Shown: piece by piece, positions 1 to 54,915 of the stretch
Layout: every line of letters starts with the position of its first letter
Numbering within the stretch: position 1 is the stretch's first letter
Virus record (IMG/VR): IMGVR_UViG_3300025115_000013
Coordinates: 1 to 54,915 of that record
Reading direction: 5' to 3' (one strand)
Source of the DNA: a virus
Taxonomy: Duplodnaviria; Caudoviricetes
DNA: 54,915 nucleotides
Notes under the pieces: generated by a model
Seen by the model: the letters and a program-made list of their open reading frames with translations, nothing else
The model's database searches: none
What the model was told of the DNA's origin: nothing
Program-made: the position numbers and the translations under genes

Positions 1-134
1 CCCGACTTTCAATGATGTGTTCTTTGTCTCTTTGTACAAAAAGATTATCAATTTCGTCGAGTATGCTCTTAGTTTTTTTTTGCAAGATGCTTTACCTTTA
101 AGGTTAAATATATTTATTAAAATTATAAACTTCA

Positions 135-1025
135 ATGACAACTATTACAATCACTCTTACAAACACCCATGAAACCTCGTATTACGATCTTCAATTCTCA
201 CTTTTAGATAGTTCGGTTGCCATTAAATGGGCAGCTGATCTACAAAAAGTTTTGTCTAGTAATAATCAAATTGACGACAATGAAAGATTCTATAACTTCC
301 CTAACTCGAAATATTCTAAGGAATTTGTGGTTACCCGGCTAAACGAGCTCGCAGAAATTGTTAATAATTATAAACCCGGATCAGTAACAAGAGTTGCAAC
401 AATGGATATAACCCAAGAAGATCTAAACTACTTCCATCATGTATTTGAGCGATTACACGGATTATACAGCACACAAGATGCTAACCACTTTTGCAAAGAT
501 GCGCCATACGAAGTAAGAGATGCCCTGAATCAGATTAACATCACCGTACACCGCTGCGAATCACTTAACTCTTTTCCGCGGTTTGTGTGTACCTGGTATC
601 ATAAACCTGCAAGAAAATTATTAAAAGACCACGAATTCGATTTGTTTACTTTCGAAGAACATTTTGGTGATTTAAGATTAAACTACTGCGAGGTCGGAAA
701 AACTCTTTACGACCACTGGCATGATAAAGACCAATATGCAACACTTGATAACATGCTTATACCTCAAAAATACTACAGTGCTGATTTTACTGTACGGTTT
801 AGAGAAAGATCAGCAGACACAGCTACCAATATCTGTAATACACTCTGGCAGTATGTAAAAGAACATGAAGAAAAATTTAAAGAACTAGGGTACAGCATGT
901 ATGATAAGAAACTCAGTCTCGGGAGCATTCCGTTAGCAAAATTAGTATATTCTGCTGGATCCGAAGAAGATATCATCAATCAAATTGGCTTACACCAAAA
1001 AGTTCACTCTATAAAAATTATTTAA
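135..1025 (+). CDS. hypothetical protein
   Basis: 296-aa ORF; AT-rich TAAATA motif upstream; no recognised motif. Confidence 0.6.
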   Translation: MTTITITLTNTHETSYYDLQFSLLDSSVAIKWAADLQKVLSSNNQIDDNERFYNFPNSKYSKEFVVTRLNELAEIVNNYKPGSVTRVATMDITQEDLNYFHHVFERLHGLYSTQDANHFCKDAPYEVRDALNQINITVHRCESLNSFPRFVCTWYHKPARKLLKDHEFDLFTFEEHFGDLRLNYCEVGKTLYDHWHDKDQYATLDNMLIPQKYYSADFTVRFRERSADTATNICNTLWQYVKEHEEKFKELGYSMYDKKLSLGSIPLAKLVYSAGSEEDIINQIGLHQKVHSIKII

Positions 1026-2464
1026 CTAATTGTAGACTTAGCTTTAATACCTGCTAACATCGATTTTAACTTAGTTGACTGCACATCGCCGGATACCTTG
1101 GGTGCAATAGTCGACACTTTCTTAATTTCTCCTGTGTCAGGGTCAACAGTTTCTACTACCTTGGTGTCTGTTACAGTTGACTTGGCTTTAATCTGATCAA
1201 TTAACGCATTTGGTGATTTCCCTCCAACCGGAGCATCTTCACCTAAGTCTAAGATACGGAGGCTGTTAATGTCAAACTCTAGTTCAACTTTTTGTCCGAC
1301 GCCGCTAGACGAACGTGTCTTCATAAGTTGAATCTGATAACGACCACGCTCACGCATAGCGCGGCTTGTAAAAATACCAAACACATTGTCTGCAGTGTTG
1401 ATCTTCGAAATACCTCCAGAGATATGCGAGTGGTCAAACTCAACTTCTTCGACTGCACTACGGTTCAACTGTGATGCAGTGATCATTAAGATATGGAATT
1501 CTCTTGCAAGGTTACGCAATTCCTCAGACACATACTTGTCCTTAACGAACAAATCGTTTGGACTAACCTTAGCAGACACTGGCATTAACAAGTCTAAGTA
1601 GTCAACCATAATAAAGTCGGCTTTAAGACCTGTTTGAATGTGCAACTCTTTAAGATATGCACGAATGTCGTTAACCGTACTTTGCGCTGGCATATACTTG
1701 ATCTGCAATCTGCCACACTTTTTACCTGCCATCTTAACTTTAAGTTCTACGTTGTCTAAGTCCTTAAACAGTTCTTTAGTACTCACGTTAGCAACCATGC
1801 TATCAATACGCATCGAACACAATTCTTCAGACAACTCTAACGAAAGGTAAACTCCATTGAGTCCTGCTTGGATCCAGTTTACTGCGATGTTTTGCATAAA
1901 CAGTGATTTGCCCGAACCAGAGCCGCCTGCAAAGATGTTTAATTCGCCTCTCGACATCCCGCCGAACAACTTATTATCAAGCGTAGGCCAACCTGTGCTT
2001 GCTTGACCTTTATTGCTCTTAATTTTCATTAGCCGTTCTTTAGGGTCAGCAAAGTAATCTGTGCCCATATCCTTTGTTAGTGATATTTGCACTGCGTCTT
2101 TAATTAATTTCTCAACTGGCTCATACTCGCCTTTATCCAGTAAATCGGCCGATTTTAAAATTGCACGTTCAAGTTCTTTACGTTTTGTAAAGCCTTCGAA
2201 TTCTTCTAAGAACCACTCACTATGCTGGTCAGAAAATTCCGGAATTGGTTTTAATGTAACTCCAGTCGTTGCTTCTACTTGTTCATAAGTAGGGAGAGAT
2301 GCGTACTTATTGCTGTATTCTCTAATAAACTCAGCAGTGTCTTTAAGACTACGATCAAAATTATTTGCATTAAAGATGTTTTGCACACGCACATAGTTTT
2401 GTGCATCTTGCATCATTACTTCAAGAAACAACTCTTGTAATTTAGTACTATATTCTTTAGGCAT
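1022..2464 (-). CDS. gp41: DnaB-family replicative helicase (T4 gp41-like)
   Basis: Walker A GGSGSGKS, SLELSEE, IMVDYLDLL, TASQLNR, QLMKTR motifs. Confidence 0.93.
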   Translation of the reverse strand: MPKEYSTKLQELFLEVMMQDAQNYVRVQNIFNANNFDRSLKDTAEFIREYSNKYASLPTYEQVEATTGVTLKPIPEFSDQHSEWFLEEFEGFTKRKELERAILKSADLLDKGEYEPVEKLIKDAVQISLTKDMGTDYFADPKERLMKIKSNKGQASTGWPTLDNKLFGGMSRGELNIFAGGSGSGKSLFMQNIAVNWIQAGLNGVYLSLELSEELCSMRIDSMVANVSTKELFKDLDNVELKVKMAGKKCGRLQIKYMPAQSTVNDIRAYLKELHIQTGLKADFIMVDYLDLLMPVSAKVSPNDLFVKDKYVSEELRNLAREFHILMITASQLNRSAVEEVEFDHSHISGGISKINTADNVFGIFTSRAMRERGRYQIQLMKTRSSSGVGQKVELEFDINSLRILDLGEDAPVGGKSPNALIDQIKAKSTVTDTKVVETVDPDTGEIKKVSTIAPKVSGDVQSTKLKSMLAGIKAKSTIS

Positions 2465-3351
2465 TATTTCTCACACACTAGTTGACATGTTCTGTCATTC
2501 TCGACTTCACTATAAAATTGTTGAATTTCGGTATTAGTTAAAATGCTCGAAATCGTAGTATTCTTAATATTAACTAATTCACTGAATTTTCTAAATTTAG
2601 TCTTAAACCTACTTCTGAATTCTTCTAGGTAGCAGCACGGAAAATACATTCCGCCTGACGAAATGTAATGTTGTTTATGAGTTAGAACACACAATGGCTT
2701 AAATGGTACACTATTATTGTATCTAGCTTCCCTAAATAAAGTTACTGCCGATGGCTTTAATGCAGATGATGTTTTTTCATTCCATCGATCCGACGGAACC
2801 ACATGGAATTTATAAAACCCAAGCTCTTCACTTAGCTGTTCACACACTTTTAGATCACCTTCATTGAATTTAAATGGGATAAGTCGCCAAACTGCCTTAG
2901 CAGCAGATTTAACTACAACATTTATTCCTTCCAGGACTGAGGGCCAGTCGTTATTAATTCTATACACCGGTTTAGACCCAGGTACTTCATCCATTGAAAA
3001 TTGTATTATATCAGAAGTGTCTAAGTAACCGCATAGTTCTTCCCACCACGATTTATCGCAGTAACTACCATTGGTTATAAGATTAATATTCCCGCCGCGT
3101 TCTTTAATCCATTGTACCAGTGGTATGAGATCAGGGTAGTAAATCGGATCTCCTGTGTTTCCGCACAATAAAAATCTCTTCCCAGTTACATCTATGTCGA
3201 TAAATTGTTTAAAGTCGGTTAAATTTAAGTCTACATTGTTCCACTTATTCGGAAACATCTGCTTAAACTCTGTACGAGAACACAGCGGGCACTTTAAGTA
3301 ACACCTGTTAGTGGGTTCTACATGAAATCCTTGCAAGTCTAATAACATCAC
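2464..3351 (-). CDS. radical SAM protein with C-terminal SPASM-like Cys cluster
   Basis: CYLKCPLC (CxxxCxxC), GNTGDP, TNGS, C-terminal FPCCY and CQLVC. Confidence 0.85.
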   Translation of the reverse strand: MMLLDLQGFHVEPTNRCYLKCPLCSRTEFKQMFPNKWNNVDLNLTDFKQFIDIDVTGKRFLLCGNTGDPIYYPDLIPLVQWIKERGGNINLITNGSYCDKSWWEELCGYLDTSDIIQFSMDEVPGSKPVYRINNDWPSVLEGINVVVKSAAKAVWRLIPFKFNEGDLKVCEQLSEELGFYKFHVVPSDRWNEKTSSALKPSAVTLFREARYNNSVPFKPLCVLTHKQHYISSGGMYFPCCYLEEFRSRFKTKFRKFSELVNIKNTTISSILTNTEIQQFYSEVENDRTCQLVCEK

Positions 3352-4340
3352 ATTTTCTTCCTTAGCTCAATTTTTAACTTGCTAGTCTCTACTGAATCAA
3401 GAATAGTTTTCATAACAAACAATTTTCCATATTTAATCACTGCTTCATTTATGTCTTTACACGTTTCTTTCCACACCGGGAAAGATACATCCCAGTTATA
3501 TTTTAACGCCTCGTCTATTAACTTTGTTCCTGCTTCATCCCAGTCTGGTACAACAATAACTTGCTTCCCTAACCCATCAATGATGTCTGCCTGTTGCTCA
3601 CTGACTTCGTTATGCAATACTGCAACCCCGTCGATGCACATAGCATCAAATATACCCTCAGTAACAATAACAAACCTCCATTGAGGTTGCTGTTTATTTA
3701 CATTGAATACATATCCAGTGTCAACAAAGTTTATGTACTTTGGCTTTTGCCCGTCAATGGCGTTAGCTGAATACCCAACAATCTTGTCTTTCCAATAAAA
3801 AGGAATAATCAATCTATGTTTATGCTTATTATCCGACGACCAATAAAACTCGTATTCTTGTAAGTTAACTTTTCTATCATATGCAACTTTTACGCACTCG
3901 TTAAATTCCTCTGGAAACGGTTTGTTTGCAAGAGCGTAAAATTCTGCTAGTGATATAAACGGTTGAGCTTCATCTGGTAACGGTCGCGGGTTAAACGATG
4001 CTTCTTCTTTTTCTTGTACCTCAACTATTGCATCAGGTGCTACTACGCTTTTAACACGAATTGCATCTAGAACCAAACGACGGATCTCGTTATCGGCAAC
4101 ACCTAACGACGATAGAACTTTGCGAAACTTAAAGTTTAATGTGTACCCAGGTTTATAGTATGCTTTATGGTTACAGTTAAAGCAATGGTAACTACACTCA
4201 CCAGATGACCCAAGAAGAAATCCGCCGCGACTTCTTTTGTCGTGACAAATCGGGCAGTTAAAAGTAACCCACCCATTTGGCGCTTTTTTTCGTTTAGCCG
4301 GTAAGACAGAAGATACAAACTCTTGAATCGTATTCTGCAT
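3348..4340 (-). CDS. gp61: DNA primase (T4 gp61-like)
   Basis: Zn finger CPIC..HCFNC, TOPRIM VTEGIFDA, PDWD, KDINEA; next to helicase. Confidence 0.88.
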   Translation of the reverse strand: MQNTIQEFVSSVLPAKRKKAPNGWVTFNCPICHDKRSRGGFLLGSSGECSYHCFNCNHKAYYKPGYTLNFKFRKVLSSLGVADNEIRRLVLDAIRVKSVVAPDAIVEVQEKEEASFNPRPLPDEAQPFISLAEFYALANKPFPEEFNECVKVAYDRKVNLQEYEFYWSSDNKHKHRLIIPFYWKDKIVGYSANAIDGQKPKYINFVDTGYVFNVNKQQPQWRFVIVTEGIFDAMCIDGVAVLHNEVSEQQADIIDGLGKQVIVVPDWDEAGTKLIDEALKYNWDVSFPVWKETCKDINEAVIKYGKLFVMKTILDSVETSKLKIELRKKM

Positions 4341-4360
4341 CTATATAGTATAGCGTATTA

Positions 4361-5128
4361 TTAGCCGCGATACAATATTTTTGTAACATCTCCAGTTGTC
4401 TTCTCAATCATAAAACGGATTCCGGTATATATTCCTTCGACGTTTGATATGGTAGACGAGGTTTGGGCTTGATATGTAGTAGTTTGGACATTAAACCAAT
4501 TAGCAGTTAAATTGGAAATAGCCGGAACTGGATCAGTTGTTGCTTGTATTGTTACATCTCCAGTGAAAGTATCAAAAAATATCTGAGCCGAATGGGCAAC
4601 AGTCGGACTAATAACCGATGACGTATATATTACTGTATTTCCGGTGTTGTCAAATGTTACCTCTGTACTGTCTTTAAATTCTGGAAAATGCCCAGATAAA
4701 ATCTGTGCCTGGCCGCGAGCAGTAAAATGGTCGTCAATGTATAACGGAACAGTTTTACCATTCCCATCTGTACCAAGCAGGCTATATGTGAAGAATTGAT
4801 TTTCTAAGGACTGCAATTCACCCTCTGTAAATGTTACTGAAATTGCACTTAGGTTAGCATCAAGTAACGAACATGGTTTGCTAAGAATAACCGATTTCTT
4901 CTCATCATCTACTAGACTAACCGTAAACGAATATGTAGAAATATTTGCTGCAAGTTGCTGCTCTTGATTGAGCACTGTAAACTTAACTTCGTTATCAATG
5001 CCTTTATACAACTTCAATGTCTTAGCGTACACTACTCTGTTCCTTTGTTTAGATAGCGGGTCTACCAGAATGTTAACCGGAATAATATTATCATATAAAT
5101 AACTGGTAGTGGTTTGTGGTAACATCAT
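4361..5128 (-). CDS. hypothetical beta-rich protein, possibly virion structural
   Basis: 255-aa T/S/V-rich ORF; TAAATA late-type motif upstream. Confidence 0.5.
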   Translation of the reverse strand: MMLPQTTTSYLYDNIIPVNILVDPLSKQRNRVVYAKTLKLYKGIDNEVKFTVLNQEQQLAANISTYSFTVSLVDDEKKSVILSKPCSLLDANLSAISVTFTEGELQSLENQFFTYSLLGTDGNGKTVPLYIDDHFTARGQAQILSGHFPEFKDSTEVTFDNTGNTVIYTSSVISPTVAHSAQIFFDTFTGDVTIQATTDPVPAISNLTANWFNVQTTTYQAQTSSTISNVEGIYTGIRFMIEKTTGDVTKILYRG

Positions 5129-5155
5129 TGCCTTTCTTTATATTTAGCATATTAC

Positions 5156-5527
5156 ATGGACGACAGTTACAAGAATTTATTAAAAAATCATCCCTTTTTA
5201 AGTTATCTGACCTACGGCGGTAACGACTATGTTGGCATCATACAAAATGTTGACGAATACGTCACTGCAATGTACGATTTTAGTATGCTGAAAACTCAGG
5301 AAGAAAAAATTTCTTTCTTAGAGTTAGGCGATGTGTGGTGGTGGGAAAGTAATAGAATGATCCCAATCAACATTTTTCTACGGGCCGACTGGGTTGCATT
5401 TCGAACTTGCTTAAAAACGTTTAACAGCAAAGATGTTGACATTAAGTATGGCCCACACGTGAGCCTCAAGGAACTTGCTTTTAAAAGGTCTAAAAGAAAA
5501 GCAATTACCTTAGTAAGAAAAACTTAA
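5156..5527 (+). CDS. hypothetical protein
   Basis: 123-aa ORF with WWWESNRMIPINIFL segment. Confidence 0.6.
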   Translation: MDDSYKNLLKNHPFLSYLTYGGNDYVGIIQNVDEYVTAMYDFSMLKTQEEKISFLELGDVWWWESNRMIPINIFLRADWVAFRTCLKTFNSKDVDIKYGPHVSLKELAFKRSKRKAITLVRKT

Positions 5528-6099
5528 CCTTGCCCTAAGAGAAGGTTCATATGTACCACACACAGGTGCGAATATGCACAGGCGTGAGACATTTTAAACG
5601 AATACCCGTCGTCTGTTTTGTCCCAGATAGTTGCAGCAACTTCTTTCCACGATTTACCTATTAGGTGTTTTTTGCCAGGGCGGATTAAAGCAATAAACAT
5701 CATCAACCGTTCAATGCTATTAATAGGTTCGGGCATACGCTTCATCTCGTTAAAGTGTCCGTTAATATGAATCACTTTATCAAAAAACTCTTTATCAAGC
5801 AACTTGCTCCAGTCTGGGGTTTTGTGCATTAACTCAAGTAAGTGCTCTTCTGATTTTACTTGCTGATACACCGACACATTAAGGAAGTCTAATTTAATGT
5901 AGCCACGGTCCTCTGCCTTTTTGTAGTCTATTGCAGAAAGGCCAGACATTGGTTCTATTGGCATATCAGTAACATATACTCCGCTGGCGTGCTTATGCAG
6001 TTCGCCATCGCGGAGCATTGATGCAGGGATGTGATTTATTTTAGATAATGCCAATGTTCTATCAGCAAAGTCTATGTCGATGTCAGCATTTAAAGTCAT
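5524..6099 (-). CDS. minimal DNA polymerase III alpha (DnaE) catalytic-core-like protein
   Basis: DIDIDF, KHASGVYV, KLDFL, ALIRPG, YSFKMSHACAYS are collinear family C polymerase motifs. Confidence 0.82.
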   Translation of the reverse strand: MTLNADIDIDFADRTLALSKINHIPASMLRDGELHKHASGVYVTDMPIEPMSGLSAIDYKKAEDRGYIKLDFLNVSVYQQVKSEEHLLELMHKTPDWSKLLDKEFFDKVIHINGHFNEMKRMPEPINSIERLMMFIALIRPGKKHLIGKSWKEVAATIWDKTDDGYSFKMSHACAYSHLCVVHMNLLLGQG

Positions 6100-6827
6100 A
6101 TTAAATTATTCTCAACAAGGAAGTTTGCAAATGCTAAATGCGCCTCAGGGCCATGATGTCCAACTACAAAAGTTTTTCCATTGATTTCTTGAGTAAAATC
6201 GTCAATTGGTAAGAACCCTTTTGACAAACACCACTGAGTAAATGAAAACGTAAACAAATCTAATACACTGTTATCTTTTGCAACTTCGTCAGCAAACGGC
6301 TTAATAAACGGAGCATGAACATCACAAGGTTCAACTACAGGGCCCGAGAATATTACGTATTTAATATTGTTTAATTTGCACCAACTAGTAAACATTATAA
6401 TTTGTTGTAGGAGAACTGTGTTTGCAGATTCAACGTTATGATAGTATAACCATCCATTTTTATATTGATCAACTGGATTTGAGTTTAAGAACGATAAGTT
6501 CTTAAACCAATCTTTCTCAGTTGCAAACTGGACGCTATAAAAATCTCCGTCGTTACAAGATCGAAACCTATTTTCTTTATGTGTAGTATCCCACAGCTCT
6601 GTGCGAATAGTAAACGACAAAGATATAATTACCGAAATGTCTGAAAACTGTGTTTTTTTCTCTATTAAATCTCGTAATGCTACCCTGAAAATTCTACTGT
6701 TACAAGAACCATTAACCGACACATTTAACACTTTATCAAAAATCCCTTTATGTCTGATAGCGTCTGAGTATGCAGACCCGTTTTCAACTGCATAACTATC
6801 TCCAGAAATGTATAGTAAACTACTCAT
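6096..6827 (-). CDS. SGNH/GDSL hydrolase-like protein
   Basis: N-terminal GDS, GSCNSRI, C-terminal GHHGPEAH. Confidence 0.65.
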   Translation of the reverse strand: MSSLLYISGDSYAVENGSAYSDAIRHKGIFDKVLNVSVNGSCNSRIFRVALRDLIEKKTQFSDISVIISLSFTIRTELWDTTHKENRFRSCNDGDFYSVQFATEKDWFKNLSFLNSNPVDQYKNGWLYYHNVESANTVLLQQIIMFTSWCKLNNIKYVIFSGPVVEPCDVHAPFIKPFADEVAKDNSVLDLFTFSFTQWCLSKGFLPIDDFTQEINGKTFVVGHHGPEAHLAFANFLVENNLI

Positions 6828-6842
6828 ATTTTTTCCTTTTAA

Positions 6843-7082
6843 TCATAAGAAGTAATACACCAACCCAATAAACCAAGAAACAAACATTATAATAAACACA
6901 CTAGAAGCAGCATATTCTTTCATGCTTAATAGTATACCTGCCCAAAATGCATTACCAAACGAGAGTAGGAAAAAACCCAAATACGGGTGAAGTTTCAGAC
7001 TAGTAGTAAGTGCACCTGCAAACATCATTCCTGTGCAGAACCATTTAATAGATGGCAAGTGTTTTTTAAAAAATAGTATCAT
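6843..7082 (-). CDS. small membrane protein
   Basis: 79 aa, three hydrophobic segments. Confidence 0.55.
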   Translation of the reverse strand: MILFFKKHLPSIKWFCTGMMFAGALTTSLKLHPYLGFFLLSFGNAFWAGILLSMKEYAASSVFIIMFVSWFIGLVYYFL

Positions 7083-7203
7083 CCTGGAAGAAATGTCATA
7101 AATGGTAGTGCGTTTAAATATGCTTCGCCTGGAAAAAATGCTATTAGTATAGCTATCAAAACTACAAGCAACTGTAAAGCTATTATGATAATTATTTCTT
7201 TGT

Positions 7204-7890
7204 TCATAGTGCTGCCTTATTTAAAATATCTTTAACCCATTCAGTATCAGCCAAATAATCAGAAAACTTCTTCTGCCAATACTCTGGGTCAATGATATGA
7301 TATATTAACGTTAGCTGCTCTTCATTCAACGTTTCTAAGAACGCAACACCAGAGTCACAATTAAAAATTACCCAAGGGCTAATCCTACCATTATTTATAT
7401 GATAACAGACCTTGTTAGTGTTTGCATATTTAAAGTAATGATTAAACTGGCTGTTGTTCTCGTCTGCCCAATCCTGCATTTCTTTTAAAGCACGCTCGAT
7501 AGCGTCTTGAGGATGTTCTCGCCTGAGATAATGATGTAAGTACTCATCGTAAAACGCATCCTTAGTCCATTGGTCTAATTTCTTCCCAGACTTAATAATC
7601 CATTCAATGAATGCTGCTGGATTTACTGCATTGACTTGTACAATGTAATTACCAAACTTAACAAAAGCCGAATAATAAGAACTCTCAACAAAATCAGCAT
7701 ATGATTTTGTTTTAGCACTTCCTTGGGTTAATTCATAAAACTTTAGGTATGCCATTAGTCCAAACTGTGTGCCTTTTTCCTTTTCTTGCATCCAGCGACG
7801 TTTCTTCTCGCAAGTATGTACCGCAAGAGAAGAAAGCTGTCGAAAACTTTTCCCACAATACTTACAAATGTTCTTATTATCGTTCATCAT
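7204..7890 (-). CDS. zinc-finger-containing hypothetical protein
   Basis: N-terminal CKYCGKSF..L..HTC motif. Confidence 0.65.
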   Translation of the reverse strand: MMNDNKNICKYCGKSFRQLSSLAVHTCEKKRRWMQEKEKGTQFGLMAYLKFYELTQGSAKTKSYADFVESSYYSAFVKFGNYIVQVNAVNPAAFIEWIIKSGKKLDQWTKDAFYDEYLHHYLRREHPQDAIERALKEMQDWADENNSQFNHYFKYANTNKVCYHINNGRISPWVIFNCDSGVAFLETLNEEQLTLIYHIIDPEYWQKKFSDYLADTEWVKDILNKAAL

Positions 7891-7942
7891 TGCGACATAG
7901 ATAAAATAAAAGGTCCAAACATGTTTCTACCAAACAAATACC

Positions 7943-8413
7943 TTACTTCATTATCTCTTTAATCTCTTTATCGTCTTTACCTAAATCTTTCAAGAAAGCC
8001 TTTATGTCGTCTGGGGTGTTGGTCTGAATCAACAAACGAATCTCATCTAACTTCATAGTAGGATAATGAGAAATAAAGAACGATTCAAGTTTACTTTTAG
8101 CTTGCTTTTTCGGTGCACTCAACCATGGATGGTACTGCTTGCCCATACCTGGGCTAATAGTAGTTGCAGTTAACCAATGCAGCTTAGGGTGAACAGAAGA
8201 ACTAACGTCAAAAAAGTTTTTGTTATAATTCTCGTTCGTTCTTATTAGGTAATATTCTTGTAAGTCACTAATCCCTTGTACAGAACATCCCCAGCGAATC
8301 ATCATATACGGACTAAACGCTTTCTTTTCTTCGTCAGACAACCGATCGTAAAACCCACGATCCTTTTTATCTAGTGCAAGAAGAACGTCTTTAATGTCGA
8401 GTTTGGTTGCCAT
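7943..8413 (-). CDS. gp62: clamp loader small subunit (T4 gp62-like)
   Basis: FSPYMMIRW, HPKLHWL, GKQYHPWL pattern; replication context. Confidence 0.65.
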   Translation of the reverse strand: MATKLDIKDVLLALDKKDRGFYDRLSDEEKKAFSPYMMIRWGCSVQGISDLQEYYLIRTNENYNKNFFDVSSSVHPKLHWLTATTISPGMGKQYHPWLSAPKKQAKSKLESFFISHYPTMKLDEIRLLIQTNTPDDIKAFLKDLGKDDKEIKEIMK

Positions 8414-8561
8414 ATTTTAATAAGTAGTATGCTGCATATTTGTCAAGGATTGTTTTAATGTTACTATCAGTGTCTGCTGCCATAAACAATTGATCAAGAT
8501 AATCAATTATTTCGCTGTCACGAAAATCAACTGCGTCGTCATCTTCTAATAGTGTTGCCAT
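8391..8561 (-). CDS. small paralog 3 of tandem LKYG family (56 aa, not in ORF track)
   Basis: MATLLEDD...AADTDSNIKTILDKYAAYYLLKYGNQTRH; C-terminus matches the two upstream ORFs. Confidence 0.65.
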   Translation of the reverse strand: MATLLEDDDAVDFRDSEIIDYLDQLFMAADTDSNIKTILDKYAAYYLLKYGNQTRH

Positions 8562-8733
8562 ACTTTAAATTATAGTACAGTTCAACCTTCTCTAGCAACT
8601 CTTGCAATACCGGATCAGTTTTGCTCTGCTTAATAACTTGACGCCAATACGCAAACCCATTTGCTCGATTAACCCCATCAGCAATTTCTCTATAAATCTC
8701 CATGTTCTGGGGACTTTGCTTTTTATGATCCAT
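8539..8733 (-). CDS. small paralog 2 of tandem LKYG family
   Basis: SKTDPVLQELLEKVELYYNLKYG. Confidence 0.65.
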   Translation of the reverse strand: MDHKKQSPQNMEIYREIADGVNRANGFAYWRQVIKQSKTDPVLQELLEKVELYYNLKYGNTIRR

Positions 8734-8974
8734 ATTTTAACTTATAGTAGACTATACATTTTTCGAGCATGTCACGCATTATAGGATCAGTCTTAGCTGC
8801 TCGATGCATTTGCCCGAAGTGTCTGATAGTCGGCATGTCCCAACTTTGTTCTTCAAAATACTTCGACGCAATGTCTTGGTATGGTGTAGAAACTTTTACC
8901 AAATCACCATCGCAGTTAAAATCATAACCGTCTGGAATAAGATCTCCGTCTGTACTAAATCGTGGCATTACCAA
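8723..8974 (-). CDS. small paralog 1 of tandem LKYG family
   Basis: AKTDPIMRDMLEKCIVYYKLKYG. Confidence 0.65.
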   Translation of the reverse strand: MVMPRFSTDGDLIPDGYDFNCDGDLVKVSTPYQDIASKYFEEQSWDMPTIRHFGQMHRAAKTDPIMRDMLEKCIVYYKLKYGS

Positions 8975-9474
8975 GCCGCCGAGTAATTAACTACTTCTGA
9001 TTGTCTGCTTACGTCTTTAATAAAGTAAGCACAAATTGGCTTCTCTACATTTTCCTCTAGTGGAACTGCTAAGAATTGTCCCGGTTTAAGTTTAGGGAAA
9101 TACCATTTTACATCTTGATAGATGTCGACTATCTCAACATTAAAGAACTCTGGACGGAAACTTGACAACGAATTAAACGTAAAGACCTTGAACCCTCGGT
9201 CATTGATACTAGTCAGAGGTACTACTTCTAAATCTCCAAGGTCGGGTTCCCCAATTAAAATCTGCCAATCAACCGGCATCTTAATAATGTTATCTCCGAT
9301 CCTTAATACTAGTGCTGGACTGTTAAAACTCTCTAGGAAGATGAGAGGAATAAAAAAGTAATCAGGCTCTTTTGGGTTACTGTTGTCAAATACACAGAAC
9401 CGAAGCTCGTCTACTTCGTCCGGAATCTCGTCCATTTTAAATGGTTTATTATCTAGTGTTAAAATTTGTGACAT
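8968..9474 (-). CDS. hypothetical protein
   Basis: 168-aa ORF packed in the replication operon. Confidence 0.65.
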   Translation of the reverse strand: MSQILTLDNKPFKMDEIPDEVDELRFCVFDNSNPKEPDYFFIPLIFLESFNSPALVLRIGDNIIKMPVDWQILIGEPDLGDLEVVPLTSINDRGFKVFTFNSLSSFRPEFFNVEIVDIYQDVKWYFPKLKPGQFLAVPLEENVEKPICAYFIKDVSRQSEVVNYSAAW

Positions 9475-9600
9475 TTGGTTCCTTTAGTTTTCGTTTTCGT
9501 TTGTAAAAAGTAATGCCTGTAATGTCTTTATTTGTATAGTAAAATATCATTGATATTAGTATAAAAGATGTTAATAAGATAGTCAAGATCATTTCAAAAA

Positions 9601-9669
9601 GATAAATATTAATGCGGATCGCGATTCTCCCAAATCCACCCGCCCTATCGCTTGTAAGGAGCAACAGCA
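9601..9669 (+). promoter_or_regulatory. late-type promoter (ATAAATA) and structured leader of HNH gene
   Basis: ATAAATA then GCGGA-TCGCGAT..ATCCA-CCCGC-CCTA..CAGCA-ATG; shared with 42622-42695. Confidence 0.55.
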
Positions 9670-10335
9670 ATGTTATTTATAGACAACAAATACACTCGAT
9701 GGTATAACAATATCATCTCAGCCGCACAAACCAGATTATTTCCACAATGCAAATACACAGAAAACCACCACATTGTCCCGAAATCGCTTGGCGGAAACAA
9801 TAGCAAAGAAAACTTAATTAGATTAACAGCAAAAGAACATTTTATTTGTCATTTATTACTCACTAAAATGACTACTGGTTCAGACCGAAGTAAAATGGCA
9901 AATGCTGTTTGGTGCTTGACTCGTAAAAACAAAAAGCAAGATCGACTAATTATCACAAATAGCAAAACATATACATATATTAAGGAACTGCTGGCTGAGA
10001 CCAAACGTCAAGAAAGATTAGGTAAAACTCATTCTCCAGAAACAAAAAGTAAAATAGGAACTAAACATAAAAACAAAATAGTTTCTGAACTTACTAAACA
10101 AAAACTTAGAGAAGTAAATCTGGGTAAAACTTTACCACCATTAACCGATAAACAAAAACAAAATTTATCTAAGAAACTCAAAGGACGAAAATTTTCTGAA
10201 GAAACAAAACAAAAAATGTCTAATTCTGCCAAATTAAGAAAACGTGCCCCGATGTCAGAAGAAACTAAAAAGAAGATATCGAAAAGCAATAAAAAATATT
10301 TTCAATCTATTGCCATTCAATCTTCTCTAACGTAA
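9670..10335 (+). CDS. HNH homing endonuclease with NUMOD3 repeats
   Basis: HHIVPKSLGG..N..LTAKEHFICHLLL; repeated HSPETKSKI/SEETKQKM. Confidence 0.88.
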   Translation: MLFIDNKYTRWYNNIISAAQTRLFPQCKYTENHHIVPKSLGGNNSKENLIRLTAKEHFICHLLLTKMTTGSDRSKMANAVWCLTRKNKKQDRLIITNSKTYTYIKELLAETKRQERLGKTHSPETKSKIGTKHKNKIVSELTKQKLREVNLGKTLPPLTDKQKQNLSKKLKGRKFSEETKQKMSNSAKLRKRAPMSEETKKKISKSNKKYFQSIAIQSSLT

Positions 10336-11146
10336 AATTATAGCGTGCTTCTTTATAATATTCCTTCCTTTTAGTTAAATGCCGTTTTGCAAACTTGCAG
10401 GTGCTTGTGATGTCCCAGACCTCAACATAGTCCTTATCGTGTGCTTTTCTGATTCCTCTACCAATACTTTGTATAACCCGAACAAACGATTTGCCTGGTT
10501 CGATTAGTATTAAGTTAAATATTCTCGGGATGTTTAACCCAACAGCGGCAATACCATAAGTAGCAATAGAAATCTTGTCATCGCGATCTGCGTAGTCGTC
10601 ATAGTGTTCTTTTCTATCATCCGATTTTGTTGCTCCACTTAAAAAGACTGCCCCCGGTATTGCGGCTGCTAATGCTTTACCTGGCGCAACACGATCAACT
10701 AAAACCAAGGTGTTCCCTGTTTTACTTATCTCAACAATCATACTAGCAATATGATGTAGCCGATCGTCGTTTTCTAGTAAGTACCGTAGTTCAGACTGAT
10801 AGTCTTTATATTCAACATGGTCAACTAGTTGTTTTATATTTACGTGCAGATTTGCAAGCACGCCTTTTTCTTGCAAGTCAGATGCTTGTAAAGAATTAAC
10901 TACTTCTCCAAACGACACTTGCAATGCACGGAACTCAAATTCTTCTTTTGGTATTGTTCCTGTTAGTCCCCATCGAATTGGGATATGGGCAAACACATCA
11001 GTTAGCAATGTTTTTAGAACATCTGCCTTTGCTTGGTGGCAATTAGATACCACTGCACCTTCAACAATATAGTTATGATCACTTTGGATGTGTAAGTTAT
11101 ACACTTCGGTCGGTTTTTGTATTTCTGTTTTTTTAATTAATTTCAT
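10307..11146 (-). CDS. uvsW: UvsW-like SF2 helicase C-terminal half fused to split-intein C fragment
   Basis: 35-aa IntC (..VYNLHIQSDHNYIVEGAVVSN) then CHQAKAD, GLTGT, QSIGRGIR. Confidence 0.92.
   Translation of the reverse strand: MKLIKKTEIQKPTEVYNLHIQSDHNYIVEGAVVSNCHQAKADVLKTLLTDVFAHIPIRWGLTGTIPKEEFEFRALQVSFGEVVNSLQASDLQEKGVLANLHVNIKQLVDHVEYKDYQSELRYLLENDDRLHHIASMIVEISKTGNTLVLVDRVAPGKALAAAIPGAVFLSGATKSDDRKEHYDDYADRDDKISIATYGIAAVGLNIPRIFNLILIEPGKSFVRVIQSIGRGIRKAHDKDYVEVWDITSTCKFAKRHLTKRKEYYKEARYNFTLEKIEWQ
11042..11146 (-). mobile_element. split intein C fragment (IntC)
   Basis: block F VYNL..HNY, terminal Ser-Asn followed by Cys+1. Confidence 0.9.
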
Positions 11147-12030
11147 TTAATGCCTGCTATTTTTACCTTGGTTGTGCTATCAAATTGTGTAATATCGATT
11201 ATTTCAACTAATTCCTTTATTTCATTTTGACTAACAATCTTATATTGATATCCGTTTGTTTCAGACCAACTCTTTAATGCTGCTAGTTTAGCAACGGTTT
11301 TTTGATCAGTGAGTAACTCTTTAGGTTTAACCTCGACTGCTATTTTAGCAGTATGATTCACAAAGTCTACAATGTAAATATACTCTTTACCATTAAACAT
11401 ATAAGGTATGCGAAGCGTTTCATATTCAAAATCTAGATTCGCAGCATAAAAAACTGCTTCCCAAGATGACCTAAACTTTTTTCCGGCGAAGGTTACTTCA
11501 TAATGCGTTTGTCTATTGTTCGTGTTCGGAGTAAACTTCCCTTGTAATATTTTATCTTTCATTAATTTAGAAAGATACTCTTTTCCTTCGTTAGACATTT
11601 TTTTACCGAACATACCATTTTTCTCTCCCGAGTTTTGCTCGCTTATTCTTCTTTTGTCTTCATCTGACATTGGCGGTGGTTTATACGGATACACTCCTTT
11701 CATATCTTTATTCCAAGGGGTTCCAGTATTTAAATTTTCTACAATACGAGAGCTATGCTTCTCCCAACACTTCTGTCCACCTTTCCTACAAATATTCGAC
11801 CTTATTTCGTCCTCTGTAATGCGGCCTGCTAATAACGCATCTGTGTTCTTGATCCATATTTTTTCTTTAGATGTTATCCTGTTCAAGAATCTTCGTCGAG
11901 AAGAGCCACCAAGAGTAATCCCGTTATTCAAAGTAATTTCATTCCCCCAAACAATAATCCTTGTTTGCTGATTATATTCTTGTAATAAAGCATTGTATTT
12001 TTCTAAAGTTTGTTGTTTTTTCATAAACAC
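11143..12030 (-). CDS. free-standing PD-(D/E)XK (TnsA-like) endonuclease with NUMOD-type region
   Basis: FRSSWEAVF, YETLRIPY, YIVDF, VEVKP; PWNK and GEKNGMFGK; lies between intein halves. Confidence 0.8.
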   Translation of the reverse strand: MFMKKQQTLEKYNALLQEYNQQTRIIVWGNEITLNNGITLGGSSRRRFLNRITSKEKIWIKNTDALLAGRITEDEIRSNICRKGGQKCWEKHSSRIVENLNTGTPWNKDMKGVYPYKPPPMSDEDKRRISEQNSGEKNGMFGKKMSNEGKEYLSKLMKDKILQGKFTPNTNNRQTHYEVTFAGKKFRSSWEAVFYAANLDFEYETLRIPYMFNGKEYIYIVDFVNHTAKIAVEVKPKELLTDQKTVAKLAALKSWSETNGYQYKIVSQNEIKELVEIIDITQFDSTTKVKIAGIK

Positions 12031-12051
12031 CTCGGCGTTAGCTATATGTAT

Positions 12052-12345
12052 TTATGTTTTGCTAATAATTTCGTGCTCTTCTGTTAACTCATCTGCTCTA
12101 ACCCACCCGTGAGTGGTTAAAAACTTATGGTTTCCTGTCACTTTAACTGTTGCTCCATTATCAAATACTAACGAATACATTTTTTCAGTAACTGAGGTAG
12201 TTAAGTTTGTGTGTTGTTTAATTACCGTGTCTACCTTAAACTCTTTTGTGTCTTCAGAATAGTTAACAATCTGATCCCCTGCTTTAATTGTTTTAATAGG
12301 GACATATCCAGTAGGTGTTAACACCTTCACATCACCATCGAAACA
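12052..12345 (-). mobile_element. split intein N fragment (IntN, 97 aa)
   Basis: block A CFDGD, block B TGNH, ends at stop codon. Confidence 0.9.
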
Positions 12346-13068
12346 CTCGTCAACCATAATGCATACTACACCGTCAACAAAGTCTTTAATAGTTAATTCT
12401 GCTTCGCCACTCTTACTATTCTTGAGTAAGTTGTTTAGACTTTGCCATGTGCAAATAGTATGAGTTTTGTTCCATTCTTTTCTATCGCCGAAGTAAACTC
12501 CAACATCTAAACCGATGTTAATGTAATCAGCTTCTGTTTGCTTAACTAAATCTTTGTTCGGAACAATAACTATACTTCGGCCGTATTGTTCAACCGACAT
12601 TGATAAAACTGCTGTAATAATTGTTTTACCTGATCCTGTCGGTAACTTGTGTAATGACTGCAAGTTATGTAGACACTCATTTACTGCTGCAACTTGATAA
12701 TCCCGTAGTAAAATCGGAGTGCCTTCTTGCGGATGTCCTTTTGGCCAATTCTTAGCCGAAAGCGAGTCTTCAGTAATTTGTGTAAACTCAAATGTGTTCG
12801 AATAAGTTCGGTTGTCTACTAATTCAATGTCGTACCCATCTTCTTCAATGAGTGGGATTAATTCCGACAGTAAATTAATATATGTGCTGCCACCTAACTG
12901 TGCGAACGACACACACCCATCCCACCGTCCTAGTTTCACTGACGGCAAGTGGCGAGCATACGGCACTTGATACTTAAACTTATTGACTAGCTTTTTTCTA
13001 GTCGATAAATCTAACCCAAGCAACTTACAATTTACTTCGTCGGAAATTACTATCTTACATTCTTTCAT
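12052..13068 (-). CDS. uvsW: UvsW-like SF2 helicase N-terminal half fused to split-intein N fragment
   Basis: LRDYQ, PTGSGKT, TWQS, MVDE followed by CFDGDVKVLT..TGNHKFLT..WVRADEL. Confidence 0.92.
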   Translation of the reverse strand: MKECKIVISDEVNCKLLGLDLSTRKKLVNKFKYQVPYARHLPSVKLGRWDGCVSFAQLGGSTYINLLSELIPLIEEDGYDIELVDNRTYSNTFEFTQITEDSLSAKNWPKGHPQEGTPILLRDYQVAAVNECLHNLQSLHKLPTGSGKTIITAVLSMSVEQYGRSIVIVPNKDLVKQTEADYINIGLDVGVYFGDRKEWNKTHTICTWQSLNNLLKNSKSGEAELTIKDFVDGVVCIMVDECFDGDVKVLTPTGYVPIKTIKAGDQIVNYSEDTKEFKVDTVIKQHTNLTTSVTEKMYSLVFDNGATVKVTGNHKFLTTHGWVRADELTEEHEIISKT

Positions 13069-14134
13069 GCATTAACCTCGGGCAAGCCCATATAATTTTT
13101 TCAGCATCTTGCATTAACTGTCGACCGTATACCCCTACCAACATAGACACAGTTGATATTAGTAATCGCACTGGGGTTGTTTCATCTGGATCTCTTGATA
13201 CTAAAAAGCACTTATCTTTATAAATGCCTTTTCCGTCGGTTGGTGTTAGTTTACTTATTGTAAATTCATTGAACATAGATTTCAAGTAACTCTCAGTAAA
13301 TGTCTCACCTATAACGATTAACGGAAAACGATTTAACCTCTTTGCATACAAGAATGCCGTGTCTAATTGGTCAGGAGAAATCTCAGTCCTGCGGCTCACA
13401 ACACAATTTGTAAATGTGTCTCCGTAATATGAGTAATCCTCGTATAGTTGAGTTTTCACACCTTGACTAATCTCATACCCATACGTTGTAGAAGCGTCGG
13501 CTAACTTTAACACGTCTCCTGAGAACTGCTGTAGTTCGTCTTCTAGTTGCGGCGGAGCATCTTCAACAATATACTTTCCGTTTTTCTTAACTAATGTTAA
13601 AAAATTAGGATGTATATTTCCGAGTTCTACAATATCATTCGTAAGTTTGTTGATCGCTTGGTCAACATCGAAACCGTGTTGTCTAAGTAACGACACCCAC
13701 AAAATATTTATTTCTGTAGGAGCAAGTTCCCATTGTTTATTTTCTTTGCTCCATCGAACGTATCCTTGAGATACTTTAGCGTGTTCCCGGAACATTGATA
13801 TAAGAGTTTCATTGTACGGAAATTTTACTTTAATGCTATCATCTAGCAGCACCGACTTCTCGTAGGTTATATCTCTAACCCCTAGACTCGTTTTCTCTAC
13901 AGAAACAGGATCAACTTTTACCCCTCGTTTCGATAACTGCTTAGAATACTTCATCACAATTAACTTTGCTAAGGTTAATTGTTTTTCTGTCATTTTTTGG
14001 CCAGCATGGATATCAGTGAACACCGATTGCACAAATGGAACATCGTACCGAGCTAACGTCATTGGGCGAACTGCGGTAAGAAAGGCCTCTTTGTATATGA
14101 ACTTCAGATAGTCTTCTATGCAAGAAAATGTCAT
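13055..14134 (-). CDS. hypothetical protein
   Basis: 359-aa ORF overlapping uvsW start. Confidence 0.6.
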   Translation of the reverse strand: MTFSCIEDYLKFIYKEAFLTAVRPMTLARYDVPFVQSVFTDIHAGQKMTEKQLTLAKLIVMKYSKQLSKRGVKVDPVSVEKTSLGVRDITYEKSVLLDDSIKVKFPYNETLISMFREHAKVSQGYVRWSKENKQWELAPTEINILWVSLLRQHGFDVDQAINKLTNDIVELGNIHPNFLTLVKKNGKYIVEDAPPQLEDELQQFSGDVLKLADASTTYGYEISQGVKTQLYEDYSYYGDTFTNCVVSRRTEISPDQLDTAFLYAKRLNRFPLIVIGETFTESYLKSMFNEFTISKLTPTDGKGIYKDKCFLVSRDPDETTPVRLLISTVSMLVGVYGRQLMQDAEKIIWACPRLMHERM

Positions 14135-14149
14135 AGTATTAGTATAAAA

Positions 14150-14182
14150 GAAAAAGCCCGCTAATGCAACCGCGGGCTAAAA
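14150..14182 (-). terminator. putative intrinsic terminator
   Basis: AGCCCGC/GCGGGCT hairpin followed by T-run on minus strand. Confidence 0.5.
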
Positions 14183-14200
14183 CTTTGTAAGTGCACAATA

Positions 14201-14575
14201 TTAGATGCGTTGACCGCGGATCTGTTCTACTTGTTCCTTTAAATCCAAATACGCTTTGTTCTTTTCTGCTTTGTTTAGATACCGTTTTGGTGGCGCCTGA
14301 ATTTGTGTAAGCCCAGTTTTCGGGTCAAACATTACCCAGCGGCCATCAATTTTTTCCGGGTACGGTTTCTTTCCAGAGAAACCAAGAAACTTTCTATATT
14401 CGGCTTCCCTAACTAGCAAGTCCTTTGTTTCCTGTCTATATCGGTCAGGCAAATCATGCACCCAATTAAGAACGTTAACGAGATGGCCGAGCTTCATTTC
14501 TTTTATTTTTATTACCCGGCCATCCGCACTGCCCCATGGATGTTCGCGCCAGCTAAGGTCACCGAACGATTCCAT
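14201..14575 (-). CDS. hypothetical protein
   Basis: 124-aa ORF, WGSADGR..IKEM..HL.N motif. Confidence 0.6.
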   Translation of the reverse strand: MESFGDLSWREHPWGSADGRVIKIKEMKLGHLVNVLNWVHDLPDRYRQETKDLLVREAEYRKFLGFSGKKPYPEKIDGRWVMFDPKTGLTQIQAPPKRYLNKAEKNKAYLDLKEQVEQIRGQRI

Positions 14576-14576
14576 G

Positions 14577-15371
14577 TTACTTATTCAACATCAGTGCATT
14601 GAAGTTAGCAGGTACGACGATTGTTTGCACCTTACCATCGCGGATGCCTTCGGAGATGTTGATCATCGCCATAGCATTCATATATTCGATGGCGCCTTTG
14701 TTAGCGTTAAGAGCTGCAATACGCTCTGCCTCTTTCTTAGCGGTCGCGACTTCAACTTCTTTCTTTTTCAATTCGTTCTGGGCCTTGACCAGTTCATTTG
14801 CAGTTGTGATGATGCCGTCTGCAGGAAGAATCTGACGAACAAGTACCTGTTGAATATTGACAGAGTTATCTAGATTCTCGTCTTTCAATGATTGGATCAT
14901 GAACTCTTTGATCTCTTGTTCAATCTGAGCACGGGCATCATTCATCTTTAGGCTCTCATGCTTACGAGCAGCTTTATATGCAGCATTTCGACCGACTTGG
15001 TAGATGTAGTTGTACATCAACAGGACATCGCCGTCTTTTGTGGTAGCGTGGAAGCTACGGTTCTTTTCAACGTAGATTTCACTGACGGCGGTTGGGTTGA
15101 GACCGTAGATAACCGCCATGTCAAAGTCTTTGATAGTGGAGTTATCACTCGCGAGTGGAGTTAGGTCAGTCACATCGACCTGGACATCTTTGACGGGAAA
15201 CGACAGAACGTCGCCGATAAGCGTTTGGTTGAACGAGCCAGGCATAAGCTCACCGGGCTTAACTTGTTTATCAAAGCCAACACGAACACCGACCTCACCA
15301 GTTTCGATACGAGCACAGCCAACAGCAGACAGAGTAGCAACAACAGCAAGAGCAAGAATAGACTTTTTCAT
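14577..15371 (-). CDS. SPFH/Band 7 (prohibitin-like) lipoprotein
   Basis: signal peptide with lipobox-like AVGC, IETGEVGVR, C-terminal coiled coil AKKEAER. Confidence 0.85.
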   Translation of the reverse strand: MKKSILALAVVATLSAVGCARIETGEVGVRVGFDKQVKPGELMPGSFNQTLIGDVLSFPVKDVQVDVTDLTPLASDNSTIKDFDMAVIYGLNPTAVSEIYVEKNRSFHATTKDGDVLLMYNYIYQVGRNAAYKAARKHESLKMNDARAQIEQEIKEFMIQSLKDENLDNSVNIQQVLVRQILPADGIITTANELVKAQNELKKKEVEVATAKKEAERIAALNANKGAIEYMNAMAMINISEGIRDGKVQTIVVPANFNALMLNK

Positions 15372-15390
15372 TTACGTTCCTTTTATGAAA

Positions 15391-15588
15391 TCAAACAACA
15401 CCAAAAAACTTTTGAATACGGGCCTTGACCTTTGGTCTAAGTTTACCATCAAAAATCAATTCATCGATGGCAACAAACATTCCGATCACTAATCCAAAGA
15501 ACAAACCAACTAATAGTAGTACCAAAAAAGATCCAAGAAAAAATTGCATTACCTCTCCCATTACTACCTCCTTAGAACAAAATAACAA
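15391..15588 (-). CDS. small membrane protein
   Basis: hydrophobic helix; GAGG RBS before internal Met. Confidence 0.5.
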   Translation of the reverse strand: MLFCSKEVVMGEVMQFFLGSFLVLLLVGLFFGLVIGMFVAIDELIFDGKLRPKVKARIQKFFGVV

Positions 15589-15838
15589 TACCAGTCAAAA
15601 ACGCAACCGCTAATAGCGAACAAAGCATAGCGTATCCTACTACCTTTGTCAACTTCCATTTTTCCGAACTTTTAAGATTTACAAACAGTTGGATGCCACC
15701 TGCAAATACCACCGTAAACAACAAAAACGCTAAAATACCTTTAACCATACCTTACCTCCTTAGAGACCTTGACCAAGAACACCAAACACTAACCCGATAG
15801 CAACAGCCAACACGATCGCTTGTAGTAGATCCATAATG

Positions 15839-16552
15839 CTACCTTTTCTGGATAAATTCGTCGACTTCTTTATAAAGTTTTAGGGCCAACCGTTGATGTC
15901 CATCTTTATTTGGATGTGTTGTATCGTGTTCAAGGAAATATTTTTTTAAGTGTATTTTTCCATGGGACGTTTTTTCTAAAAGCCCTATTTTTGAGAAATC
16001 AATATCAGTTAAGTTAAACAATTCGCTGTACATACTCCAGGTCGGTGAAACTAACCAGTTAGACCAATCTATATACTTAGAAAAGTGACTCTTAGTATAA
16101 TCATTATAATTTCCTAATATGTTCACAAACCTAAATGGAATTTTTCGACTTAAACATTCGTGAGTCAACCAACTCATTGCTACACAAGTTTCTTTAAGGA
16201 CATAATGATCTGATAATATATCTTTACCAAAATCAACAAATGCTTCTTTATCGAAATTTCTATGACTAATAGTTTGTACCTTCCCGTCGTAAGTCTCTAT
16301 ACATAGTCTGTAAGGTGACGTTAGCCCAAAGATTGCATATATCTTTTTAGTTGGAAACCATTGGCGGATCCTTTCTATTTTCCTAATAGAATAAAGTAGG
16401 TGCCCAACTGAAGTTCCAGGTTGAGCACAATTGATAGTTGGTAAACCCAACAAATCCTGAATTATTGACGATAATCTATTCTGCACTCTTCCTTGAAGGC
16501 CCGAACCGTATACCCAACTATCACCAAACCAAACCAGTAGTTTATCAGACAT
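15839..16552 (-). CDS. SGNH/GDSL hydrolase-like protein
   Basis: FGDSW.YG, DTTHPNKDGH. Confidence 0.7.
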   Translation of the reverse strand: MSDKLLVWFGDSWVYGSGLQGRVQNRLSSIIQDLLGLPTINCAQPGTSVGHLLYSIRKIERIRQWFPTKKIYAIFGLTSPYRLCIETYDGKVQTISHRNFDKEAFVDFGKDILSDHYVLKETCVAMSWLTHECLSRKIPFRFVNILGNYNDYTKSHFSKYIDWSNWLVSPTWSMYSELFNLTDIDFSKIGLLEKTSHGKIHLKKYFLEHDTTHPNKDGHQRLALKLYKEVDEFIQKR

Positions 16553-16555
16553 TTA

Positions 16556-17587
16556 TCACTTCATCATCGTAGTGCGAGCAACACTTTCCCAGTTATTCGG
16601 GAAGGTCTTAAACAAGCCAATCAGCTTAATCACTGTACGGATGCTGATCTCACGGAACTTAGCCTGATTCCCAAACAAGAAGCTAACCAAGCTAGTCTGC
16701 TCGTCTCGGCTAATCTTGTAGTCATCTGCGAACTCAGGGTTAGCAATAACCTGCTTGATACGCAGGATCTTTTCACGTGCGGTGTTGATAGTAAGATCAA
16801 CGTAGTGGCAGCGTGATTCCAGTGCGTTCAAGTGATCCTTGATCGACTTGGTCTTGATGTGAGCAAAGTCGAGGTTCGTAATAAAGATGATCGAACCCTT
16901 GAACTCGAAGCTAGACGGCACATCTTCGCGGCGCAGCATTGCACTGTCAGCCAACCAAGAAATCTTACGCTTCTTGCCCGTATCCAGCGCACCCTTTAGG
17001 ATGTTCAAAGCAACCGGATCGTAGAACAGGTTGTCACAGTCGTCAAACACAATAACGTTACCAGGATCGCTATACTTGAACAGAGTGCAGTACAAACCAA
17101 TAGCAGTAGACGCACCCTTAACAACTTCTGAGCGAAGCTTGCGACCTGCAATCTTGTCAAACGTAGAAGCCTTATCAACTTCGTCTTCAACACCGTAGCT
17201 CTTACCAACACCCGGAGGGCCAGTAACAATCATCGCACGAACATCGCCTGCGATAGCAGCCTTGGCCATTTCGTGCAGGATTTCAAAACGCTCGCCAATA
17301 CGAGCCATAATCTGCTCGTCGGTTTCTTCTTCATGCAGGGCTTCGGATTCCGACTCAGCAACCTCGTTGCCAGCAGCAACATAATCTTCCTTGTCTACAA
17401 AGTAGTAGGCAGTCGGCGAAGCAACCTTAACGCGAACCTTGTCTTGCCCTTTCCATGCAGTTCCGTCAACAGTAACGAAGCCGCCCTTGGCACCCATCTG
17501 GAACTGCTTTACCAGCGGAAACATCATATTCTCAACTTTCTCACCACGATACTCGCCGCTTTTAATGCAAATAAAGGACTGGGTCAT
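16556..17587 (-). CDS. AAA+ ATPase
   Basis: GPPGVGKS, VFDDCD, FITN, ALESRC; start moved to MTQSF behind AGGAG RBS and promoter. Confidence 0.85.
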   Translation of the reverse strand: MTQSFICIKSGEYRGEKVENMMFPLVKQFQMGAKGGFVTVDGTAWKGQDKVRVKVASPTAYYFVDKEDYVAAGNEVAESESEALHEEETDEQIMARIGERFEILHEMAKAAIAGDVRAMIVTGPPGVGKSYGVEDEVDKASTFDKIAGRKLRSEVVKGASTAIGLYCTLFKYSDPGNVIVFDDCDNLFYDPVALNILKGALDTGKKRKISWLADSAMLRREDVPSSFEFKGSIIFITNLDFAHIKTKSIKDHLNALESRCHYVDLTINTAREKILRIKQVIANPEFADDYKISRDEQTSLVSFLFGNQAKFREISIRTVIKLIGLFKTFPNNWESVARTTMMK

Positions 17588-17618
17588 TACTGGCTCCTGT
17601 TGTTTAACTAATGAAGCA

Positions 17619-17647
17619 ATTATACGGGGATTTTGGTTAGTAGTCAA
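17619..17647 (-). promoter_or_regulatory. sigma70-type early promoter
   Basis: GG-TTGACT-N17-TATAAT. Confidence 0.8.
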
Positions 17648-17654
17648 CCTGTTT

Positions 17655-17876
17655 TTACACAAAGTCAAACAGGTATTCTACCTTGTCGAACGTGCGATCA
17701 TGTACGATCTTAGACATCTTAACATCACACGTTACAGCACCCTTCAGGGCGTCAAGCGGGTCGCTTGCTGCAACATTGGTGATGTCATAAACACTCAGCG
17801 TACCGTAGTAAAAGGAAGCTTCGGCACCGGAAACTTCGCGTTCGACAACTGCAAGCATTTTAGTTTCGAAGCCCAT
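17655..17876 (-). CDS. hypothetical early protein
   Basis: 73 aa, AGGAG RBS and own promoter. Confidence 0.65.
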   Translation of the reverse strand: MGFETKMLAVVEREVSGAEASFYYGTLSVYDITNVAASDPLDALKGAVTCDVKMSKIVHDRTFDKVEYLFDFV

Positions 17877-17908
17877 TTGCTGCTCCTGTTTAATTACTGT
17901 ATGAAGCT

Positions 17909-17937
17909 ATTATACCGGAATTTGGACTAAAGGTCAA
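17909..17937 (-). promoter_or_regulatory. sigma70-type early promoter
   Basis: GG-TTGACC-N17-TATAAT. Confidence 0.8.
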
Positions 17938-17980
17938 CCGAAATTTACACGCCGTTTACAGCAATTCTGCGTGTCAACAT

Positions 17981-18072
17981 GCACGAAAGCGGGCTAAAAT
18001 TGAAGGATTTTTATAAGTCATTGATTCTAAAGGAAATGTATTTTTAGCCCACTTTCGCTAAGTCATTGATTC
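17981..18072. repeat. ~90-bp repeat copy 1 with internal inverted repeat and two IHF-consensus boxes
   Basis: GAAAGCGGGCTAAAA..TTTTAGCCCACTTTC; TAAGTCATTGATT at 18014 and 18059 (=WATCAANNNNTTR on minus strand). Confidence 0.8.
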
Positions 18073-18074
18073 AA

Positions 18075-18752
18075 TTAACTTACGACTAAGTTAGGGTAAC
18101 GTTGAGCTAAGAAATTAAAGAACTCTTTTGACCAATATTCATGTGCAGATGGCCCGGGATGGATTCCATCATTTTCAAAATCGTTAATCTTAGTGGCCAG
18201 GTCTGTAATGTTTGGGCTATTAAATATAAAATTCCAATCAAGTTGGTCAGAATACTTCCCTAAATCATTAATATAATTTTGGTAAAATGAAAAAGCATAC
18301 GGTATATTACGTGATTTCAAGTAACTCTCTAAACTTAACATATTATAAAAGCTTTTCGCAGCATGATCTAATAGATCTTGATATTTAAAATATGCACGAT
18401 AAACATTGCTATTCAATAATGGATCAAGATTTTTATGACCGACACCAAACACCCAGTTTTGCTGTGCATATCGGTGTCCTCTAATATATTGATTACCACT
18501 AATATACCCTGATTGTTCAAATTGATTTATATCACTAACTCGAATATCTACTCGCTCTAAGCCGGACCACATAATCAACACTAAATCATACTGTCGTTCT
18601 TGTAATTCTGACATCGTGGCGTTACTAATGTATGTGTTTCCAGCAGCAGACATTGCTAAATTTATTAATTCAGCGTTAAACTGTTTAGCAATATGATTTG
18701 CCCAACTAAAGTCTGGTTGTGTAAAACTACATCCGTTAATTAAAATCTTCAT
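18075..18752 (-). CDS. SGNH/GDSL hydrolase-like protein
   Basis: NGCSFT, AGN.YI, MWSG..R, DGIHPGPSAH. Confidence 0.7.
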   Translation of the reverse strand: MKILINGCSFTQPDFSWANHIAKQFNAELINLAMSAAGNTYISNATMSELQERQYDLVLIMWSGLERVDIRVSDINQFEQSGYISGNQYIRGHRYAQQNWVFGVGHKNLDPLLNSNVYRAYFKYQDLLDHAAKSFYNMLSLESYLKSRNIPYAFSFYQNYINDLGKYSDQLDWNFIFNSPNITDLATKINDFENDGIHPGPSAHEYWSKEFFNFLAQRYPNLVVS

Positions 18753-18810
18753 TGTAATACCTTTTCAACTTATCTCCAAAACAAACTCTGACTATCGTTT
18801 ATGTCTTTAT

Positions 18811-18900
18811 GCGTGAAAGTGGGCTAAAATTGAAGGATTTTTGTAAGTCTTTGTTTCTAAAGGAGATTGGTTTTAGCCCACTTTTTGTAAGTCATTGAAA
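18811..18900. repeat. ~90-bp repeat copy 2
   Basis: near-identical direct repeat of 17981-18072. Confidence 0.8.
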
Positions 18901-19782
18901 ACTAAAAAGTGTTTGGATTGGCTCAAACTTTTTCAACGTTGGGCTAACTGTTACCTTTACGCCGCGGGTTAACGCTTCTGCAAGCCATAATTCAATTAAC
19001 TCGCTAGGGCTTATAGAAGGATTCCCAGCAGTATTATATTTAACCTCTTCGTAACTTACATTCATGAATATGTCTAAAACCAACGGTGAATGTTGTTTAA
19101 TAAAGTAATGGCTTTCAGAACTGTATGTTGCAAAATCTGAGGTACGAAGTAACCCTGCCCTTCCGCCAACTCGCTGAATTGCAAAATCAGCGTCAACTGG
19201 TTTAACAATTTCAAACCATTCTTTAACTGCATTAAACCCCACTGTTTTCACAGTTTCTCTGAATTCATCTTTCTTGACCCAGATTTGTGCACAACACCAA
19301 ACATTATAAGGTTTATTGTTATGAATAAAACTATTGTCTGGAACGATTTCTTCATACACCAAATGAAAATGCTTTTCTAAACGATTAATAATACTTGCTT
19401 TTTTAAATGTTCTTGGAAGAACAAAAGCAATTGCTTCGCTAAATGTTGCTGCATGATTGAAAAACCTCACTGCAAGATTTGAGTTTTTACCAAACGGTGG
19501 ATTTCCAATAGTAACTACTTTACTGCCTGATTCAGGAACCCACGTAAAAAAATCTTGTTCAATTATCCCTAACGATTTCGGCTCAAGATCAAGACCAACC
19601 CTTTTACTAGTATCTAGCAAATTATAAAAACTACCAGTCCCAGCTGAAGGTTCTAGTAGCACATCGATGTTGTTAAATGAAACATACTGCTGAACTTTTC
19701 TTAGAAAAGAAGCAGCATAATCTGGGTGAGTGTAAAACTGATCTAACTCACGAGAACGTTCGCGGGGGGCTTTTTTGTTCAT
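18892..19782 (-). CDS. amino (N6-adenine/N4-cytosine) DNA methyltransferase
   Basis: DQFYT, LLEPSAGTGSF, IGNPPFG; likely start MNKKAP. Confidence 0.88.
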   Translation of the reverse strand: MNKKAPRERSRELDQFYTHPDYAASFLRKVQQYVSFNNIDVLLEPSAGTGSFYNLLDTSKRVGLDLEPKSLGIIEQDFFTWVPESGSKVVTIGNPPFGKNSNLAVRFFNHAATFSEAIAFVLPRTFKKASIINRLEKHFHLVYEEIVPDNSFIHNNKPYNVWCCAQIWVKKDEFRETVKTVGFNAVKEWFEIVKPVDADFAIQRVGGRAGLLRTSDFATYSSESHYFIKQHSPLVLDIFMNVSYEEVKYNTAGNPSISPSELIELWLAEALTRGVKVTVSPTLKKFEPIQTLFSFQ

Positions 19783-20392
19783 AAGGCAATAATATATTTC
19801 TGTAGTTAATAGTATATTTAACAAACGGGATACCGGCAGCAATCATATCACTTAGATTCATTGAACACTGAACTCTACGTTGCGTTTTGCTGTCTATTTT
19901 TGCGTTGATGGAAATAAGCCCTTTGCCAAATTGGTTGTATAGTTCTGACCTCATTTGTTTCCACTTCGTTCTGTTAGCTAACTGTGCTGTTTTCCCATTG
20001 GGTATAGATTTTACATACTCAACAAACGGACGTAACGCATCTTCGGTTAATCTTCCCCATAAAATATAATATGATTCTTTAGTAATGTAAAATTCGTAAA
20101 TTTCTGAATAACGTTTAATTGTCTGTGTTACCTGATTCCATGACCCAATAACCATTATAAATTCGTCATCCCGACAATGGCGAAGAAATCGTAAAATGTC
20201 TCCGCACCCGACGATTTTTCCACCTTTCGAAACTTTTATTGACATATTAGCATCACTCAGGCACCCTTTTACGATATCCATCGAACTTGTGTATGAGTTG
20301 CGAAATAAATCTTGATACTCAGACTTTGCTTTACCTGTTAATGCTGTAATAACTGTGTCTTCAAATACTACCCCATGGTTTTGGACTTCCAT
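19748..20392 (-). CDS. putative type II restriction endonuclease
   Basis: overlaps MTase; HG..FE, D..SIK PD-(D/E)XK-like pattern, RVQCS. Confidence 0.55.
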   Translation of the reverse strand: MEVQNHGVVFEDTVITALTGKAKSEYQDLFRNSYTSSMDIVKGCLSDANMSIKVSKGGKIVGCGDILRFLRHCRDDEFIMVIGSWNQVTQTIKRYSEIYEFYITKESYYILWGRLTEDALRPFVEYVKSIPNGKTAQLANRTKWKQMRSELYNQFGKGLISINAKIDSKTQRRVQCSMNLSDMIAAGIPFVKYTINYRNILLPYEQKSPPRTFS

Positions 20393-20402
20393 GCACTACT
20401 CC

Positions 20403-20684
20403 TTACACCTCAATTTCTGTAGGGCTGTGCACAATCTCGCCCTCAAGGTCCATTTGCGTCCGTTCGCCCATAGTAGGCGATGCGTCGGAATACAGTTGGT
20501 AGCCTGTTGCTACAAAACGGAACTTACCGCCGTCTTTTTCTAAACGTGCTTTTACGTTAGAGTAAAGTTCGTCTAAGTTTGGACTTTGGTAGTTAGGAAC
20601 ACGCACCATGTACTCGCGTGATTCAGTTGCCTTCCAATCTTGCCCTTGTTTTAGTTGCTGCTCGAGAGTAACTACGAATTTCAT
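20403..20684 (-). CDS. hypothetical protein
   Basis: 93-aa ORF in packed operon. Confidence 0.55.
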   Translation of the reverse strand: MKFVVTLEQQLKQGQDWKATESREYMVRVPNYQSPNLDELYSNVKARLEKDGGKFRFVATGYQLYSDASPTMGERTQMDLEGEIVHSPTEIEV

Positions 20685-20863
20685 GATTCCACCTTTTGAT
20701 AAAGTTTAAAAAATTCACATTCGTATTGGCCACGACTGTGTAACGAGTCTACTACTTTTACTTTCTGGAAATGCAATGTTGCTGGATCTACTTCATGATA
20801 ATAACAAAACTTTGCTTTACTACACTTGTTATCAGCGCACAGTGTAATCTCTTTTTTAGTCAT
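20681..20863 (-). CDS. small Cys-containing hypothetical protein
   Basis: ITLC..KC....C..CEFF. Confidence 0.5.
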   Translation of the reverse strand: MTKKEITLCADNKCSKAKFCYYHEVDPATLHFQKVKVVDSLHSRGQYECEFFKLYQKVES

Positions 20864-21105
20864 TTTATCACCTTATCTGGATGTTCGAACGGTGGTTCTA
20901 ACATAAACTTTAACAGCATATCAGAACACATCAAATTCGAAATTGCTAAATCATGCTCTGTCGGAAAATGTCGCAAAAGCATTCTTGCATGTTCTCGGAC
21001 ACTTTTAGGTATTTTAGGCGATTTTGTCGGATTTGTCAAGTCTATTAGAAATCGTTTTGTTAGCAAAACCGCTCTGGTTCTCTCGTCTGGCATTGTCATG
21101 ATCAA
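20860..21105 (-). CDS. BPSL0761-like small protein
   Basis: MTMPDERTRAV..F..L..P..P..VRE.AR..LRHFP. Confidence 0.65.
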   Translation of the reverse strand: MIMTMPDERTRAVLLTKRFLIDLTNPTKSPKIPKSVREHARMLLRHFPTEHDLAISNLMCSDMLLKFMLEPPFEHPDKVIK

Positions 21106-21111
21106 CTCCTT

Positions 21112-21381
21112 TTATCGATTGACCAACTCACGAATCTGACGCAGAGTTTCCTCTGCCTTTGATTCAATATAAACCACATCACTTAGATCAGAGTAGTGCA
21201 TTTCAAGACATTCTAGTAACAGTGACTTGATTGCAGACTCGTCTGGCTTCTTACGCAACGAACTTGAATGATAGACCTTTTCCAGTTCCAGTTCCTTTTC
21301 AGATTGCCATTGTGTGATCTTGTCTAATGACCATTCACCATTTCTGATCCCAATGAGGAACTTGCTATTGCGTTCAAGATC
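21112..21381 (-). pseudogene. C-terminal remnant of a nucleotidyltransferase (NrdC.11/YcgL-like)
   Basis: start-less frame DLERNSKFLIGIRNGEWSLDKI..SSLRKKPDESAIKSLLLECLEMHY. Confidence 0.55.
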
Positions 21382-21650
21382 AACTCGCCATCTACTTTTT
21401 CTTTAAAGTCTGGGAACAGAGTAAACAGCAAGAACTCGTCCACAGGCTTATACCCTTTGCCTTCTTTTTGCTGCTCAAGTTTAACTAACGGACTAATATA
21501 ACTCCCGTGTTTCTTAAACTGCAACTTACCTCCACGCCTCCCCCAAGCAGCATACGCAATTGGACCAACTGTAAAGCTGACCCAAACCTTATCGTGGCCA
21601 GTTTCGTGATTCCACAGAATCTTACGATATTTGATTACGCTGTCGCTCAT
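21324..21650 (-). CDS. WGR-domain-like protein
   Basis: HDKVW, AWGRRG, KEGKGY. Confidence 0.6.
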   Translation of the reverse strand: MSDSVIKYRKILWNHETGHDKVWVSFTVGPIAYAAWGRRGGKLQFKKHGSYISPLVKLEQQKEGKGYKPVDEFLLFTLFPDFKEKVDGELILNAIASSSLGSEMVNGH

Positions 21651-22035
21651 GATCCAAACCTCACTGTAATATCAAACAAAACTCGTTCTTTAACGATTAG
21701 TGTAGTACCGACACTTTCGTACCAATCTTCACCGTGTTTAAACTCTGAGAAAATATAAGCACCTACCTCTGGATCCATTACAGCAACAGTATACACTTTT
21801 CCGGACGGGCAGTCAAATTCTTTTGCTACTTTAAATTTTGGTTCTGGCTTTTTAGGGCCAGACGGTTGGGCAGGCGGCCATTTATGGAGTCCTGCTGGTC
21901 CTGTTCCGGAAGTATATGCTTTTCTGGATGCTTCGGCGAAGGCTTTTGCATACTTGTCGAACTGTTTTGAATCGCCTCCCTACAGGAGATCGTCGCGTAC
22001 TTGTGTTTTCATAATATCTAGCCAGTCGATGTCGT

Positions 22036-22404
22036 TCATTCTGCACCTATTTTGCTTTCTTTAAATGCACCCGGATCTTTAGCGTCTTTTAAAATAGCTA
22101 TAGTACGATTTTTATCGTGTTTCCGCTTTTGCTTTTCGGTGTCGATTCGATATTTAGACTCGGCTTTCTCTCGGTTCCAACCAAGATATTGAGCGTACTG
22201 CAACCCTTTTTCAAGCCCGAACATAAATGTACTCAACGTTTCCACTGACCCACCTGCCATTTCAAAGTCCGGTGCATAGCACGGCCAATGTTCGGGTGTT
22301 GGATACAACCCAATTTCTCCATTGTGGTATTTAGAATGCTTGATTTTTAAACCAAGGCGTTCTGCTTGGTCCTCGAATTGTTTGAGTTGAAAATAAGATG
22401 TCAT
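22036..22404 (-). CDS. hypothetical protein
   Basis: 122-aa ORF. Confidence 0.55.
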   Translation of the reverse strand: MTSYFQLKQFEDQAERLGLKIKHSKYHNGEIGLYPTPEHWPCYAPDFEMAGGSVETLSTFMFGLEKGLQYAQYLGWNREKAESKYRIDTEKQKRKHDKNRTIAILKDAKDPGAFKESKIGAE

Positions 22405-22614
22405 TTACTTATATCCAAATTTAAATGCGATTTCATCAACAAGCATATCTGCTTTTTTATCTTTAATGTAGTCTGCGCCGTATATAGTGCTTATTACTTC
22501 TTTAAGCACCTCTTCTGTGTACTTTTCTAAATCGAGTAGATCCTCGATGTCAGTTTGCGCTTGTTCGTCGTGGAAACACCGGTTAGCGATTTTTTGAAGT
22601 TTTTGATTGTTCAT
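22405..22614 (-). CDS. hypothetical protein
   Basis: 69-aa ORF with GAGG RBS. Confidence 0.55.
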   Translation of the reverse strand: MNNQKLQKIANRCFHDEQAQTDIEDLLDLEKYTEEVLKEVISTIYGADYIKDKKADMLVDEIAFKFGYK

Positions 22615-23064
22615 CTTTTACCTCTTGAATGATTCTGTTAAGGTCGTATTGTAGTCGGTCTGAAAGAAACCCCACTGGAAGATACGGTCCTTTCTTTTCT
22701 GACCCATAAGGGTTAACAAACAACAAACCATCTTTATCAACTGTATACAGGATTTTGCTCATTTGTAATCCTCTGCTGGGAACATCTCGTTCATAGTAGC
22801 AACAATGACTTCGTTTGCTACCTTACCGTGTTTAAGCATAAGAACCATTTTGGCCTTTTCGAATCCATTATGTATGCAATCACAAGAATAACTAGTATAA
22901 ACACTACCGCAAATAGCATTCCTGCTAAGTATGTTTCACTAAACATTATGTATTCATCTTCATCAGTGCATAAAGACTACCGAACAAGGCAACGTTAGCA
23001 GCAAGTGTAACCACAATTGCTTTAACCAGCGGACTCATGTTTTCGTATTTTTCTATTATCTTAC

Positions 23065-23250
23065 TCATTTGTAATCCTTTATTAGAACATAACCTTTCTT
23101 GTCACACACTTGAATAATTTCAGCTGCTGACTTACCTGCTTTTGCTAATTCTACCTTGCATTCAGTAGTCTTGTGGTTTTCATATGCTAAGCCGGCAAAC
23201 ATTGCTCCAAACACAATCGAACAGAATATCATTAGCCATTTAACTTCCAT
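23065..23250 (-). CDS. small membrane-anchored protein
   Basis: N-terminal TM helix, C..C pair. Confidence 0.55.
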   Translation of the reverse strand: MEVKWLMIFCSIVFGAMFAGLAYENHKTTECKVELAKAGKSAAEIIQVCDKKGYVLIKDYK

Positions 23251-23441
23251 TATTCTACCCCAATCATCCTGCCGTACCTTAGTTTCTCTGACCTTACCTG
23301 AGCAAGGCGCTCTTTAACTCGATTTAGTTCTCTCAATACACGCTGTTCTTCTAAGCAGGTTTGGTCGTAGATATGAGCAGCAACAGATATCGCAAATGCC
23401 TTCTGGCTTAATTCAACTATGGTTGATCTACTAGGCTGCAT
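23250..23441 (-). CDS. hypothetical protein
   Basis: 63 aa with AGGAG RBS. Confidence 0.55.
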   Translation of the reverse strand: MQPSRSTIVELSQKAFAISVAAHIYDQTCLEEQRVLRELNRVKERLAQVRSEKLRYGRMIGVE

Positions 23442-23472
23442 CTCCTACTCCTGCTTGTTTAATATTTGCGTA

Positions 23473-23745
23473 TTATACTGCGGCTAATTCTTTTTCGTCA
23501 ACCAATTTATTTCTGAGCTCGGCCATTTTACCTCGGGCCGCAGTATAAAAGAAGATGTGCAAGCAATACAACGTACCAAGGAACCATGCGCCGTGCCACA
23601 CCATAAATCCCGTAACCGCAACATCAAGCACAATGTCTGCCTCGGGCGGAACACTCCATTTATGCTCTTTTTTTACTAGTTCAGCAACTACAATGTCGGT
23701 TGGCAAAATCAGGGATAACAAAAACATTGCCCAGGTAATAAACAC
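23473..23745 (-). CDS. membrane protein
   Basis: hydrophobic segments. Confidence 0.5.
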   Translation of the reverse strand: MFITWAMFLLSLILPTDIVVAELVKKEHKWSVPPEADIVLDVAVTGFMVWHGAWFLGTLYCLHIFFYTAARGKMAELRNKLVDEKELAAV

Positions 23746-23849
23746 TGCTAAATTATATGCACCAGCACTCTGTTCAACGAGTGCAAAATACAGCAGTACC
23801 GCAAAAAGAGAATTAAGAACTGCTCAACGAACTGCACGAATAATAGCTT

Positions 23850-24077
23850 TCATTTTCCAAGTGTCTCCCACATTAATTCAGTGTCTTTAACATACGCAAT
23901 AGGTTTAATCCATTTATGCTCTATTGCTTGCATTAAGATTTGCTTATACTGCAACGGGCAACGTTCTGATATTTCAAACCCAGCGCGAGGTGCAACCACG
24001 TAACCATCAACAATGTTGAAGCGAGGATCGTCATTTTTAATTGTCCTTATGCAAGTTTGGCGAACTTTTACCTTCAT
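23850..24077 (-). CDS. hypothetical protein
   Basis: start moved to MKVKVR; APRAGFEIS..CP..YK motif. Confidence 0.6.
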   Translation of the reverse strand: MKVKVRQTCIRTIKNDDPRFNIVDGYVVAPRAGFEISERCPLQYKQILMQAIEHKWIKPIAYVKDTELMWETLGK

Positions 24078-24078
24078 G

Positions 24079-24384
24079 CTACGAAAACTCTCGAACCAGA
24101 TTTTCCATAGTACCTTGGATCCAGGCGGCACCGATAGGGTTTTGGCTATGCACCTTGAACTCGAAGTTCTCCGGAAAGGAAATCCTGCTGTCGGCCAGCT
24201 CGTCAAGGAGCCACAGTATAAACACACGACTAGTATCGTTTCCTCCCAGGTCGTGATCAAAGCTAATAACAGACGGCATACCAAGTTGCTTTACTGTGTC
24301 AATAGCAAAAGAACTCGACCGCACGATAACCCATCCTTCAGTAGCAGGAAACCGTTCGTCGTCGATAAACATCTTGTAAGTCAC
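24079..24384 (-). CDS. cyclic-phosphate-processing receiver-domain-like protein
   Basis: FIDDER.P, ISFDHDLG, VHSQNPIG. Confidence 0.75.
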   Translation of the reverse strand: MTYKMFIDDERFPATEGWVIVRSSSFAIDTVKQLGMPSVISFDHDLGGNDTSRVFILWLLDELADSRISFPENFEFKVHSQNPIGAAWIQGTMENLVREFS

Positions 24385-24674
24385 GCAAACCCCTTAATAA
24401 ACTCAAGTGCGGAATCCTTGCTGTTAAATGTAGCCTTACCGGTGTGAGGAAGACTGCGATTAGCAGTCTGCCACTCAACAACAATCTTAGTCGGGCTGTA
24501 CACCGCAAACTTGCCGTCGGTGATGCGAGCTTTGCAGAACAGAGCGGCATACGCCATTACGGCTCGCGGATTGCTCTTCGGCGTAATCTCAAATTCGGAA
24601 ACACCGTACGAGTCGTTGAGCTGTTCCTTGCAAAACTCAACCAACTCGTTAAACACATCTTTGCGGGCGGACAT
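24381..24674 (-). CDS. hypothetical early protein
   Basis: 97 aa, AGGAG RBS and own promoter. Confidence 0.6.
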   Translation of the reverse strand: MSARKDVFNELVEFCKEQLNDSYGVSEFEITPKSNPRAVMAYAALFCKARITDGKFAVYSPTKIVVEWQTANRSLPHTGKATFNSKDSALEFIKGFA

Positions 24675-24704
24675 TTTCTGCTCCTGCTTGTTTATGATGT
24701 AAAG

Positions 24705-24733
24705 ATTATACTACTCTTTTTCCAAAGTGTCAA
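24705..24733 (-). promoter_or_regulatory. sigma70-type early promoter
   Basis: GG-TTGACA-N17-TATAAT. Confidence 0.85.
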
Positions 24734-24923
24734 CCATTTTAATAAAGCTACGGAACATATCTTGAGCCCTTGCTGCGGCTTGCTCTTGGCTCAGTTGTTG
24801 GACGCAGCCTGCAGTTACTCCTTTGCCCATCCATTGTGCGGCATCGGCTTCACAGGCTGCTTTAGTGTCGTATGAACCTACTGTATTTACTGCGCCAGCA
24901 AGAATAAGAATTAGCTGCCACAT
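24711..24923 (-). CDS. small secreted/membrane protein
   Basis: MWQLILI..Y.TKAACE..CV. Confidence 0.55.
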   Translation of the reverse strand: MWQLILILAGAVNTVGSYDTKAACEADAAQWMGKGVTAGCVQQLSQEQAAARAQDMFRSFIKMVDTLEKE

Positions 24924-24924
24924 T

Positions 24925-25101
24925 TTACTTTACTCCATAGTAGACGAAATGGGTTGCATCAGCAATGCGGCAGTCGGCAGCATTCCAAAAACGTTGATAT
25001 GCTGTTCGCGGGTAGCGAGGACCACGGAAGAAAACCTTAACCCCTTTGTTAGTCTTGCGCCATTCGGCGTATTCAGACATCGGACGCTTGATTCGCATTT
25101 T
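24925..25101 (-). CDS. hypothetical protein
   Basis: FRGPR motif; start uncertain. Confidence 0.45.
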   Translation of the reverse strand, partial: KMRIKRPMSEYAEWRKTNKGVKVFFRGPRYPRTAYQRFWNAADCRIADATHFVYYGVK

Positions 25102-25382
25102 CACATGCTCCAGTAAGTTTCGCTTGCCGGGTTGCAACACCAAGGTGTATTGCTGTCAATCTCAACTTCAACGTTCGACATCAGCGTCCGAACCTTAACC
25201 TTGTGAACTACGTTCTTAGTGTAGTTCTCGTAGGTAGCGTAAGCATACGGAGCAACCTTAACGTTCTTGTCACGCAGGGCATTGCGGTTAGCACAAGTAG
25301 TAGACCGCTTGGCGCTGGACTCGTCGTTGAATTCCTTGATGCGCTGGGTGCTTGCAATGTGGTAAACGACGTAGGTTGTCAT
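25101..25382 (-). CDS. hypothetical early protein
   Basis: C-terminal TPWCCNPASETYWSM; RBS and promoter. Confidence 0.65.
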   Translation of the reverse strand: MTTYVVYHIASTQRIKEFNDESSAKRSTTCANRNALRDKNVKVAPYAYATYENYTKNVVHKVKVRTLMSNVEVEIDSNTPWCCNPASETYWSM

Positions 25383-25414
25383 TTTCTGCTCCTGTTTTGT
25401 TAGCGTATGATGCT

Positions 25415-25443
25415 ATTATACCAGAATTTGGACTAATTGTCAA
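25415..25443 (-). promoter_or_regulatory. sigma70-type early promoter
   Basis: GG-TTGACA-N17-TATAAT; spacer nearly identical to 17909-17937. Confidence 0.85.
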
Positions 25444-25473
25444 CCAAAATCTTTTAGTATAAAATTCAATGAC

Positions 25474-25659
25474 TTAGCGACTGTTCTTAACTACGCAAAG
25501 AACCGGGGAAAGCATCTCATATTCCTCATAAGGTGCAACAGCAGCAACCTTAAGGAACACGTCGCGAAGCTTATTGATCGCAGAGATCGCATCAAACGCT
25601 TCTACTGAACGAAGCTCCTTGCGGGAATTGTGCAACACAGGGATAATGAACGTTGACAT
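25474..25659 (-). CDS. hypothetical early protein
   Basis: 61 aa, AGGAG RBS and promoter. Confidence 0.55.
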   Translation of the reverse strand: MSTFIIPVLHNSRKELRSVEAFDAISAINKLRDVFLKVAAVAPYEEYEMLSPVLCVVKNSR

Positions 25660-25691
25660 TTTCGGCTCCTTGTGCGTTATTTGATGTTGTT

Positions 25692-25719
25692 ATTATACGC
25701 TTTTGGATAGAAAAGTCAA
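25692..25719 (-). promoter_or_regulatory. sigma70-type early promoter
   Basis: GG-TTGACT-N16-TATAAT. Confidence 0.75.
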
Positions 25720-26153
25720 CCGAAACTTTCTTCCTTTGTAACTTGCTGATTTAGGTACTTCTTATATTCCATGTCTTCTACCAGAATGTGATGCTTTAAC
25801 CAGTTTACTAAAAATTTATGCAGCTGGTCTCTATCTGCGTACCCGCTAGACGCATCTATACACTTTTCAGCAAGAGTCTCAACGAAGGAGAAGTGGTAAT
25901 CTCTATGTTCGTCTTTTTTATTATACGAAGTTTGGGAAAATACTTCTTCTTCATACGCAAAATGCGTCCGGACATACTTCATTAACTCGTCTAACAAAAT
26001 ATGGAATGTTTCGTCAGGGACTGTGCTGCTTGATTCTTCAGCCACTTTCCCTAACGAATTTATGATAGTCACTAACTTTTTATGGTGACCATCTATGGTT
26101 GGTTCACCAACCGTATATACGCTATCCCATATAATGTTATACATTGTTGTCAC
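25716..26153 (-). CDS. bacteriohemerythrin
   Basis: W..YTVG..IDGHH, HFAYEE, HRDYH, WLKHHILVED di-iron ligands. Confidence 0.9.
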   Translation of the reverse strand: MTTMYNIIWDSVYTVGEPTIDGHHKKLVTIINSLGKVAEESSSTVPDETFHILLDELMKYVRTHFAYEEEVFSQTSYNKKDEHRDYHFSFVETLAEKCIDASSGYADRDQLHKFLVNWLKHHILVEDMEYKKYLNQQVTKEESFG

Positions 26154-26299
26154 TGTGATGCTTTTCCTTCTAATTGTTCTTTGATAAACTTTAATACCTT
26201 TCGCTGAGTATCGAATACGTATTCAACTGTTCCGTCTTCGTCAACAACAGTAACAATAAAACCATTTTCTACTTTTCGAAATTCCATAGATTCAAACAT
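26150..26299 (-). CDS. small hypothetical protein (49 aa, not in ORF track)
   Basis: MFESMEFRKVENGFIVTV..EYVF; AGGAG RBS; overlaps hemerythrin start. Confidence 0.55.
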   Translation of the reverse strand: MFESMEFRKVENGFIVTVVDEDGTVEYVFDTQRKVLKFIKEQLEGKASQ

Positions 26300-26364
26300 T
26301 GTAATCTCCTTAGATTAAACTGCAACATTAAGTATAGCGTAATGCTTTAGAAATTACAAGCCTA

Positions 26365-27672
26365 TCAGTAACCATATTTATGCAAAAATTCCGCAAACTC
26401 CGGAGCATACTCTAAAATTGAATTATTCCTAACCTGCTCGTAAGTATTTAAAAATTTAACTAGCCCAAAACGTTCTTCTTCTGCATTTAAAGGTATATGC
26501 ATATTCTCTAGTAACCGTTTATACTCATATACTCGATTTGCAATAACAGAATCTACTTTAGAAAACTCTCGAATATTCACAACTGTTTTCGTATCCGGTA
26601 AATTGTTTTTCTTAATAAGAGTGTCTAATTTCTGTATAGCAATTTCTTTAAGGTTATTCGGAAGAAGTTCAATTCTTAGCACCGAAGGCTTTTGTAATAT
26701 GTTACACGACTCAACCGGTATCTTGTTGTCAATGGAAAACTGTAACAGCTCATCTAAATAAAAAATTGTAAATACGTTCGGTGTAATTCTTAAGGTTAAA
26801 ATAAGGGATGGGTGCTTATCTCGTAATTCTACAAACTTCTGGATGTTAGTTTTAATTTGTTCAACGTCTGATGGGTAACGAATGTAGTTGTTTAATGGGT
26901 TAGTCGATTCGATGCTAATACCCAAATGGAACTCTTTAAACCGAGGAATAATTCTTTCTATCTCAGGATTATAAATGGTTGCATTAGTAGTAGTTCCGAC
27001 AATAACGTCAGTTACATTAGCATCAATTAATGCATCGCATATTTCGTATGTTTCTTTAATAAAAAGAGTTTCGCCGCCGAGCAAATGTAAATAACGCAGC
27101 CCCGATAACTGTTTTAACTCATTAAGGAAACGATTAAAAGTTTCTGTATTTTTAACCCACGGAGTTAACGAAACAGTGTTGAAAAATTTATCATCGCTCT
27201 TTATTTGCTTAAAGGTAGAGTTTAAAAACGAACTATATGTTGGACTGCACATTACACAGCCAAGGTTGCAAGTATTACCTAAGTCAATTTGTAAATTGGT
27301 TAACTCCGAATCGGCAGCACCATTATTCTGCTCGCTGTATGTAAAGTGTTTGCTATATGGTGCTAAGTAGAACGACTTAGGATACGAGTGCAAAATTTTT
27401 ACAAAATGCAACGATTTTGCACGGCCGCTTAGTTTATTGTTATTGTCCTCGTAATAACAATCTTGGCACCACACATTACCAAACTTTAACATAGAATTAC
27501 GAACTTGCCTCATTTCGTCGCTATGGAAATACTCGTTCATAGTCATCGATCTGATGTTATGGGTCGGCACAAACCCATGCTTAAACCACCGACAAGGAAT
27601 AAAATCACCCGCCGGGTTAATACGGATGTGATTCCACGGAGCACTGCAAAAATGAGCAAGATTCAGGGGCAT
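26365..27672 (-). CDS. radical SAM protein with N-terminal twitch/SPASM-like domain
   Basis: FCSAPW..PC, CQDC, CNLGCVMC, LGGETL, YIRYPS. Confidence 0.87.
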   Translation of the reverse strand: MPLNLAHFCSAPWNHIRINPAGDFIPCRWFKHGFVPTHNIRSMTMNEYFHSDEMRQVRNSMLKFGNVWCQDCYYEDNNNKLSGRAKSLHFVKILHSYPKSFYLAPYSKHFTYSEQNNGAADSELTNLQIDLGNTCNLGCVMCSPTYSSFLNSTFKQIKSDDKFFNTVSLTPWVKNTETFNRFLNELKQLSGLRYLHLLGGETLFIKETYEICDALIDANVTDVIVGTTTNATIYNPEIERIIPRFKEFHLGISIESTNPLNNYIRYPSDVEQIKTNIQKFVELRDKHPSLILTLRITPNVFTIFYLDELLQFSIDNKIPVESCNILQKPSVLRIELLPNNLKEIAIQKLDTLIKKNNLPDTKTVVNIREFSKVDSVIANRVYEYKRLLENMHIPLNAEEERFGLVKFLNTYEQVRNNSILEYAPEFAEFLHKYGY

Positions 27673-28106
27673 TAGATAATACTCGCGGCCTGTTTTACAA
27701 GAGCTTGTTGATTATTTCTTCCGACTGTCGCAAATTCTGCGGCTGTCATCCACATTACTTCTGCGGTTTCGTAGTCGTGTTGTCCAAAGTGGGTTGGGTC
27801 TTCTATCTCTACTGCAAACATATGAAGCTTGTAGGTTTCGTCTGTACCTTTAATTTTTTGGACAGGAATTGGAAAAGTAGATACAATATTATCCAGAAGG
27901 AGCCCGAGTTCCTCTGCACCTTCCCTAACTGCGGCCTGGTATACTGTTTCGCCTTTGTCTATCCCGCCTTTTGCAACTTGTGGTTTTGTTCCGCCAAAGT
28001 TTAGGTCCGACGGTGTTCGAAACATCATCAGTATCTCGCCGTCGTCTCGTCTGTAAAACGGTATCACTCCTGCTTTGTCTTTAGCCATAATCTCTCTAAT
28101 TTGCAT
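27672..28106 (-). CDS. NUDIX hydrolase
   Basis: KGGIDKGETVYQAAVREGAEELG Nudix box. Confidence 0.88.
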   Translation of the reverse strand: MQIREIMAKDKAGVIPFYRRDDGEILMMFRTPSDLNFGGTKPQVAKGGIDKGETVYQAAVREGAEELGLLLDNIVSTFPIPVQKIKGTDETYKLHMFAVEIEDPTHFGQHDYETAEVMWMTAAEFATVGRNNQQALVKQAASII

Positions 28107-28145
28107 CTAAATATTTATAAATATAGTTAAATTGGATTATAACAT

Positions 28146-30254
28146 ATGCCAACACAAAAACCAACCTTAAAGTTAGCAACTCAATATATTCAACAAGTTG
28201 TAGGTAAAACCCCTACACAACAAGAGACCCTTATGCTACTAGACAAGTGGACGACAAATTCGGCATCTTTTAAGAAAGCATTGCAGTGGATTAAAGATAC
28301 CACCCCTCCAACAGCGCAACAGGAAGAAGCACAAGAAAAAAAGCCTTCAATACCTTTAGTTAAAAAATATATGTCTACCGTTATGGGGGAAGCTAACCCA
28401 TCTTCTGCTGAAGTCGCAGCAATATTGCAACAGTGGCAGAATACCCCTGTTGCATTTAACAAAGCAATGCAATCTATGCTGCAATCTATACAAAGTATGC
28501 AGAATACAAAAGCATTAGGACCAAAAGAAATACCTGCTGAACAAGGTGTTGTACCGAGTGTTGATTTCGTAAAAGAATATCTTAAAGTAGTCTCTGGCGA
28601 CGCAAAACCGACTGCTGCCAGAATTAAGACTCTTGTTGACATGTGGGCTAATAATCAGGCAGGTTACCAAGAAGCGCAGGTTCATTTAGCTAAAGTAAAG
28701 GCTGGCCTAACTAAAAAACCGGCACCTGTTGACAAAGGACCAACATTACCAAACCAACTCAACGCAATTGCAAAGCAAACAGAACCAGGAGCAACTGAGA
28801 ACGAATCGTTTAACGATATCGAAGTCGCAGGGTTACTTGCAACCGTTAAACAGGAACTAAAGAAAAAGTTTAATCCTAAAGACCAACCGTGGGGTAGCAA
28901 CCACTCTAAATACAAGAAAGCATATTCACAAGTAGTAAGCAAAACGCGGTCTGTTCAAAACAAAACTGGGTTCTTAACTGCTGTAATCAAAACTCTTAAC
29001 CCAACGTTCAAACCGGGCGCAGGCAAGGTAAGTGCTAAACCGGGAGAGTTCCATTCAATGACTATGCCATCTGACCCGCTAAGTCCGTTTGCCCAAACTA
29101 TGGCTATGTCTCCTGAGAAAAAAGAAAAAGCAACAGCGTTAAAAGCAAAGATCGCAGAGTACGAGGCGTTACTTAAAAAATTAAAAGACGAACAAAAGAA
29201 AGCATCAACTGCACTATCAAAAACGCAGTCCGAAAAAGAAAAATTAGGCGGTATTAACGAAAAATTACTGAAGTACTTTTCGTTCATTGAGAAGAACTGT
29301 AGCCAATACTTAGCCGCAGTTAAAGAAGCTAACGGAAGGTTATTATTTCGTGGACAAGACGACGCCGCGCAGCCGATCTTCGTTGCGTACCCAAGGCTAG
29401 ATCGTGAACCAAAAGATAGCGATCCAGAAGCACAAAAACTCATAGACAAATACTTGTCTGCCTTAGGTTTTAAAGCACTGCGGAGTAACAGTTTATTCAC
29501 TACGTCAAGTGAAAATAACGCAAGTAATTACGGTACTGTATATGCTATCTTCCCTAAAAATGGTTTTGAATATACCTGGTCAACCAAACACGACGATTTA
29601 GTTATTCATAGCGTTCACGACATCGGTGGCGACGAAGAAGACACCGATGATGTGTATTACAATTACGAAGATTGGCAACGGCAGTTCTCTGATTATGCCG
29701 AGGAATTAGACAGAGCAATAGAAGACGACCCGTCTATGTTTAACATAGCAGACGAAGACATTGAAGACGAAGATGTGTTCTATAAAAATCTAAAAAAGTA
29801 TATAACTGCTATAACTAAAATGCCCGAATACAAGGTATTCAAAGCAGCATATAACAAGTACTACGACCTCGATACGTACAACAATAGTGCTGCAGAATTT
29901 CACCAGAAATTTGCTATTATGGCAGAAGCATTCATTAAATTTATGAATGTTAGCAAATTTAAACTCTTATCAGCTGCCGAACTTAAACAGCTTAATAAGA
30001 AGATCGAACATGCTAAAAAGTCATCAGCCGAACCTAAAGGTAATGAGATCAAGGCTAAAGCACAGTCTGCAATTAAGTCTTTTGGTTTTGTAAAAGAAAA
30101 TTTACCGGCAGCACTAAAGGCAAGGCACGAAGTTATGGTAGTCGGAGAATATATTGCAGTTAACTATGAGCAATTTAGTAACGAGATAGAACAGTACTTT
30201 ATTAAACCAAGTAAGACAACTAAAGTTTCTAAGCCAACCGCTAAGAAAAAGTAA
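28146..30254 (+). CDS. large protein with N-terminal helical repeats and putative ADP-ribosyltransferase-like domain
   Basis: three ~60-aa repeats; LFRG, FTTSS, HEV (R-S-E-like); TATAAATA late promoter upstream. Confidence 0.5.
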   Translation: MPTQKPTLKLATQYIQQVVGKTPTQQETLMLLDKWTTNSASFKKALQWIKDTTPPTAQQEEAQEKKPSIPLVKKYMSTVMGEANPSSAEVAAILQQWQNTPVAFNKAMQSMLQSIQSMQNTKALGPKEIPAEQGVVPSVDFVKEYLKVVSGDAKPTAARIKTLVDMWANNQAGYQEAQVHLAKVKAGLTKKPAPVDKGPTLPNQLNAIAKQTEPGATENESFNDIEVAGLLATVKQELKKKFNPKDQPWGSNHSKYKKAYSQVVSKTRSVQNKTGFLTAVIKTLNPTFKPGAGKVSAKPGEFHSMTMPSDPLSPFAQTMAMSPEKKEKATALKAKIAEYEALLKKLKDEQKKASTALSKTQSEKEKLGGINEKLLKYFSFIEKNCSQYLAAVKEANGRLLFRGQDDAAQPIFVAYPRLDREPKDSDPEAQKLIDKYLSALGFKALRSNSLFTTSSENNASNYGTVYAIFPKNGFEYTWSTKHDDLVIHSVHDIGGDEEDTDDVYYNYEDWQRQFSDYAEELDRAIEDDPSMFNIADEDIEDEDVFYKNLKKYITAITKMPEYKVFKAAYNKYYDLDTYNNSAAEFHQKFAIMAEAFIKFMNVSKFKLLSAAELKQLNKKIEHAKKSSAEPKGNEIKAKAQSAIKSFGFVKENLPAALKARHEVMVVGEYIAVNYEQFSNEIEQYFIKPSKTTKVSKPTAKKK

Positions 30255-30992
30255 CTACTCTAATCCACGCTTTTGTTTAGCTAATTGAACCGCAGCTTGT
30301 GCGGCTGGCGTTAACGGAGATGCCAAAAATCTTTTAAGTTTCCTTGCGGCTTCACGCATAAGAACCGTAACTTCCTCTTCAGACTTTCGATCTGTCATTC
30401 GAGATACCATCTGCCGTTGAGTTTGTTTAAGGTTATTGTCTACTAATGCAAATTGATCATCAAACATCATTGCATAAAAACTTTCGTGCTTTTTAGTTGC
30501 TTGATATGCTCTTGCAAAATATTTAGGGTCAACTGGGCGATCGCGATCTTTTGGATCTGTCGCATTAGCAAACCTGTCTTTTGCTCGTTCCCACGCTAAC
30601 TTCATTTCAACATCGACAAATATCATAAATGTTTGATATCCAACTGACTCTAATTCTCGTTTCAAATTCATTAAACTTTCATAATCGCGGCCAGTTGTAT
30701 TGATAATTAAACCCAACATTTCTTGCTGTAAAATTGTTTGTTTGCGACGAGTAGCTTGTAAACTTTGCTTATACCCTTGGTTGTCGTGAGAAATATTTGC
30801 TTTTGCTCGTTGCAAATATGCAAGGGTGTGGTCTATGTCCTGTAATTTAAGACCAGCAGCTTTTAATCCAAGAGCTTTTAATACTGCATTTTTACCAGCG
30901 CCTGGCGGGCCAGCTAAAAATACAGCCTTAAATATCCCCGGATCTCTAAAGCCTTCGTCTAAATCTGCCGTATAAAATTCGTTTAATTGCAT
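30255..30992 (-). CDS. P-loop kinase (zeta/AAA_33-like)
   Basis: KAVFLAGPPGAGK, LIINTTG, MIFVD..A.ER. Confidence 0.75.
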   Translation of the reverse strand: MQLNEFYTADLDEGFRDPGIFKAVFLAGPPGAGKNAVLKALGLKAAGLKLQDIDHTLAYLQRAKANISHDNQGYKQSLQATRRKQTILQQEMLGLIINTTGRDYESLMNLKRELESVGYQTFMIFVDVEMKLAWERAKDRFANATDPKDRDRPVDPKYFARAYQATKKHESFYAMMFDDQFALVDNNLKQTQRQMVSRMTDRKSEEEVTVLMREAARKLKRFLASPLTPAAQAAVQLAKQKRGLE

Positions 30993-31004
30993 AAGAATAT
31001 TTAG

Positions 31005-31036
31005 TCAAAATAATAGGGACCGAAGTCCCTATTATT
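31005..31036 (-). terminator. intrinsic terminator after tmRNA
   Basis: AATAATAGGGAC-TTCG-GTCCCTATTATT followed by T-run. Confidence 0.8.
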
Positions 31037-31335
31037 ACTATTTTGGGTTATAAGGGATAGTTCCCCCAGAGTTATCATGCTGCTAGAGCATATACCTCAT
31101 TGTTAGCTGCGTTTGCAGTTATAGTTTTGTTTTCTTCGACCGGGTCTGCCGACCTTCATGGCTATGAGCCATGCGTCAACACAGAATACCCCAATCCTAC
31201 GGCTTCAAACTCTTGCCGAGCGCCATTCGTTCTATTTAACCCTTTGTCGATTCCTTTCACCCCCTCAGTGGTGGAGGTGGCGGCATCCGAGAGCCGCGTC
31301 CAAAAAGCTCTTAATAACTAAGGTTTACGCTGTTT
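31037..31335 (-). ncRNA. ssrA: circularly permuted (two-piece) tmRNA, tag ANAANNEVYALAA
   Basis: acceptor piece ending CACCTCCACCA (31269) precedes GGGGGTGAAAGGAATCGAC (31264); tag ORF 31116-31075 after ATAACT. Confidence 0.9.
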
Positions 31336-31932
31336 TTAATCTCCCTCTTTTAAGTCCTAGTATGTCAAATTTATTGTCATTTGGCAATAAAATAAAAATT
31401 TTGTTTTCCGTCATACAACAATTCTTACTACACTACTATTTAAGTAGAGTGCTCGATATTTGTCAATCAAATTGGCTATTAAATTTCGAAACTACTGCTA
31501 GTACACAGTAGCATCCTATAAGAAGTAAAAATTCAGCCATTGCATTCGCTTTCAGAGCAATATTCACTCACTATGTCGTAAAGACGCAAAGAACGAGGTG
31601 TTCTAATTTCCAATAAGTGTTCAATCAGTTGTAGTAGCGACATTGGTTTTCTCCATTAGTCTAAAGCTTGTGGCAAAGGATCGACGAGACGGACTATCGA
31701 ATGTTGATAGCCATATTATTACCTGTTTGATAATGTTAGTCATATAAATCTCCTAATAGTATTTATTGCAGTGCAACAATTATACAATTTTAGGGATCAT
31801 TAATTTATAACGGACGGTTAGCATGAAGCGTGTCGAGACTATTACCGCCAATCTACTATGGCCTTTCACCATACCAAACAGCATTAGACCTTACTATGCT
31901 GTTTTACCTTCACTACTCTGCGTTATATTTCT

Positions 31933-32019
31933 TGGCGGAAGGACGGGGACTCGAACCCCGACAACCATTTCTGGTCGGCAGATTAGCAATCTGCTGGAAT
32001 ACCATTATCCGACCCTTCC
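31933..32019 (-). tRNA. tRNA-Ser(GCT)
   Basis: cloverleaf, long variable arm, CCA. Confidence 0.9.
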
Positions 32020-32027
32020 TTAATCTT

Positions 32028-32102
32028 TGGCTCCGAAGGGTGGGATCGAACCACCGACACACGGATTAACAGTCCGTCGTTCTGCCGCTGAACTACTTCG
32101 GA
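32028..32102 (-). tRNA. tRNA-Asn(GTT)
   Basis: cloverleaf, CCA. Confidence 0.92.
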
Positions 32103-32122
32103 ATTGCATCACTATTTATCGA

Positions 32123-32198
32123 TGGTGCTGGGTGAAGGACTCGAACCTTCATCATTCTCCTTGTAAGGGAGATGTCTAACCTCTCAAACCAACCCAGC
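32123..32198 (-). tRNA. tRNA-Val(TAC)
   Basis: cloverleaf, CCA. Confidence 0.9.
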
Positions 32199-32348
32199 AT
32201 TGTTCTGTTTTTCTTGCAGCTTGTCTTTATCGGTCACAGGTTCTTCTTTAGCAGGCTTTTTAAAGATTGCATCCCATCGTTCCTCAAACTCTTTTTGCGG
32301 AATACTAACTGGTCTGGGAGTGCTACCTTTGCCTGCTTCATGTGCCAT
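32184..32348 (-). CDS. small phage protein (54 aa, not in ORF track)
   Basis: MAHEAGKGSTPRP..FEERWDAIF; stop lies inside tRNA-Val. Confidence 0.55.
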   Translation of the reverse strand: MAHEAGKGSTPRPVSIPQKEFEERWDAIFKKPAKEEPVTDKDKLQEKQNNAGLV

Positions 32349-32362
32349 ACTGTGTCCTATCT

Positions 32363-32436
32363 TGGAGCGGATAGCCAGAATCGAACTGGCGTCTTATGCT
32401 TGGCAAGCATAGGTAATACCATTATACGATATCCGC
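32363..32436 (-). tRNA. tRNA-Gly(GCC)
   Basis: cloverleaf, U73, CCA. Confidence 0.92.
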
Positions 32437-32444
32437 ATACTTCT

Positions 32445-32518
32445 TGGTGGAGGTGGAGAGAATCGAACTCTCACGAAAAGCTTGCAAAGCTTCCAGGCTC
32501 CCATTACATCACACCCCC
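32445..32518 (-). tRNA. tRNA-Ala(TGC)
   Basis: G3:U70, CCA. Confidence 0.9.
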
Positions 32519-32525
32519 AATGTTC

Positions 32526-32601
32526 TGGTGCCCCCGGACGGATTCGAACCGCCGACATCCAGTTTACAAAACTGGCGCTCTACCAACTGAGCTACAAGGG
32601 C
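32526..32601 (-). tRNA. tRNA-Thr(TGT)
   Basis: cloverleaf, CCA. Confidence 0.93.
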
Positions 32602-32653
32602 AAATCTTTTACTACAGAGGTATTTATCCCAATAAACAACTCTGTTAAAATCT

Positions 32654-32731
32654 TGGTCGGACATGTAGGATTCGAACCTACGTTATGCTGCATCCCAAAT
32701 GCAGTGCCATACCAGGCTAGGCGAATGTCCG
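32654..32731 (-). tRNA. tRNA-Pro(TGG)
   Basis: cloverleaf, CCA. Confidence 0.92.
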
Positions 32732-32745
32732 TAATTCTTTACTAA

Positions 32746-32860
32746 ACCATATAGAAGTAGATTGAACGGCGTAGGTTATAGTGCCGCTCATCTGGCAGGA
32801 CGACTTGAGAACGCTTCGGCTGCCACCGTATGGCCTCTCGTCAATCTGCTTTTATATGGT
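32746..32860 (-). ncRNA. putative helix-closed small RNA
   Basis: ~20-bp terminal inverted repeat ACCATATAGAAGTAGATTGA/TCAATCTGCTTTTATATGGT around a GC-rich core. Confidence 0.5.
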
Positions 32861-32940
32861 GCCCGGGGCCGGACTCGAACCGGCACGCCATAAGCGAGGG
32901 ATTTTAAGTCCCTTGCGTCTACCTATTTCGCCACCCGGGC
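32857..32940 (-). tRNA. tRNA-Leu(TAA)
   Basis: cloverleaf, variable arm, CCA. Confidence 0.93.
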
Positions 32941-32990
32941 ATAAATTCTTAAAGATCAATTACTACCTTACTGCACTACTTATGCTTTAT

Positions 32991-33018
32991 ATTATACAGG
33001 AATTTTATTTATTGTCAA
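32991..33018 (-). promoter_or_regulatory. sigma70 promoter of small tRNA cluster
   Basis: GG-TTGACA-N16-TATAAT. Confidence 0.8.
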
Positions 33019-33121
33019 CCTATTTTCAAACTGTTTTACTACGTTATCAAATTCTTCATTAGTGATACTCTTTGCTTTTGCTTTGCAATATATCTAAGTA
33101 TATACCTTTATAAAATTTTGT

Positions 33122-33742
33122 CTATTGTTTTGGACAAGATTCTAATTTTTCAATTTCATCTAACAATTGTAAAATTCTCCCAACAATTCCTTCGCTGTAC
33201 GTTCTGTTAAACACCGATTCATCACTGCCCGGAGACGAAACAAGTTGACATATACTTGATAGTATCGGGTACTGTATTCGAACCTCCCATTCACCATTTT
33301 CTGTCATTGATAATGAATGGGAGTTGCGTGTTGGGATGTTCAATGAATGAAATAATTTTTCTTTTTCATGATCGATATCCATATTATACGAACCGAAGTT
33401 AAAAAGTACCCCGTTTTTTAACATCTCAACCCCGTTTATAATCATTGACGAGATAGTCAATGACATATTTTCTACTATTTTATTATCAACACATACTACA
33501 TCGTTATCTGTTTTGTTACAGAATTTAATAGATAGAAAAAACTCAGACTGAATCGGGTCAACGGTAGTGCTAGTAATCTCTGCTTCGTTAATAACCAGGT
33601 CATTAAAAATTACGTTATTGTTAATACTAACGCAAACCAAAGGCCAGTTAGTTTTAGCCGAAACCGAAGCTAATTTTAAAATAACGTCGGCTTTTTTATG
33701 ATTGTATAATTCTTTTATCTCAGGCGGAATTAGTGTTTTCAT
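33122..33742 (-). CDS. hypothetical protein
   Basis: 206-aa ORF coupled to radical SAM gene. Confidence 0.55.
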   Translation of the reverse strand: MKTLIPPEIKELYNHKKADVILKLASVSAKTNWPLVCVSINNNVIFNDLVINEAEITSTTVDPIQSEFFLSIKFCNKTDNDVVCVDNKIVENMSLTISSMIINGVEMLKNGVLFNFGSYNMDIDHEKEKLFHSLNIPTRNSHSLSMTENGEWEVRIQYPILSSICQLVSSPGSDESVFNRTYSEGIVGRILQLLDEIEKLESCPKQ

Positions 33743-35243
33743 AATAATTGTCTAAATACTTTTGTAAATTGACCTCAATTTGTGTTAAATTTAAAAGTTG
33801 TTGATTACCAACAAAATATCCTAATTCAACCGTTACAAAGTGCTGTATAAGTCGTCTCCTAACTCGCTCGGGATACGTATACAACGGATCCGACTTAACA
33901 GTCCAGAATACTTTAGAATCTGCATTTTCAATTTGATACTTGTCTTTATTTTTTACTAAAGGCATAAATTCATTCAAAAACAAAGGGGGGCCCATATCTA
34001 TCCGTACTGTCCCATTTGCTACGTATTTTTGACAAGCTATGATAAACCGAAGAGTATTTAGAAACCTCTCTTCCGTTTCATTATAAAACCCCGAAAACAT
34101 CAACAATGTTGATTTAAGATTGTGTTGAGATAGTTGCTCTAGTTCATCTAATGTATCTTCTACCGTAACTTGCTTTCTCATTGCAGCCAGAACGTCGTTA
34201 TCTCCACTTTCTGTGCCTATAGTTAGATTATGTGCACCCGATGATACCAGTAAACTATAATGATCTGCTCGCAGTTTGCTCTGCGGCCTTGTTATGTATT
34301 GACCGATCCACGTAATTTTTTTATCGTTTGATGAATTATAATCTGATATTTTTTCTAATAATTCATAAAAAGTTTTTGTAGACCCATTTACTAAACTATC
34401 AGTAAAATCAAAATTGTATATCTGATACCGGTTAATTTGTAGTACCATTTCAGAAAATACATCGGTTGCTGTTCTATACTTGTATTTTCCAAAAAATCCT
34501 GCAACATCACAGAACGTGCAGTCCCTAACACACCCTGTACTACCTGTAATAAGCAGAGCTTTATTTCCGTGCCATAGATATAGATCTAGATCATAATCAT
34601 CATAATTAGGCACCGGGGATGTGTAGTTACTGTTAACAATGTTAAATTTATCAAAGGTACAATCTGCCGTGTTGCTTCTGACTTTGGTCGACAAAATTTT
34701 CGGTAACTCGGTAAACTCATTACTAAGAATTGCATAATCCGCGAACTTTTTATTCGAAAGCAAGGCATGGAACTGCGTTGATTCCTCAAGTCTTGATATT
34801 AGCCCAGTTAACGAAGTGCTATTAATTATAGCTCCTTTTCCTCCAATTATAACTGTAACTTCCGAAATAGTTTTAATGTATTTAGATAGTACAAAAGCTG
34901 CTCGCTGCTGTAAATTAGAGAACACACTAAGACCCACAATTGTGGTCTTATTGTTAATATAAGTGTCATACACATACTTTGCCCACACAGTTAACGATTC
35001 TATGTCTTCAATGGTTACCTCGTAAGGTTCAAAGATTTTTACCTCATTGATATATCTATCTAAACGTCTGTTACATTTGTTAAATAGATCTATCCCTAAG
35101 TCAATGGTTTTGCAAGAAAAACCATAGCTTTCTACTGCGCCTTTTAGTATTGCAGGAGCAGCAGGTGGCTTTTCATTAAATGCTGAAGGCAACGAAAAAA
35201 TTATAATATCAACCATATCTAGTATATATCCCTTAACTAACAC
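33720..35243 (-). CDS. B12-binding-domain radical SAM protein
   Basis: PPAAPAILK, VGLSVFS, IIGG, GCVRDCTFC, FTDSLVNG, IGTESG. Confidence 0.88.
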   Translation of the reverse strand: MLVKGYILDMVDIIIFSLPSAFNEKPPAAPAILKGAVESYGFSCKTIDLGIDLFNKCNRRLDRYINEVKIFEPYEVTIEDIESLTVWAKYVYDTYINNKTTIVGLSVFSNLQQRAAFVLSKYIKTISEVTVIIGGKGAIINSTSLTGLISRLEESTQFHALLSNKKFADYAILSNEFTELPKILSTKVRSNTADCTFDKFNIVNSNYTSPVPNYDDYDLDLYLWHGNKALLITGSTGCVRDCTFCDVAGFFGKYKYRTATDVFSEMVLQINRYQIYNFDFTDSLVNGSTKTFYELLEKISDYNSSNDKKITWIGQYITRPQSKLRADHYSLLVSSGAHNLTIGTESGDNDVLAAMRKQVTVEDTLDELEQLSQHNLKSTLLMFSGFYNETEERFLNTLRFIIACQKYVANGTVRIDMGPPLFLNEFMPLVKNKDKYQIENADSKVFWTVKSDPLYTYPERVRRRLIQHFVTVELGYFVGNQQLLNLTQIEVNLQKYLDNYYENTNSA

Positions 35244-35315
35244 ATCACAAGATCTTATTTTCTTTAAACAATTTTACTAAATAAATAATATACATACTTC
35301 ATATGGAGAAATAAT

Positions 35316-35663
35316 ATGAGACTTTCTTGTTACAAACATTCGACCTTGGTTTTTTCGTCCACCAACGAAGCCCTCGATAGTATCTTCCTTTCTGTCAGAG
35401 AATCATTCCCTGCCAACATCAGTGAAATTCTTATTAATACAACTAACCGAAATTTATCTTTTTACTTACCAAAATCAAAGATTTTAGTTGTTTGCAGCGA
35501 AAATAACGCATATCCGCCCGAGATGGTCAACGCTCACAAATGGCCAGCAGATTCCAAATGGATACAAGTAAATGTACACGAGTTATCATTTGATGAGATA
35601 ACTGAACTTAAAAATGCACCCGAGTCTGATGCAGCTTTTAATGCATGTGGATACACAAAGTAA
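35316..35663 (+). CDS. hypothetical protein
   Basis: 115 aa; ATAAATA and GGAG upstream. Confidence 0.55.
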   Translation: MRLSCYKHSTLVFSSTNEALDSIFLSVRESFPANISEILINTTNRNLSFYLPKSKILVVCSENNAYPPEMVNAHKWPADSKWIQVNVHELSFDEITELKNAPESDAAFNACGYTK

Positions 35664-35667
35664 ATAA

Positions 35668-36381
35668 TTGTTTAGGTTAGGTTTCCTTATTGCATCAGCT
35701 ATCAATACACGCTTCGGCGTGTATGATACTGCTTCTCGTTTGCAGCAAACATTAGACACTATAGCAAGCATCAAAGCTCGCTGTAAAGATCCACACATTA
35801 CGTTAATCGAGATGGCTGCAATCCCGTTAACAGATGAACAACGAGCTACGTTAAAAGCCAGTGTTCATGTGTTGATAGAATTTTCTAACGATGAAGTTGT
35901 AAAACAAATATCTAAGAGCAACAACTGGAATATTATTAAGAACATGACCGAAATGCTTTGTTTCCGCCACGCCTTAAAACTTATGCAAGGCACAGAGTTT
36001 TACAAAGAAGTTACTCGTTTTGTAAAAGTGTCTGGGCGGTATAAACTAAACACCGACTTTAAAGAAAGTGTTATGAAGAAAGCCGGCGATCGTGTAGTCT
36101 TTGCCTCACGCCGTAAAAGTCAATTCCCATCTAACATTACCAAAGGTGTAACTGAACAATTCATGAGTCGCTGCTGGAGTTTTCCTGCTAAAGATATTGC
36201 TGCGGTAGAAAAAATGTACGAAGCGATGCTCAACCATATGCAGCAAGTACTAGGGCAAGGTGGTTACATAGATATCGAACATTTGTTGTTTACTTACAGC
36301 AAAATGTTCGACATATACGAAGTTAAAAAAGTTGGTGTTGAAGGTAATATTGGTCCGAACGGTGCTTTAGTTAGAGACTAG
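35668..36381 (+). CDS. hypothetical protein, possibly glycosyltransferase-like
   Basis: ASAIN..RLQQTLDTI.SI, FVKVSGRY, DIEH. Confidence 0.55.
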   Translation: MFRLGFLIASAINTRFGVYDTASRLQQTLDTIASIKARCKDPHITLIEMAAIPLTDEQRATLKASVHVLIEFSNDEVVKQISKSNNWNIIKNMTEMLCFRHALKLMQGTEFYKEVTRFVKVSGRYKLNTDFKESVMKKAGDRVVFASRRKSQFPSNITKGVTEQFMSRCWSFPAKDIAAVEKMYEAMLNHMQQVLGQGGYIDIEHLLFTYSKMFDIYEVKKVGVEGNIGPNGALVRD

Positions 36382-37145
36382 AAGTAAAAGCACCCGGGAC
36401 GATTAAAAAAGCACTCATTTTCTTGTAACGTTCTACGAGCACTAAAAGTTTCTAACACTGTCTCTTTACCTAGACCTTGTGCAATGCTGTAAGTAAAAGT
36501 TTGGTTACTTAAGAAGCCGTCGGCTCCCGCAATAACTTGCGCTAACTCTAAGAAATCTTTAACTGGGTAATACGGAATATCTACACCAAACGTATTCTTA
36601 AAATCTTCGTGTTCTTGCGGTAGCCCAACAAATACCCCGTCTGTAGTTAACCGATTGGTCATGATTAAATTCATCCAGATGTTGTTAGTATTTGGTGCTG
36701 CACTTCTCCATCGTGGACTTCGAGCAACAACAAACTTCGCAACACGTTTGGGATTAGGCACTGTTAACCAAGGTTTAATAAGATCAGCATCTGTAAACGG
36801 AATGTTGAACGTTGTATAGAATGCACCTAAGAAATTACCTTTGTACTTGCTATGAATAACGCCGCGAAACTCGTCTAAATCTACGTCAATCTTATGTGTC
36901 TGTTCGTCGTAAACTGCTACTGAATTAATATACTCCTGGGCTTCTAATAGAGGCTTTAGTAAGCCAAAGTCTTTCTGTGATAACTTACCTACGTACTCAG
37001 GTGGAACTCCGCCATTTCCATATTTTTGTATCACGTTAGGTATATTGTTTAACTTAACGAAATAACCCCCTCGACCGTAGTGTTTAACTACTGCAAGTGA
37101 ATAAATTAGATCGCCTAAGTTTCCGGAATTAGAGAATGTTTTCAT
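36378..37145 (-). CDS. GT9/heptosyltransferase-like glycosyltransferase
   Basis: SGNLGDLIYSL, FVGLPQE, FLELAQVIAGADGFLSNQ. Confidence 0.7.
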   Translation of the reverse strand: MKTFSNSGNLGDLIYSLAVVKHYGRGGYFVKLNNIPNVIQKYGNGGVPPEYVGKLSQKDFGLLKPLLEAQEYINSVAVYDEQTHKIDVDLDEFRGVIHSKYKGNFLGAFYTTFNIPFTDADLIKPWLTVPNPKRVAKFVVARSPRWRSAAPNTNNIWMNLIMTNRLTTDGVFVGLPQEHEDFKNTFGVDIPYYPVKDFLELAQVIAGADGFLSNQTFTYSIAQGLGKETVLETFSARRTLQENECFFNRPGCFYF

Positions 37146-37173
37146 TTAATTATTTGATTTCTTTAGCCAGAAA

Positions 37174-37748
37174 TTACTTTCGTTTTAATACAACTTCAAT
37201 CGAGCACTCTGTATTTGGTAACAATGTTTGGTCGCCGGCTTGGTCTAAGTCAAAAACTCATTGATTAGTTGTATTTTTCTATCGTAACAGTTGTGGAGAA
37301 TTGCTTTAGCAAATCAATCAAGTTAATAGATACTGGCGACCAACTTCTATCTTTACAGATTGTAAATGTGTGCTTATGATCAGCATTACCTTTACTCGGC
37401 CAAATTCCACGTTCATACATATCTTCATCGGGCAGTTACTATTAAGTACCCCTCTGGTTTTAATACACGCAGCCAGTTAGATAATGCAACCGGTACATCT
37501 ATCATATGCTCTAAGCAATGGCTTGAATGAACAAAATCAAAAGAATTATCCGGAATAGTCTGTAGATACTGAGCATCACCATTCTCTATATCCCAGGAAG
37601 TAATACTGTCTATCCCAATAAACGAGCTCATAACTTTCTCTAGAGAATCGGATCCAGCTCCAACATCTAATCCGTCGCCCACAAAGTAAGCCGAGTGGAA
37701 ATTTCCATCATTGAACCTACGTTTTGCTGCTTTGCTTTGCTCAAACAT
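37174..37748 (-). pseudogene. class I SAM methyltransferase with two frameshifts (or sequencing errors)
   Basis: LDVGAG, FDFVHSSHCLEH, WLRVLKPEG; continues PDEDMYE..HKHTFTI in another frame, then again after a T-run. Confidence 0.7.
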
Positions 37749-37754
37749 TAGGAA

Positions 37755-37946
37755 TCATTCTGTGTCTTTAGGAACGCGAACTGCTTTAGAACGGGTTGCT
37801 GCTTCGTGCATTGCAATACCCATCGATCGCATAAAGAAATTATTCTCAGCTTTGGTTTTTCCATGCATTAATGCTGCTTGCCCTTTAATTGACTTATGCA
37901 ACGTCATACCCTTAGGGCACTTTAACGCTTTTTGATTGTCAAACAT
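37755..37946 (-). CDS. small hypothetical protein
   Basis: 63 aa, AAGGA RBS. Confidence 0.5.
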   Translation of the reverse strand: MFDNQKALKCPKGMTLHKSIKGQAALMHGKTKAENNFFMRSMGIAMHEAATRSKAVRVPKDTE

Positions 37947-38038
37947 GATATTCCTTTTTAAAAGTAAAAATATTTATGGACTGCACAGGCTACAAAAAAT
38001 AAAGGACCCAAAGGGCCTTTATTTGATTACTCACAAAC

Positions 38039-38599
38039 CTATGTTTCGCGTGCTCTACTATTTTCTGGAACGAACTGTAACAAGAACTCCATTTGATCAG
38101 CAAGAATGTTTCTGTTCTTTAAGATCAATGCTTCTTCTGGAGTTGGTGTGTACGGAACATACAACAACTCAAGTTGGGTGTCCTTTAACAACTTGTCACC
38201 TTTATGGCTGTTGCACTTACGGCATGCACACACTATGTTCATCCACGAATGTTGACCACCCTTTGACGACGGAACAATGTGATCCATAGTTGCTAAGTCG
38301 CCTTTACAGTGGCGGCCGCAGTATGCACACAAGTATCGGTCACGTCGAAATAAGTTTTCAGCAGTTAAAGCCGGAGTCTTATGTCTACGGGAGAACTTAC
38401 TCTTTACCCCAATGATGCTAGGAATAGTAATATTAGATTGTTCTCCAGTCATACGGCTGGTTCCGCCATGGAATGTAAAAGAATGTGATCCGTATTCCCA
38501 AGCTATAAGGTTCTTGTACTTTAAGACTACAGAATCTTGCCAGTGGCTCCACCGTTGTGGGTGGCCGTCAGCAGAACAAATTAATATGTTTGGTACCAC
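38039..38599 (-). CDS. HNH endonuclease (McrA-like)
   Basis: RRDRYLCAYCG, DHIVPSSKGG, NIVCACRKCNSHKG. Confidence 0.9.
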   Translation of the reverse strand: MVPNILICSADGHPQRWSHWQDSVVLKYKNLIAWEYGSHSFTFHGGTSRMTGEQSNITIPSIIGVKSKFSRRHKTPALTAENLFRRDRYLCAYCGRHCKGDLATMDHIVPSSKGGQHSWMNIVCACRKCNSHKGDKLLKDTQLELLYVPYTPTPEEALILKNRNILADQMEFLLQFVPENSRARET

Positions 38600-38652
38600 A
38601 ATACTACCCCTTTGCTAAAATGGGGTACTCCTATACCCCGGTTAAAAATCTT

Positions 38653-38742
38653 TGGCGGAGACCCAGGGAGTTGAACCCTGTGAGGATATTACTACCCTCT
38701 ACGGATTAGCAATCCGCTGCATTACCGTCCTGCCCGATCTCC
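38653..38742 (-). tRNA. tRNA-Ser(GCT)
   Basis: cloverleaf, long variable arm, CCA. Confidence 0.9.
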
Positions 38743-38798
38743 GTTTTCCTACGAACCTTTTCTGGATGATGCTCTGGAAGGGTATCATACTTAAAACT

Positions 38799-38882
38799 TG
38801 GCGGAGGATAATAGACTCGAACTATCAACCTTTCGGTGGGACGGTTTTCAAGACCGTGTGTTGCCCCGCAACCCTATCCTCC
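38799..38882 (-). tRNA. tRNA-Ser(TGA)
   Basis: cloverleaf, long variable arm, CCA. Confidence 0.88.
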
Positions 38883-38883
38883 G

Positions 38884-39513
38884 CTATTTTTCGTATAAAC
38901 TCGTAAACCCTTTTCCGTATCTATTTATAGCATACTCTAAGTACTTCTTAATATCTTTCTCAAACAAACAAACTATGTCAGGGTTAGACTGTTGTTTAAT
39001 ATTCCACTGAGGCGTTTTATAGCCTTTGATCTCGTATATTACTCCATTGATCACAAAGTCGGGATAATATTTTCTTTCTTTGCTCTCCCAGATATATGTC
39101 CGAACTTCTTTACACCGTTCAATTAATATATTATGATCTAAATGATAAAGCACAAACGCTAACTCCCAACTAGAATCACAAAAAATATTTTTATACCAAC
39201 CTTTTTTACCTCTGCCAGATCCTTGGCGCAGCCCACCGTTACTTATCTTTGCTTTCTCAGAAATTTTTCGTTTCCTGTCAACTTCCTTTTCGGGCGTTAG
39301 TCCTTTCCCTAAAGTTGATCCCTTAACCCCTTTGTTCCACGCAGTGTGTAACCCAGTTACACCTTTATTCCATGCAGGTAACCCTTTAGGTCTGTGAGCA
39401 TTTGGCGATTTATGTCTCTGTACACGATTCGGATTCTCTTTACAGAAAGGAGAGTGCGCTCCTAACCCACCTGGGTTACTGAATAATCGATTACAATATT
39501 CACAAGTAAGCAT
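38884..39513 (-). CDS. homing-type PD-(D/E)XK endonuclease with Zn finger and AWNKG repeats
   Basis: CEYC..H..C, AWNKG x2, DSSWELAF, YYPDF, YEIKG. Confidence 0.78.
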   Translation of the reverse strand: MLTCEYCNRLFSNPGGLGAHSPFCKENPNRVQRHKSPNAHRPKGLPAWNKGVTGLHTAWNKGVKGSTLGKGLTPEKEVDRKRKISEKAKISNGGLRQGSGRGKKGWYKNIFCDSSWELAFVLYHLDHNILIERCKEVRTYIWESKERKYYPDFVINGVIYEIKGYKTPQWNIKQQSNPDIVCLFEKDIKKYLEYAINRYGKGFTSLYEK

Positions 39514-39558
39514 AATATTATTTATGCCTCACAATCAAATCTGCTGCATTAAACCATG

Positions 39559-39774
39559 CTAAAACACTCTGCTTGCAAAATGCTTTAGGCTGGTAGGAGC
39601 ACAGGGATTCGAACCCTGACCTGGCAGATTAAAAGTCTGCTGTGCTTGACCGTTGACACCATACTCCCGTTGTGTTTCCATCTTTTCTTTACGGCGAGTT
39701 GCTTTGGTTGTTTTACCATGAGCACCCGCCTTTCGTTTATGGACATGTATGCCCATTGGGTTTCTTAGTTTCAT
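39559..39774 (-). CDS. small basic protein reading through tRNA-Lys
   Basis: MKLRNP..KRKAGAHGKTTKA; AGGAG RBS. Confidence 0.5.
   Translation of the reverse strand: MKLRNPMGIHVHKRKAGAHGKTTKATRRKEKMETQREYGVNGQAQQTFNLPGQGSNPCAPTSLKHFASRVF
39591..39668 (-). tRNA. tRNA-Lys(TTT)
   Basis: cloverleaf, CCA. Confidence 0.9.
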
Positions 39775-39919
39775 TTGCTTCTCCTTAGATAAATTTGTTA
39801 ATGCTATTACGATGCTTACAGCTCATTTTCTTGTAATACTTTCCTTTACACCCTGGGTTACGCTTGTCAGTAAAAACCTTACGATAAAGTGCTTTCATGT
39901 TGCTCTCCCATAAAATAAT

Positions 39920-39948
39920 AGTTTACTACATTTTGGTTTATTTGTCAA
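39920..39948 (-). promoter_or_regulatory. sigma70-type promoter
   Basis: GG-TTGACA-N17-TAAACT. Confidence 0.6.
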
Positions 39949-39958
39949 CCGAAAAATT

Positions 39959-40036
39959 TGGCCTCAGAGACAGGACTCGAACCTGCATAATCCTGTTTAG
40001 AAGACAGGTGCCTCATTCCAATTAGACTACTCTGAG
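39959..40036 (-). tRNA. tRNA-Arg(TCT)
   Basis: cloverleaf, CCA. Confidence 0.9.
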
Positions 40037-40042
40037 ATTGTT

Positions 40043-40120
40043 TGGCAGGGGTAGTTGGATTCGAACCAACGATACTGATTTCAAAGACCAGTGCCTTAGG
40101 CCGGACTAGGCGATACCCCA
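40043..40120 (-). tRNA. tRNA-Gln(TTG)
   Basis: cloverleaf, CCA. Confidence 0.9.
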
Positions 40121-40126
40121 ACTGTT

Positions 40127-40202
40127 TGGTCGCTAGAGTGACACTCGAAATCACACAGACATCGTTATGAGCGATGCGCTCTCCCTCTTAAGCTATCTAG
40201 CG
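40127..40202 (-). tRNA. tRNA-Met/Ile2(CAT)
   Basis: CT-CAT-AA loop, imperfect T stem, CCA. Confidence 0.8.
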
Positions 40203-40204
40203 TA

Positions 40205-40279
40205 TGGAGTGAGCGACAGGATTTGCACCTGCATAAGACTGGTTTGCAATCAGCCGCCTAGCTATTCAGCCACGCTCAC
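40205..40279 (-). tRNA. tRNA-Cys(GCA)
   Basis: U73, CCA. Confidence 0.88.
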
Positions 40280-40421
40280 ATTGTATTTGTATGCTCTGCT
40301 GTCTCTACTCAGCTCTAGTGCGTAGCTGCACACCCTTGACAGTCCCTAACTTGTTGCTTACGGGATTTCTCTGTTGTCAGTCCTAGTTTATCGCTAGTCC
40401 GGTTCCTAGGTAGGAACATTC

Positions 40422-40498
40422 TGGTGCCCTGCTTCAGAGTCGAACTGAAACACACTCACTTTTGAAGAGAGCCGCTTTACCAAATTGCGTAGCAGGGC
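40422..40498 (-). tRNA. tRNA-Leu(CAA), short variable loop
   Basis: TT-CAA-AA loop, CCA. Confidence 0.85.
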
Positions 40499-40505
40499 AG
40501 TATTA

Positions 40506-40579
40506 TGGTGCTCAAGTAAGGAATCAAACCTTAGACTCTGTCGTACCAAGACAGCGGTATACCATTTACCTACAAGAGC
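40506..40579 (-). tRNA. tRNA-Thr(GGT)
   Basis: cloverleaf, CCA. Confidence 0.88.
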
Positions 40580-40580
40580 A

Positions 40581-40677
40581 TGGTGGACTATGAAGGAATC
40601 GAACCTTCGAGCTGCCGTCGCATATTCAGTACCATACTTAAAGGGAATCGAACCCCAATACTCGCCATTTATAGCCC
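40581..40677 (-). ncRNA. tRNA-like RNA: Ala-type acceptor, two T-loops, no anticodon arm
   Basis: GGGCTAT/ATAGTCC-A-CCA; GTTCGATTC twice. Confidence 0.7.
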
Positions 40678-40683
40678 AGTTAC

Positions 40684-40755
40684 TGGTCCCCGCAGTAGGA
40701 TTCGAACCTACACAAGCTGGTTTAGGAAACCTGCTGCTGCTCCATCAGTGCGGAG
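40684..40755 (-). tRNA. tRNA-Arg(CCT), compact D arm
   Basis: TT-CCT-AA loop, CCA. Confidence 0.75.
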
Positions 40756-40761
40756 ATTAAT

Positions 40762-40885
40762 TGGTGCCGAGAGTAGGATTCGAACCTACAGTGATTGCCA
40801 AATCTAGCATTCTCTTGCGGAGAATACAACGGAATCGAACCGTATAACGCCTGCCGGCGTGTGTCTACCGTTTCACCATCCCAGC
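40762..40885 (-). ncRNA. tRNA-Leu-like body with ~50-nt structured insert replacing anticodon loop
   Basis: GCTGGGA/TCTCGGC-A-CCA, Leu-type D arm, extra ACGG-TTCGATT-CCGT hairpin. Confidence 0.7.
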
Positions 40886-40891
40886 AATTTT

Positions 40892-40969
40892 TGGTGCCCG
40901 AGGTGAGATTCGAACTCACAAAACTCTTGTCCCTCAAACAAGCGACTTTGCCAATTTGTCCACAAGGGC
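40892..40969 (-). tRNA. tRNA-Leu(GAG), short variable loop
   Basis: TT-GAG-GG loop, CCA. Confidence 0.85.
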
Positions 40970-40977
40970 ATGTTACT

Positions 40978-41053
40978 TGGTCCCACCACTCCGTAACGAT
41001 CGGAGATCCTCGGATTTTCAGTCCGCTGCATAGACCATCTTTGCTATAGTGGG
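40978..41053 (-). tRNA. tRNA-Phe(GAA)
   Basis: CT-GAA-AA loop; T loop ATCGTTA; CCA. Confidence 0.85.
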
Positions 41054-41061
41054 ATTGTCTT

Positions 41062-41136
41062 TGGTGCCTAGCGACAGACTTGCACTGTCCTCTGATGCTT
41101 ACAAGACATCTATGACGCTATCTACACTTGCTAGGC
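41062..41136 (-). tRNA. tRNA-Thr(TGT)
   Basis: CT-TGT-AA loop, CCA. Confidence 0.8.
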
Positions 41137-41143
41137 AAAATTT

Positions 41144-41228
41144 TGGAGGAGGATAATGAAATCGAATCATCGCCCTTTCGGACGGGCCTGCTTTCGAAAC
41201 AGGTTTTAGCCCAGCTAACCTATCCTCC
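41144..41228 (-). tRNA. tRNA-Ser(CGA)
   Basis: long variable arm, CCA. Confidence 0.85.
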
Positions 41229-41233
41229 ATGTT

Positions 41234-41317
41234 TGGAAGCCGTGGTAGGGCTTGAACCTACATGCCCGAAGGCCCCACTTTCAAAGAGTGGTGTGTCTAC
41301 CATTCCACCACACGGCT
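41234..41317 (-). tRNA. tRNA with TTG (Gln) anticodon on a Leu-like class II body
   Basis: CT-TTG-AA loop, GCC-TTCG-GGC variable arm, U73, CCA. Confidence 0.8.
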
Positions 41318-41323
41318 ATTGTT

Positions 41324-41399
41324 TGGTAGTCCAGGCTGGACTCGAACCAGCATAATCTTCGATGTCAACGAAGGTACTCACCTCTCATACCACTGGACT
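41324..41399 (-). tRNA. tRNA-Val(GAC)
   Basis: cloverleaf, CCA. Confidence 0.88.
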
Positions 41400-41403
41400 A
41401 TAT

Positions 41404-41480
41404 TGGTGCGCCGTATAGGAGTCGAACCTATATCATCCTGATTAAGAGTCAGGTATAATCAGCCATTATACGAACGACGC
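41404..41480 (-). tRNA. tRNA-Lys(CTT)
   Basis: cloverleaf, CCA. Confidence 0.9.
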
Positions 41481-41693
41481 GATGTTAGTAAATTACTACT
41501 AGTCTACGGTGTTTTATAGTTGCTGTTGCAGCAACCCACGGGTAGAAAAAGAAATCTAAGTAAAACTGTAATAGCAATATCGGCACTACATTACAAACAT
41601 TGTAGTATGATTCATATTGTTTCTGCATCTTATACCGATGCAAGCTTGTTACATTTGCGGTCATAATATGTATTTACCGCAACAGTAAGTATT

Positions 41694-41766
41694 TGGCACC
41701 CCATGAGCGAATCGAACGCCCGCCAGTGAGTTTCGAAGACTCTCCGCCGACTCCATCGGATGAGGC
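41694..41766 (-). tRNA. tRNA-Arg(TCG), compact D arm
   Basis: CT-TCG-AA loop, CCA. Confidence 0.78.
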
Positions 41767-41772
41767 AATGTT

Positions 41773-41875
41773 TGGTGGCCACAGAACAGGAGTTTAACCT
41801 GCTTAGTCAGAGACATAAGGGTTACACCTCGAGGATTCCCTTATCGTGCTGTCACGGCTGCTACGCATCTGCGCC
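41773..41875 (-). ncRNA. anticodon-less tRNA-like RNA
   Basis: bulged acceptor GGCGCAGA/TCTGTGGCC-A-CCA, T-arm GCAGG-TTAAACT-CCTGT, internal ATAAGGG/CCCTTAT helix. Confidence 0.55.
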
Positions 41876-41881
41876 ATTGTT

Positions 41882-41953
41882 TGGCCTCCCGTACACGAGT
41901 TGAACGTGTCATAGATGATTCGTAGTCATCAAGCCGGTTCCCCCGGACAGGAG
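41882..41953 (-). tRNA. tRNA-Arg(ACG), compact D arm
   Basis: CT-ACG-AA loop, CCA. Confidence 0.78.
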
Positions 41954-41961
41954 TTTATGTT

Positions 41962-42035
41962 TGGCAGGTCTAGAAGGAATCGAACCTCCGCCCGGTGTTT
42001 TGGAGACACTTACGCTACCATTACGCCATAGACCT
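41962..42035 (-). tRNA. tRNA-Trp(CCA)
   Basis: cloverleaf, CCA. Confidence 0.9.
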
Positions 42036-42299
42036 ATTTTGTTCTATTAAGAATACACCACGACAGTTATTGGCTGATAACTTGGAAATCTCATTGTTAT
42101 GGTCTTCTGCTATGTCAATAATTCGTTTTCTGTACTTCGCAACTGCATGAGGATCCATTGCAATAGCATATGCGATTTGTTGGCACTCATATGAGTATTC
42201 TTTAAACTTGCACATTGCAGGAGTCTTGCAAGTTTTAGTTATGTCACACTCCCAACACGGGGAGGCAAGAAGTGTATTAATCAGCTTATCTAGTATCAT
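42021..42299 (-). CDS. Cys-rich hypothetical protein
   Basis: 92 aa; ATAAATA upstream; stop inside tRNA-Trp. Confidence 0.45.
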   Translation of the reverse strand: MILDKLINTLLASPCWECDITKTCKTPAMCKFKEYSYECQQIAYAIAMDPHAVAKYRKRIIDIAEDHNNEISKLSANNCRGVFLIEQNRSMA

Positions 42300-42350
42300 T
42301 ATTTTTGTCCGTGTATTTTATTTATAACTGAATCGGGACTTGTTAAAACT

Positions 42351-42427
42351 TGGTGCGAGCGGTCAGATTCGAACTGACAAACACCAACTTCTAAGGATGG
42401 CGGCTATACCGATTCGCCTACGCTCGC
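42351..42427 (-). tRNA. tRNA-Leu(TAG), short variable loop
   Basis: CT-TAG-AA loop, CCA. Confidence 0.85.
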
Positions 42428-42443
42428 AAAATTACTTTAATCA

Positions 42444-42537
42444 TGGCTCCCCAGGACGGACTCGAACCGCCATATTACGCCTTTCGGCCTTTACGTCTGA
42501 TTAACAGTCAGGTCTCTTACCATTAGAGTACCGGGGA
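42444..42537 (-). tRNA. tRNA-Asn(GTT) with long variable region
   Basis: CT-GTT-AA loop, ~24-nt variable region with GCC-GAAA-GGC, G73, CCA. Confidence 0.82.
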
Positions 42538-42547
42538 ATTAATATAA

Positions 42548-42603
42548 CAGGATGCTTATTTTTCAATTAAAAGTTGAATTATGAGTTTGCTGGACGCATC
42601 CTT
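42548..42603 (-). ncRNA. small RNA carrying a Lys(UUU) anticodon stem-loop mimic
   Basis: AGGATGC/GCATCCT outer helix; inner TTCAA-CTTTTAA-TTGAA. Confidence 0.5.
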
Positions 42604-42621
42604 CTTATTCTTAAAAATTTA

Positions 42622-42695
42622 TATAAATACATTGTGAGTCGCGATGCGCTAACATCCACTCACCCTAGACTAACACACTAAACTCGGAGTCCAGC
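42622..42695 (+). promoter_or_regulatory. late promoter TATAAATA and structured leader of GIY-YIG gene
   Basis: GTGAG-TCGCGAT..ATCCA-CTCAC-CCTA..CAGC-ATG, shared with 9601-9669. Confidence 0.55.
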
Positions 42696-43289
42696 ATGTC
42701 TATTTATAAACCTACATTTCTTTACATAAAACAACATACCGTTACAGGTAAATTGTATTTTGGTAAAACTACTAAAAACCCCGAATCATACGCAGGATCA
42801 GGGAAATATTGGTTAGCCCACATTAACAAACATGGTAAAAATCATGTCGAAACATTGTGGTATTGTTTATTCTACGATAAAGACGACTGTGTTTCTTTTG
42901 CCCAACATTTTTCTAAACAACACGATATAGTTAACTCTGATGACTGGGCTAACTTAATGGTAGAAAATGGTTTAAATGGCGGGTTAGTTAAAAACAATTA
43001 CTTTAAAATATACAATACGATACCAAGAACAGAGGCCCAAAAGTACAACAGATCAGTTCAACAACAAGGGAAAGCCTCAAAAACGTACCCTGTTATAATC
43101 AATAATATCGAATATCCGTCTATTACTGCTGCTGGAAGAGCATTTAACTTAACCGATGCAGCAATTCACCATTGGATTAAACTCGGGAAAGCCACTAGAA
43201 AAGAAAGAGAATTTAGAAGTCCTCGATATAGCTGCATTTCTTGTCGCAAAGAGCTTTCTACAAAAACGTCCCATAGTTGTGTACTATAG
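42696..43289 (+). CDS. GIY-YIG (Seg-like) homing endonuclease with NUMOD1-like domain
   Basis: FLYIKQH..LYFGKT..YAGSGKYW, ENGL.GG, YPSITAAGR. Confidence 0.82.
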   Translation: MSIYKPTFLYIKQHTVTGKLYFGKTTKNPESYAGSGKYWLAHINKHGKNHVETLWYCLFYDKDDCVSFAQHFSKQHDIVNSDDWANLMVENGLNGGLVKNNYFKIYNTIPRTEAQKYNRSVQQQGKASKTYPVIINNIEYPSITAAGRAFNLTDAAIHHWIKLGKATRKEREFRSPRYSCISCRKELSTKTSHSCVL

Positions 43290-43300
43290 CATCCTAAACT

Positions 43301-43378
43301 TGGAGCGGGTATGGAGAGTCGAACTCCGCATTATCGGTTTGGAAGACCGCTGGACGCCCCTTGTCCTAATATACCCGC
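43301..43378 (-). tRNA. tRNA-Gly(TCC), possible 8/4 fold
   Basis: GCGGGTAT/ATACCCGC, 4-bp T stem, CT-TCC-AA loop, CCA. Confidence 0.82.
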
Positions 43379-43544
43379 ATGAATTCTGACCTGCCCTTTT
43401 TAGTCCAGGAGTACTCTCCTATCATCCAGGGTGTTGCAGCAGGCATACCCATTTAACTGTTGCAAATAGATCCCTCCCCGCGTTTGCAGCCCGGGTTACA
43501 AGAGGTTACAGTAGGATCGTCTACTAATCTAACCAGTTAAAATT

Positions 43545-43620
43545 TGGTGGACCAGTGGGGTAACGATCCCCAATCTCCGCATTGCAAGTGCGGCGTGTAG
43601 CCCTCTATCACTACCAGCCC
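43545..43620 (-). tRNA. tRNA-Ala(TGC)
   Basis: G3:U70; T loop ATCGTTA; CCA. Confidence 0.88.
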
Positions 43621-43627
43621 AAATGTA

Positions 43628-43702
43628 TGGCGACCTAGGAGGGAATCAAACCCTCGTCCCCTGATAGACAGTCAAGGATAATAATCACTATAAGACTAGG
43701 CC
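43628..43702 (-). tRNA. tRNA-Asp(GTC)
   Basis: cloverleaf, G73, CCA. Confidence 0.85.
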
Positions 43703-43708
43703 AAATTT

Positions 43709-43783
43709 TGGTCTCAGTGGTGTGACTCGAACACACATCGTCTCCGCCCCAAACGGAGTGACCCACCTTTAGCCCACACTGAG
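43709..43783 (-). tRNA. tRNA-Pro(TGG)
   Basis: cloverleaf, CCA. Confidence 0.88.
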
Positions 43784-43790
43784 AATATTT

Positions 43791-43865
43791 TGGTATACCG
43801 TAGGGGTTACGATCCCCTCTAGGTAGCTTGAAAGGCTACTGACCTCACCAGATGTCTAACGGTAT
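43791..43865 (-). tRNA. tRNA-Glu(TTC)
   Basis: CT-TTC-AA loop; T loop ATCGTAA; CCA. Confidence 0.85.
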
Positions 43866-43871
43866 ATTGTT

Positions 43872-43947
43872 TGGTAGTCCCACCAGGTAACGCTCCTGGA
43901 CCTGTCGCTTATCAGGCGACTGTACAGAACTTCTATACTATAGGACT
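43872..43947 (-). tRNA. tRNA-Ile(GAT)
   Basis: CT-GAT-AA loop; T loop AGCGTTA; CCA. Confidence 0.85.
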
Positions 43948-44067
43948 AAATCCTTTCTCAGCTCGAGGTTATGTCGTCTGAGACTGTGCAAATTAAACCA
44001 CCGCAGCGGGTATTGCACTTTAGCAGTATCAGTGACTGCTCGGCACTTGCATAAGTAAACAACTTAG

Positions 44068-44141
44068 GGGTGACCGGTGGGTAACGCTCCCACTCTACCT
44101 CTTTCACAGAGAGGGTTGCTAAACTTTTACAATACGGTCAC
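44068..44141 (-). tRNA. tRNA-His(GTG)
   Basis: C73, U at -1, ends CCT rather than CCA; flanked by extended helix. Confidence 0.82.
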
Positions 44142-44162
44142 ACTTAAATTGTCTACTGCATT

Positions 44163-44245
44163 TGGTGGGTGCCTGTGGTTTCGATCCACTCCCCGAAGGA
44201 CCAGTTTTACAGACTAGTTGCTGAAGCCATCAGCTTTCGACACCC
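44163..44245 (-). tRNA. tRNA-Tyr(GTA)
   Basis: variable arm CC-TTCG-GG; CCA. Confidence 0.82.
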
Positions 44246-44254
44246 GCTATTATA

Positions 44255-44340
44255 TGGTGGGTTAGGTTGGATTCGAACCAACTAAGCCTGAGGCAAGAGA
44301 TTTACAGTCTCCCGAGGATCGCCGTCTCCCCTGCTAACCC
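44255..44340 (-). tRNA. tRNA-Tyr(GTA)
   Basis: variable arm, CCA. Confidence 0.88.
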
Positions 44341-44346
44341 GTTGTT

Positions 44347-44441
44347 TGGTAGTCCCCCACGGTTACGATCCGTGCCGTTGCAGCCCATCTGACCGCTCTC
44401 CAGAGGATATAAATCTCCGCCGCTCACCAAAGCTGAGGACC
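44347..44441 (-). tRNA. tRNA-Ile(TAT) with long variable region
   Basis: TT-TAT-AT loop, ~25-nt variable region, CCA. Confidence 0.7.
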
Positions 44442-44549
44442 ATCTGTGTTATTTAAATATCCTTTGCAAGACATTTAAGTAACACAGCAGTGATCTAATA
44501 GATTATTATAATTACTGTAATCTATGGATTCAGTTGCTGTCGTTACACT

Positions 44550-45545
44550 TGTTATCAGCCTGAGACTAGAGCTAATACGTTAGACCTTGCGCCGACGATT
44601 ATCACAGCCTTGCGAGCTGCTTTCCGCCCTCTTCCACCATAATCATATAGTAGTCCAACATCGCTGCCTTTTTATACTAGTGGCGTTTCTAGTGTAATGT
44701 ATGACTACTCGGTCTTCTGTCTACCGCCAACCTTGCGGGCTGTGCAGGGCATGACCCCTTACGTGCAACTTCTTACCAACATCCTCTACCTTGCGAGCTT
44801 TGGATGACTCCGTTACCTTGCGGCCGGAGCATTAAGCGATTTTCACCATACATCAGGAACGACTTTGCGTTTGTGTATAAATGGTTGGAATTGAACCAAC
44901 TGCATTCTTCTTAAAAGGAAGACGCTCTACCATAGAGCAACATTTGCAACCTACCTCGAAGAGCGTTCCTTGTTGCTTCATATCCTTTTAGGATACAAAA
45001 TACAACTCTCCGAATACCTTTTGCCTGCCGGCTACTCAGTCGTCTTTCTGGATTAGTGTCCTGTACGCTTGCGCGAGGCCATAAACCCATAAAACTGCAC
45101 AACAGCCTTTCCTTGCGGGGTTGGACCGTTGCACTACCCTTTCTCATACCTGCTAATTAGTTGGTTTGCTAGTGAAGTCAGCACCACCTGTTACTTTCCA
45201 TCTGCTCAAGTTCCCATTGATGCAATCTCAGGCTTGTAAGCAAACGTTCTTTCCACTAACTCTAACTTTACAGTTAGCCCCACCCGTCTTTTAAGTGAGG
45301 CCTGCGTCGCCGCAGTGAGCTGGCTTGCTTAAATGGACCATTACTGGCGCAAGTGCGTAGGCTTCCTTGCTTTGGGCACCTCACGGTGCTTACCCTAATG
45401 ACGTTAAGCCGCCAAAACTCTACAACTTAAAACTTGTTTGCTGAGCTGCATTGCCCAAACCGGGAATCACACTCTTATCCGCTTGACTCAGTTGCTGTAT
45501 ATCTCTATACATGCTCACTATCGTGATACCGAATCAAGTTTCAGC
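44550..45545 (-). ncRNA. large structured ncRNA, GOLLD-like
   Basis: ~1 kb, GC-elevated, no credible ORF, at least 7 CGCAAG tetraloop motifs, inside tRNA array, embedded tRNA; boundaries approximate. Confidence 0.6.
44876..44947 (-). tRNA. tRNA-Lys(TTT) embedded in large ncRNA, no CCA
   Basis: GCTCT-ATGGT-AGAGC D arm, TCTTC-CTTTTAA-GAAGA, GTTGG-TTCAATT-CCAAC. Confidence 0.72.
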
Positions 45546-45552
45546 AAATTCT

Positions 45553-45629
45553 TGGTTGCGGAGGCAGGATTCGCACCTGCGATCTCCGGGTTATGAGCCC
45601 AGCGGGGACGGCTTCTCCCCTACTCCGCG
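45553..45629 (-). tRNA. initiator tRNA-fMet(CAT)
   Basis: C1:A72 mismatch, three G-C pairs in anticodon stem, CCA. Confidence 0.9.
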
Positions 45630-45634
45630 TCAAA

Positions 45635-46930
45635 TTCTTCTCTACGCTCCCCGCCGATATTCTCACCGGGCTTACTTGGTGTATCCTGTGCTCTGTCACA
45701 GTTACATAGAGTCAAGTCAACTTCTTTGATATGCTGTCTCTTCCCTTTTCCTTGTCTTACGGTCCAAGAGTTAGACCATCGCAGTGTCAATTCCGGTACA
45801 ATGAATGATCAATTTGACCAAGCAATGAATTGCCAATCAGGCAGCATATCAAAAACTTTGAGTGGTAACAATAGCGCAGTACAGACTACGATCTCTTACT
45901 GACCCTTTTAAAGAGGCAGTCGTCTGATTTATTCATAGCATGTATTATTCTGACCTGAACCTATTACCAGTTCAACTCTACTATAACCACATTTATTCAC
46001 ACTCAAGGAGGAGTCGAACCTCTTTATAGTCTACGGCTTTTATTTTCCAGGCCCTGCTAGCTAGACAGGCACTGAATGTGAATAAATGTGGTGTCGGTCT
46101 AAGGGATCTATCTCCGACAGTACAGAATTGATTTCAACCACCCTGCGCAGGTTGTCCACTCATTTGTGTCCCTGGCGCATCTGCATCTAACCACATTTAT
46201 TCACACTCCCAGAGAGTTATCAAATTTCTCTGTAACATTTGGATGCATCGAGGGTAATTACTCCTCTCAACCGTCTCCACCGAATGCTGGCGGTTATTAG
46301 ACAGAAATGTGAATAAATGTGGCGTCATATCGTTACCGGTCAGGGCTATTGTCTGACTTCGCATTCTACTAAACATCGATGACCACTTGTGACTAGCAAG
46401 CGTCTAACGATGGAGTTCAAATGCTACTTACCACAAATATAATGGCTTAGCAAGTCTCCTGGACTTTGTATAATGACGCACCATTAACCATATACAATTG
46501 GTGTGCCGTCTCCCGACGGGGTAATAATGTTTGTCAGAATGTTCTCCATAGTCCCGAATCGAACGGGATTATCTGCAAGACAATAGGGTATCCGTACCCT
46601 GGAACATTACGTTGTCGCCTACTGACAAATTCTTGATGATTCTTCTTACCTACCATCACCACCGAGTGGCTAGGCTTCTTAGGGCCAGGAATCTATCATC
46701 AACCTACATCCTAAAGTGATTTCGTCAGTTCTAATCGTTTTGCGAACCAGGCATGGACTCGTAAAATCACTTTAGGATGTCCCCTTGGCATTGCACCAAG
46801 GGATCCTTTGTTTATCGCTACCATCTTTCACTCCACATAAGGAGATCCATACTCCGGTAGGCCGCCCTTTTGCAGGATGTTTTTTTTGGTGCCCTGCGGG
46901 ACTGCGTTCCCCATTAACACCGACCTACTC
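45635..46930 (-). ncRNA. array of helix-closed small structured RNAs
   Basis: long terminal inverted repeats at 45725-45853, 45986-46092, 46190-46322, 46530-46629, 46633-46702, 46706-46780; no credible ORF. Confidence 0.6.
45986..46322. repeat. CCACATTTATTCACA helix used twice (four arms)
   Basis: same inverted-repeat pair closes two different inserts. Confidence 0.85.
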
Positions 46931-46994
46931 TACTACAAATCTCGTCGCTGTTTTTAACTACTCCTTATAACTTGTTGCGTTAATCAGTTTTCGT

Positions 46995-47022
46995 ATTATA
47001 CAGCTTTAAATTTCCTTGTCAA
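46995..47022 (-). promoter_or_regulatory. sigma70 promoter at head of RNA island
   Basis: GG-TTGACA-N16-TATAAT. Confidence 0.8.
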
Positions 47023-47172
47023 CCACTTTCTGAACTTCTTTGCGTGCTTCTTGTAACTGTTTGATTCTACTAACTTTACTTGCTATATACTGTTCAAGCA
47101 TTGCGTCGTTGAGTTCAAACTCACCGCGAGCTGCCCGATCGTTTACTTCTTTGCATATACATTTACTGTGCA

Positions 47173-47586
47173 TTATTTCTTATCCATTCCCAATATTCTG
47201 TTACACTCATCATTCTCTCCCTTATACTTGTCTAAATTCCGAATCGAACTAGTTAGGATTTCTACATTATCTTCACCATATCCAATTAAAGAATTACATT
47301 TTTGGCACAACAACCCACGAACTTTTCCAGTAGCGTGGCAATGATCAACTGCTAATGACCTTTTTAGAGTAGTCTGATGCTTACTGCATATTGCACAGCA
47401 TCCTTTTTGCTCGTTAAACATCGCATTGTACTGGTCTGGAGATAAACCGTAATATTTTTTAAATTGCTATTCCTTGAATAAACACTGGCCTTTCTTTTTT
47501 TCTTCTACTGTCCTGCAAGGGTTACATCGAAATTGATTTGTCCCTGTTTTCTTAAACTCATTACCACAATCTCTACAAATGTTCAT
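47173..47586 (-). pseudogene. endonuclease VII-family homing endonuclease, interrupted (in-frame TAG or two compensating A-run indels)
   Basis: CAIC, LAVDHCHATGKVRGLLCQKCN; upstream CRDC..CNPC in same frame across one TAG. Confidence 0.75.
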
Positions 47587-47603
47587 AATTTATATCTCTA
47601 AAT

Positions 47604-47688
47604 AAAAAACCCGGAGTGTTTAGTTCCGGGTTCCGTTTGCTTATTTGCTGTGGGTTAGCGTTTAACTAGTGCTACCCTCCCGGAACCC
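47604..47688 (-). terminator. terminator/antiterminator pair (attenuator)
   Basis: AACCCGGA-N9-TCCGGGTT-TTTT; competing helix GGGTTCCG (47681-47688)/CGGAACCC (47628-47635). Confidence 0.75.
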
Positions 47689-47820
47689 CAATGTTTTAAT
47701 CTCATATCCACGATCACTATTGCGACTTACATTAGACCATAAACCGAGATCACATAACGGCATAAAGCCTGGCTGTGTGGCAGGTGATGTTCTAAACGAA
47801 TGTAGTGCTATATGTGTCAT
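47662..47820 (-). CDS. putative leaderless attenuator leader peptide (52 aa, all 20 amino acids)
   Basis: MTHIALHSFRTSPATQPGFMPLCDLGLWSNVSRNSDRGYEIKTLGFREGSTS; ATG 7 nt after the -10 box. Confidence 0.6.
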   Translation of the reverse strand: MTHIALHSFRTSPATQPGFMPLCDLGLWSNVSRNSDRGYEIKTLGFREGSTS

Positions 47821-47827
47821 GTTTGAA

Positions 47828-47856
47828 AGTATATTACCTTAATTGTTTTACGTCAA
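47828..47856 (-). promoter_or_regulatory. sigma70 promoter of leader peptide
   Basis: GG-TTGACG-N17-TATACT. Confidence 0.75.
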
Positions 47857-47922
47857 CCACTTTTGGTTAACTATATTTTTACTTATACAGCTATTAAAAA
47901 ACCTGGCTAAAATGTGGTATTT

Positions 47923-49494
47923 TTAACGCTTTTCTCTTGTGTGACCTTTTACTGTATCAACTTTAGTAGTTTGTGCTCTTTTAGGACGGATGTCAACTGA
48001 TGCCCCGGAAGCAATTTGTTCAATCTTATCGTTGATTGCTGCTACCCTCTTGTTACTTGCTACTTCTTTTTCTGCGGTCTTGCTTGCATTTTTGGTTGGG
48101 CTGTACCCAAACGCCATCTTTCCATTAGTGCCAGTAGCAAAATATACTTTGCCTGGATCAAGGACAATTGCTCCTTCAAAATTTGGTGGATACAACGATG
48201 TTAGTTTAGTTGCCACCGCGTTATTGCCTTTTTTACCAACAGTTAGGTAAACCTGGATAACTGGACTAGCATTCACAAACTTAATACACATTTCTCCGAA
48301 CTTTGGATCAGAGTTAATGTCGGCAGCAACAATCTTTGCTAATCCTGCCAGTGCATGATAACCGACACTATAACCCGGCTTCGCTTCCGGATTAAGTAAG
48401 CCCATTAAATGGTCAAGCTCTTTCTTGTCTGCTGCTGTGAGCGAGGTTGCTTGATTTAAAGTTTTTACCCCTGATTTAATCAATTCAAGTATTTTGGTGC
48501 CAACACGCTGCGAGATCATACCTCGCTTTGTGGCATACTTTACAGGAAACTCTACTGATGATGCTGCGCTAATCTCGTCAAGGATCGCTATTTGGTCAGC
48601 ATACTTTGTGATCATCTTCTTTTGTGTCGATGTACCTTTTTCTTTAACATAGTCGATACCATCATACACGTTCTTAATACTTGCTTTAGCACCCTTCTTA
48701 CCCTTACTGCTAATGCCTACTTCAATACCATCCTTAATTACAAAGCTATCTACTAACCCGTTAGTCTTAGAATCTGGGAAAATAATCTGTGAGCCTTTCC
48801 AGTCATCGCCACCTAACACATCTTTGCGGGCTGCTTCTGCCCCCTGGTCTGTAATCATTCCTAACACAAGGGCAATAGGAGCAATAATTTCACCTAGGTC
48901 ATCCTGAATAGCAGGGATCATATCTGCTTTACCTTCAAACACTGGCATCTGTCCGCCTAACAGCATTTGTAAACCAGGTAATAAATCTTTTACCTTGTCT
49001 TTACCTTGTAACGCACTAACAATCTCAAGCGGGCTGTTAAATATTGAGTTAGGAGCAAATAAGTCAGTAGGTTTTAACCCGTGACTTGACTTAATGCTCG
49101 ATCCTTTAGTTAATTGCCAATCTCCTGGTAAGTCGTTGTTCTTCCATTGGCCAGCCATGTCTGTGCTAATTTTCTTAAAGAATCGACAAACGTAAACCCC
49201 ATTGCCGTCATTGTCAGTTAGCGTTAAGATCGCAAACGCTTTTGTACCTGCATTTGGGGTATTTACATATTGGATACCCGGGTAATTAATAACAATCTTC
49301 TGCGCTTCTGTTGCTAATTCGTTGTAATCTTCATACTCACCCGGCATACCCGGAAAATATTCAACCTTCTGGAAGGTTAATACATCGTCTGGATTACTCT
49401 TACTAAAGAATGTGTCTCCTTGATCTCTGTAAAGAAGACCACGGGATGCTTCGGTTAACGTTATTTTTTCAAGTTTGTTCAGGATATCACGCAT
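47923..49494 (-). CDS. hypothetical late protein, possible PD-(D/E)XK fold
   Basis: 523 aa; ATAAATA upstream; LGE..LVDS..ISSKG pattern. Confidence 0.5.
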   Translation of the reverse strand: MRDILNKLEKITLTEASRGLLYRDQGDTFFSKSNPDDVLTFQKVEYFPGMPGEYEDYNELATEAQKIVINYPGIQYVNTPNAGTKAFAILTLTDNDGNGVYVCRFFKKISTDMAGQWKNNDLPGDWQLTKGSSIKSSHGLKPTDLFAPNSIFNSPLEIVSALQGKDKVKDLLPGLQMLLGGQMPVFEGKADMIPAIQDDLGEIIAPIALVLGMITDQGAEAARKDVLGGDDWKGSQIIFPDSKTNGLVDSFVIKDGIEVGISSKGKKGAKASIKNVYDGIDYVKEKGTSTQKKMITKYADQIAILDEISAASSVEFPVKYATKRGMISQRVGTKILELIKSGVKTLNQATSLTAADKKELDHLMGLLNPEAKPGYSVGYHALAGLAKIVAADINSDPKFGEMCIKFVNASPVIQVYLTVGKKGNNAVATKLTSLYPPNFEGAIVLDPGKVYFATGTNGKMAFGYSPTKNASKTAEKEVASNKRVAAINDKIEQIASGASVDIRPKRAQTTKVDTVKGHTREKR

Positions 49495-49503
49495 AATATG
49501 TAT

Positions 49504-50241
49504 TTATTGCCGTTCTATATCTTCTTCTACGCACAGCTCTCCAAGTTGTATTTCAATAATATGCAAGCAACTATCTCCTGCATTAGTAAGTTTATGCCAT
49601 TGATTTTTCTCTATATGCAAACTTTGCCCAACAGTTATAGAGACCGTTTGTTTATTGTTTAATAGAACGTGTGCAGTACCATGTACTACAAACCATATTT
49701 CACTGCGATGTTTATGCCGCTGGTTACTTAACGACTGGTTATGCTCAACTTTTAACTCTTTAACTTTTGCTTCCGGAAACTCACGAAGCACTTCCCACGA
49801 ACCCCACGGCCTCATTGTGTGCTGCTCTTTCCAGCTGCGGAGAATCCAACTGCTAGAGTTTTGTTTAATGTTTCCTCCTATACCAAAAACAAACTCTACA
49901 CCCTCAATATCCATTTCTGGTACATTTGCTACGTTCCGGTCGCCGCCGTTAGCAAAAATAATAGTGTCGTTTGGGTATTGTGCTTTTAGCTTCGTTAGTG
50001 CATCTCTAGCAGTATTATCGTCATCGTCAAACTCAATAACATCGTTAACACACTTAAACTCTCGCAGCACTGCTTCTCGTTCTGCATAAGGCATAAAAGG
50101 CTTACCTTTTTTACGGGTAAGCCATTTGTCGCTGTTTAGGGCAACTATTAAATAATCCCCTAACTTACTTGCGGCTTGCAAAAAAGATATATGGCCACTG
50201 TGAACTGGGTCCATGCCCCCTGAGCAAACTACAATACGCAT
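49504..50241 (-). CDS. cytidylyltransferase-like/cupin (type II mannose-6-P isomerase-like) fusion
   Basis: GGMDPVHSGH, ANGGDR, RPWG, LSNQRHKHRSEIW, HKLTN, EDIER. Confidence 0.87.
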   Translation of the reverse strand: MRIVVCSGGMDPVHSGHISFLQAASKLGDYLIVALNSDKWLTRKKGKPFMPYAEREAVLREFKCVNDVIEFDDDDNTARDALTKLKAQYPNDTIIFANGGDRNVANVPEMDIEGVEFVFGIGGNIKQNSSSWILRSWKEQHTMRPWGSWEVLREFPEAKVKELKVEHNQSLSNQRHKHRSEIWFVVHGTAHVLLNNKQTVSITVGQSLHIEKNQWHKLTNAGDSCLHIIEIQLGELCVEEDIERQ

Positions 50242-50993
50242 TAATCCTCTACCATGTAAAAATTCTGATCAACCCACGGAAAAATTAAATCCTCTTGTCG
50301 AACATAATTAAACTTTGTAATAGACTTAACAATCGAGTCATGAACCATATCTTTTTCAATTAGATCAAACCAAGTAACTTTCTCTGGAGAGACCATTACT
50401 TCACCGGTCTTGTAAGTTACGATGTTAATCCACGGGTCACCTTTTACTTTGTACACGTACAAATCTTTAGCATCGAACCCAGTAACACCTAACATATATA
50501 ACATCGTTAACACATTATGATTGTAAAATACATGGTTATAGCTTCTTGTAACCAACCTGTTATTCAGATAGCTGGTTAATTGAGGGAACGACAACACTAA
50601 CATTGCGTTAGTGTTCATATTTTTGTTCCAATTTTGCAATGTTAAGATAGGATTTAACGCATATTGGAAACTATCATGAGACCACATAATGTCAATCTTA
50701 CGAGGAGTAATCATAGTCTCAAAGTTATCTTCGAGTACTGTTACATTAGGCGGCAATATTGCGCGATCAATCTTAGATCCGTCCTTATCTACTGCAAACA
50801 CCGAGTAGTTTCTCTTAATAGGAGGATCATCTCGTGATTCACACTCTGCCCACCATTTGCTATCTACCCCTGCACCACAACCCATATCGCAGACAGTAGT
50901 AACACTATCCATAAACGAATCATAGCAATAAATTAAGTCAAGGATCCGTAAACTGTGATCATGACTAGCATATCGATCTTTAAATAAGTCCAT
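50241..50993 (-). CDS. class I SAM methyltransferase
   Basis: VCDMGCGAG, AVD, WSHDSFQY. Confidence 0.75.
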   Translation of the reverse strand: MDLFKDRYASHDHSLRILDLIYCYDSFMDSVTTVCDMGCGAGVDSKWWAECESRDDPPIKRNYSVFAVDKDGSKIDRAILPPNVTVLEDNFETMITPRKIDIMWSHDSFQYALNPILTLQNWNKNMNTNAMLVLSFPQLTSYLNNRLVTRSYNHVFYNHNVLTMLYMLGVTGFDAKDLYVYKVKGDPWINIVTYKTGEVMVSPEKVTWFDLIEKDMVHDSIVKSITKFNYVRQEDLIFPWVDQNFYMVED

Positions 50994-51445
50994 TATACTG
51001 TAATATCTTCCATTCCGGCTGTTCTAAGCTTCACAATGTGACCAAGCATCCACTGCTTGTTCTCAAGCCCTTTTAATACTCCTAAATACTTATTCCGTAG
51101 CAAAGCTACTTCATTAATCAGGGTTTCGTAGTCGATTACTTCTTGTTCGCCCTCGGCATACTTTTCGGCATCACGCGAAGTGAGTGCTCTTGGGTAGTTT
51201 TCAAGAAACTTTTGGAAATGTTTCTTCTTAATTGCCCGCAACTGTATGTTAAGGTGATTTAGTACCGCCTCAATTTCTTGTAGTTGGTTAAATCGATGCT
51301 CGGTTATTCCGGGCATTGCAGTGATGTTTTTCTCTACATTGCCAAACACTTTAACATCTTTTTTAGCAACTTCCAGTTCTTGGTCATAATAAGACACAAA
51401 CGCTGGAAGATTGCTTAAATCACTAACAACTTTATTATACCACAT
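50993..51445 (-). CDS. uvsY: UvsY-like recombination mediator
   Basis: FLENYPRALTSRDAEKY, KGLENKQWMLGHIVKLRTAG; near uvsX. Confidence 0.85.
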   Translation of the reverse strand: MWYNKVVSDLSNLPAFVSYYDQELEVAKKDVKVFGNVEKNITAMPGITEHRFNQLQEIEAVLNHLNIQLRAIKKKHFQKFLENYPRALTSRDAEKYAEGEQEVIDYETLINEVALLRNKYLGVLKGLENKQWMLGHIVKLRTAGMEDITV

Positions 51446-51669
51446 TAGTCATCAAATTCGATATCGTCATCTGAGTCATCACTGATATACTCTTCAGCAG
51501 CCTTAGTTAAAAACTTGTCAGTTGACGCAAACTCTTTTAAGTCTGCATCGCTTAACATGTCAACCGCAGTCGACATTACATTGTCGGCAGCGGCTTGGCG
51601 ATCCTTAGAAGGAATATACTCTTTAAGACTCAAATACATTTCAGACAAAACTTCAACATCGATTGACAT
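51445..51669 (-). CDS. small acidic hypothetical protein
   Basis: 74 aa between uvsX and uvsY. Confidence 0.6.
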   Translation of the reverse strand: MSIDVEVLSEMYLSLKEYIPSKDRQAAADNVMSTAVDMLSDADLKEFASTDKFLTKAAEEYISDDSDDDIEFDD

Positions 51670-51671
51670 AG

Positions 51672-52760
51672 TTACTCTCCTTTGTGCTCAATTGCACTCT
51701 CCGTACTTATATCTTCCGGAGTAGGTTCGTATTTTTCGCCATGGTCAGATATGTCTTTCATTGCGATAGTTAGGCCGTCTTTCTCGTTTTTCTCCCAAGC
51801 CTTACGGAACTGCTTAATCACTTCGCCGTCGTGGGTTGTATAAACAAGGCTATTGCCTTCCTTCTTTAGCATACCTTTTGCTTCAAACAAGTCAACCAGT
51901 CCACTGTATGGACTCATACCAGTTTCGTACGGGATTTCAACTTGAACAGACTCAAATGGTTTTGCATAACGTGTTTTCATGATCTTACAGGCTGCACGAA
52001 TGCCGTTCACTGTAGTAGTCTTATTGCCATCTGCGTCAGTCTTTAGCTTCAACTTACGCATTGCTACGACGATAGATGATGCGTAGATAAACCCTTGACC
52101 ACCGCTAATCTTATCGTCTGGGTCGAACATATCTTGCGATGCGTATGTGTGGTTAGTTGCTACTAGGCCAACGTTGTGGCTACCAAACATATTAACGCAG
52201 TTACGAACTAGTGCTGTTAGTGCTTTAGGCTTACGGCCCATATCACCCTTCATCTCACCTGCTTCAAATTGATTTACGTCAGTTGGGGTAAGCAACATAC
52301 CTAGTGAGTCAATAACAAACAGCACCTTTGGACGAACTGCGTCATCCATTGCTTTGTACTCTTTCATGAACTCACTAATAGTTTTAGCTACGTCGTCGAT
52401 CATAGCCATGTTCATCTTCATTAGCTTTTCTTCGCTAGTGTCAACTCCTAACGCATGTAGCCAGGATTCATCTAGTGCGTTTTCGCTGTCGATCAACACC
52501 GGTAAAATACCTTGCTCTTGTGCGTGACGAATTAGGTTACCTGAACAAATATACGATTTTCCTGCGCCAGATTCACCTGCAAACACCGTAACTTTACCTA
52601 GCGGTACACCTTTGTCGAAAGACCCCGATATCAAATAATTTAACGCAAAGTTCCCAGTTGATATCCAATCAGTTGGGTCTGAGAATCCAAACGAGATGCC
52701 GTCAATACTCTTAGTTAAAGCTTTTCTAAATTTACTCACATCAAATGGTCGATTAGCCAT
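51672..52760 (-). CDS. uvsX: UvsX/RecA recombinase
   Basis: GESGAGKS, IDSENA, VIDSLG, NHTY, SGG. Confidence 0.95.
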   Translation of the reverse strand: MANRPFDVSKFRKALTKSIDGISFGFSDPTDWISTGNFALNYLISGSFDKGVPLGKVTVFAGESGAGKSYICSGNLIRHAQEQGILPVLIDSENALDESWLHALGVDTSEEKLMKMNMAMIDDVAKTISEFMKEYKAMDDAVRPKVLFVIDSLGMLLTPTDVNQFEAGEMKGDMGRKPKALTALVRNCVNMFGSHNVGLVATNHTYASQDMFDPDDKISGGQGFIYASSIVVAMRKLKLKTDADGNKTTTVNGIRAACKIMKTRYAKPFESVQVEIPYETGMSPYSGLVDLFEAKGMLKKEGNSLVYTTHDGEVIKQFRKAWEKNEKDGLTIAMKDISDHGEKYEPTPEDISTESAIEHKGE

Positions 52761-53446
52761 TATTTTTTTCCTTTATGTTTACAATTACTACCATGCCAAC
52801 GAGTGTAATTTGATTTAGATATATTTAACAAACCACAATGTTCACATGTTCTTCTATTTTCAAGTTTAGCACTCCAATGATTGTCACCTTTAAATTTTTG
52901 TTTGACTTCTAGACGATGCATAACATTTTTCTCGCCAATTTGATACACATGGGCTTTTCCTTTATGAGAAGCACTTATTTTAGCTGCATTCTCTGGACGT
53001 TTATTAGGGTGGTTGTTACCTTGTATAGTAGGACGTTTTTGTCCTTTTTGAGGGTGAGTTTTTCCATTTAAATTAGCAGTCCAGTGCTTATCTCCTGTTG
53101 TTAATTCATGATTCTTCTTAGCAATTACTGGATCCTTCATTGGATTCTCAGCATCTCTCTTAAATTTTGCTTTTCCTGTACCATTATTGCGGTTAAAACT
53201 TTCAGGGTCAGTTGCAGCATTTAACAGAGTAAGATACAATTCCTCAAGATTTCGTATATACTCAGAAGGGCCAATCACTAATATGTCTCTAACCCATTCG
53301 ATTCGATTTTCGAATATCATTGGCTTTACAATTTTGTTGGAACAGATATATCCGTCGTCTGGATGACAACCAATGGCTGTACGAGAACCCACATACCATT
53401 TTTTAGTCGGTATGTGAGTCCATCTATACAAATATGCCTGTTGCAT
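52760..53446 (-). CDS. GIY-YIG (Seg-like) homing endonuclease
   Basis: YLYRW..WYVGSR..YICS, FNRNNG, C-terminal CEHC..RWHGSNC. Confidence 0.8.
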   Translation of the reverse strand: MQQAYLYRWTHIPTKKWYVGSRTAIGCHPDDGYICSNKIVKPMIFENRIEWVRDILVIGPSEYIRNLEELYLTLLNAATDPESFNRNNGTGKAKFKRDAENPMKDPVIAKKNHELTTGDKHWTANLNGKTHPQKGQKRPTIQGNNHPNKRPENAAKISASHKGKAHVYQIGEKNVMHRLEVKQKFKGDNHWSAKLENRRTCEHCGLLNISKSNYTRWHGSNCKHKGKK

Positions 53447-54453
53447 TACCCTTGCTTCTGTCTACTCCTGATCATCTGGAGTATATCCTCGGCCCTGTTT
53501 CCGGTTTTTGCCGCCGGTGCAACTTCTGCTTTTGGAGGATCAGTATCGAACGGAGGATCTTGCTCTACGCTTTCTGCCTTAGGTGCTGCGGGTGCAGCTT
53601 TTGGGGCAGGTGCTGCTGGGGGTGTATCTATAGCGTCTGCTGCTTCGCTGTTTGCTTCCTTAAGACCAAATGGCTTAAAGTATTGGCTCCACTTGTCTGG
53701 GTCGTATGCTTGACCATCAACTGATGCTTCAAACATTTCCTTCATAACCTTTAACTCAACGTCAGTTGGCTTCTTTGGAAGGAACTCGGCAAGATTAAAC
53801 AGACCGTACTTCTCAATTGCTTCTGCTTCTTCTGCTGTAAGTGCAGATTCTTTACGAGCCCACTTAGAAGTACCGTAGTCAGCAAAGCCGCCCTTAGATG
53901 TCTTAGTAATACGGAAATCAAGGCCTGCTGCGTAGTCAGTCGGGAGGTTTTCAAGTTCTGGATCCATTAGTGCAGCCTTAACAAGGTTAAACACAGATGG
54001 GCTAAGAACTAAACGACGGATTGGATTTTCTGGAACTTTTTCTTCATTCAATGGGTTCTCACGAACAAAACCTTGCATTAAGTACGAACGCTTCTTCCAA
54101 TACTTACGGCCCATTTCTTCAAGACTCTTATCTTTGAACCACGGACGAACTTCTGCTAGGATCGGGCAGCTCTCGCCCCACATTTCCATACACGGAACTT
54201 GTACAATAACTGGCTTGCTGTCTGCTTGACCCTTGATGCCAGCAAATGGCAGACGAATCATAGCTTTTTCTACCCAGAAGAACGAATTCTTTGGGTCAGC
54301 ATCTGGGAGGAATCTAATTGATGTTGTTTGGCCTTCTTCGATCGACCAATGTGGGAAAATTTCGCCGTTTCCGAATGATCCCGAATTTGTGTTGTTTTTC
54401 TTATCTTCTTGCTGCTGGAGCTTTGCACGAATTTCTGCTAATGTGAGTGCCAT
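53446..54453 (-). CDS. gp32: single-stranded DNA-binding protein (T4 gp32-like)
   Basis: IRFLP, PC..CP, KYWKKRSY, GLDFRI.K..GFADY..S. Confidence 0.9.
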   Translation of the reverse strand: MALTLAEIRAKLQQQEDKKNNTNSGSFGNGEIFPHWSIEEGQTTSIRFLPDADPKNSFFWVEKAMIRLPFAGIKGQADSKPVIVQVPCMEMWGESCPILAEVRPWFKDKSLEEMGRKYWKKRSYLMQGFVRENPLNEEKVPENPIRRLVLSPSVFNLVKAALMDPELENLPTDYAAGLDFRITKTSKGGFADYGTSKWARKESALTAEEAEAIEKYGLFNLAEFLPKKPTDVELKVMKEMFEASVDGQAYDPDKWSQYFKPFGLKEANSEAADAIDTPPAAPAPKAAPAAPKAESVEQDPPFDTDPPKAEVAPAAKTGNRAEDILQMIRSRQKQG

Positions 54454-54569
54454 AATAAAATTTTCCTTTCATGTTATCTTGAGATGGTCTCTGTTGTTTA
54501 TTCACTGATATAGTAACTGCACTATGTAATTACTATACATGTTTATTTATGCTGGCACAAGAGATACTG

Positions 54570-54915
54570 CTAATTTCTTTTTGCCAATTTTGTAGAAGAT
54601 ATCTTAGCTTTGGTTTCGGCACTTAGAGTTTTTCCCCTGTTACCAGATCCTAATTTTTCTCGTAGCTCTGGAGTATATTCAACTTTTCTATTTTTGGCAG
54701 ATTCCCTCATCTTTGCTTTGGTTTCTTCTGAGAATTTGTATCTGCCAGTCTTTTTTGGCGGCACATAGCTTGGGTCAGCTTTCTCTTTTGCCCTACGGCG
54801 GTGTTGGGCTTGCTTCATCAGCTCTTTGGTTTTCGCTGAGCGAGTGCCAACAAACGAATGGCCGTCGCCGCCATCCGTTCTATTCAAAAGTATTCCTGTA
54901 CCTAAATCTTTGCGG
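54570..54915 (-). CDS. NUMOD3 homing endonuclease, 5' part outside window
   Basis: ILLNRTDGGDG, FSEETKAKM, LSAETKAKIS. Confidence 0.78.
   Translation of the reverse strand, partial: RKDLGTGILLNRTDGGDGHSFVGTRSAKTKELMKQAQHRRRAKEKADPSYVPPKKTGRYKFSEETKAKMRESAKNRKVEYTPELREKLGSGNRGKTLSAETKAKISSTKLAKRN

What the first reader, a model, noticed from the sequence alone, without database searches (positions are those of the whole stretch)
45635..46930. 1.3-kb run of helix-closed small RNA modules at the head of the tRNA transcript
Seen: at least six units of 70-135 nt, each closed by an 8-17-bp inverted repeat, with no credible ORF. Two contain isolated T-arm hairpins (GAGG-TTCGACT-CCTC near 46010; TCCCG-TTCGATT-CGGGA near 46560). 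Inference: a polycistron of stable small RNAs excised with the tRNAs, possibly decoys for host tRNA-targeting defences or Y-RNA-like elbow mimics.
Basis: partly seen in the sequence, partly recalled or inferred. Interest (0 to 1): 0.72.

Follow-up and report, generated by a model that had tools for sequence, protein, structure and literature searches.

The report
Hairpin RNA modules heading phage tRNA operon
The gene-free 1.3 kb in front of this giant phage's tRNA genes is a chain of folded RNA modules, several of which belong to previously undescribed RNA families shared by related giant phages, but what they do is still unknown.

Summary
Between a perfect sigma-70 promoter (47022-46995, minus) and tRNA-Met lie 1.3 kb with no credible ORF. 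Four closing helices (B, F, H, J; 15-23 nt arms) exceed chance. The 8-bp closures of C and D do not on their own.

No Rfam family matches. Relatives exist only module by module, in a clade of ~350-kb uncultivated phages that share a GOLLD subtype.
- Motif A (46916-46804) is a new ~110-nt RNA: one copy per genome, usually followed by tRNAs, 14 of 19 pairs with compensatory changes.
- Module B (46780-46706) follows A in 21 of 21 loci; 15 of 18 pairs covary.
- H and F are divergent members of an ACCA...UGGU hairpin family. In relatives it starts exactly at a tRNA's CCA end in 30 of 45 cases, 21 of them tRNA-Lys.
- D has one homologue.

Best reading: co-transcribed structural or processing modules whose long helices, not their cargo, are the conserved part, probably RNase III-type punctuation. 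The decoy and Y-RNA ideas are unsupported. Discrete transcripts remain unshown.

The parts
46995..47022 (-). sigma-70-type promoter (TTGACA, 16-nt spacer, TATAAT). The transcript start is inferred near 46988.
   Evidence: 12 of 12 consensus matches, the only such site in 44000-48000. My arithmetic gives about 1e-3 expected by chance in that span.
46804..46916 (-). Motif A: a ~110-nt RNA with two hairpins (P1, P2), an invariant GGGCGGCCU linker and a long-range helix P3 that encloses a variable hairpin.
   Evidence: CM R1 scores it 86.2 bits, E 1.2e-22. RNAalifold on 9 sequences: 10 of 19 pairs compensatory. On 27 matches: 95.8% of cells paired, 14 of 19 pairs changed on both sides, 0 of 500 shuffles reach this (that alignment is fitted to the model). 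No Rfam match.
46782..46802 (-). Small hairpin of about 8 bp between A and B. It is an insertion relative to the other phages.
   Evidence: Folds. It is absent from the A-B junction of the other 20 loci.
46706..46780 (-). Module B: a 17-bp perfect closing helix (18 pairs in my helix scan; up to 21 in the fold) with a 39-41-nt interior. It is the hairpin that always follows motif A.
   Evidence: I4. CM R2 gives 44 bits, E 2.4e-7. A 16-21-bp helix follows motif A in 21 of 21 loci. On a MAFFT alignment of 20 sequences, 91.7% of cells pair, 15 of 18 pairs change on both sides, 0 of 500 shuffles reach this.
46633..46702 (-). Module C: closed by 8 bp only. It sits where relatives carry a second hairpin after B.
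   Evidence: I19. z = -0.63, and 55 of 200 shuffles fold as well. Relatives have a second hairpin after B. Weak on its own.
46501..46637 (-). Module D: a tRNA-like four-way junction with 8-bp and 7-bp closures, two hairpins and the T-arm at 46568-46552. It has no anticodon loop.
   Evidence: Fold (z = -1.6). One homologue, L235:5529-5670, by nhmmer at E 4.9e-13; blastn gave 79% identity over 106 nt. One compensatory C-G to U-A change in the closure and a U-A to G.U change in the T-stem (my reading). Not called as tRNA by ARAGORN defaults or the Rfam tRNA model at E <= 10.
46327..46500 (-). Stretch E: no supported structure or homologue.
   Evidence: Arms of 13 nt at 85% (I8). z = -0.58 for 46319-46465. 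No nhmmer hit.
46188..46326 (-). Module F: a long hairpin (15 bp perfect, 25 nested pairs with G.U on the minus strand). Its arms are identical to those of H. It starts GCCA.
   Evidence: I5, D1, D2. z = -5.5, 0 of 200 shuffles. Its arms align and covary with the ACCA...UGGU family.
46096..46187 (-). Spacer G. It ends in a small stem followed by ACCA, which runs into H.
   Evidence: z = -0.9. One RNA-library contig of run X9 matches 46094-46159 with 6 differences in 66 nt.
45984..46095 (-). Module H: a 20-bp closing helix whose 5' strand starts ACCA. The cargo has small hairpins plus the T-arm at 46023-46007, which abuts the 3' strand of the helix.
   Evidence: I2. z = -4.2, 0 of 200 shuffles. 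It is a member of the 45 ACCA...UGGU modules, pairing 22 on the minus strand against 19 on the plus strand. The same architecture occurs in 15 other modules of relatives, 10 of them not called tRNA.
45862..45983 (-). Stretch I: no supported structure or homologue.
   Evidence: No similarity to the window's tRNAs.
45717..45861 (-). Module J: closed by 23-nt arms, 19 of 23 complementary.
   Evidence: I1. z = -3.1, 2 of 200 shuffles. No homologue found.
45630..45716 (-). Stretch K: the immediate 5' leader of tRNA-Met.
   Evidence: An nhmmer hit to L202 runs from tRNA-Met up to 45725. The pairwise alignment shows little identity outside the tRNA.
45553..45629 (-). tRNA-Met (CAU), the first canonical tRNA of the transcript. 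It is followed by GOLLD and 36 more called tRNAs.

Best explanation
The 1.3 kb is the transcribed, non-coding head of the phage's tRNA/GOLLD operon. It is built from RNA structural modules that fold on the tRNA-sense strand.

Shown:
- A consensus promoter lies just upstream.
- Motif A is a conserved, covarying ~110-nt RNA present once per genome in a clade of ~350-kb phages, with tRNAs following it downstream in nearly all loci.
- Motif A is always followed by a long hairpin, B.
- H and F are divergent members of a family of 17-25-bp hairpins (ACCA...UGGU). In relatives these begin exactly at the discriminator-CCA of a tRNA and carry unrelated cargo. In some the cargo is a tRNA-like fold, and other long helices in these loci enclose called tRNAs.

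Inferred:
- The helix, not the cargo, is conserved and keeps pairing through compensatory changes, so the helices are the working part.
- The most likely role is as double-stranded punctuation or processing sites. A host RNase III-type enzyme would cut the leader off tRNA-Met/GOLLD and separate neighbouring stable RNAs, as the processing stems of rRNA operons do.
- Motif A is a separate leader element of unknown activity.
- C, E, G, I and K have no support and may be filler or decayed sequence.
For: Transcription context:
- Promoter with 12 of 12 consensus matches at 47022-46995 on the tRNA strand.
- All 37 called tRNAs, GOLLD and the tmRNA lie on that strand.

Motif A:
- 24 matches at E < 1e-5 in 98 sources.
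- One copy in each of 5 of 5 related genomes, 4 of them complete.
- tRNAs follow on the same strand in 21 of 22 loci.
- Covariation.

Module B:
- Follows A in 21 of 21 loci.
- Covaries on an alignment not fitted to the structure. G.U cells occur where the opposite strand would carry A.C.

ACCA...UGGU family:
- 45 distinct modules in 29 of 97 loci. The tRNA-sense strand pairs more in 26, fewer in 6, equally in 13 (sign test p = 5e-4).
- In 30 of 45 the ACCA overlaps a called tRNA's 3' end by exactly 4 nt. In 19 of 45 the next tRNA begins within -3 to +14 nt.
- 40 of 1045 tRNA 3' ends in this clade begin a hairpin of 17 bp or more, against 7 of 2090 random start points and 0 of 521 tRNA ends in other GOLLD phages.
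- The arms of H and F align with this family and differ by paired changes.

Other support:
- Long helices enclose called tRNAs in 15 of 363 inverted repeats. One example is L192's tRNA-Asn, inside about 20 continuous pairs in the fold.
- Cargo sequences of the family are unrelated.
- Precedent: E. coli RNase III takes part in the maturation of T4 tRNAs (PMC4810235, passages read).
Against: - There is no direct evidence of transcripts or cleavage.
- No RNase III gene was found in the window or in 5 related genomes, so a host enzyme must be assumed and the host is unknown.
- Only about 4% of the clade's tRNAs carry such a hairpin, so it is not a general processing device.
- The window's one canonical ACCA module (32746-32860) pairs better on the antisense strand, 20 against 11.
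- F, H, J, E, G and I have no sequence homologue anywhere searched.
- Sense-strand G.U excess over all island hairpins is modest, 148 against 97, and a similar excess is seen outside the islands, 44 against 24.
- The pair counts for motif A come from an alignment fitted to the model.
Confidence: 0.55

Rival explanations
1. The modules are genes for stable small RNAs that act in trans. They would be tRNA mimics or decoys, whose elbow or T-arm or sequestered CCA end engages host tRNA-targeting nucleases or tRNA-modifying enzymes, or Y-RNA-like partners of a Ro protein.
For: - T-arm hairpins in H and D.
- 16 helix-closed modules have a T-arm abutting the 3' strand of the helix; 11 of them, including H, are not called tRNA.
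- 224 of 1246 T-arm hairpins in the clade lie outside called tRNAs.
- 21 of the 30 CCA-anchored hairpins trail a tRNA-Lys, although tRNA-Lys is only 80 of about 1200 called tRNAs. That tRNA-Lys is a known target of anticodon nucleases is recalled, not tested here.
- Some jumbo phages carry TROVE with a tRNA-like partner (PMC7824862, one passage read).
Against: - The cargo is not conserved across the family; only the helix is.
- No YrlA or any other Rfam match at E <= 10.
- No TROVE gene in the window or in 5 related genomes, 4 of them complete.
- D and H lack an anticodon loop and fail the tRNA models.
- The tRNA-Lys association may be inherited synteny rather than function.
Confidence: 0.15
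2. The long hairpins are selfish or recombinogenic DNA palindromes, like MITEs or attC sites. They would accumulate at tRNA 3' ends and in non-coding leaders because insertion there is tolerated, with no role for the RNA.
For: - The family is multi-copy, with conserved termini and unrelated interiors.
- Its distribution among close relatives is patchy, and F and H have no orthologues.
- F and H carry identical 21-nt arms around unrelated cargo.
- The tRNA/GOLLD island is itself variable: the genes flanking it in the window lie about 1.1 kb apart in L042.
- Homing-endonuclease genes sit in and beside the array.
Against: - The strand asymmetry favours folding of the tRNA-sense strand, 26 against 6. 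Folded single-stranded DNA of the same sense would give the same signal.
- Compensatory changes keep the helices paired.
- No tyrosine recombinase was found in 5 related genomes.
- B keeps a fixed position behind motif A in 21 of 21 loci.
Confidence: 0.15
3. Apart from A and B, the stretch is a decayed part of the tRNA array. It would be made of relics of former tRNA genes and their spacers with no present function.
For: - Orphan T-arms occur here and in other gaps of the same array.
- Similarity to the window's tRNAs is weak: 2 of 100 shuffles reach the score for H cargo, 3 of 100 for F cargo, 6 of 100 for D.
- C, D, E and G fold no better than shuffles.
- E, G, I and K have no homologues.
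Against: - Perfect or near-perfect helices of 15-20 bp in F and H, and a 23-nt helix in J, are not what decay leaves.
- D is 79% identical over 106 nt to a copy in another phage, with its stems kept.
- G, E, I, J and K show no similarity to tRNAs.
Confidence: 0.1

Closest known systems
RNase III processing stems that flank stable RNAs in polycistronic precursors (rRNA operons; the phage T4 tRNA cluster)
   Same: Long, nearly perfect duplexes of about 17-25 bp bracket or separate stable RNAs on one untranslated transcript. RNase III involvement in T4 tRNA maturation is stated in PMC4810235 (passages read).
   Different: Here each duplex is a self-contained hairpin. It often begins exactly at a tRNA's discriminator-CCA, has a conserved arm sequence, commonly leaves one position unpaired about 8 bp in (my reading of the folds), and carries variable cargo. 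Only about 4% of the clade's tRNAs have one. Cleavage is untested.
GOLLD and ROOL, large ornate RNAs of phage tRNA islands
   Same: Structured non-coding RNAs encoded among phage tRNAs. Here GOLLD lies 250 nt downstream on the same strand, behind tRNA-Met, as for the env-38 GOLLD (bioRxiv 10.1101/2024.12.08.627333, passages read).
   Different: There is no sequence or model match. The modules are small (70-140 nt). Motif A occurs only in phages with one GOLLD subtype, and in 1 of 98 other GOLLD loci.
Bacterial Y RNAs (YrlA) with Ro/Rsr
   Same: A long stem closes the RNA and the inner part contains a T-arm, as in module H. This description of YrlA is recalled, not taken from a call.
   Different: No Rfam match at E <= 10. 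No TROVE gene. The cargo is not conserved. In H the T-arm abuts the closing helix as in a pre-tRNA.
Stable RNAs C and D (species 1 and 2) of the T4 tRNA cluster
   Same: Small RNAs of unknown function co-transcribed with phage tRNAs. This is recalled; no text or sequence was seen here.
   Different: No comparison could be made. The search found no paper holding the term 'species 1 RNA'.
Integron attC sites and MITEs
   Same: Imperfect inverted repeats of 70-160 nt with conserved ends and a variable centre, lying between cassettes, with a strand bias in pairing.
   Different: No integrase in 5 related genomes. They are anchored on the tRNA CCA end. No target-site duplication was looked for.

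Membership tests
tRNA | A cloverleaf with an anticodon arm that is recognised by tRNA models. | tested here: not met
   ARAGORN defaults and the Rfam tRNA model at E <= 10 call nothing in 45635-46930. With thresholds lowered to 70%, ARAGORN draws H with 3 of 5 anticodon-stem pairs and D with a poor acceptor stem.
Y RNA / YrlA | A match to the family's covariance model. | tested here: not met
   No Rfam match at E <= 10 in 44300-47300 or in 45980-46330.
Y RNA / YrlA | A Ro/Rsr (TROVE) partner encoded by the same genome. | tested here: not met
   PF05731 is absent from the window (a 16% fragment) and from 5 related genomes, 4 of them complete. The control genomes rang.
Y RNA / YrlA | A long closing stem plus a tRNA-like domain with a T-arm. 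| tested here: inconclusive
   H has a 20-bp stem and a T-arm, but no D-arm partner was shown, and the T-arm abuts the closing helix.
GOLLD RNA | Contiguity with the GOLLD model and with its 5' domain. | tested here: not met
   The Rfam model covers 44557-45013. RNA contigs and relatives extend GOLLD only to about 45391-45416. tRNA-Met lies between GOLLD and the finding.
RNase III processing stem | An uninterrupted RNA duplex of about two helical turns on the transcribed strand. | tested here: met
   B has 17 perfect pairs, up to 21 in the fold. F has 25 with G.U. H has 20-21.
RNase III processing stem | Cleavage by RNase III in vivo or in vitro. | not testable with these tools
   No end-resolved reads were available. 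No phage RNase III gene was found.
Motif A family (defined here, model R1) | A match to the model, with helices P1-P3 and the invariant linker. | tested here: met
   The window at 46804-46916 scores 86.2 bits, E 1.2e-22, full length. It was one of the 9 seed sequences.
CCA-anchored ACCA...UGGU hairpins (defined here) | A helix of 15 bp or more whose 5' strand starts ACCA and whose 3' strand ends UGGU, pairing better on the tRNA strand. | tested here: met
   H pairs 22 on the minus strand against 19 on the plus strand. F starts GCCA and is related through arms identical to those of H.
CCA-anchored ACCA...UGGU hairpins (defined here) | The ACCA is the discriminator-CCA of an upstream tRNA. | tested here: not met
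   No tRNA is called upstream of H or F. It is met in 30 of 45 family members, including the window's own 32746-32860.
Integron attC-like recombination site | A tyrosine recombinase in the genome. | tested here: not met
   PF00589 is absent from 5 related genomes, 4 of them complete. All 14 control genomes rang.

The most novel reading that the evidence does not exclude
Motif A and the CCA-anchored long hairpins together form an undescribed phage system for handling its own tRNAs. The hairpins would cage the 3' CCA end of particular phage tRNAs, above all tRNA-Lys, in a duplex until a double-strand nuclease releases them. The same cut would free a variable, in some modules tRNA-like, cargo RNA. 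That could time or protect phage tRNA supply against host tRNA-targeting defences. Motif A would be the cis element that marks or protects the head of the long untranslated transcript.
Probability: 0.2. Interest if true: 0.85.

Novelty: new variant of a known kind. Interest (0 to 1): 0.62.

Why it matters
Giant phages carry near-complete tRNA sets together with the cage-forming GOLLD RNA, and how these long untranslated operons are made and used is unknown. This window led to two RNA families that are not in Rfam 15 and that the five paper searches made here did not turn up:
- a single-copy ~110-nt motif that in nearly all loci has tRNAs following it;
- a family of long hairpins that start exactly on the CCA end of tRNAs, mostly tRNA-Lys.

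Both show compensatory base changes. They give concrete, testable handles on tRNA-operon processing in jumbo phages. Through the tRNA-Lys link they may also bear on the contest between phage tRNAs and host anticodon nucleases.

Tried and rejected
Homologue searches for the whole region that found nothing:
- blastn against 50,697 phage records. Only tRNA-Met matched.
- The 523-aa neighbouring protein against phage records, viral contigs and metagenome contigs.
- 80 loci of UvsX relatives. blastn gave 17 hits, all at E > 0.6. These relatives lack the island: 1 of 27 scanned loci has tRNAs, and 0 of 5 contigs hold GOLLD, although the controls did not ring either.
- 99 GOLLD loci by blastn and 5 whole records.
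- A 20-mer of the GOLLD 5' domain in metagenome contigs.
- The two-arm pattern of H/F in viral contigs.
- The 19-mer arm hit only L002, inside apparent coding sequence of a giant-virus MAG. I judged it chance.

Other dead ends:
- Reads: contigs of 4 RNA-library runs laid at 85% or more cover GOLLD and tRNA-Met. On 45652-47003 they give only one 66-nt piece, at 46094-46159. The runs were found through GOLLD and hold relatives, not this phage, so the gap says nothing about expression.
- Sliding z-scores are not informative for complex RNAs. GOLLD itself scores near 0.
- The first control for CCA-anchored hairpins, start points 230 nt upstream at a threshold of 12 pairs, did not discriminate: 47 against 44. 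I replaced it with random start points and higher thresholds.
- K as a conserved leader of tRNA-Met: the identity lies almost wholly in the tRNA.
- G, E, I, J and K as decayed tRNAs: no similarity.
- The CM R2 hit list (246 hits at E <= 1) counts both strands of the same hairpins and any long AU-rich hairpin, so I did not use it as a family count.
- The search of earlier findings returned nothing.
- Paper searches on GOLLD, tRNA islands, T4 RNase III and decoys listed no title or abstract on such modules. Only search listings and the passages named in this report were read.
Full report
CONTEXT

The window is a 54.9-kb fragment of an uncultivated virus, estimated 16% complete. It encodes UvsX-like and DnaB-like proteins. 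All 37 ARAGORN tRNAs lie on the minus strand between 31933 and 45629. Rfam adds a GOLLD RNA at 44557-45013 with an embedded tRNA-Lys, and a permuted tmRNA at 31075-31332, both on the minus strand. The finding (45635-46930) lies directly upstream of tRNA-Met on that strand. A sigma-70 promoter with 12 of 12 consensus matches sits at 47022-46995 on the minus strand. The region is therefore the 5' leader of the tRNA-Met/GOLLD/tRNA transcript.

THE OBSERVATION

I name the units, in 5' to 3' order on the minus strand, A, B, C, D, E, F, G, H, I, J and K.

- B has a 17-bp perfect helix.
- F has 15 bp perfect, and 25 nested pairs once minus-strand G.U pairs are counted.
- H has 20 bp; its one mismatch is a G.U on the minus strand.
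- J has 23-nt arms, 19 of them complementary.

These four are far beyond chance and fold much better than shuffles:
- F: z = -5.5.
- H: z = -4.2.
- J: z = -3.1.
- Windows over B: z = -3.0 to -3.8.

The 8-bp closures of C and D are what chance gives in 1.3 kb. C, D, E and G fold no better than shuffles.

H and F share identical 21-nt arms, four copies in alternating orientation, around unrelated interiors.

Both T-arm hairpins are real and lie on the tRNA strand. Of 39 T-arm-like hairpins in the window, 7 lie outside called tRNAs or the tmRNA, and 6 of those are on the minus strand inside the tRNA island. Chance gives about 2 per window.

No ORF exceeds 61 aa, and 7 ORFs of 42-61 aa in the region match nothing in Pfam or PHROGs. 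No Rfam family matches at E <= 10.

FINDING RELATIVES

Searches with the whole region, with neighbouring proteins and with exact arm sequences found nothing. UvsX relatives at 77-90% identity do not carry the tRNA/GOLLD island next to UvsX. In L042 the genes that flank the island in the window lie about 1.1 kb apart.

The break came from GOLLD. The nearest GOLLD among 99 loci, L148, is 70% identical to the window's. Its upstream 1.8 kb is also ORF-free, carries five long inverted repeats and orphan T-arms, and shares two short blocks with the window. Among 62 GOLLD loci with at least 1 kb of upstream sequence, long inverted repeats run at 0.21 per kb overall. The window (5 in 3.15 kb) and L148 (3 in 1.39 kb) stand out.

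A 20-mer of the GOLLD 5' domain shared by the window and L148 then retrieved 96 loci of one GOLLD subtype, on contigs of up to 364 kb. nhmmer of the leader against all 278 loci held gave 43 hits:
- 6 to module A;
- 1 to module D (L235, E 4.9e-13);
- 36 to tRNA-Met;
- none to B, C, E, F, G, H, I or J.

MOTIF A (46916-46804)

Nine sequences align with 37 invariant columns. RNAalifold predicts three helices, and 10 of 19 pairs are kept through changes on both sides. A covariance model (R1) finds 27 matches at E <= 0.1 in 98 sources, 24 of them at E < 1e-5.

On that alignment 95.8% of cells pair and 14 of 19 pairs change on both sides. No shuffle in 500 reaches this, and slid controls pair at 29-43%. 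The caveat is that this alignment is fitted to the model.

Distribution and context:
- Exactly one copy in each of 5 related genomes, 4 of them complete at 344-364 kb.
- Only 1 of 98 other GOLLD loci has it.
- tRNAs follow on the same strand in 21 of 22 loci, typically about 100-130 nt after A.
- In 11 of 22 loci a perfect terminator-like hairpin with 5-6 U lies 6-23 nt upstream.
- Relative to GOLLD it lies upstream in 14 and downstream in 8 of the 22 loci.
- Three further representatives have no Rfam match over A.

MODULE B (46780-46706)

In 21 of 21 loci examined, a helix of 16-21 bp with a 17-51-nt interior follows motif A at once. In the window it is offset by one small inserted hairpin.

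On a MAFFT alignment of 20 sequences, which is not fitted to any structure, the 18-pair helix is 91.7% paired and 15 of 18 pairs change on both sides. No shuffle in 500 reaches this, and slid controls pair at 33-49%. U.G and G.U cells are frequent in the core of the helix, and non-pairs there are rare. That points to folding of the tRNA-sense strand. Model R2 scores the window's B at 44 bits.

H, F AND THE CCA-ANCHORED HAIRPINS

The arms of H and F align with hairpins of L269, L200 and L184. The ends are the same (ACCA...CACA / ...GUGUG...UGGU) and the middle differs by paired changes.

A scan for ACCA...UGGU helices of 15 or more pairs found 45 distinct modules in 29 of 97 loci, 73-163 nt long:
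- The tRNA-sense strand pairs more in 26, fewer in 6 and equally in 13 (p = 5e-4).
- In 30 of 45 the ACCA is exactly the discriminator plus CCA of a called upstream tRNA.
- In 19 of 45 the next tRNA starts within -3 to +14 nt.
- 21 of those 30 upstream tRNAs are tRNA-Lys, which makes up only 80 of about 1200 called tRNAs.

In this clade 40 of 1045 tRNA 3' ends begin a hairpin of 17 or more pairs, against 7 of 2090 random start points. In other GOLLD phages the figure is 0 of 521.

The cargo sequences are unrelated. The helix sequence is conserved and in many members leaves one position unpaired about 8 bp in, by my reading of the folds.

Some long helices enclose called tRNAs: 15 of 363 inverted repeats, for example a tRNA-Asn inside about 20 continuous pairs in the fold. 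Sixteen modules have a T-arm abutting the 3' strand of the helix, as H does, and 11 of them are not called tRNA.

H and F themselves have no tRNA upstream. The window's one canonical member, 32746-32860 behind tRNA-Leu, pairs better on the antisense strand. That is an exception I cannot explain.

MODULE D

D folds as a four-way junction with a proper T-arm but no anticodon loop. Its copy in L235 matches at 79% identity over 106 nt by blastn. It keeps the stems, with one C-G to U-A change in the closure and a U-A to G.U change in the T-stem. One pair of the first hairpin is broken (my reading). Two sequences cannot prove a structure.

WHAT IT MOST LIKELY IS

Shown: a promoter-proximal, non-coding leader made of RNA modules. 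At least A, B, H and F belong to families kept by compensatory change on the tRNA strand, and D has one homologue.

Inferred: because helices rather than cargo are conserved, the helices are the functional part. Duplexes of 17-25 bp on an untranslated stable-RNA operon are the classical substrate of RNase III. A review states that the E. coli enzyme takes part in T4 tRNA maturation (PMC4810235, passages read). I therefore rate 'processing and punctuation hairpins plus a leader motif of unknown activity' as most likely (0.55).

No RNase III gene is encoded by the window or by 5 related genomes, so a host enzyme is assumed.

RIVALS

- Trans-acting tRNA mimics or decoys (0.15). The T-arms and the tRNA-Lys link speak for it. 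Variable cargo, the absence of TROVE and the lack of any YrlA match speak against it.
- Selfish or recombinogenic palindromes (0.15). The multi-copy family, conserved ends and patchy distribution speak for it. The strand bias, the covariation and the absence of an integrase speak against it.
- Decayed array (0.1). This fits C, E, G, I and K, but not the perfect helices.

EXPRESSION

Contigs of four RNA libraries from soil, river and sediment, laid at 85% or more, cover 44579-45391 and tRNA-Met. Summed contig depth over the GOLLD 5' domain reaches 11,589 in the river run X3. On the finding they give only one 66-nt contig, at 46094-46159.

These runs were chosen through GOLLD and hold relatives whose leaders differ, and contigs cannot show ends. 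This neither supports nor refutes transcription of the leader.

NOVELTY

Neither motif A nor the hairpin families are in Rfam 15. Four paper searches on GOLLD with tRNA and phage, on tRNA islands with structured RNA in jumbo phages, on T4 with RNase III, and on tRNA-like decoys listed nothing that describes them. I read search listings, and passages of PMC6582537, bioRxiv 10.1101/2024.12.08.627333, PMC7824862 and PMC4810235 only. Supplements were not consulted. I class the finding as a new variant of a known kind: structured processing or leader RNAs of stable-RNA operons, and structured RNAs of phage tRNA islands.

Noticed in passing
window 44557-45416 (minus): The Rfam GOLLD model covers only 44557-45013. 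RNA-library contigs from soil, river and sediment (85-100% alike) and related GOLLD loci extend the RNA to about 45391-45416, roughly 860 nt. Summed contig depth over its 5' domain reaches 11,589 in one river run. tRNA-Lys(UUU) is embedded at 44875-44947.
   Followed up: partly
window 32746-32860: A canonical ACCA...UGGU hairpin whose ACCA is the 3' end of tRNA-Leu (32857-32940). tRNA-Pro follows 14 nt after it. Unlike most members it pairs better on the antisense strand, 20 against 11 pairs.
   Followed up: partly
window 40592-40608, 40773-40789, 40828-40844, 41893-41909 (minus): Four more T-arm hairpins lie in gaps of the tRNA array, outside called tRNAs. With thresholds lowered to 80% ARAGORN calls tRNA-like genes over all four sites (40581-40677, 40762-40885, 41882-41953), and others at 41062-41141 and 41511-41598. 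Rfam also calls a tRNA at 43631-43702 that ARAGORN defaults miss.
   Followed up: partly
window 17984-18057 and 18816-18884: Two copies, visibly alike along their whole length, of an intergenic hairpin element with 14-16-nt arms and a 41-42-nt interior. They flank the gene at 18075-18752 and are unrelated to module B.
   Followed up: partly
window 31075-31332 (minus): A permuted (two-piece) tmRNA gene, 90.4 bits, lies at the far end of the tRNA island.
   Followed up: no
window 42696-43289 (+) and 47173-47421 (minus): A GIY-YIG homing-endonuclease-like gene lies inside the tRNA array on the opposite strand. An 82-aa endonuclease VII/HNH gene lies just upstream of the leader's promoter.
   Followed up: no
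L190, L249, L265, L206, L204, L262, L225, L235, L227, L251; 6-23 nt upstream of motif A: The terminator-like hairpin in front of motif A keeps a similar loop (such as ACUAAAAAC) while its stem covaries. It is followed by a recurring UUUUGUA-like stretch. This could be a conserved regulatory or promoter element rather than a plain terminator. In the window the place is taken by the sigma-70 promoter.
   Followed up: no
L229:9704-9801 (minus); L229:1203-1322 and L148:1105-1235: L229:9704-9801 reads by eye as a cloverleaf with a GUG (His) anticodon loop inside a helix extended by about 13 bp, and ARAGORN does not call it. A class-II-like tRNA-like gene with a long extra arm sits inside a 22-24-bp helix in both L229:1203-1322 (called tRNA-Leu) and L148:1105-1235 (not called).
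   Followed up: partly
L184:1737-1765 and 2539-2566; G006: Sigma-70-like promoters are repeated inside the relative's leader. A 50-nt element containing one of them recurs at 5 other places of the 192-kb record.
   Followed up: no
window 26365-27672 and 33720-35243 (minus): Two radical-SAM proteins, one with a SPASM domain, are encoded beside the tRNA island.
   Followed up: no

What the first reader, a model, noticed from the sequence alone, without database searches (positions are those of the whole stretch)
47604..47856. Candidate pan-amino-acid attenuator upstream of the tRNA/ncRNA island
Seen: a sigma70 promoter has an ATG at its expected start site, so the ORF looks leaderless. The 52-codon ORF contains all 20 amino acids by codon 42 and uses 39 different codons, including ATA, CTA, AGA and CGG. 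Codons 45-47 hold GGGTTCCG, which can pair with CGGAACCC overlapping the 5' arm of a U-tailed terminator just after the stop. Downstream on the same strand lies an array with tRNAs for all 20 amino acids. Established: trp/his-type attenuators use this mutually exclusive helix logic but sense one amino acid. Inference: this leader samples the whole tRNA pool, so stalling from any tRNA loss (e.g. host anticodon nucleases) would permit read-through to replacement tRNAs. Caveat: an endoVII gene and a second strong promoter (46995-47022) lie in between.
Basis: partly seen in the sequence, partly recalled or inferred. Interest (0 to 1): 0.88.

Follow-up and report, generated by a model that had tools for sequence, protein, structure and literature searches.

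The report
All-amino-acid leader before phage tRNAs
A short gene that uses every one of the 20 amino acids, followed by a switchable stop signal for transcription, sits in front of the tRNA genes of this uncultured giant phage and many relatives, and probably lets the phage turn those genes up when protein synthesis slows.

Summary

**In the window (minus strand):**
- a sigma70-type promoter at 47856-47828, with an ATG 7 nt after the -10 element
- a 52-codon ORF at 47820-47662 with all 20 amino acids and 39 different codons
- a U-tailed hairpin at 47632-47600
- a competing helix between codons 44-47 and the 5' flank of the hairpin

**In relatives:**
- I found the same cassette in 29 further unique DNA copies from uncultured jumbo-phage contigs. 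With database proteins that makes 40 unique peptides, and 38 of them hold all 20 amino acids. The other two hold 19.
- Wherever enough sequence is held, the cassette lies upstream of a tRNA array on the same strand.
- The stop codon lies 48-57 nt before the T-run in every copy.
- The competing helix scores about -15 to -23 kcal/mol in every copy, with compensatory changes.
- The ORF is always open, although its substitutions are spread evenly over the three codon positions.
- The single Cys, His and Tyr codons sit at different positions in different copies but are almost never lost.
- In 16 of 24 relatives no strict promoter lies between the terminator and the first tRNA.

**Best reading (0.6):** a ribosome-mediated transcription attenuator that senses overall translation and charged-tRNA supply. 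The closest known analogue is the mycobacterial whiB7 uORF. It is a new variant of a known kind. No experiment or RNA data bear on it yet.

The parts
47828..47856 (-). Sigma70-type promoter of the leader (-35 at 47856-47851, -10 at 47833-47828, 17-nt spacer)
   Evidence: 10 of 12 match. One of 11 strict matches in the window, all on the minus strand, against 0.59 expected. A strict promoter match lies within 140 nt upstream of the ORF in 28 of 28 IMG/VR relatives.
47662..47820 (-). Leader ORF: 52 codons plus stop, starting at the expected transcription start (leaderless form)
   Evidence: All 20 amino acids by codon 42, and 39 different codons. Homologous ORFs of 36-54 codons are open in 30 of 30 unique DNA copies, while the other two frames carry 93 and 151 stops. 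The same 6-10 nt gap between -10 and ATG is seen in L045, L057 and L075.
47681..47691 (-). 5' arm of the competing (antiterminator) helix, codons 44-47
   Evidence: Duplex of -17.8 kcal/mol with 47635-47628, P = 0.0007 against shuffles. Arm position.
47652..47677 (-). Small inner hairpin that encloses the stop codon (predicted)
   Evidence: Local fold. A similar hairpin across the stop is predicted in L031. This is inference only.
47628..47635 (-). 3' arm of the competing helix, overlapping the first bases of the terminator's 5' arm
47600..47632 (-). Intrinsic terminator: hairpin 47632-47608, T-run from 47609
   Evidence: hairpin -9.3 kcal/mol. The stop-to-T-run distance is 52 nt here and 48-57 nt in all 30 unique copies.
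47173..47586 (-). Zinc-ribbon ORF and endonuclease VII domain in one frame, split by a single TAG. Probably a homing-endonuclease insertion between the attenuator and the small gene.
   Evidence: Pfam PF02945, E = 3e-23. No such gene stands at this place in the 28 relatives.
47006..47173 (-). 55-aa ORF, a probable homologue of the 50-60 aa gene that directly follows the terminator in relatives
   Evidence: hhalign probability 58.8%, E = 9.4e-5 over 30 columns. The gene is present in 25 of 28 relatives, with a ribosome-binding site right after the T-run.
46995..47022 (-). Second promoter (12 of 12 match) that also feeds the ncRNA/tRNA island
31933..45629 (-). tRNA and ncRNA island: 37 ARAGORN tRNAs, one tRNA found only by Rfam (Asp), and GOLLD RNA at 44557-45013

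Best explanation
The element is a ribosome-mediated transcription attenuator at the head of the phage's tRNA island.

**Proposed mechanism**
1. Host RNA polymerase starts at the sigma70-type promoter and transcribes a short leader ORF.
2. The 3' end of the ORF (codons 44-47 here) can pair with the 5' flank and first bases of the terminator stem. When that helix forms, the terminator hairpin cannot form and transcription runs on.
3. A ribosome that translates the leader quickly and reaches the last codons or the stop covers or melts the upstream arm. The stop always lies about 26-35 nt before the terminator stem. The terminator then forms and the transcript ends.
4. A ribosome that lags or stalls further upstream leaves the arm free, and polymerase reads through. 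Downstream lie a small conserved gene and the tRNAs (in one relative, an ArfA ribosome-rescue gene). In this window an inserted endonuclease gene also lies there.
5. Because the leader is kept with at least one codon for every amino acid and with unusually many different codons, slow decoding of almost any codon could trigger read-through.

**Shown versus inferred**
- Shown from sequence: the promoter, the conserved open frame, the fixed geometry, the mutually exclusive helices with compensatory change, the conserved complete amino-acid set, and the position before tRNA arrays.
- Inferred: that the ORF is translated, that the hairpin terminates, that ribosome position decides between the two folds, and the physiological trigger.
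For: **Family and context**
- Cassettes with the same architecture were found in L031, L003 and L043, in L044 and L045, and in 28 IMG/VR loci.
- 24 of the 28 have same-strand tRNA arrays 305-1110 nt after the stop. The other 4 loci are cut short.

**Geometry**
- The stop-to-T-run distance is 48-57 nt in 30 of 30 unique copies, while ORF length varies from 36 to 54 codons.

**Competing helix**
- Energies are -14.8 to -18.1 kcal/mol, with P <= 0.0023 against 3000 shuffles in each of 4 copies.
- Energies are -17.4 to -22.9 kcal/mol in the 28 loci.
- Among 23 terminator-like sites in all DNA held, the 4 elements then known rank 1-4.
- The arm sequences differ between lineages yet stay complementary.
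- In the subfamily, pair 144/210 is A-U in 13 sequences and G-C in 10, and 96.6% of cells in the helix are paired.
- The same nucleotide motif is read as Gly-Ser in some copies and as Arg-Val-Arg in others. The constraint there is therefore on the RNA, not the peptide.

**Translation matters**
- Frame 1 is open in 30 of 30 copies. Frames 2 and 3 carry 93 and 151 stops.
- In four copies that lack the 5' UTR, the ATG again sits 6-10 nt after the -10 element.

**The constraint does not look like ordinary selection on a folded protein**
- Differences are spread 0.34/0.31/0.35 over the three codon positions, with pN/pS = 0.76. The gene next door gives 0.33/0.26/0.41 and 0.56.
- L003 and L043 differ in about 20 codons; by my hand count on the alignment, only one difference is synonymous.

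**Complete amino-acid set**
- 38 of 40 unique peptides hold all 20 kinds, and two hold 19.
- Per-sequence chance is 0.015-0.03.
- Fisher combination over 4 lineages, leaving the window out, gives 1.6e-4 to 1.2e-3.
- A column shuffle gives 12.6 +/- 2.2 of 33 (maximum 21 in 5000 shuffles) against 31 observed.
- With the conserved columns kept fixed, the chance is 0.006-0.25 per sequence, yet 8 of 10 diverse representatives are complete.
- Cys occurs exactly once in 31 of 33 sequences, spread over 7 alignment columns. His is spread over 7 columns and Tyr over 4.

**Codon diversity**
- Median P is 0.004 against both gene windows and spurious ORFs.

**Coverage lies before the arm**
- The full set is reached before the first codon of the arm in 27 of 30 copies.

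**Downstream genes depend on read-through**
- No strict promoter lies between the stop and the first tRNA in 16 of 24 loci.
- No match of 10 of 12 or better was found in 11 of 14 loci examined.
- In L058 the tool finds only 9 of 12 matches in that stretch.

**Precedent**
- In the whiB7 uORF attenuator, the amino acids present in the uORF decide which starvations are sensed (passages read in PMC10274678).
Against: - **No expression data.** No RNA run holds the sequence, so translation, termination and read-through are all unobserved.
- **This window is not the clean case.** A 12 of 12 promoter (47022-46995) and an inserted endonuclease gene lie between the terminator and the island. A strict promoter also lies before the first tRNA in 8 of 24 relatives, and promoter-like sites follow the terminator in L003, L043 and L031. 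Read-through is therefore not the only route to the tRNAs.
- **Long conserved blocks are unexplained.** They are invariant even at third codon positions. The model does not predict this. A pause hairpin, a protein-binding site or an arrest peptide could account for it.
- **Some peptide-level conservation exists.** Some motifs are kept across deep splits with serine codons from different codon families (my reading of the ORFs printed), which hints at selection on the peptide.
- **Weak ribosome-binding sites.** They are weak or distant in the copies with long leaders.
- **Coverage is less complete with a margin for the ribosome's footprint.** Requiring a codon at least 5 codons before the arm, the median number of amino-acid kinds falls to 19 (range 16-20). 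Glu is the usual one missing.
- **No helix that would force termination without translation.** No convincing helix pairing with the upstream arm (the equivalent of the 1:2 helix in trp) was found.
- **Overall fold is only modestly stable.** The z-score is -1.96.
- **Not universal.** Two of the six tRNA-array heads scanned (L046, L047) show no such cassette.
- **The sequences are related.** The combined P values overstate independence: there are 4 clusters at 50% identity and 9 at 70%.
Confidence: 0.6

Rival explanations
1. It is an ordinary small phage protein gene (36-54 aa) with its own promoter and a leaky terminator. On this view the complementarity between the ORF end and the terminator flank serves mRNA stability or is incidental.
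For: - The ORF is conserved in 30 of 30 unique DNA copies.
- Several peptide motifs recur across lineages, some with serine codons from different codon families.
- Promoter and terminator bracket the ORF neatly.
Against: - Substitutions are even over codon positions, pN/pS is 0.76, and conserved codons are fixed at third positions.
- The arm motif is read in two different frames.
- The C-terminal tail is hypervariable.
- No family match in Pfam or PHROGs.
- The stop-to-terminator spacing is fixed and the competing helix covaries.
- A plain gene gives no reason for single Cys, His and Tyr residues to move between positions yet persist.
- A constitutive terminator would cut off the downstream gene and the tRNAs in the 16 of 24 loci with no promoter in between.
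Confidence: 0.14
2. It is a leader that works through a nascent arrest peptide (as TnaC or SecM do). The conserved peptide blocks stall the ribosome at one defined site in response to a specific signal, and the stalled ribosome sets the terminator/antiterminator choice. The complete amino-acid set would be secondary.
For: - Strongly conserved blocks, including an invariant Trp and a conserved acidic/Pro block, lie just before the arm.
- The terminator/antiterminator architecture is the same as under the main reading.
Against: - The blocks are conserved at the nucleotide level, including fourfold-degenerate positions, which an arrest peptide does not require.
- The blocks differ in the L003/L043 and L031 lineages.
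- The model does not explain the kept complete set, the relocating single residues or the codon diversity.
- The resemblance to known arrest peptides is recalled from memory and was not tested.
Confidence: 0.12
3. It is an untranslated RNA switch or small RNA: a riboswitch-like or tRNA-sensing leader, or a stand-alone sRNA released at the terminator. The ORF would be a by-product.
For: - Conservation is at the nucleotide level.
- A 5' hairpin sits in the long leaders, and ribosome-binding sites are weak.
- The cassette lies among other promoter-driven short RNAs in L003.
- Alternative folds exist.
Against: - The frame is open in 30 of 30 copies, against 3-5 stops per copy in the other frames.
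- The stop codon lies at a fixed distance from the terminator.
- The ATG is kept exactly at the expected start in four leaderless copies.
- The conserved properties (all 20 amino acids, codon diversity) exist only in translation.
- No Rfam family, T-box included, matches at E <= 1 in 45600-48000 or at E <= 0.1 across L044/L045, where only tRNA-related or sub-threshold hits outside the cassette were listed.
Confidence: 0.1
4. It is a chance arrangement: a spurious ORF in the 3' untranslated region of the upstream 523-aa gene, whose operon simply ends at this terminator.
For: - For this single copy, all 20 amino acids in 52 residues is only a 3-8% event.
- No separate terminator follows the 523-aa gene.
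Against: - The cassette recurs in 29 further unique DNA copies with the same geometry and properties.
- In most of these it does not lie next to a homologue of the 523-aa gene: only 2 of the 35 loci fetched around that gene hold it nearby.
Confidence: 0.02

Closest known systems
whiB7 uORF attenuator of mycobacteria
   Same: - A fairly long, compositionally diverse uORF is followed by an intrinsic terminator with an alternative antiterminator.
- Efficient translation gives termination, and stalling gives read-through.
- The set of amino acids in the uORF decides which starvations are sensed. [quoted passage not shown]

Source: passages read in PMC10274678.
   Different: - This element is in phages and stands before tRNA genes rather than a transcription factor.
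- There is no alanine enrichment.
- The complete set of 20 is kept across the family (38 of 40), whereas whiB7 uORFs vary and often lack several amino acids.
- There is no sequence relation. Homology was not tested beyond the Pfam and Rfam negatives.
Classic leader-peptide attenuators of amino-acid operons (trp, his, leu, thr, ilv, pheA)
   Same: - A short ORF close to the promoter.
- A terminator whose 5' arm can instead pair with an upstream segment.
- The stop codon placed so that a terminating ribosome masks that segment.

This description rests on established knowledge; the reviews are cited in the text read.
   Different: - There are no runs of one regulatory codon. Instead there is about one codon of each rare amino acid and high codon diversity.
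- The leader is two to three times longer.
- No clear 1:2 helix was found, so absence of translation should give read-through rather than super-attenuation.
- The controlled genes are tRNAs, not biosynthetic enzymes.
T-box riboswitches
   Same: A terminator/antiterminator leader that reports on the state of tRNA.
   Different: T-boxes bind one uncharged tRNA directly and are not translated. No Rfam hit at E <= 1 in 45600-48000. This element has a conserved ORF.
Drug-responsive leader peptides and tnaC (ermC, cat, msrD, tnaC)
   Same: The position of the ribosome on a short leader ORF controls downstream expression.
   Different: Those respond to one drug or ligand through a specific nascent peptide. 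Most act on translation or on Rho-dependent termination. None is known to need a complete amino-acid set. This comparison is recalled, not tested here.

Membership tests
Ribosome-mediated (leader-peptide) transcription attenuator | Short ORF between the promoter and the first structural gene | tested here: met
   52-codon ORF starting 7 nt after the -10 element. ORFs of 36-54 codons stand in 30 of 30 unique copies.
Ribosome-mediated (leader-peptide) transcription attenuator | Intrinsic terminator (G+C-rich hairpin plus U-run) after the leader ORF and before the regulated genes | tested here: met
   Hairpin at 47632-47608 plus T-run. Hairpin energies are -8.7 to -15.4 kcal/mol in all copies. 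Actual termination was not measured.
Ribosome-mediated (leader-peptide) transcription attenuator | Mutually exclusive antiterminator helix sharing bases with the terminator's 5' arm, kept in evolution | tested here: met
   ranks 1-4 of 23 sites; A-U in 13 sequences against G-C in 10 at one pair.
Ribosome-mediated (leader-peptide) transcription attenuator | Regulatory codons: a run or strong enrichment of codons for the sensed amino acid | tested here: not met
   There is no run. The composition is the opposite, with all 20 kinds and mostly single copies of the rare ones.
Ribosome-mediated (leader-peptide) transcription attenuator | Upstream 1:2 (pause / anti-antiterminator) hairpin | tested here: inconclusive
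   A conserved hairpin is predicted inside the ORF (columns 46-79 of A12). It does not pair with the arm and shows almost no covariation.
Ribosome-mediated (leader-peptide) transcription attenuator | Read-through depends on translation of the leader | not testable with these tools
   No RNA run was listed. This needs reporter or in vitro assays.
whiB7-type general translation-stress uORF attenuator | Long, diverse uORF whose amino-acid content sets the range of starvations sensed; terminator and antiterminator downstream | tested here: met
   The architecture is met and so is the diversity. The functional half is known only for whiB7.
whiB7-type general translation-stress uORF attenuator | Alanine enrichment; control of the whiB7 regulator; actinobacterial host | tested here: not met
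   The window's leader holds 2 Ala in 52 residues. The downstream genes are a small ORF and tRNAs.
T-box riboswitch | Match to the T-box covariance model (Stem I, specifier loop, T-box bulge) | tested here: not met
   The Rfam E-value scan of 45600-48000 lists only one chance-level hit to another family. The only family hits at E <= 0.1 in L044/L045 are tRNA-related or sub-threshold.

The most novel reading that the evidence does not exclude
The leader is a sensor of the whole tRNA pool, held by selection to carry at least one codon for every amino acid. Damage to any single tRNA species, for example by a host anticodon nuclease, or general amino-acid starvation or a translation shut-off, would slow the leader's ribosome. 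That would switch the terminator off and release a rescue package of replacement tRNAs. In some phages the package also holds a ribosome-rescue factor (ArfA in L031). This would be a phage-encoded alarm that ties counter-defence to the state of host translation.
Probability: 0.3. Interest if true: 0.92.

Novelty: new variant of a known kind. Interest (0 to 1): 0.85.

Why it matters
**How phages control their tRNA genes.** Phage tRNA arrays have been explained by codon supply and, more recently, by escape from host tRNA-cleaving defences (abstract seen for PMC10264068). How phages regulate these genes is hardly addressed in what I found. This family would be a regulatory element for a phage tRNA array that I did not find described in four full-text searches.

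**A natural example of a complete sensor.** It would also be a natural leader peptide kept complete for all 20 amino acids. That generalises the one-amino-acid logic of the trp and his leaders, and the looser whiB7 case, into a sensor of overall decoding.

**Testable predictions.**
- Removing the single Cys, His or Trp codon should blind the switch to that amino acid only.
- Removing the start codon should give constitutive read-through.

**Practical use.** The element is compact (about 250 nt), and its promoter and terminator follow the ordinary sigma70 and intrinsic-terminator patterns. It could therefore serve as a reporter of translation stress.

**A caution for annotation.** Conserved short ORFs in phage RNA islands can be regulatory rather than protein genes.

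Tried and rejected
**Searches that found nothing**
- DNA (1201 bases) and the neighbouring 523-aa protein against GenBank phages: no match.
- The window ORF alone against 1.84 billion protein representatives: itself plus 5 repetitive or low-complexity proteins. One looks like a translated CRISPR array and one like a tandem repeat. I judged these spurious multi-stretch hits. I briefly considered that the ORF overlaps a degenerate tRNA, but the Rfam E-value scan shows no tRNA-like match there.
- blastn and tblastn of the element against the first 35 loci: nothing significant.
- The profile of the first three peptides over 35 whole records found only the two already known, plus one weak hit elsewhere at E = 0.07 that I did not take up. 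It missed the copies in G024 and G029, which I later found by scanning for the architecture.
- The search for related loci with the single window ORF: none. With the two-sequence alignment in viral contigs: only L003's own record.
- No RNA holder was listed for the window stretch, only one DNA run that may be the source sample.

**Analyses that were uninformative**
- MAFFT/RNAalifold over the four deep lineages gave an unusable alignment. Across lineages I therefore compared the helices one sequence at a time.
- The rare-codon idea: the leader is at the 35th percentile of this phage's own codon preference.
- 44 of 52 leader codons are readable by the ARAGORN-listed phage tRNAs, against 50 of 61 sense codons overall, so this does not discriminate.
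- Pfam and PHROGs on the leader peptides, the 523-aa protein and the downstream small protein: nothing usable.

**Negative for the finding**
- L046 and L047, the heads of the 11- and 7-tRNA arrays in G010 and G014, showed no cassette in the scan.

- The look-up of encoding contigs is marked closed and was not called, so I could not read the DNA of database proteins P0129-P0137.
- I did not ask for supplements of PMC10274678. Its supplementary table of uORF sequences could sharpen the comparison.
Full report
**What is in the window**

The window is a whole IMG/VR virus record of 54,915 bases, estimated 16% complete, so it is a piece of a jumbo phage. The one run that holds it is labelled a freshwater metagenome. 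Nearly all genes run on the minus strand. The finding lies on that strand.

Reading 5' to 3' on the minus strand:
- The 523-aa gene ends at 47923.
- A sigma70-type promoter follows at 47856-47828, a 10 of 12 match with a 17-nt spacer.
- An ATG at 47820 starts 7 nt after the -10 element.
- A 52-codon ORF runs to the stop at 47664-47662.
- A hairpin at 47632-47608 is followed by a T-run from 47609.

The ORF has all 20 amino acids by codon 42 and uses 39 different codons.

Codons 44-47 (47691-47681) can pair with 47635-47628. That stretch overlaps the terminator's 5' arm. The duplex energy is -17.8 kcal/mol, against -8.0 +/- 2.3 for 3000 shuffles. The minimum-energy fold of the whole transcript contains this helix rather than the terminator.

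Downstream on the same strand lie:
- a zinc-ribbon ORF and an endonuclease VII domain (Pfam E = 3e-23)
- a 55-aa ORF
- a perfect promoter at 47022-46995
- about 1.4 kb with no long ORF
- GOLLD RNA
- 37 ARAGORN tRNAs for 19 amino acids

A tRNA that only Rfam finds, at 43631-43702, carries an Asp anticodon by my reading.

**Is the promoter real?**

The strict pattern (five bases of the -35 element, a 15-19 nt gap, a -10-like hexamer) occurs 11 times in the window, always on the minus strand, against 0.59 expected. Six of these promoters precede protein genes, and each is followed by a 30-32 nt leader carrying a strong ribosome-binding site. The promoter of the finding has no such leader: the ATG sits where transcription should start. 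I first took this as a hint of a non-coding RNA. The relatives changed that view.

**Is this copy unusual on its own?**

Only mildly for amino-acid coverage:
- 2.6-3.0% of 52-residue windows of real proteins hold all 20 amino acids
- 5.8% do under independent draws
- 5 of 63 ATG-ORFs of 45-60 codons in the window's six frames do

The other all-20 short ORFs in the window are plainly spurious, lying antisense to genes or across tRNAs. Thirty-nine different codons in 52 is rarer, at P about 0.001-0.004.

**Finding relatives**

Direct searches failed: GenBank phages, 1.84 billion protein representatives and exact-word searches.

The 523-aa neighbour has 293 homologues at E <= 0.001 among the candidates scored. 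An alignment of 27 of them fetched 35 viral loci. Sequence search of those loci with the element found nothing.

Reading the two closest loci that have tRNAs downstream showed the same cassette:
- In L003: promoter at 8413, a 51-codon ORF at 8491-8646, and a terminator.
- In L031: promoter at 11284, a 52-codon ORF at 11361-11519, and a terminator.

One metagenome scan added L043, which is 64% identical to L003's peptide.

I then located the tRNA arrays in 24 of the related records. Nine of them hold tRNAs. I scanned the heads of six arrays for a promoter, short ORF and terminator:
- Two were L031 and L003 again.
- Two were new: L044 with 46 codons, and L045 with 36 codons and no 5' leader, like the window.
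- Two (L046, L047) had nothing of the kind.

A profile of six peptides found nine more small proteins. An alignment of that subgroup fetched 28 IMG/VR loci.

In all I hold 30 unique DNA copies and 40 unique peptides.

**What the family shares**

1. **Position.**
   - 24 of the 28 IMG/VR loci have tRNAs on the same strand 305-1110 nt after the stop. The other four loci end within a few hundred bases.
   - L003, L031, L044, L045 and the window are also upstream of arrays.
2. **Promoter.** A strict promoter match lies within 140 nt upstream in 28 of 28 loci. In L057 and L075, as in the window and L045, the ATG comes 6-10 nt after the -10 element.
3. **Geometry.** ORFs run from 36 to 54 codons, but the stop-to-T-run distance is 48-57 nt throughout.
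4. **Competing helix.**
   - Energies are -14.8 to -18.1 kcal/mol with P <= 0.0023 in the first four copies, and -17.4 to -22.9 kcal/mol in the 28 loci.
   - As a natural control I took all 23 terminator-like sites in the DNA then held. The four elements ranked first to fourth for complementarity at the same geometry. The next best scored -13.1 and the median over all 23 sites was -9.1.
   - The arm sequences differ between lineages while staying complementary.
   - Inside the large subfamily the helix is paired in 96.6% of cells, and one pair is A-U in 13 sequences and G-C in 10.
   - The arm motif is translated as Gly-Ser in some members and as Arg-Val-Arg in others. The constraint there is on the RNA.
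5. **The frame.** It is open in 30 of 30 copies, while the other two frames hold 93 and 151 stops.

**Coding pattern**

In the subfamily, differences fall 0.34/0.31/0.35 on codon positions 1/2/3 and pN/pS is 0.76. The small gene next door gives 0.33/0.26/0.41 and 0.56.

Conserved codons are conserved at all three positions, including fourfold-degenerate ones. L003 and L043 differ in about 20 codons. By my hand count on the alignment, one difference is synonymous.

So the frame is kept open, but most of the peptide is not under ordinary protein-type selection. This pattern is expected of a regulatory leader ORF. It does not exclude a short functional or arrest peptide in the conserved blocks.

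**The complete amino-acid set**

- **Counts.** 38 of 40 unique peptides contain all 20 amino acids. L045 (36 residues) lacks Val and L063 lacks Cys.
- **Per-sequence chance.** It is 0.015-0.03 against windows of real proteins and 0.01-0.06 against spurious ORFs.
- **Combined test.** Leaving out the window (the discovery case) and L043, Fisher combination over L031, L003, L044 and L045 gives 1.6e-4 to 1.2e-3.
- **Independence.** The sequences are related, forming 4 clusters at 50% identity and 9 at 70%. These values are therefore nominal.
- **Control 1: column shuffle.** Shuffling residues within alignment columns of the 33-member cluster gives 12.6 +/- 2.2 complete sequences (maximum 21 in 5000) against 31 observed. 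Relatedness can inflate this contrast.
- **Control 2: conserved columns kept.** Keeping each sequence's conserved columns (20 columns holding 16 kinds) and redrawing the rest gives a 0.006-0.25 chance of completeness. Yet 8 of 10 diverse representatives are complete.
- **Relocating residues.** Cys is present exactly once in 31 of 33 sequences but in 7 different columns, His in 7 columns, and Tyr in 4. In L060, L069 and L074 the usual Tyr is lost and another appears a few residues on. In L060 the usual Phe is also lost and regained elsewhere. That is the signature of selection for presence, not for position.
- **Codon diversity.** It is also high across the family, with median P = 0.004.
- **Coverage before the arm.** The set is complete before the first codon of the helix arm in 27 of 30 copies. 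If a four-codon margin is allowed for the ribosome's footprint, the median falls to 19 kinds, usually without Glu.

**What lies after the terminator**

In 25 of 28 loci a 50-60 aa gene with a good ribosome-binding site begins 22-25 nt after the start of the T-run. It has no known family.

The window's 55-aa ORF (47173-47006) aligns to its profile with hhalign probability 58.8% and E = 9.4e-5. The endonuclease gene in the window therefore looks like an insertion between the attenuator and this gene.

In 16 of 24 loci no strict promoter lies between the leader's stop and the first tRNA. In 11 of 14 loci examined no match of 10 of 12 or better is found. In L058 the tool finds only 9 of 12 matches there. 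In those phages the small gene and the tRNAs can be reached only through the terminator, which argues that it is conditional.

In L031 the next gene is an ArfA ribosome-rescue homologue (Pfam E = 4.7e-7, above the cut-off). That fits a response to stalled translation, although a promoter-like site precedes it.

**Mechanism proposed**

With no ribosome near the 3' end of the ORF, the upstream arm pairs with the terminator's flank as soon as the flank is made, and polymerase reads on. A ribosome that keeps pace and sits on the last codons or the stop masks the arm. It stays about 26-35 nt short of the terminator stem, so the hairpin forms and transcription stops. Slow decoding anywhere earlier in the leader therefore raises expression of the downstream gene and tRNAs.

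I found no helix that would sequester the arm in the absence of translation. A block of initiation should therefore also give read-through.

The conserved hairpin inside the ORF (columns 46-79 of A12) could be a pause site that lets the ribosome catch up. This is conjecture.

**Comparison with what is known**

The architecture is that of leader-peptide attenuation, but the defining run of regulatory codons is absent.

The nearest functional analogue I could read is the whiB7 uORF. Efficient translation gives termination and stalling gives antitermination. [quoted passage not shown]

The differences are the phage setting, tRNA genes as the target, no alanine bias, and a complete set maintained across a diverse family.

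Four full-text searches listed no paper describing a leader or attenuator in front of a phage tRNA array. The library lacks most subscription journals, so this is not proof of absence.

**Verdict**

- there are no expression data
- this particular locus has a second promoter and an insertion
- the long nucleotide-conserved blocks are unexplained
- rare codons are not a feature

I put 0.6 on the translation-sensing attenuator, and I class it as a new variant of a known kind.

Noticed in passing
window 47173-47586 (-): The zinc-ribbon ORF (47586-47467) and the endonuclease VII domain (47466-47173) are in one frame, separated by a single TAG. The Pfam domain starts at residue 3 after the TAG, and no start codon occurs before 47421. 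This could be stop-codon read-through, recoding, or a recently broken homing-endonuclease gene.
   Followed up: partly
window 45630-46995 (-); L045 about 1000-1185 (-); L031 11800-12095: An ORF-poor 1.36-kb stretch follows the perfect promoter at 47022-46995. Part of it (about 46700-46860) shares a conserved block with sequences that follow the leader cassettes of L045 and L031. There is no Rfam match. It is possibly an undescribed structured RNA of these tRNA islands.
   Followed up: partly
window 44557-45013 (-) and 31075-31332 (-): A GOLLD RNA (186 bits) encloses a tRNA-Lys, and a permuted tmRNA (90 bits) lies in the same island.
   Followed up: no
L031 11656-11775 (+): A 39-aa ArfA (alternative ribosome-rescue factor A) homologue (Pfam PF03889, E = 4.7e-7) lies directly after that phage's leader terminator and before its tRNAs.
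   Followed up: yes
L050-L077, 22-25 nt after the T-run; window 47006-47173 (-): A conserved 50-60 aa protein of unknown family follows the terminator in 25 of 28 relatives. The window's 55-aa ORF is a probable homologue.
   Followed up: partly
window 43631-43702 (-): A tRNA found by Rfam (40.5 bits) but not by ARAGORN. I read an Asp anticodon in its loop. It supplies the twentieth amino acid of the array.
   Followed up: yes
L003 7900-9300 (+): Five near-perfect promoters within 900 bases each drive a short transcript. Two of the promoters are identical duplicates. One transcript looks like a tRNA-Leu with extra sequence in the anticodon region, by eye.
   Followed up: no
L050-L076, 5' UTRs (about 45-55 nt before the ATG): The copies with long leaders carry a hairpin close to the 5' end whose arms differ between loci but stay complementary, by eye. 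They also carry a purine-rich site rather far from the ATG.
   Followed up: no
window 47923-49494 (-): The 523-aa protein has 293 homologues at E <= 0.001 on contigs of up to 400 kb, but no Pfam, PHROG or GenBank-phage match. It appears to be a conserved protein of an uncultured jumbo-phage clade.
   Followed up: partly
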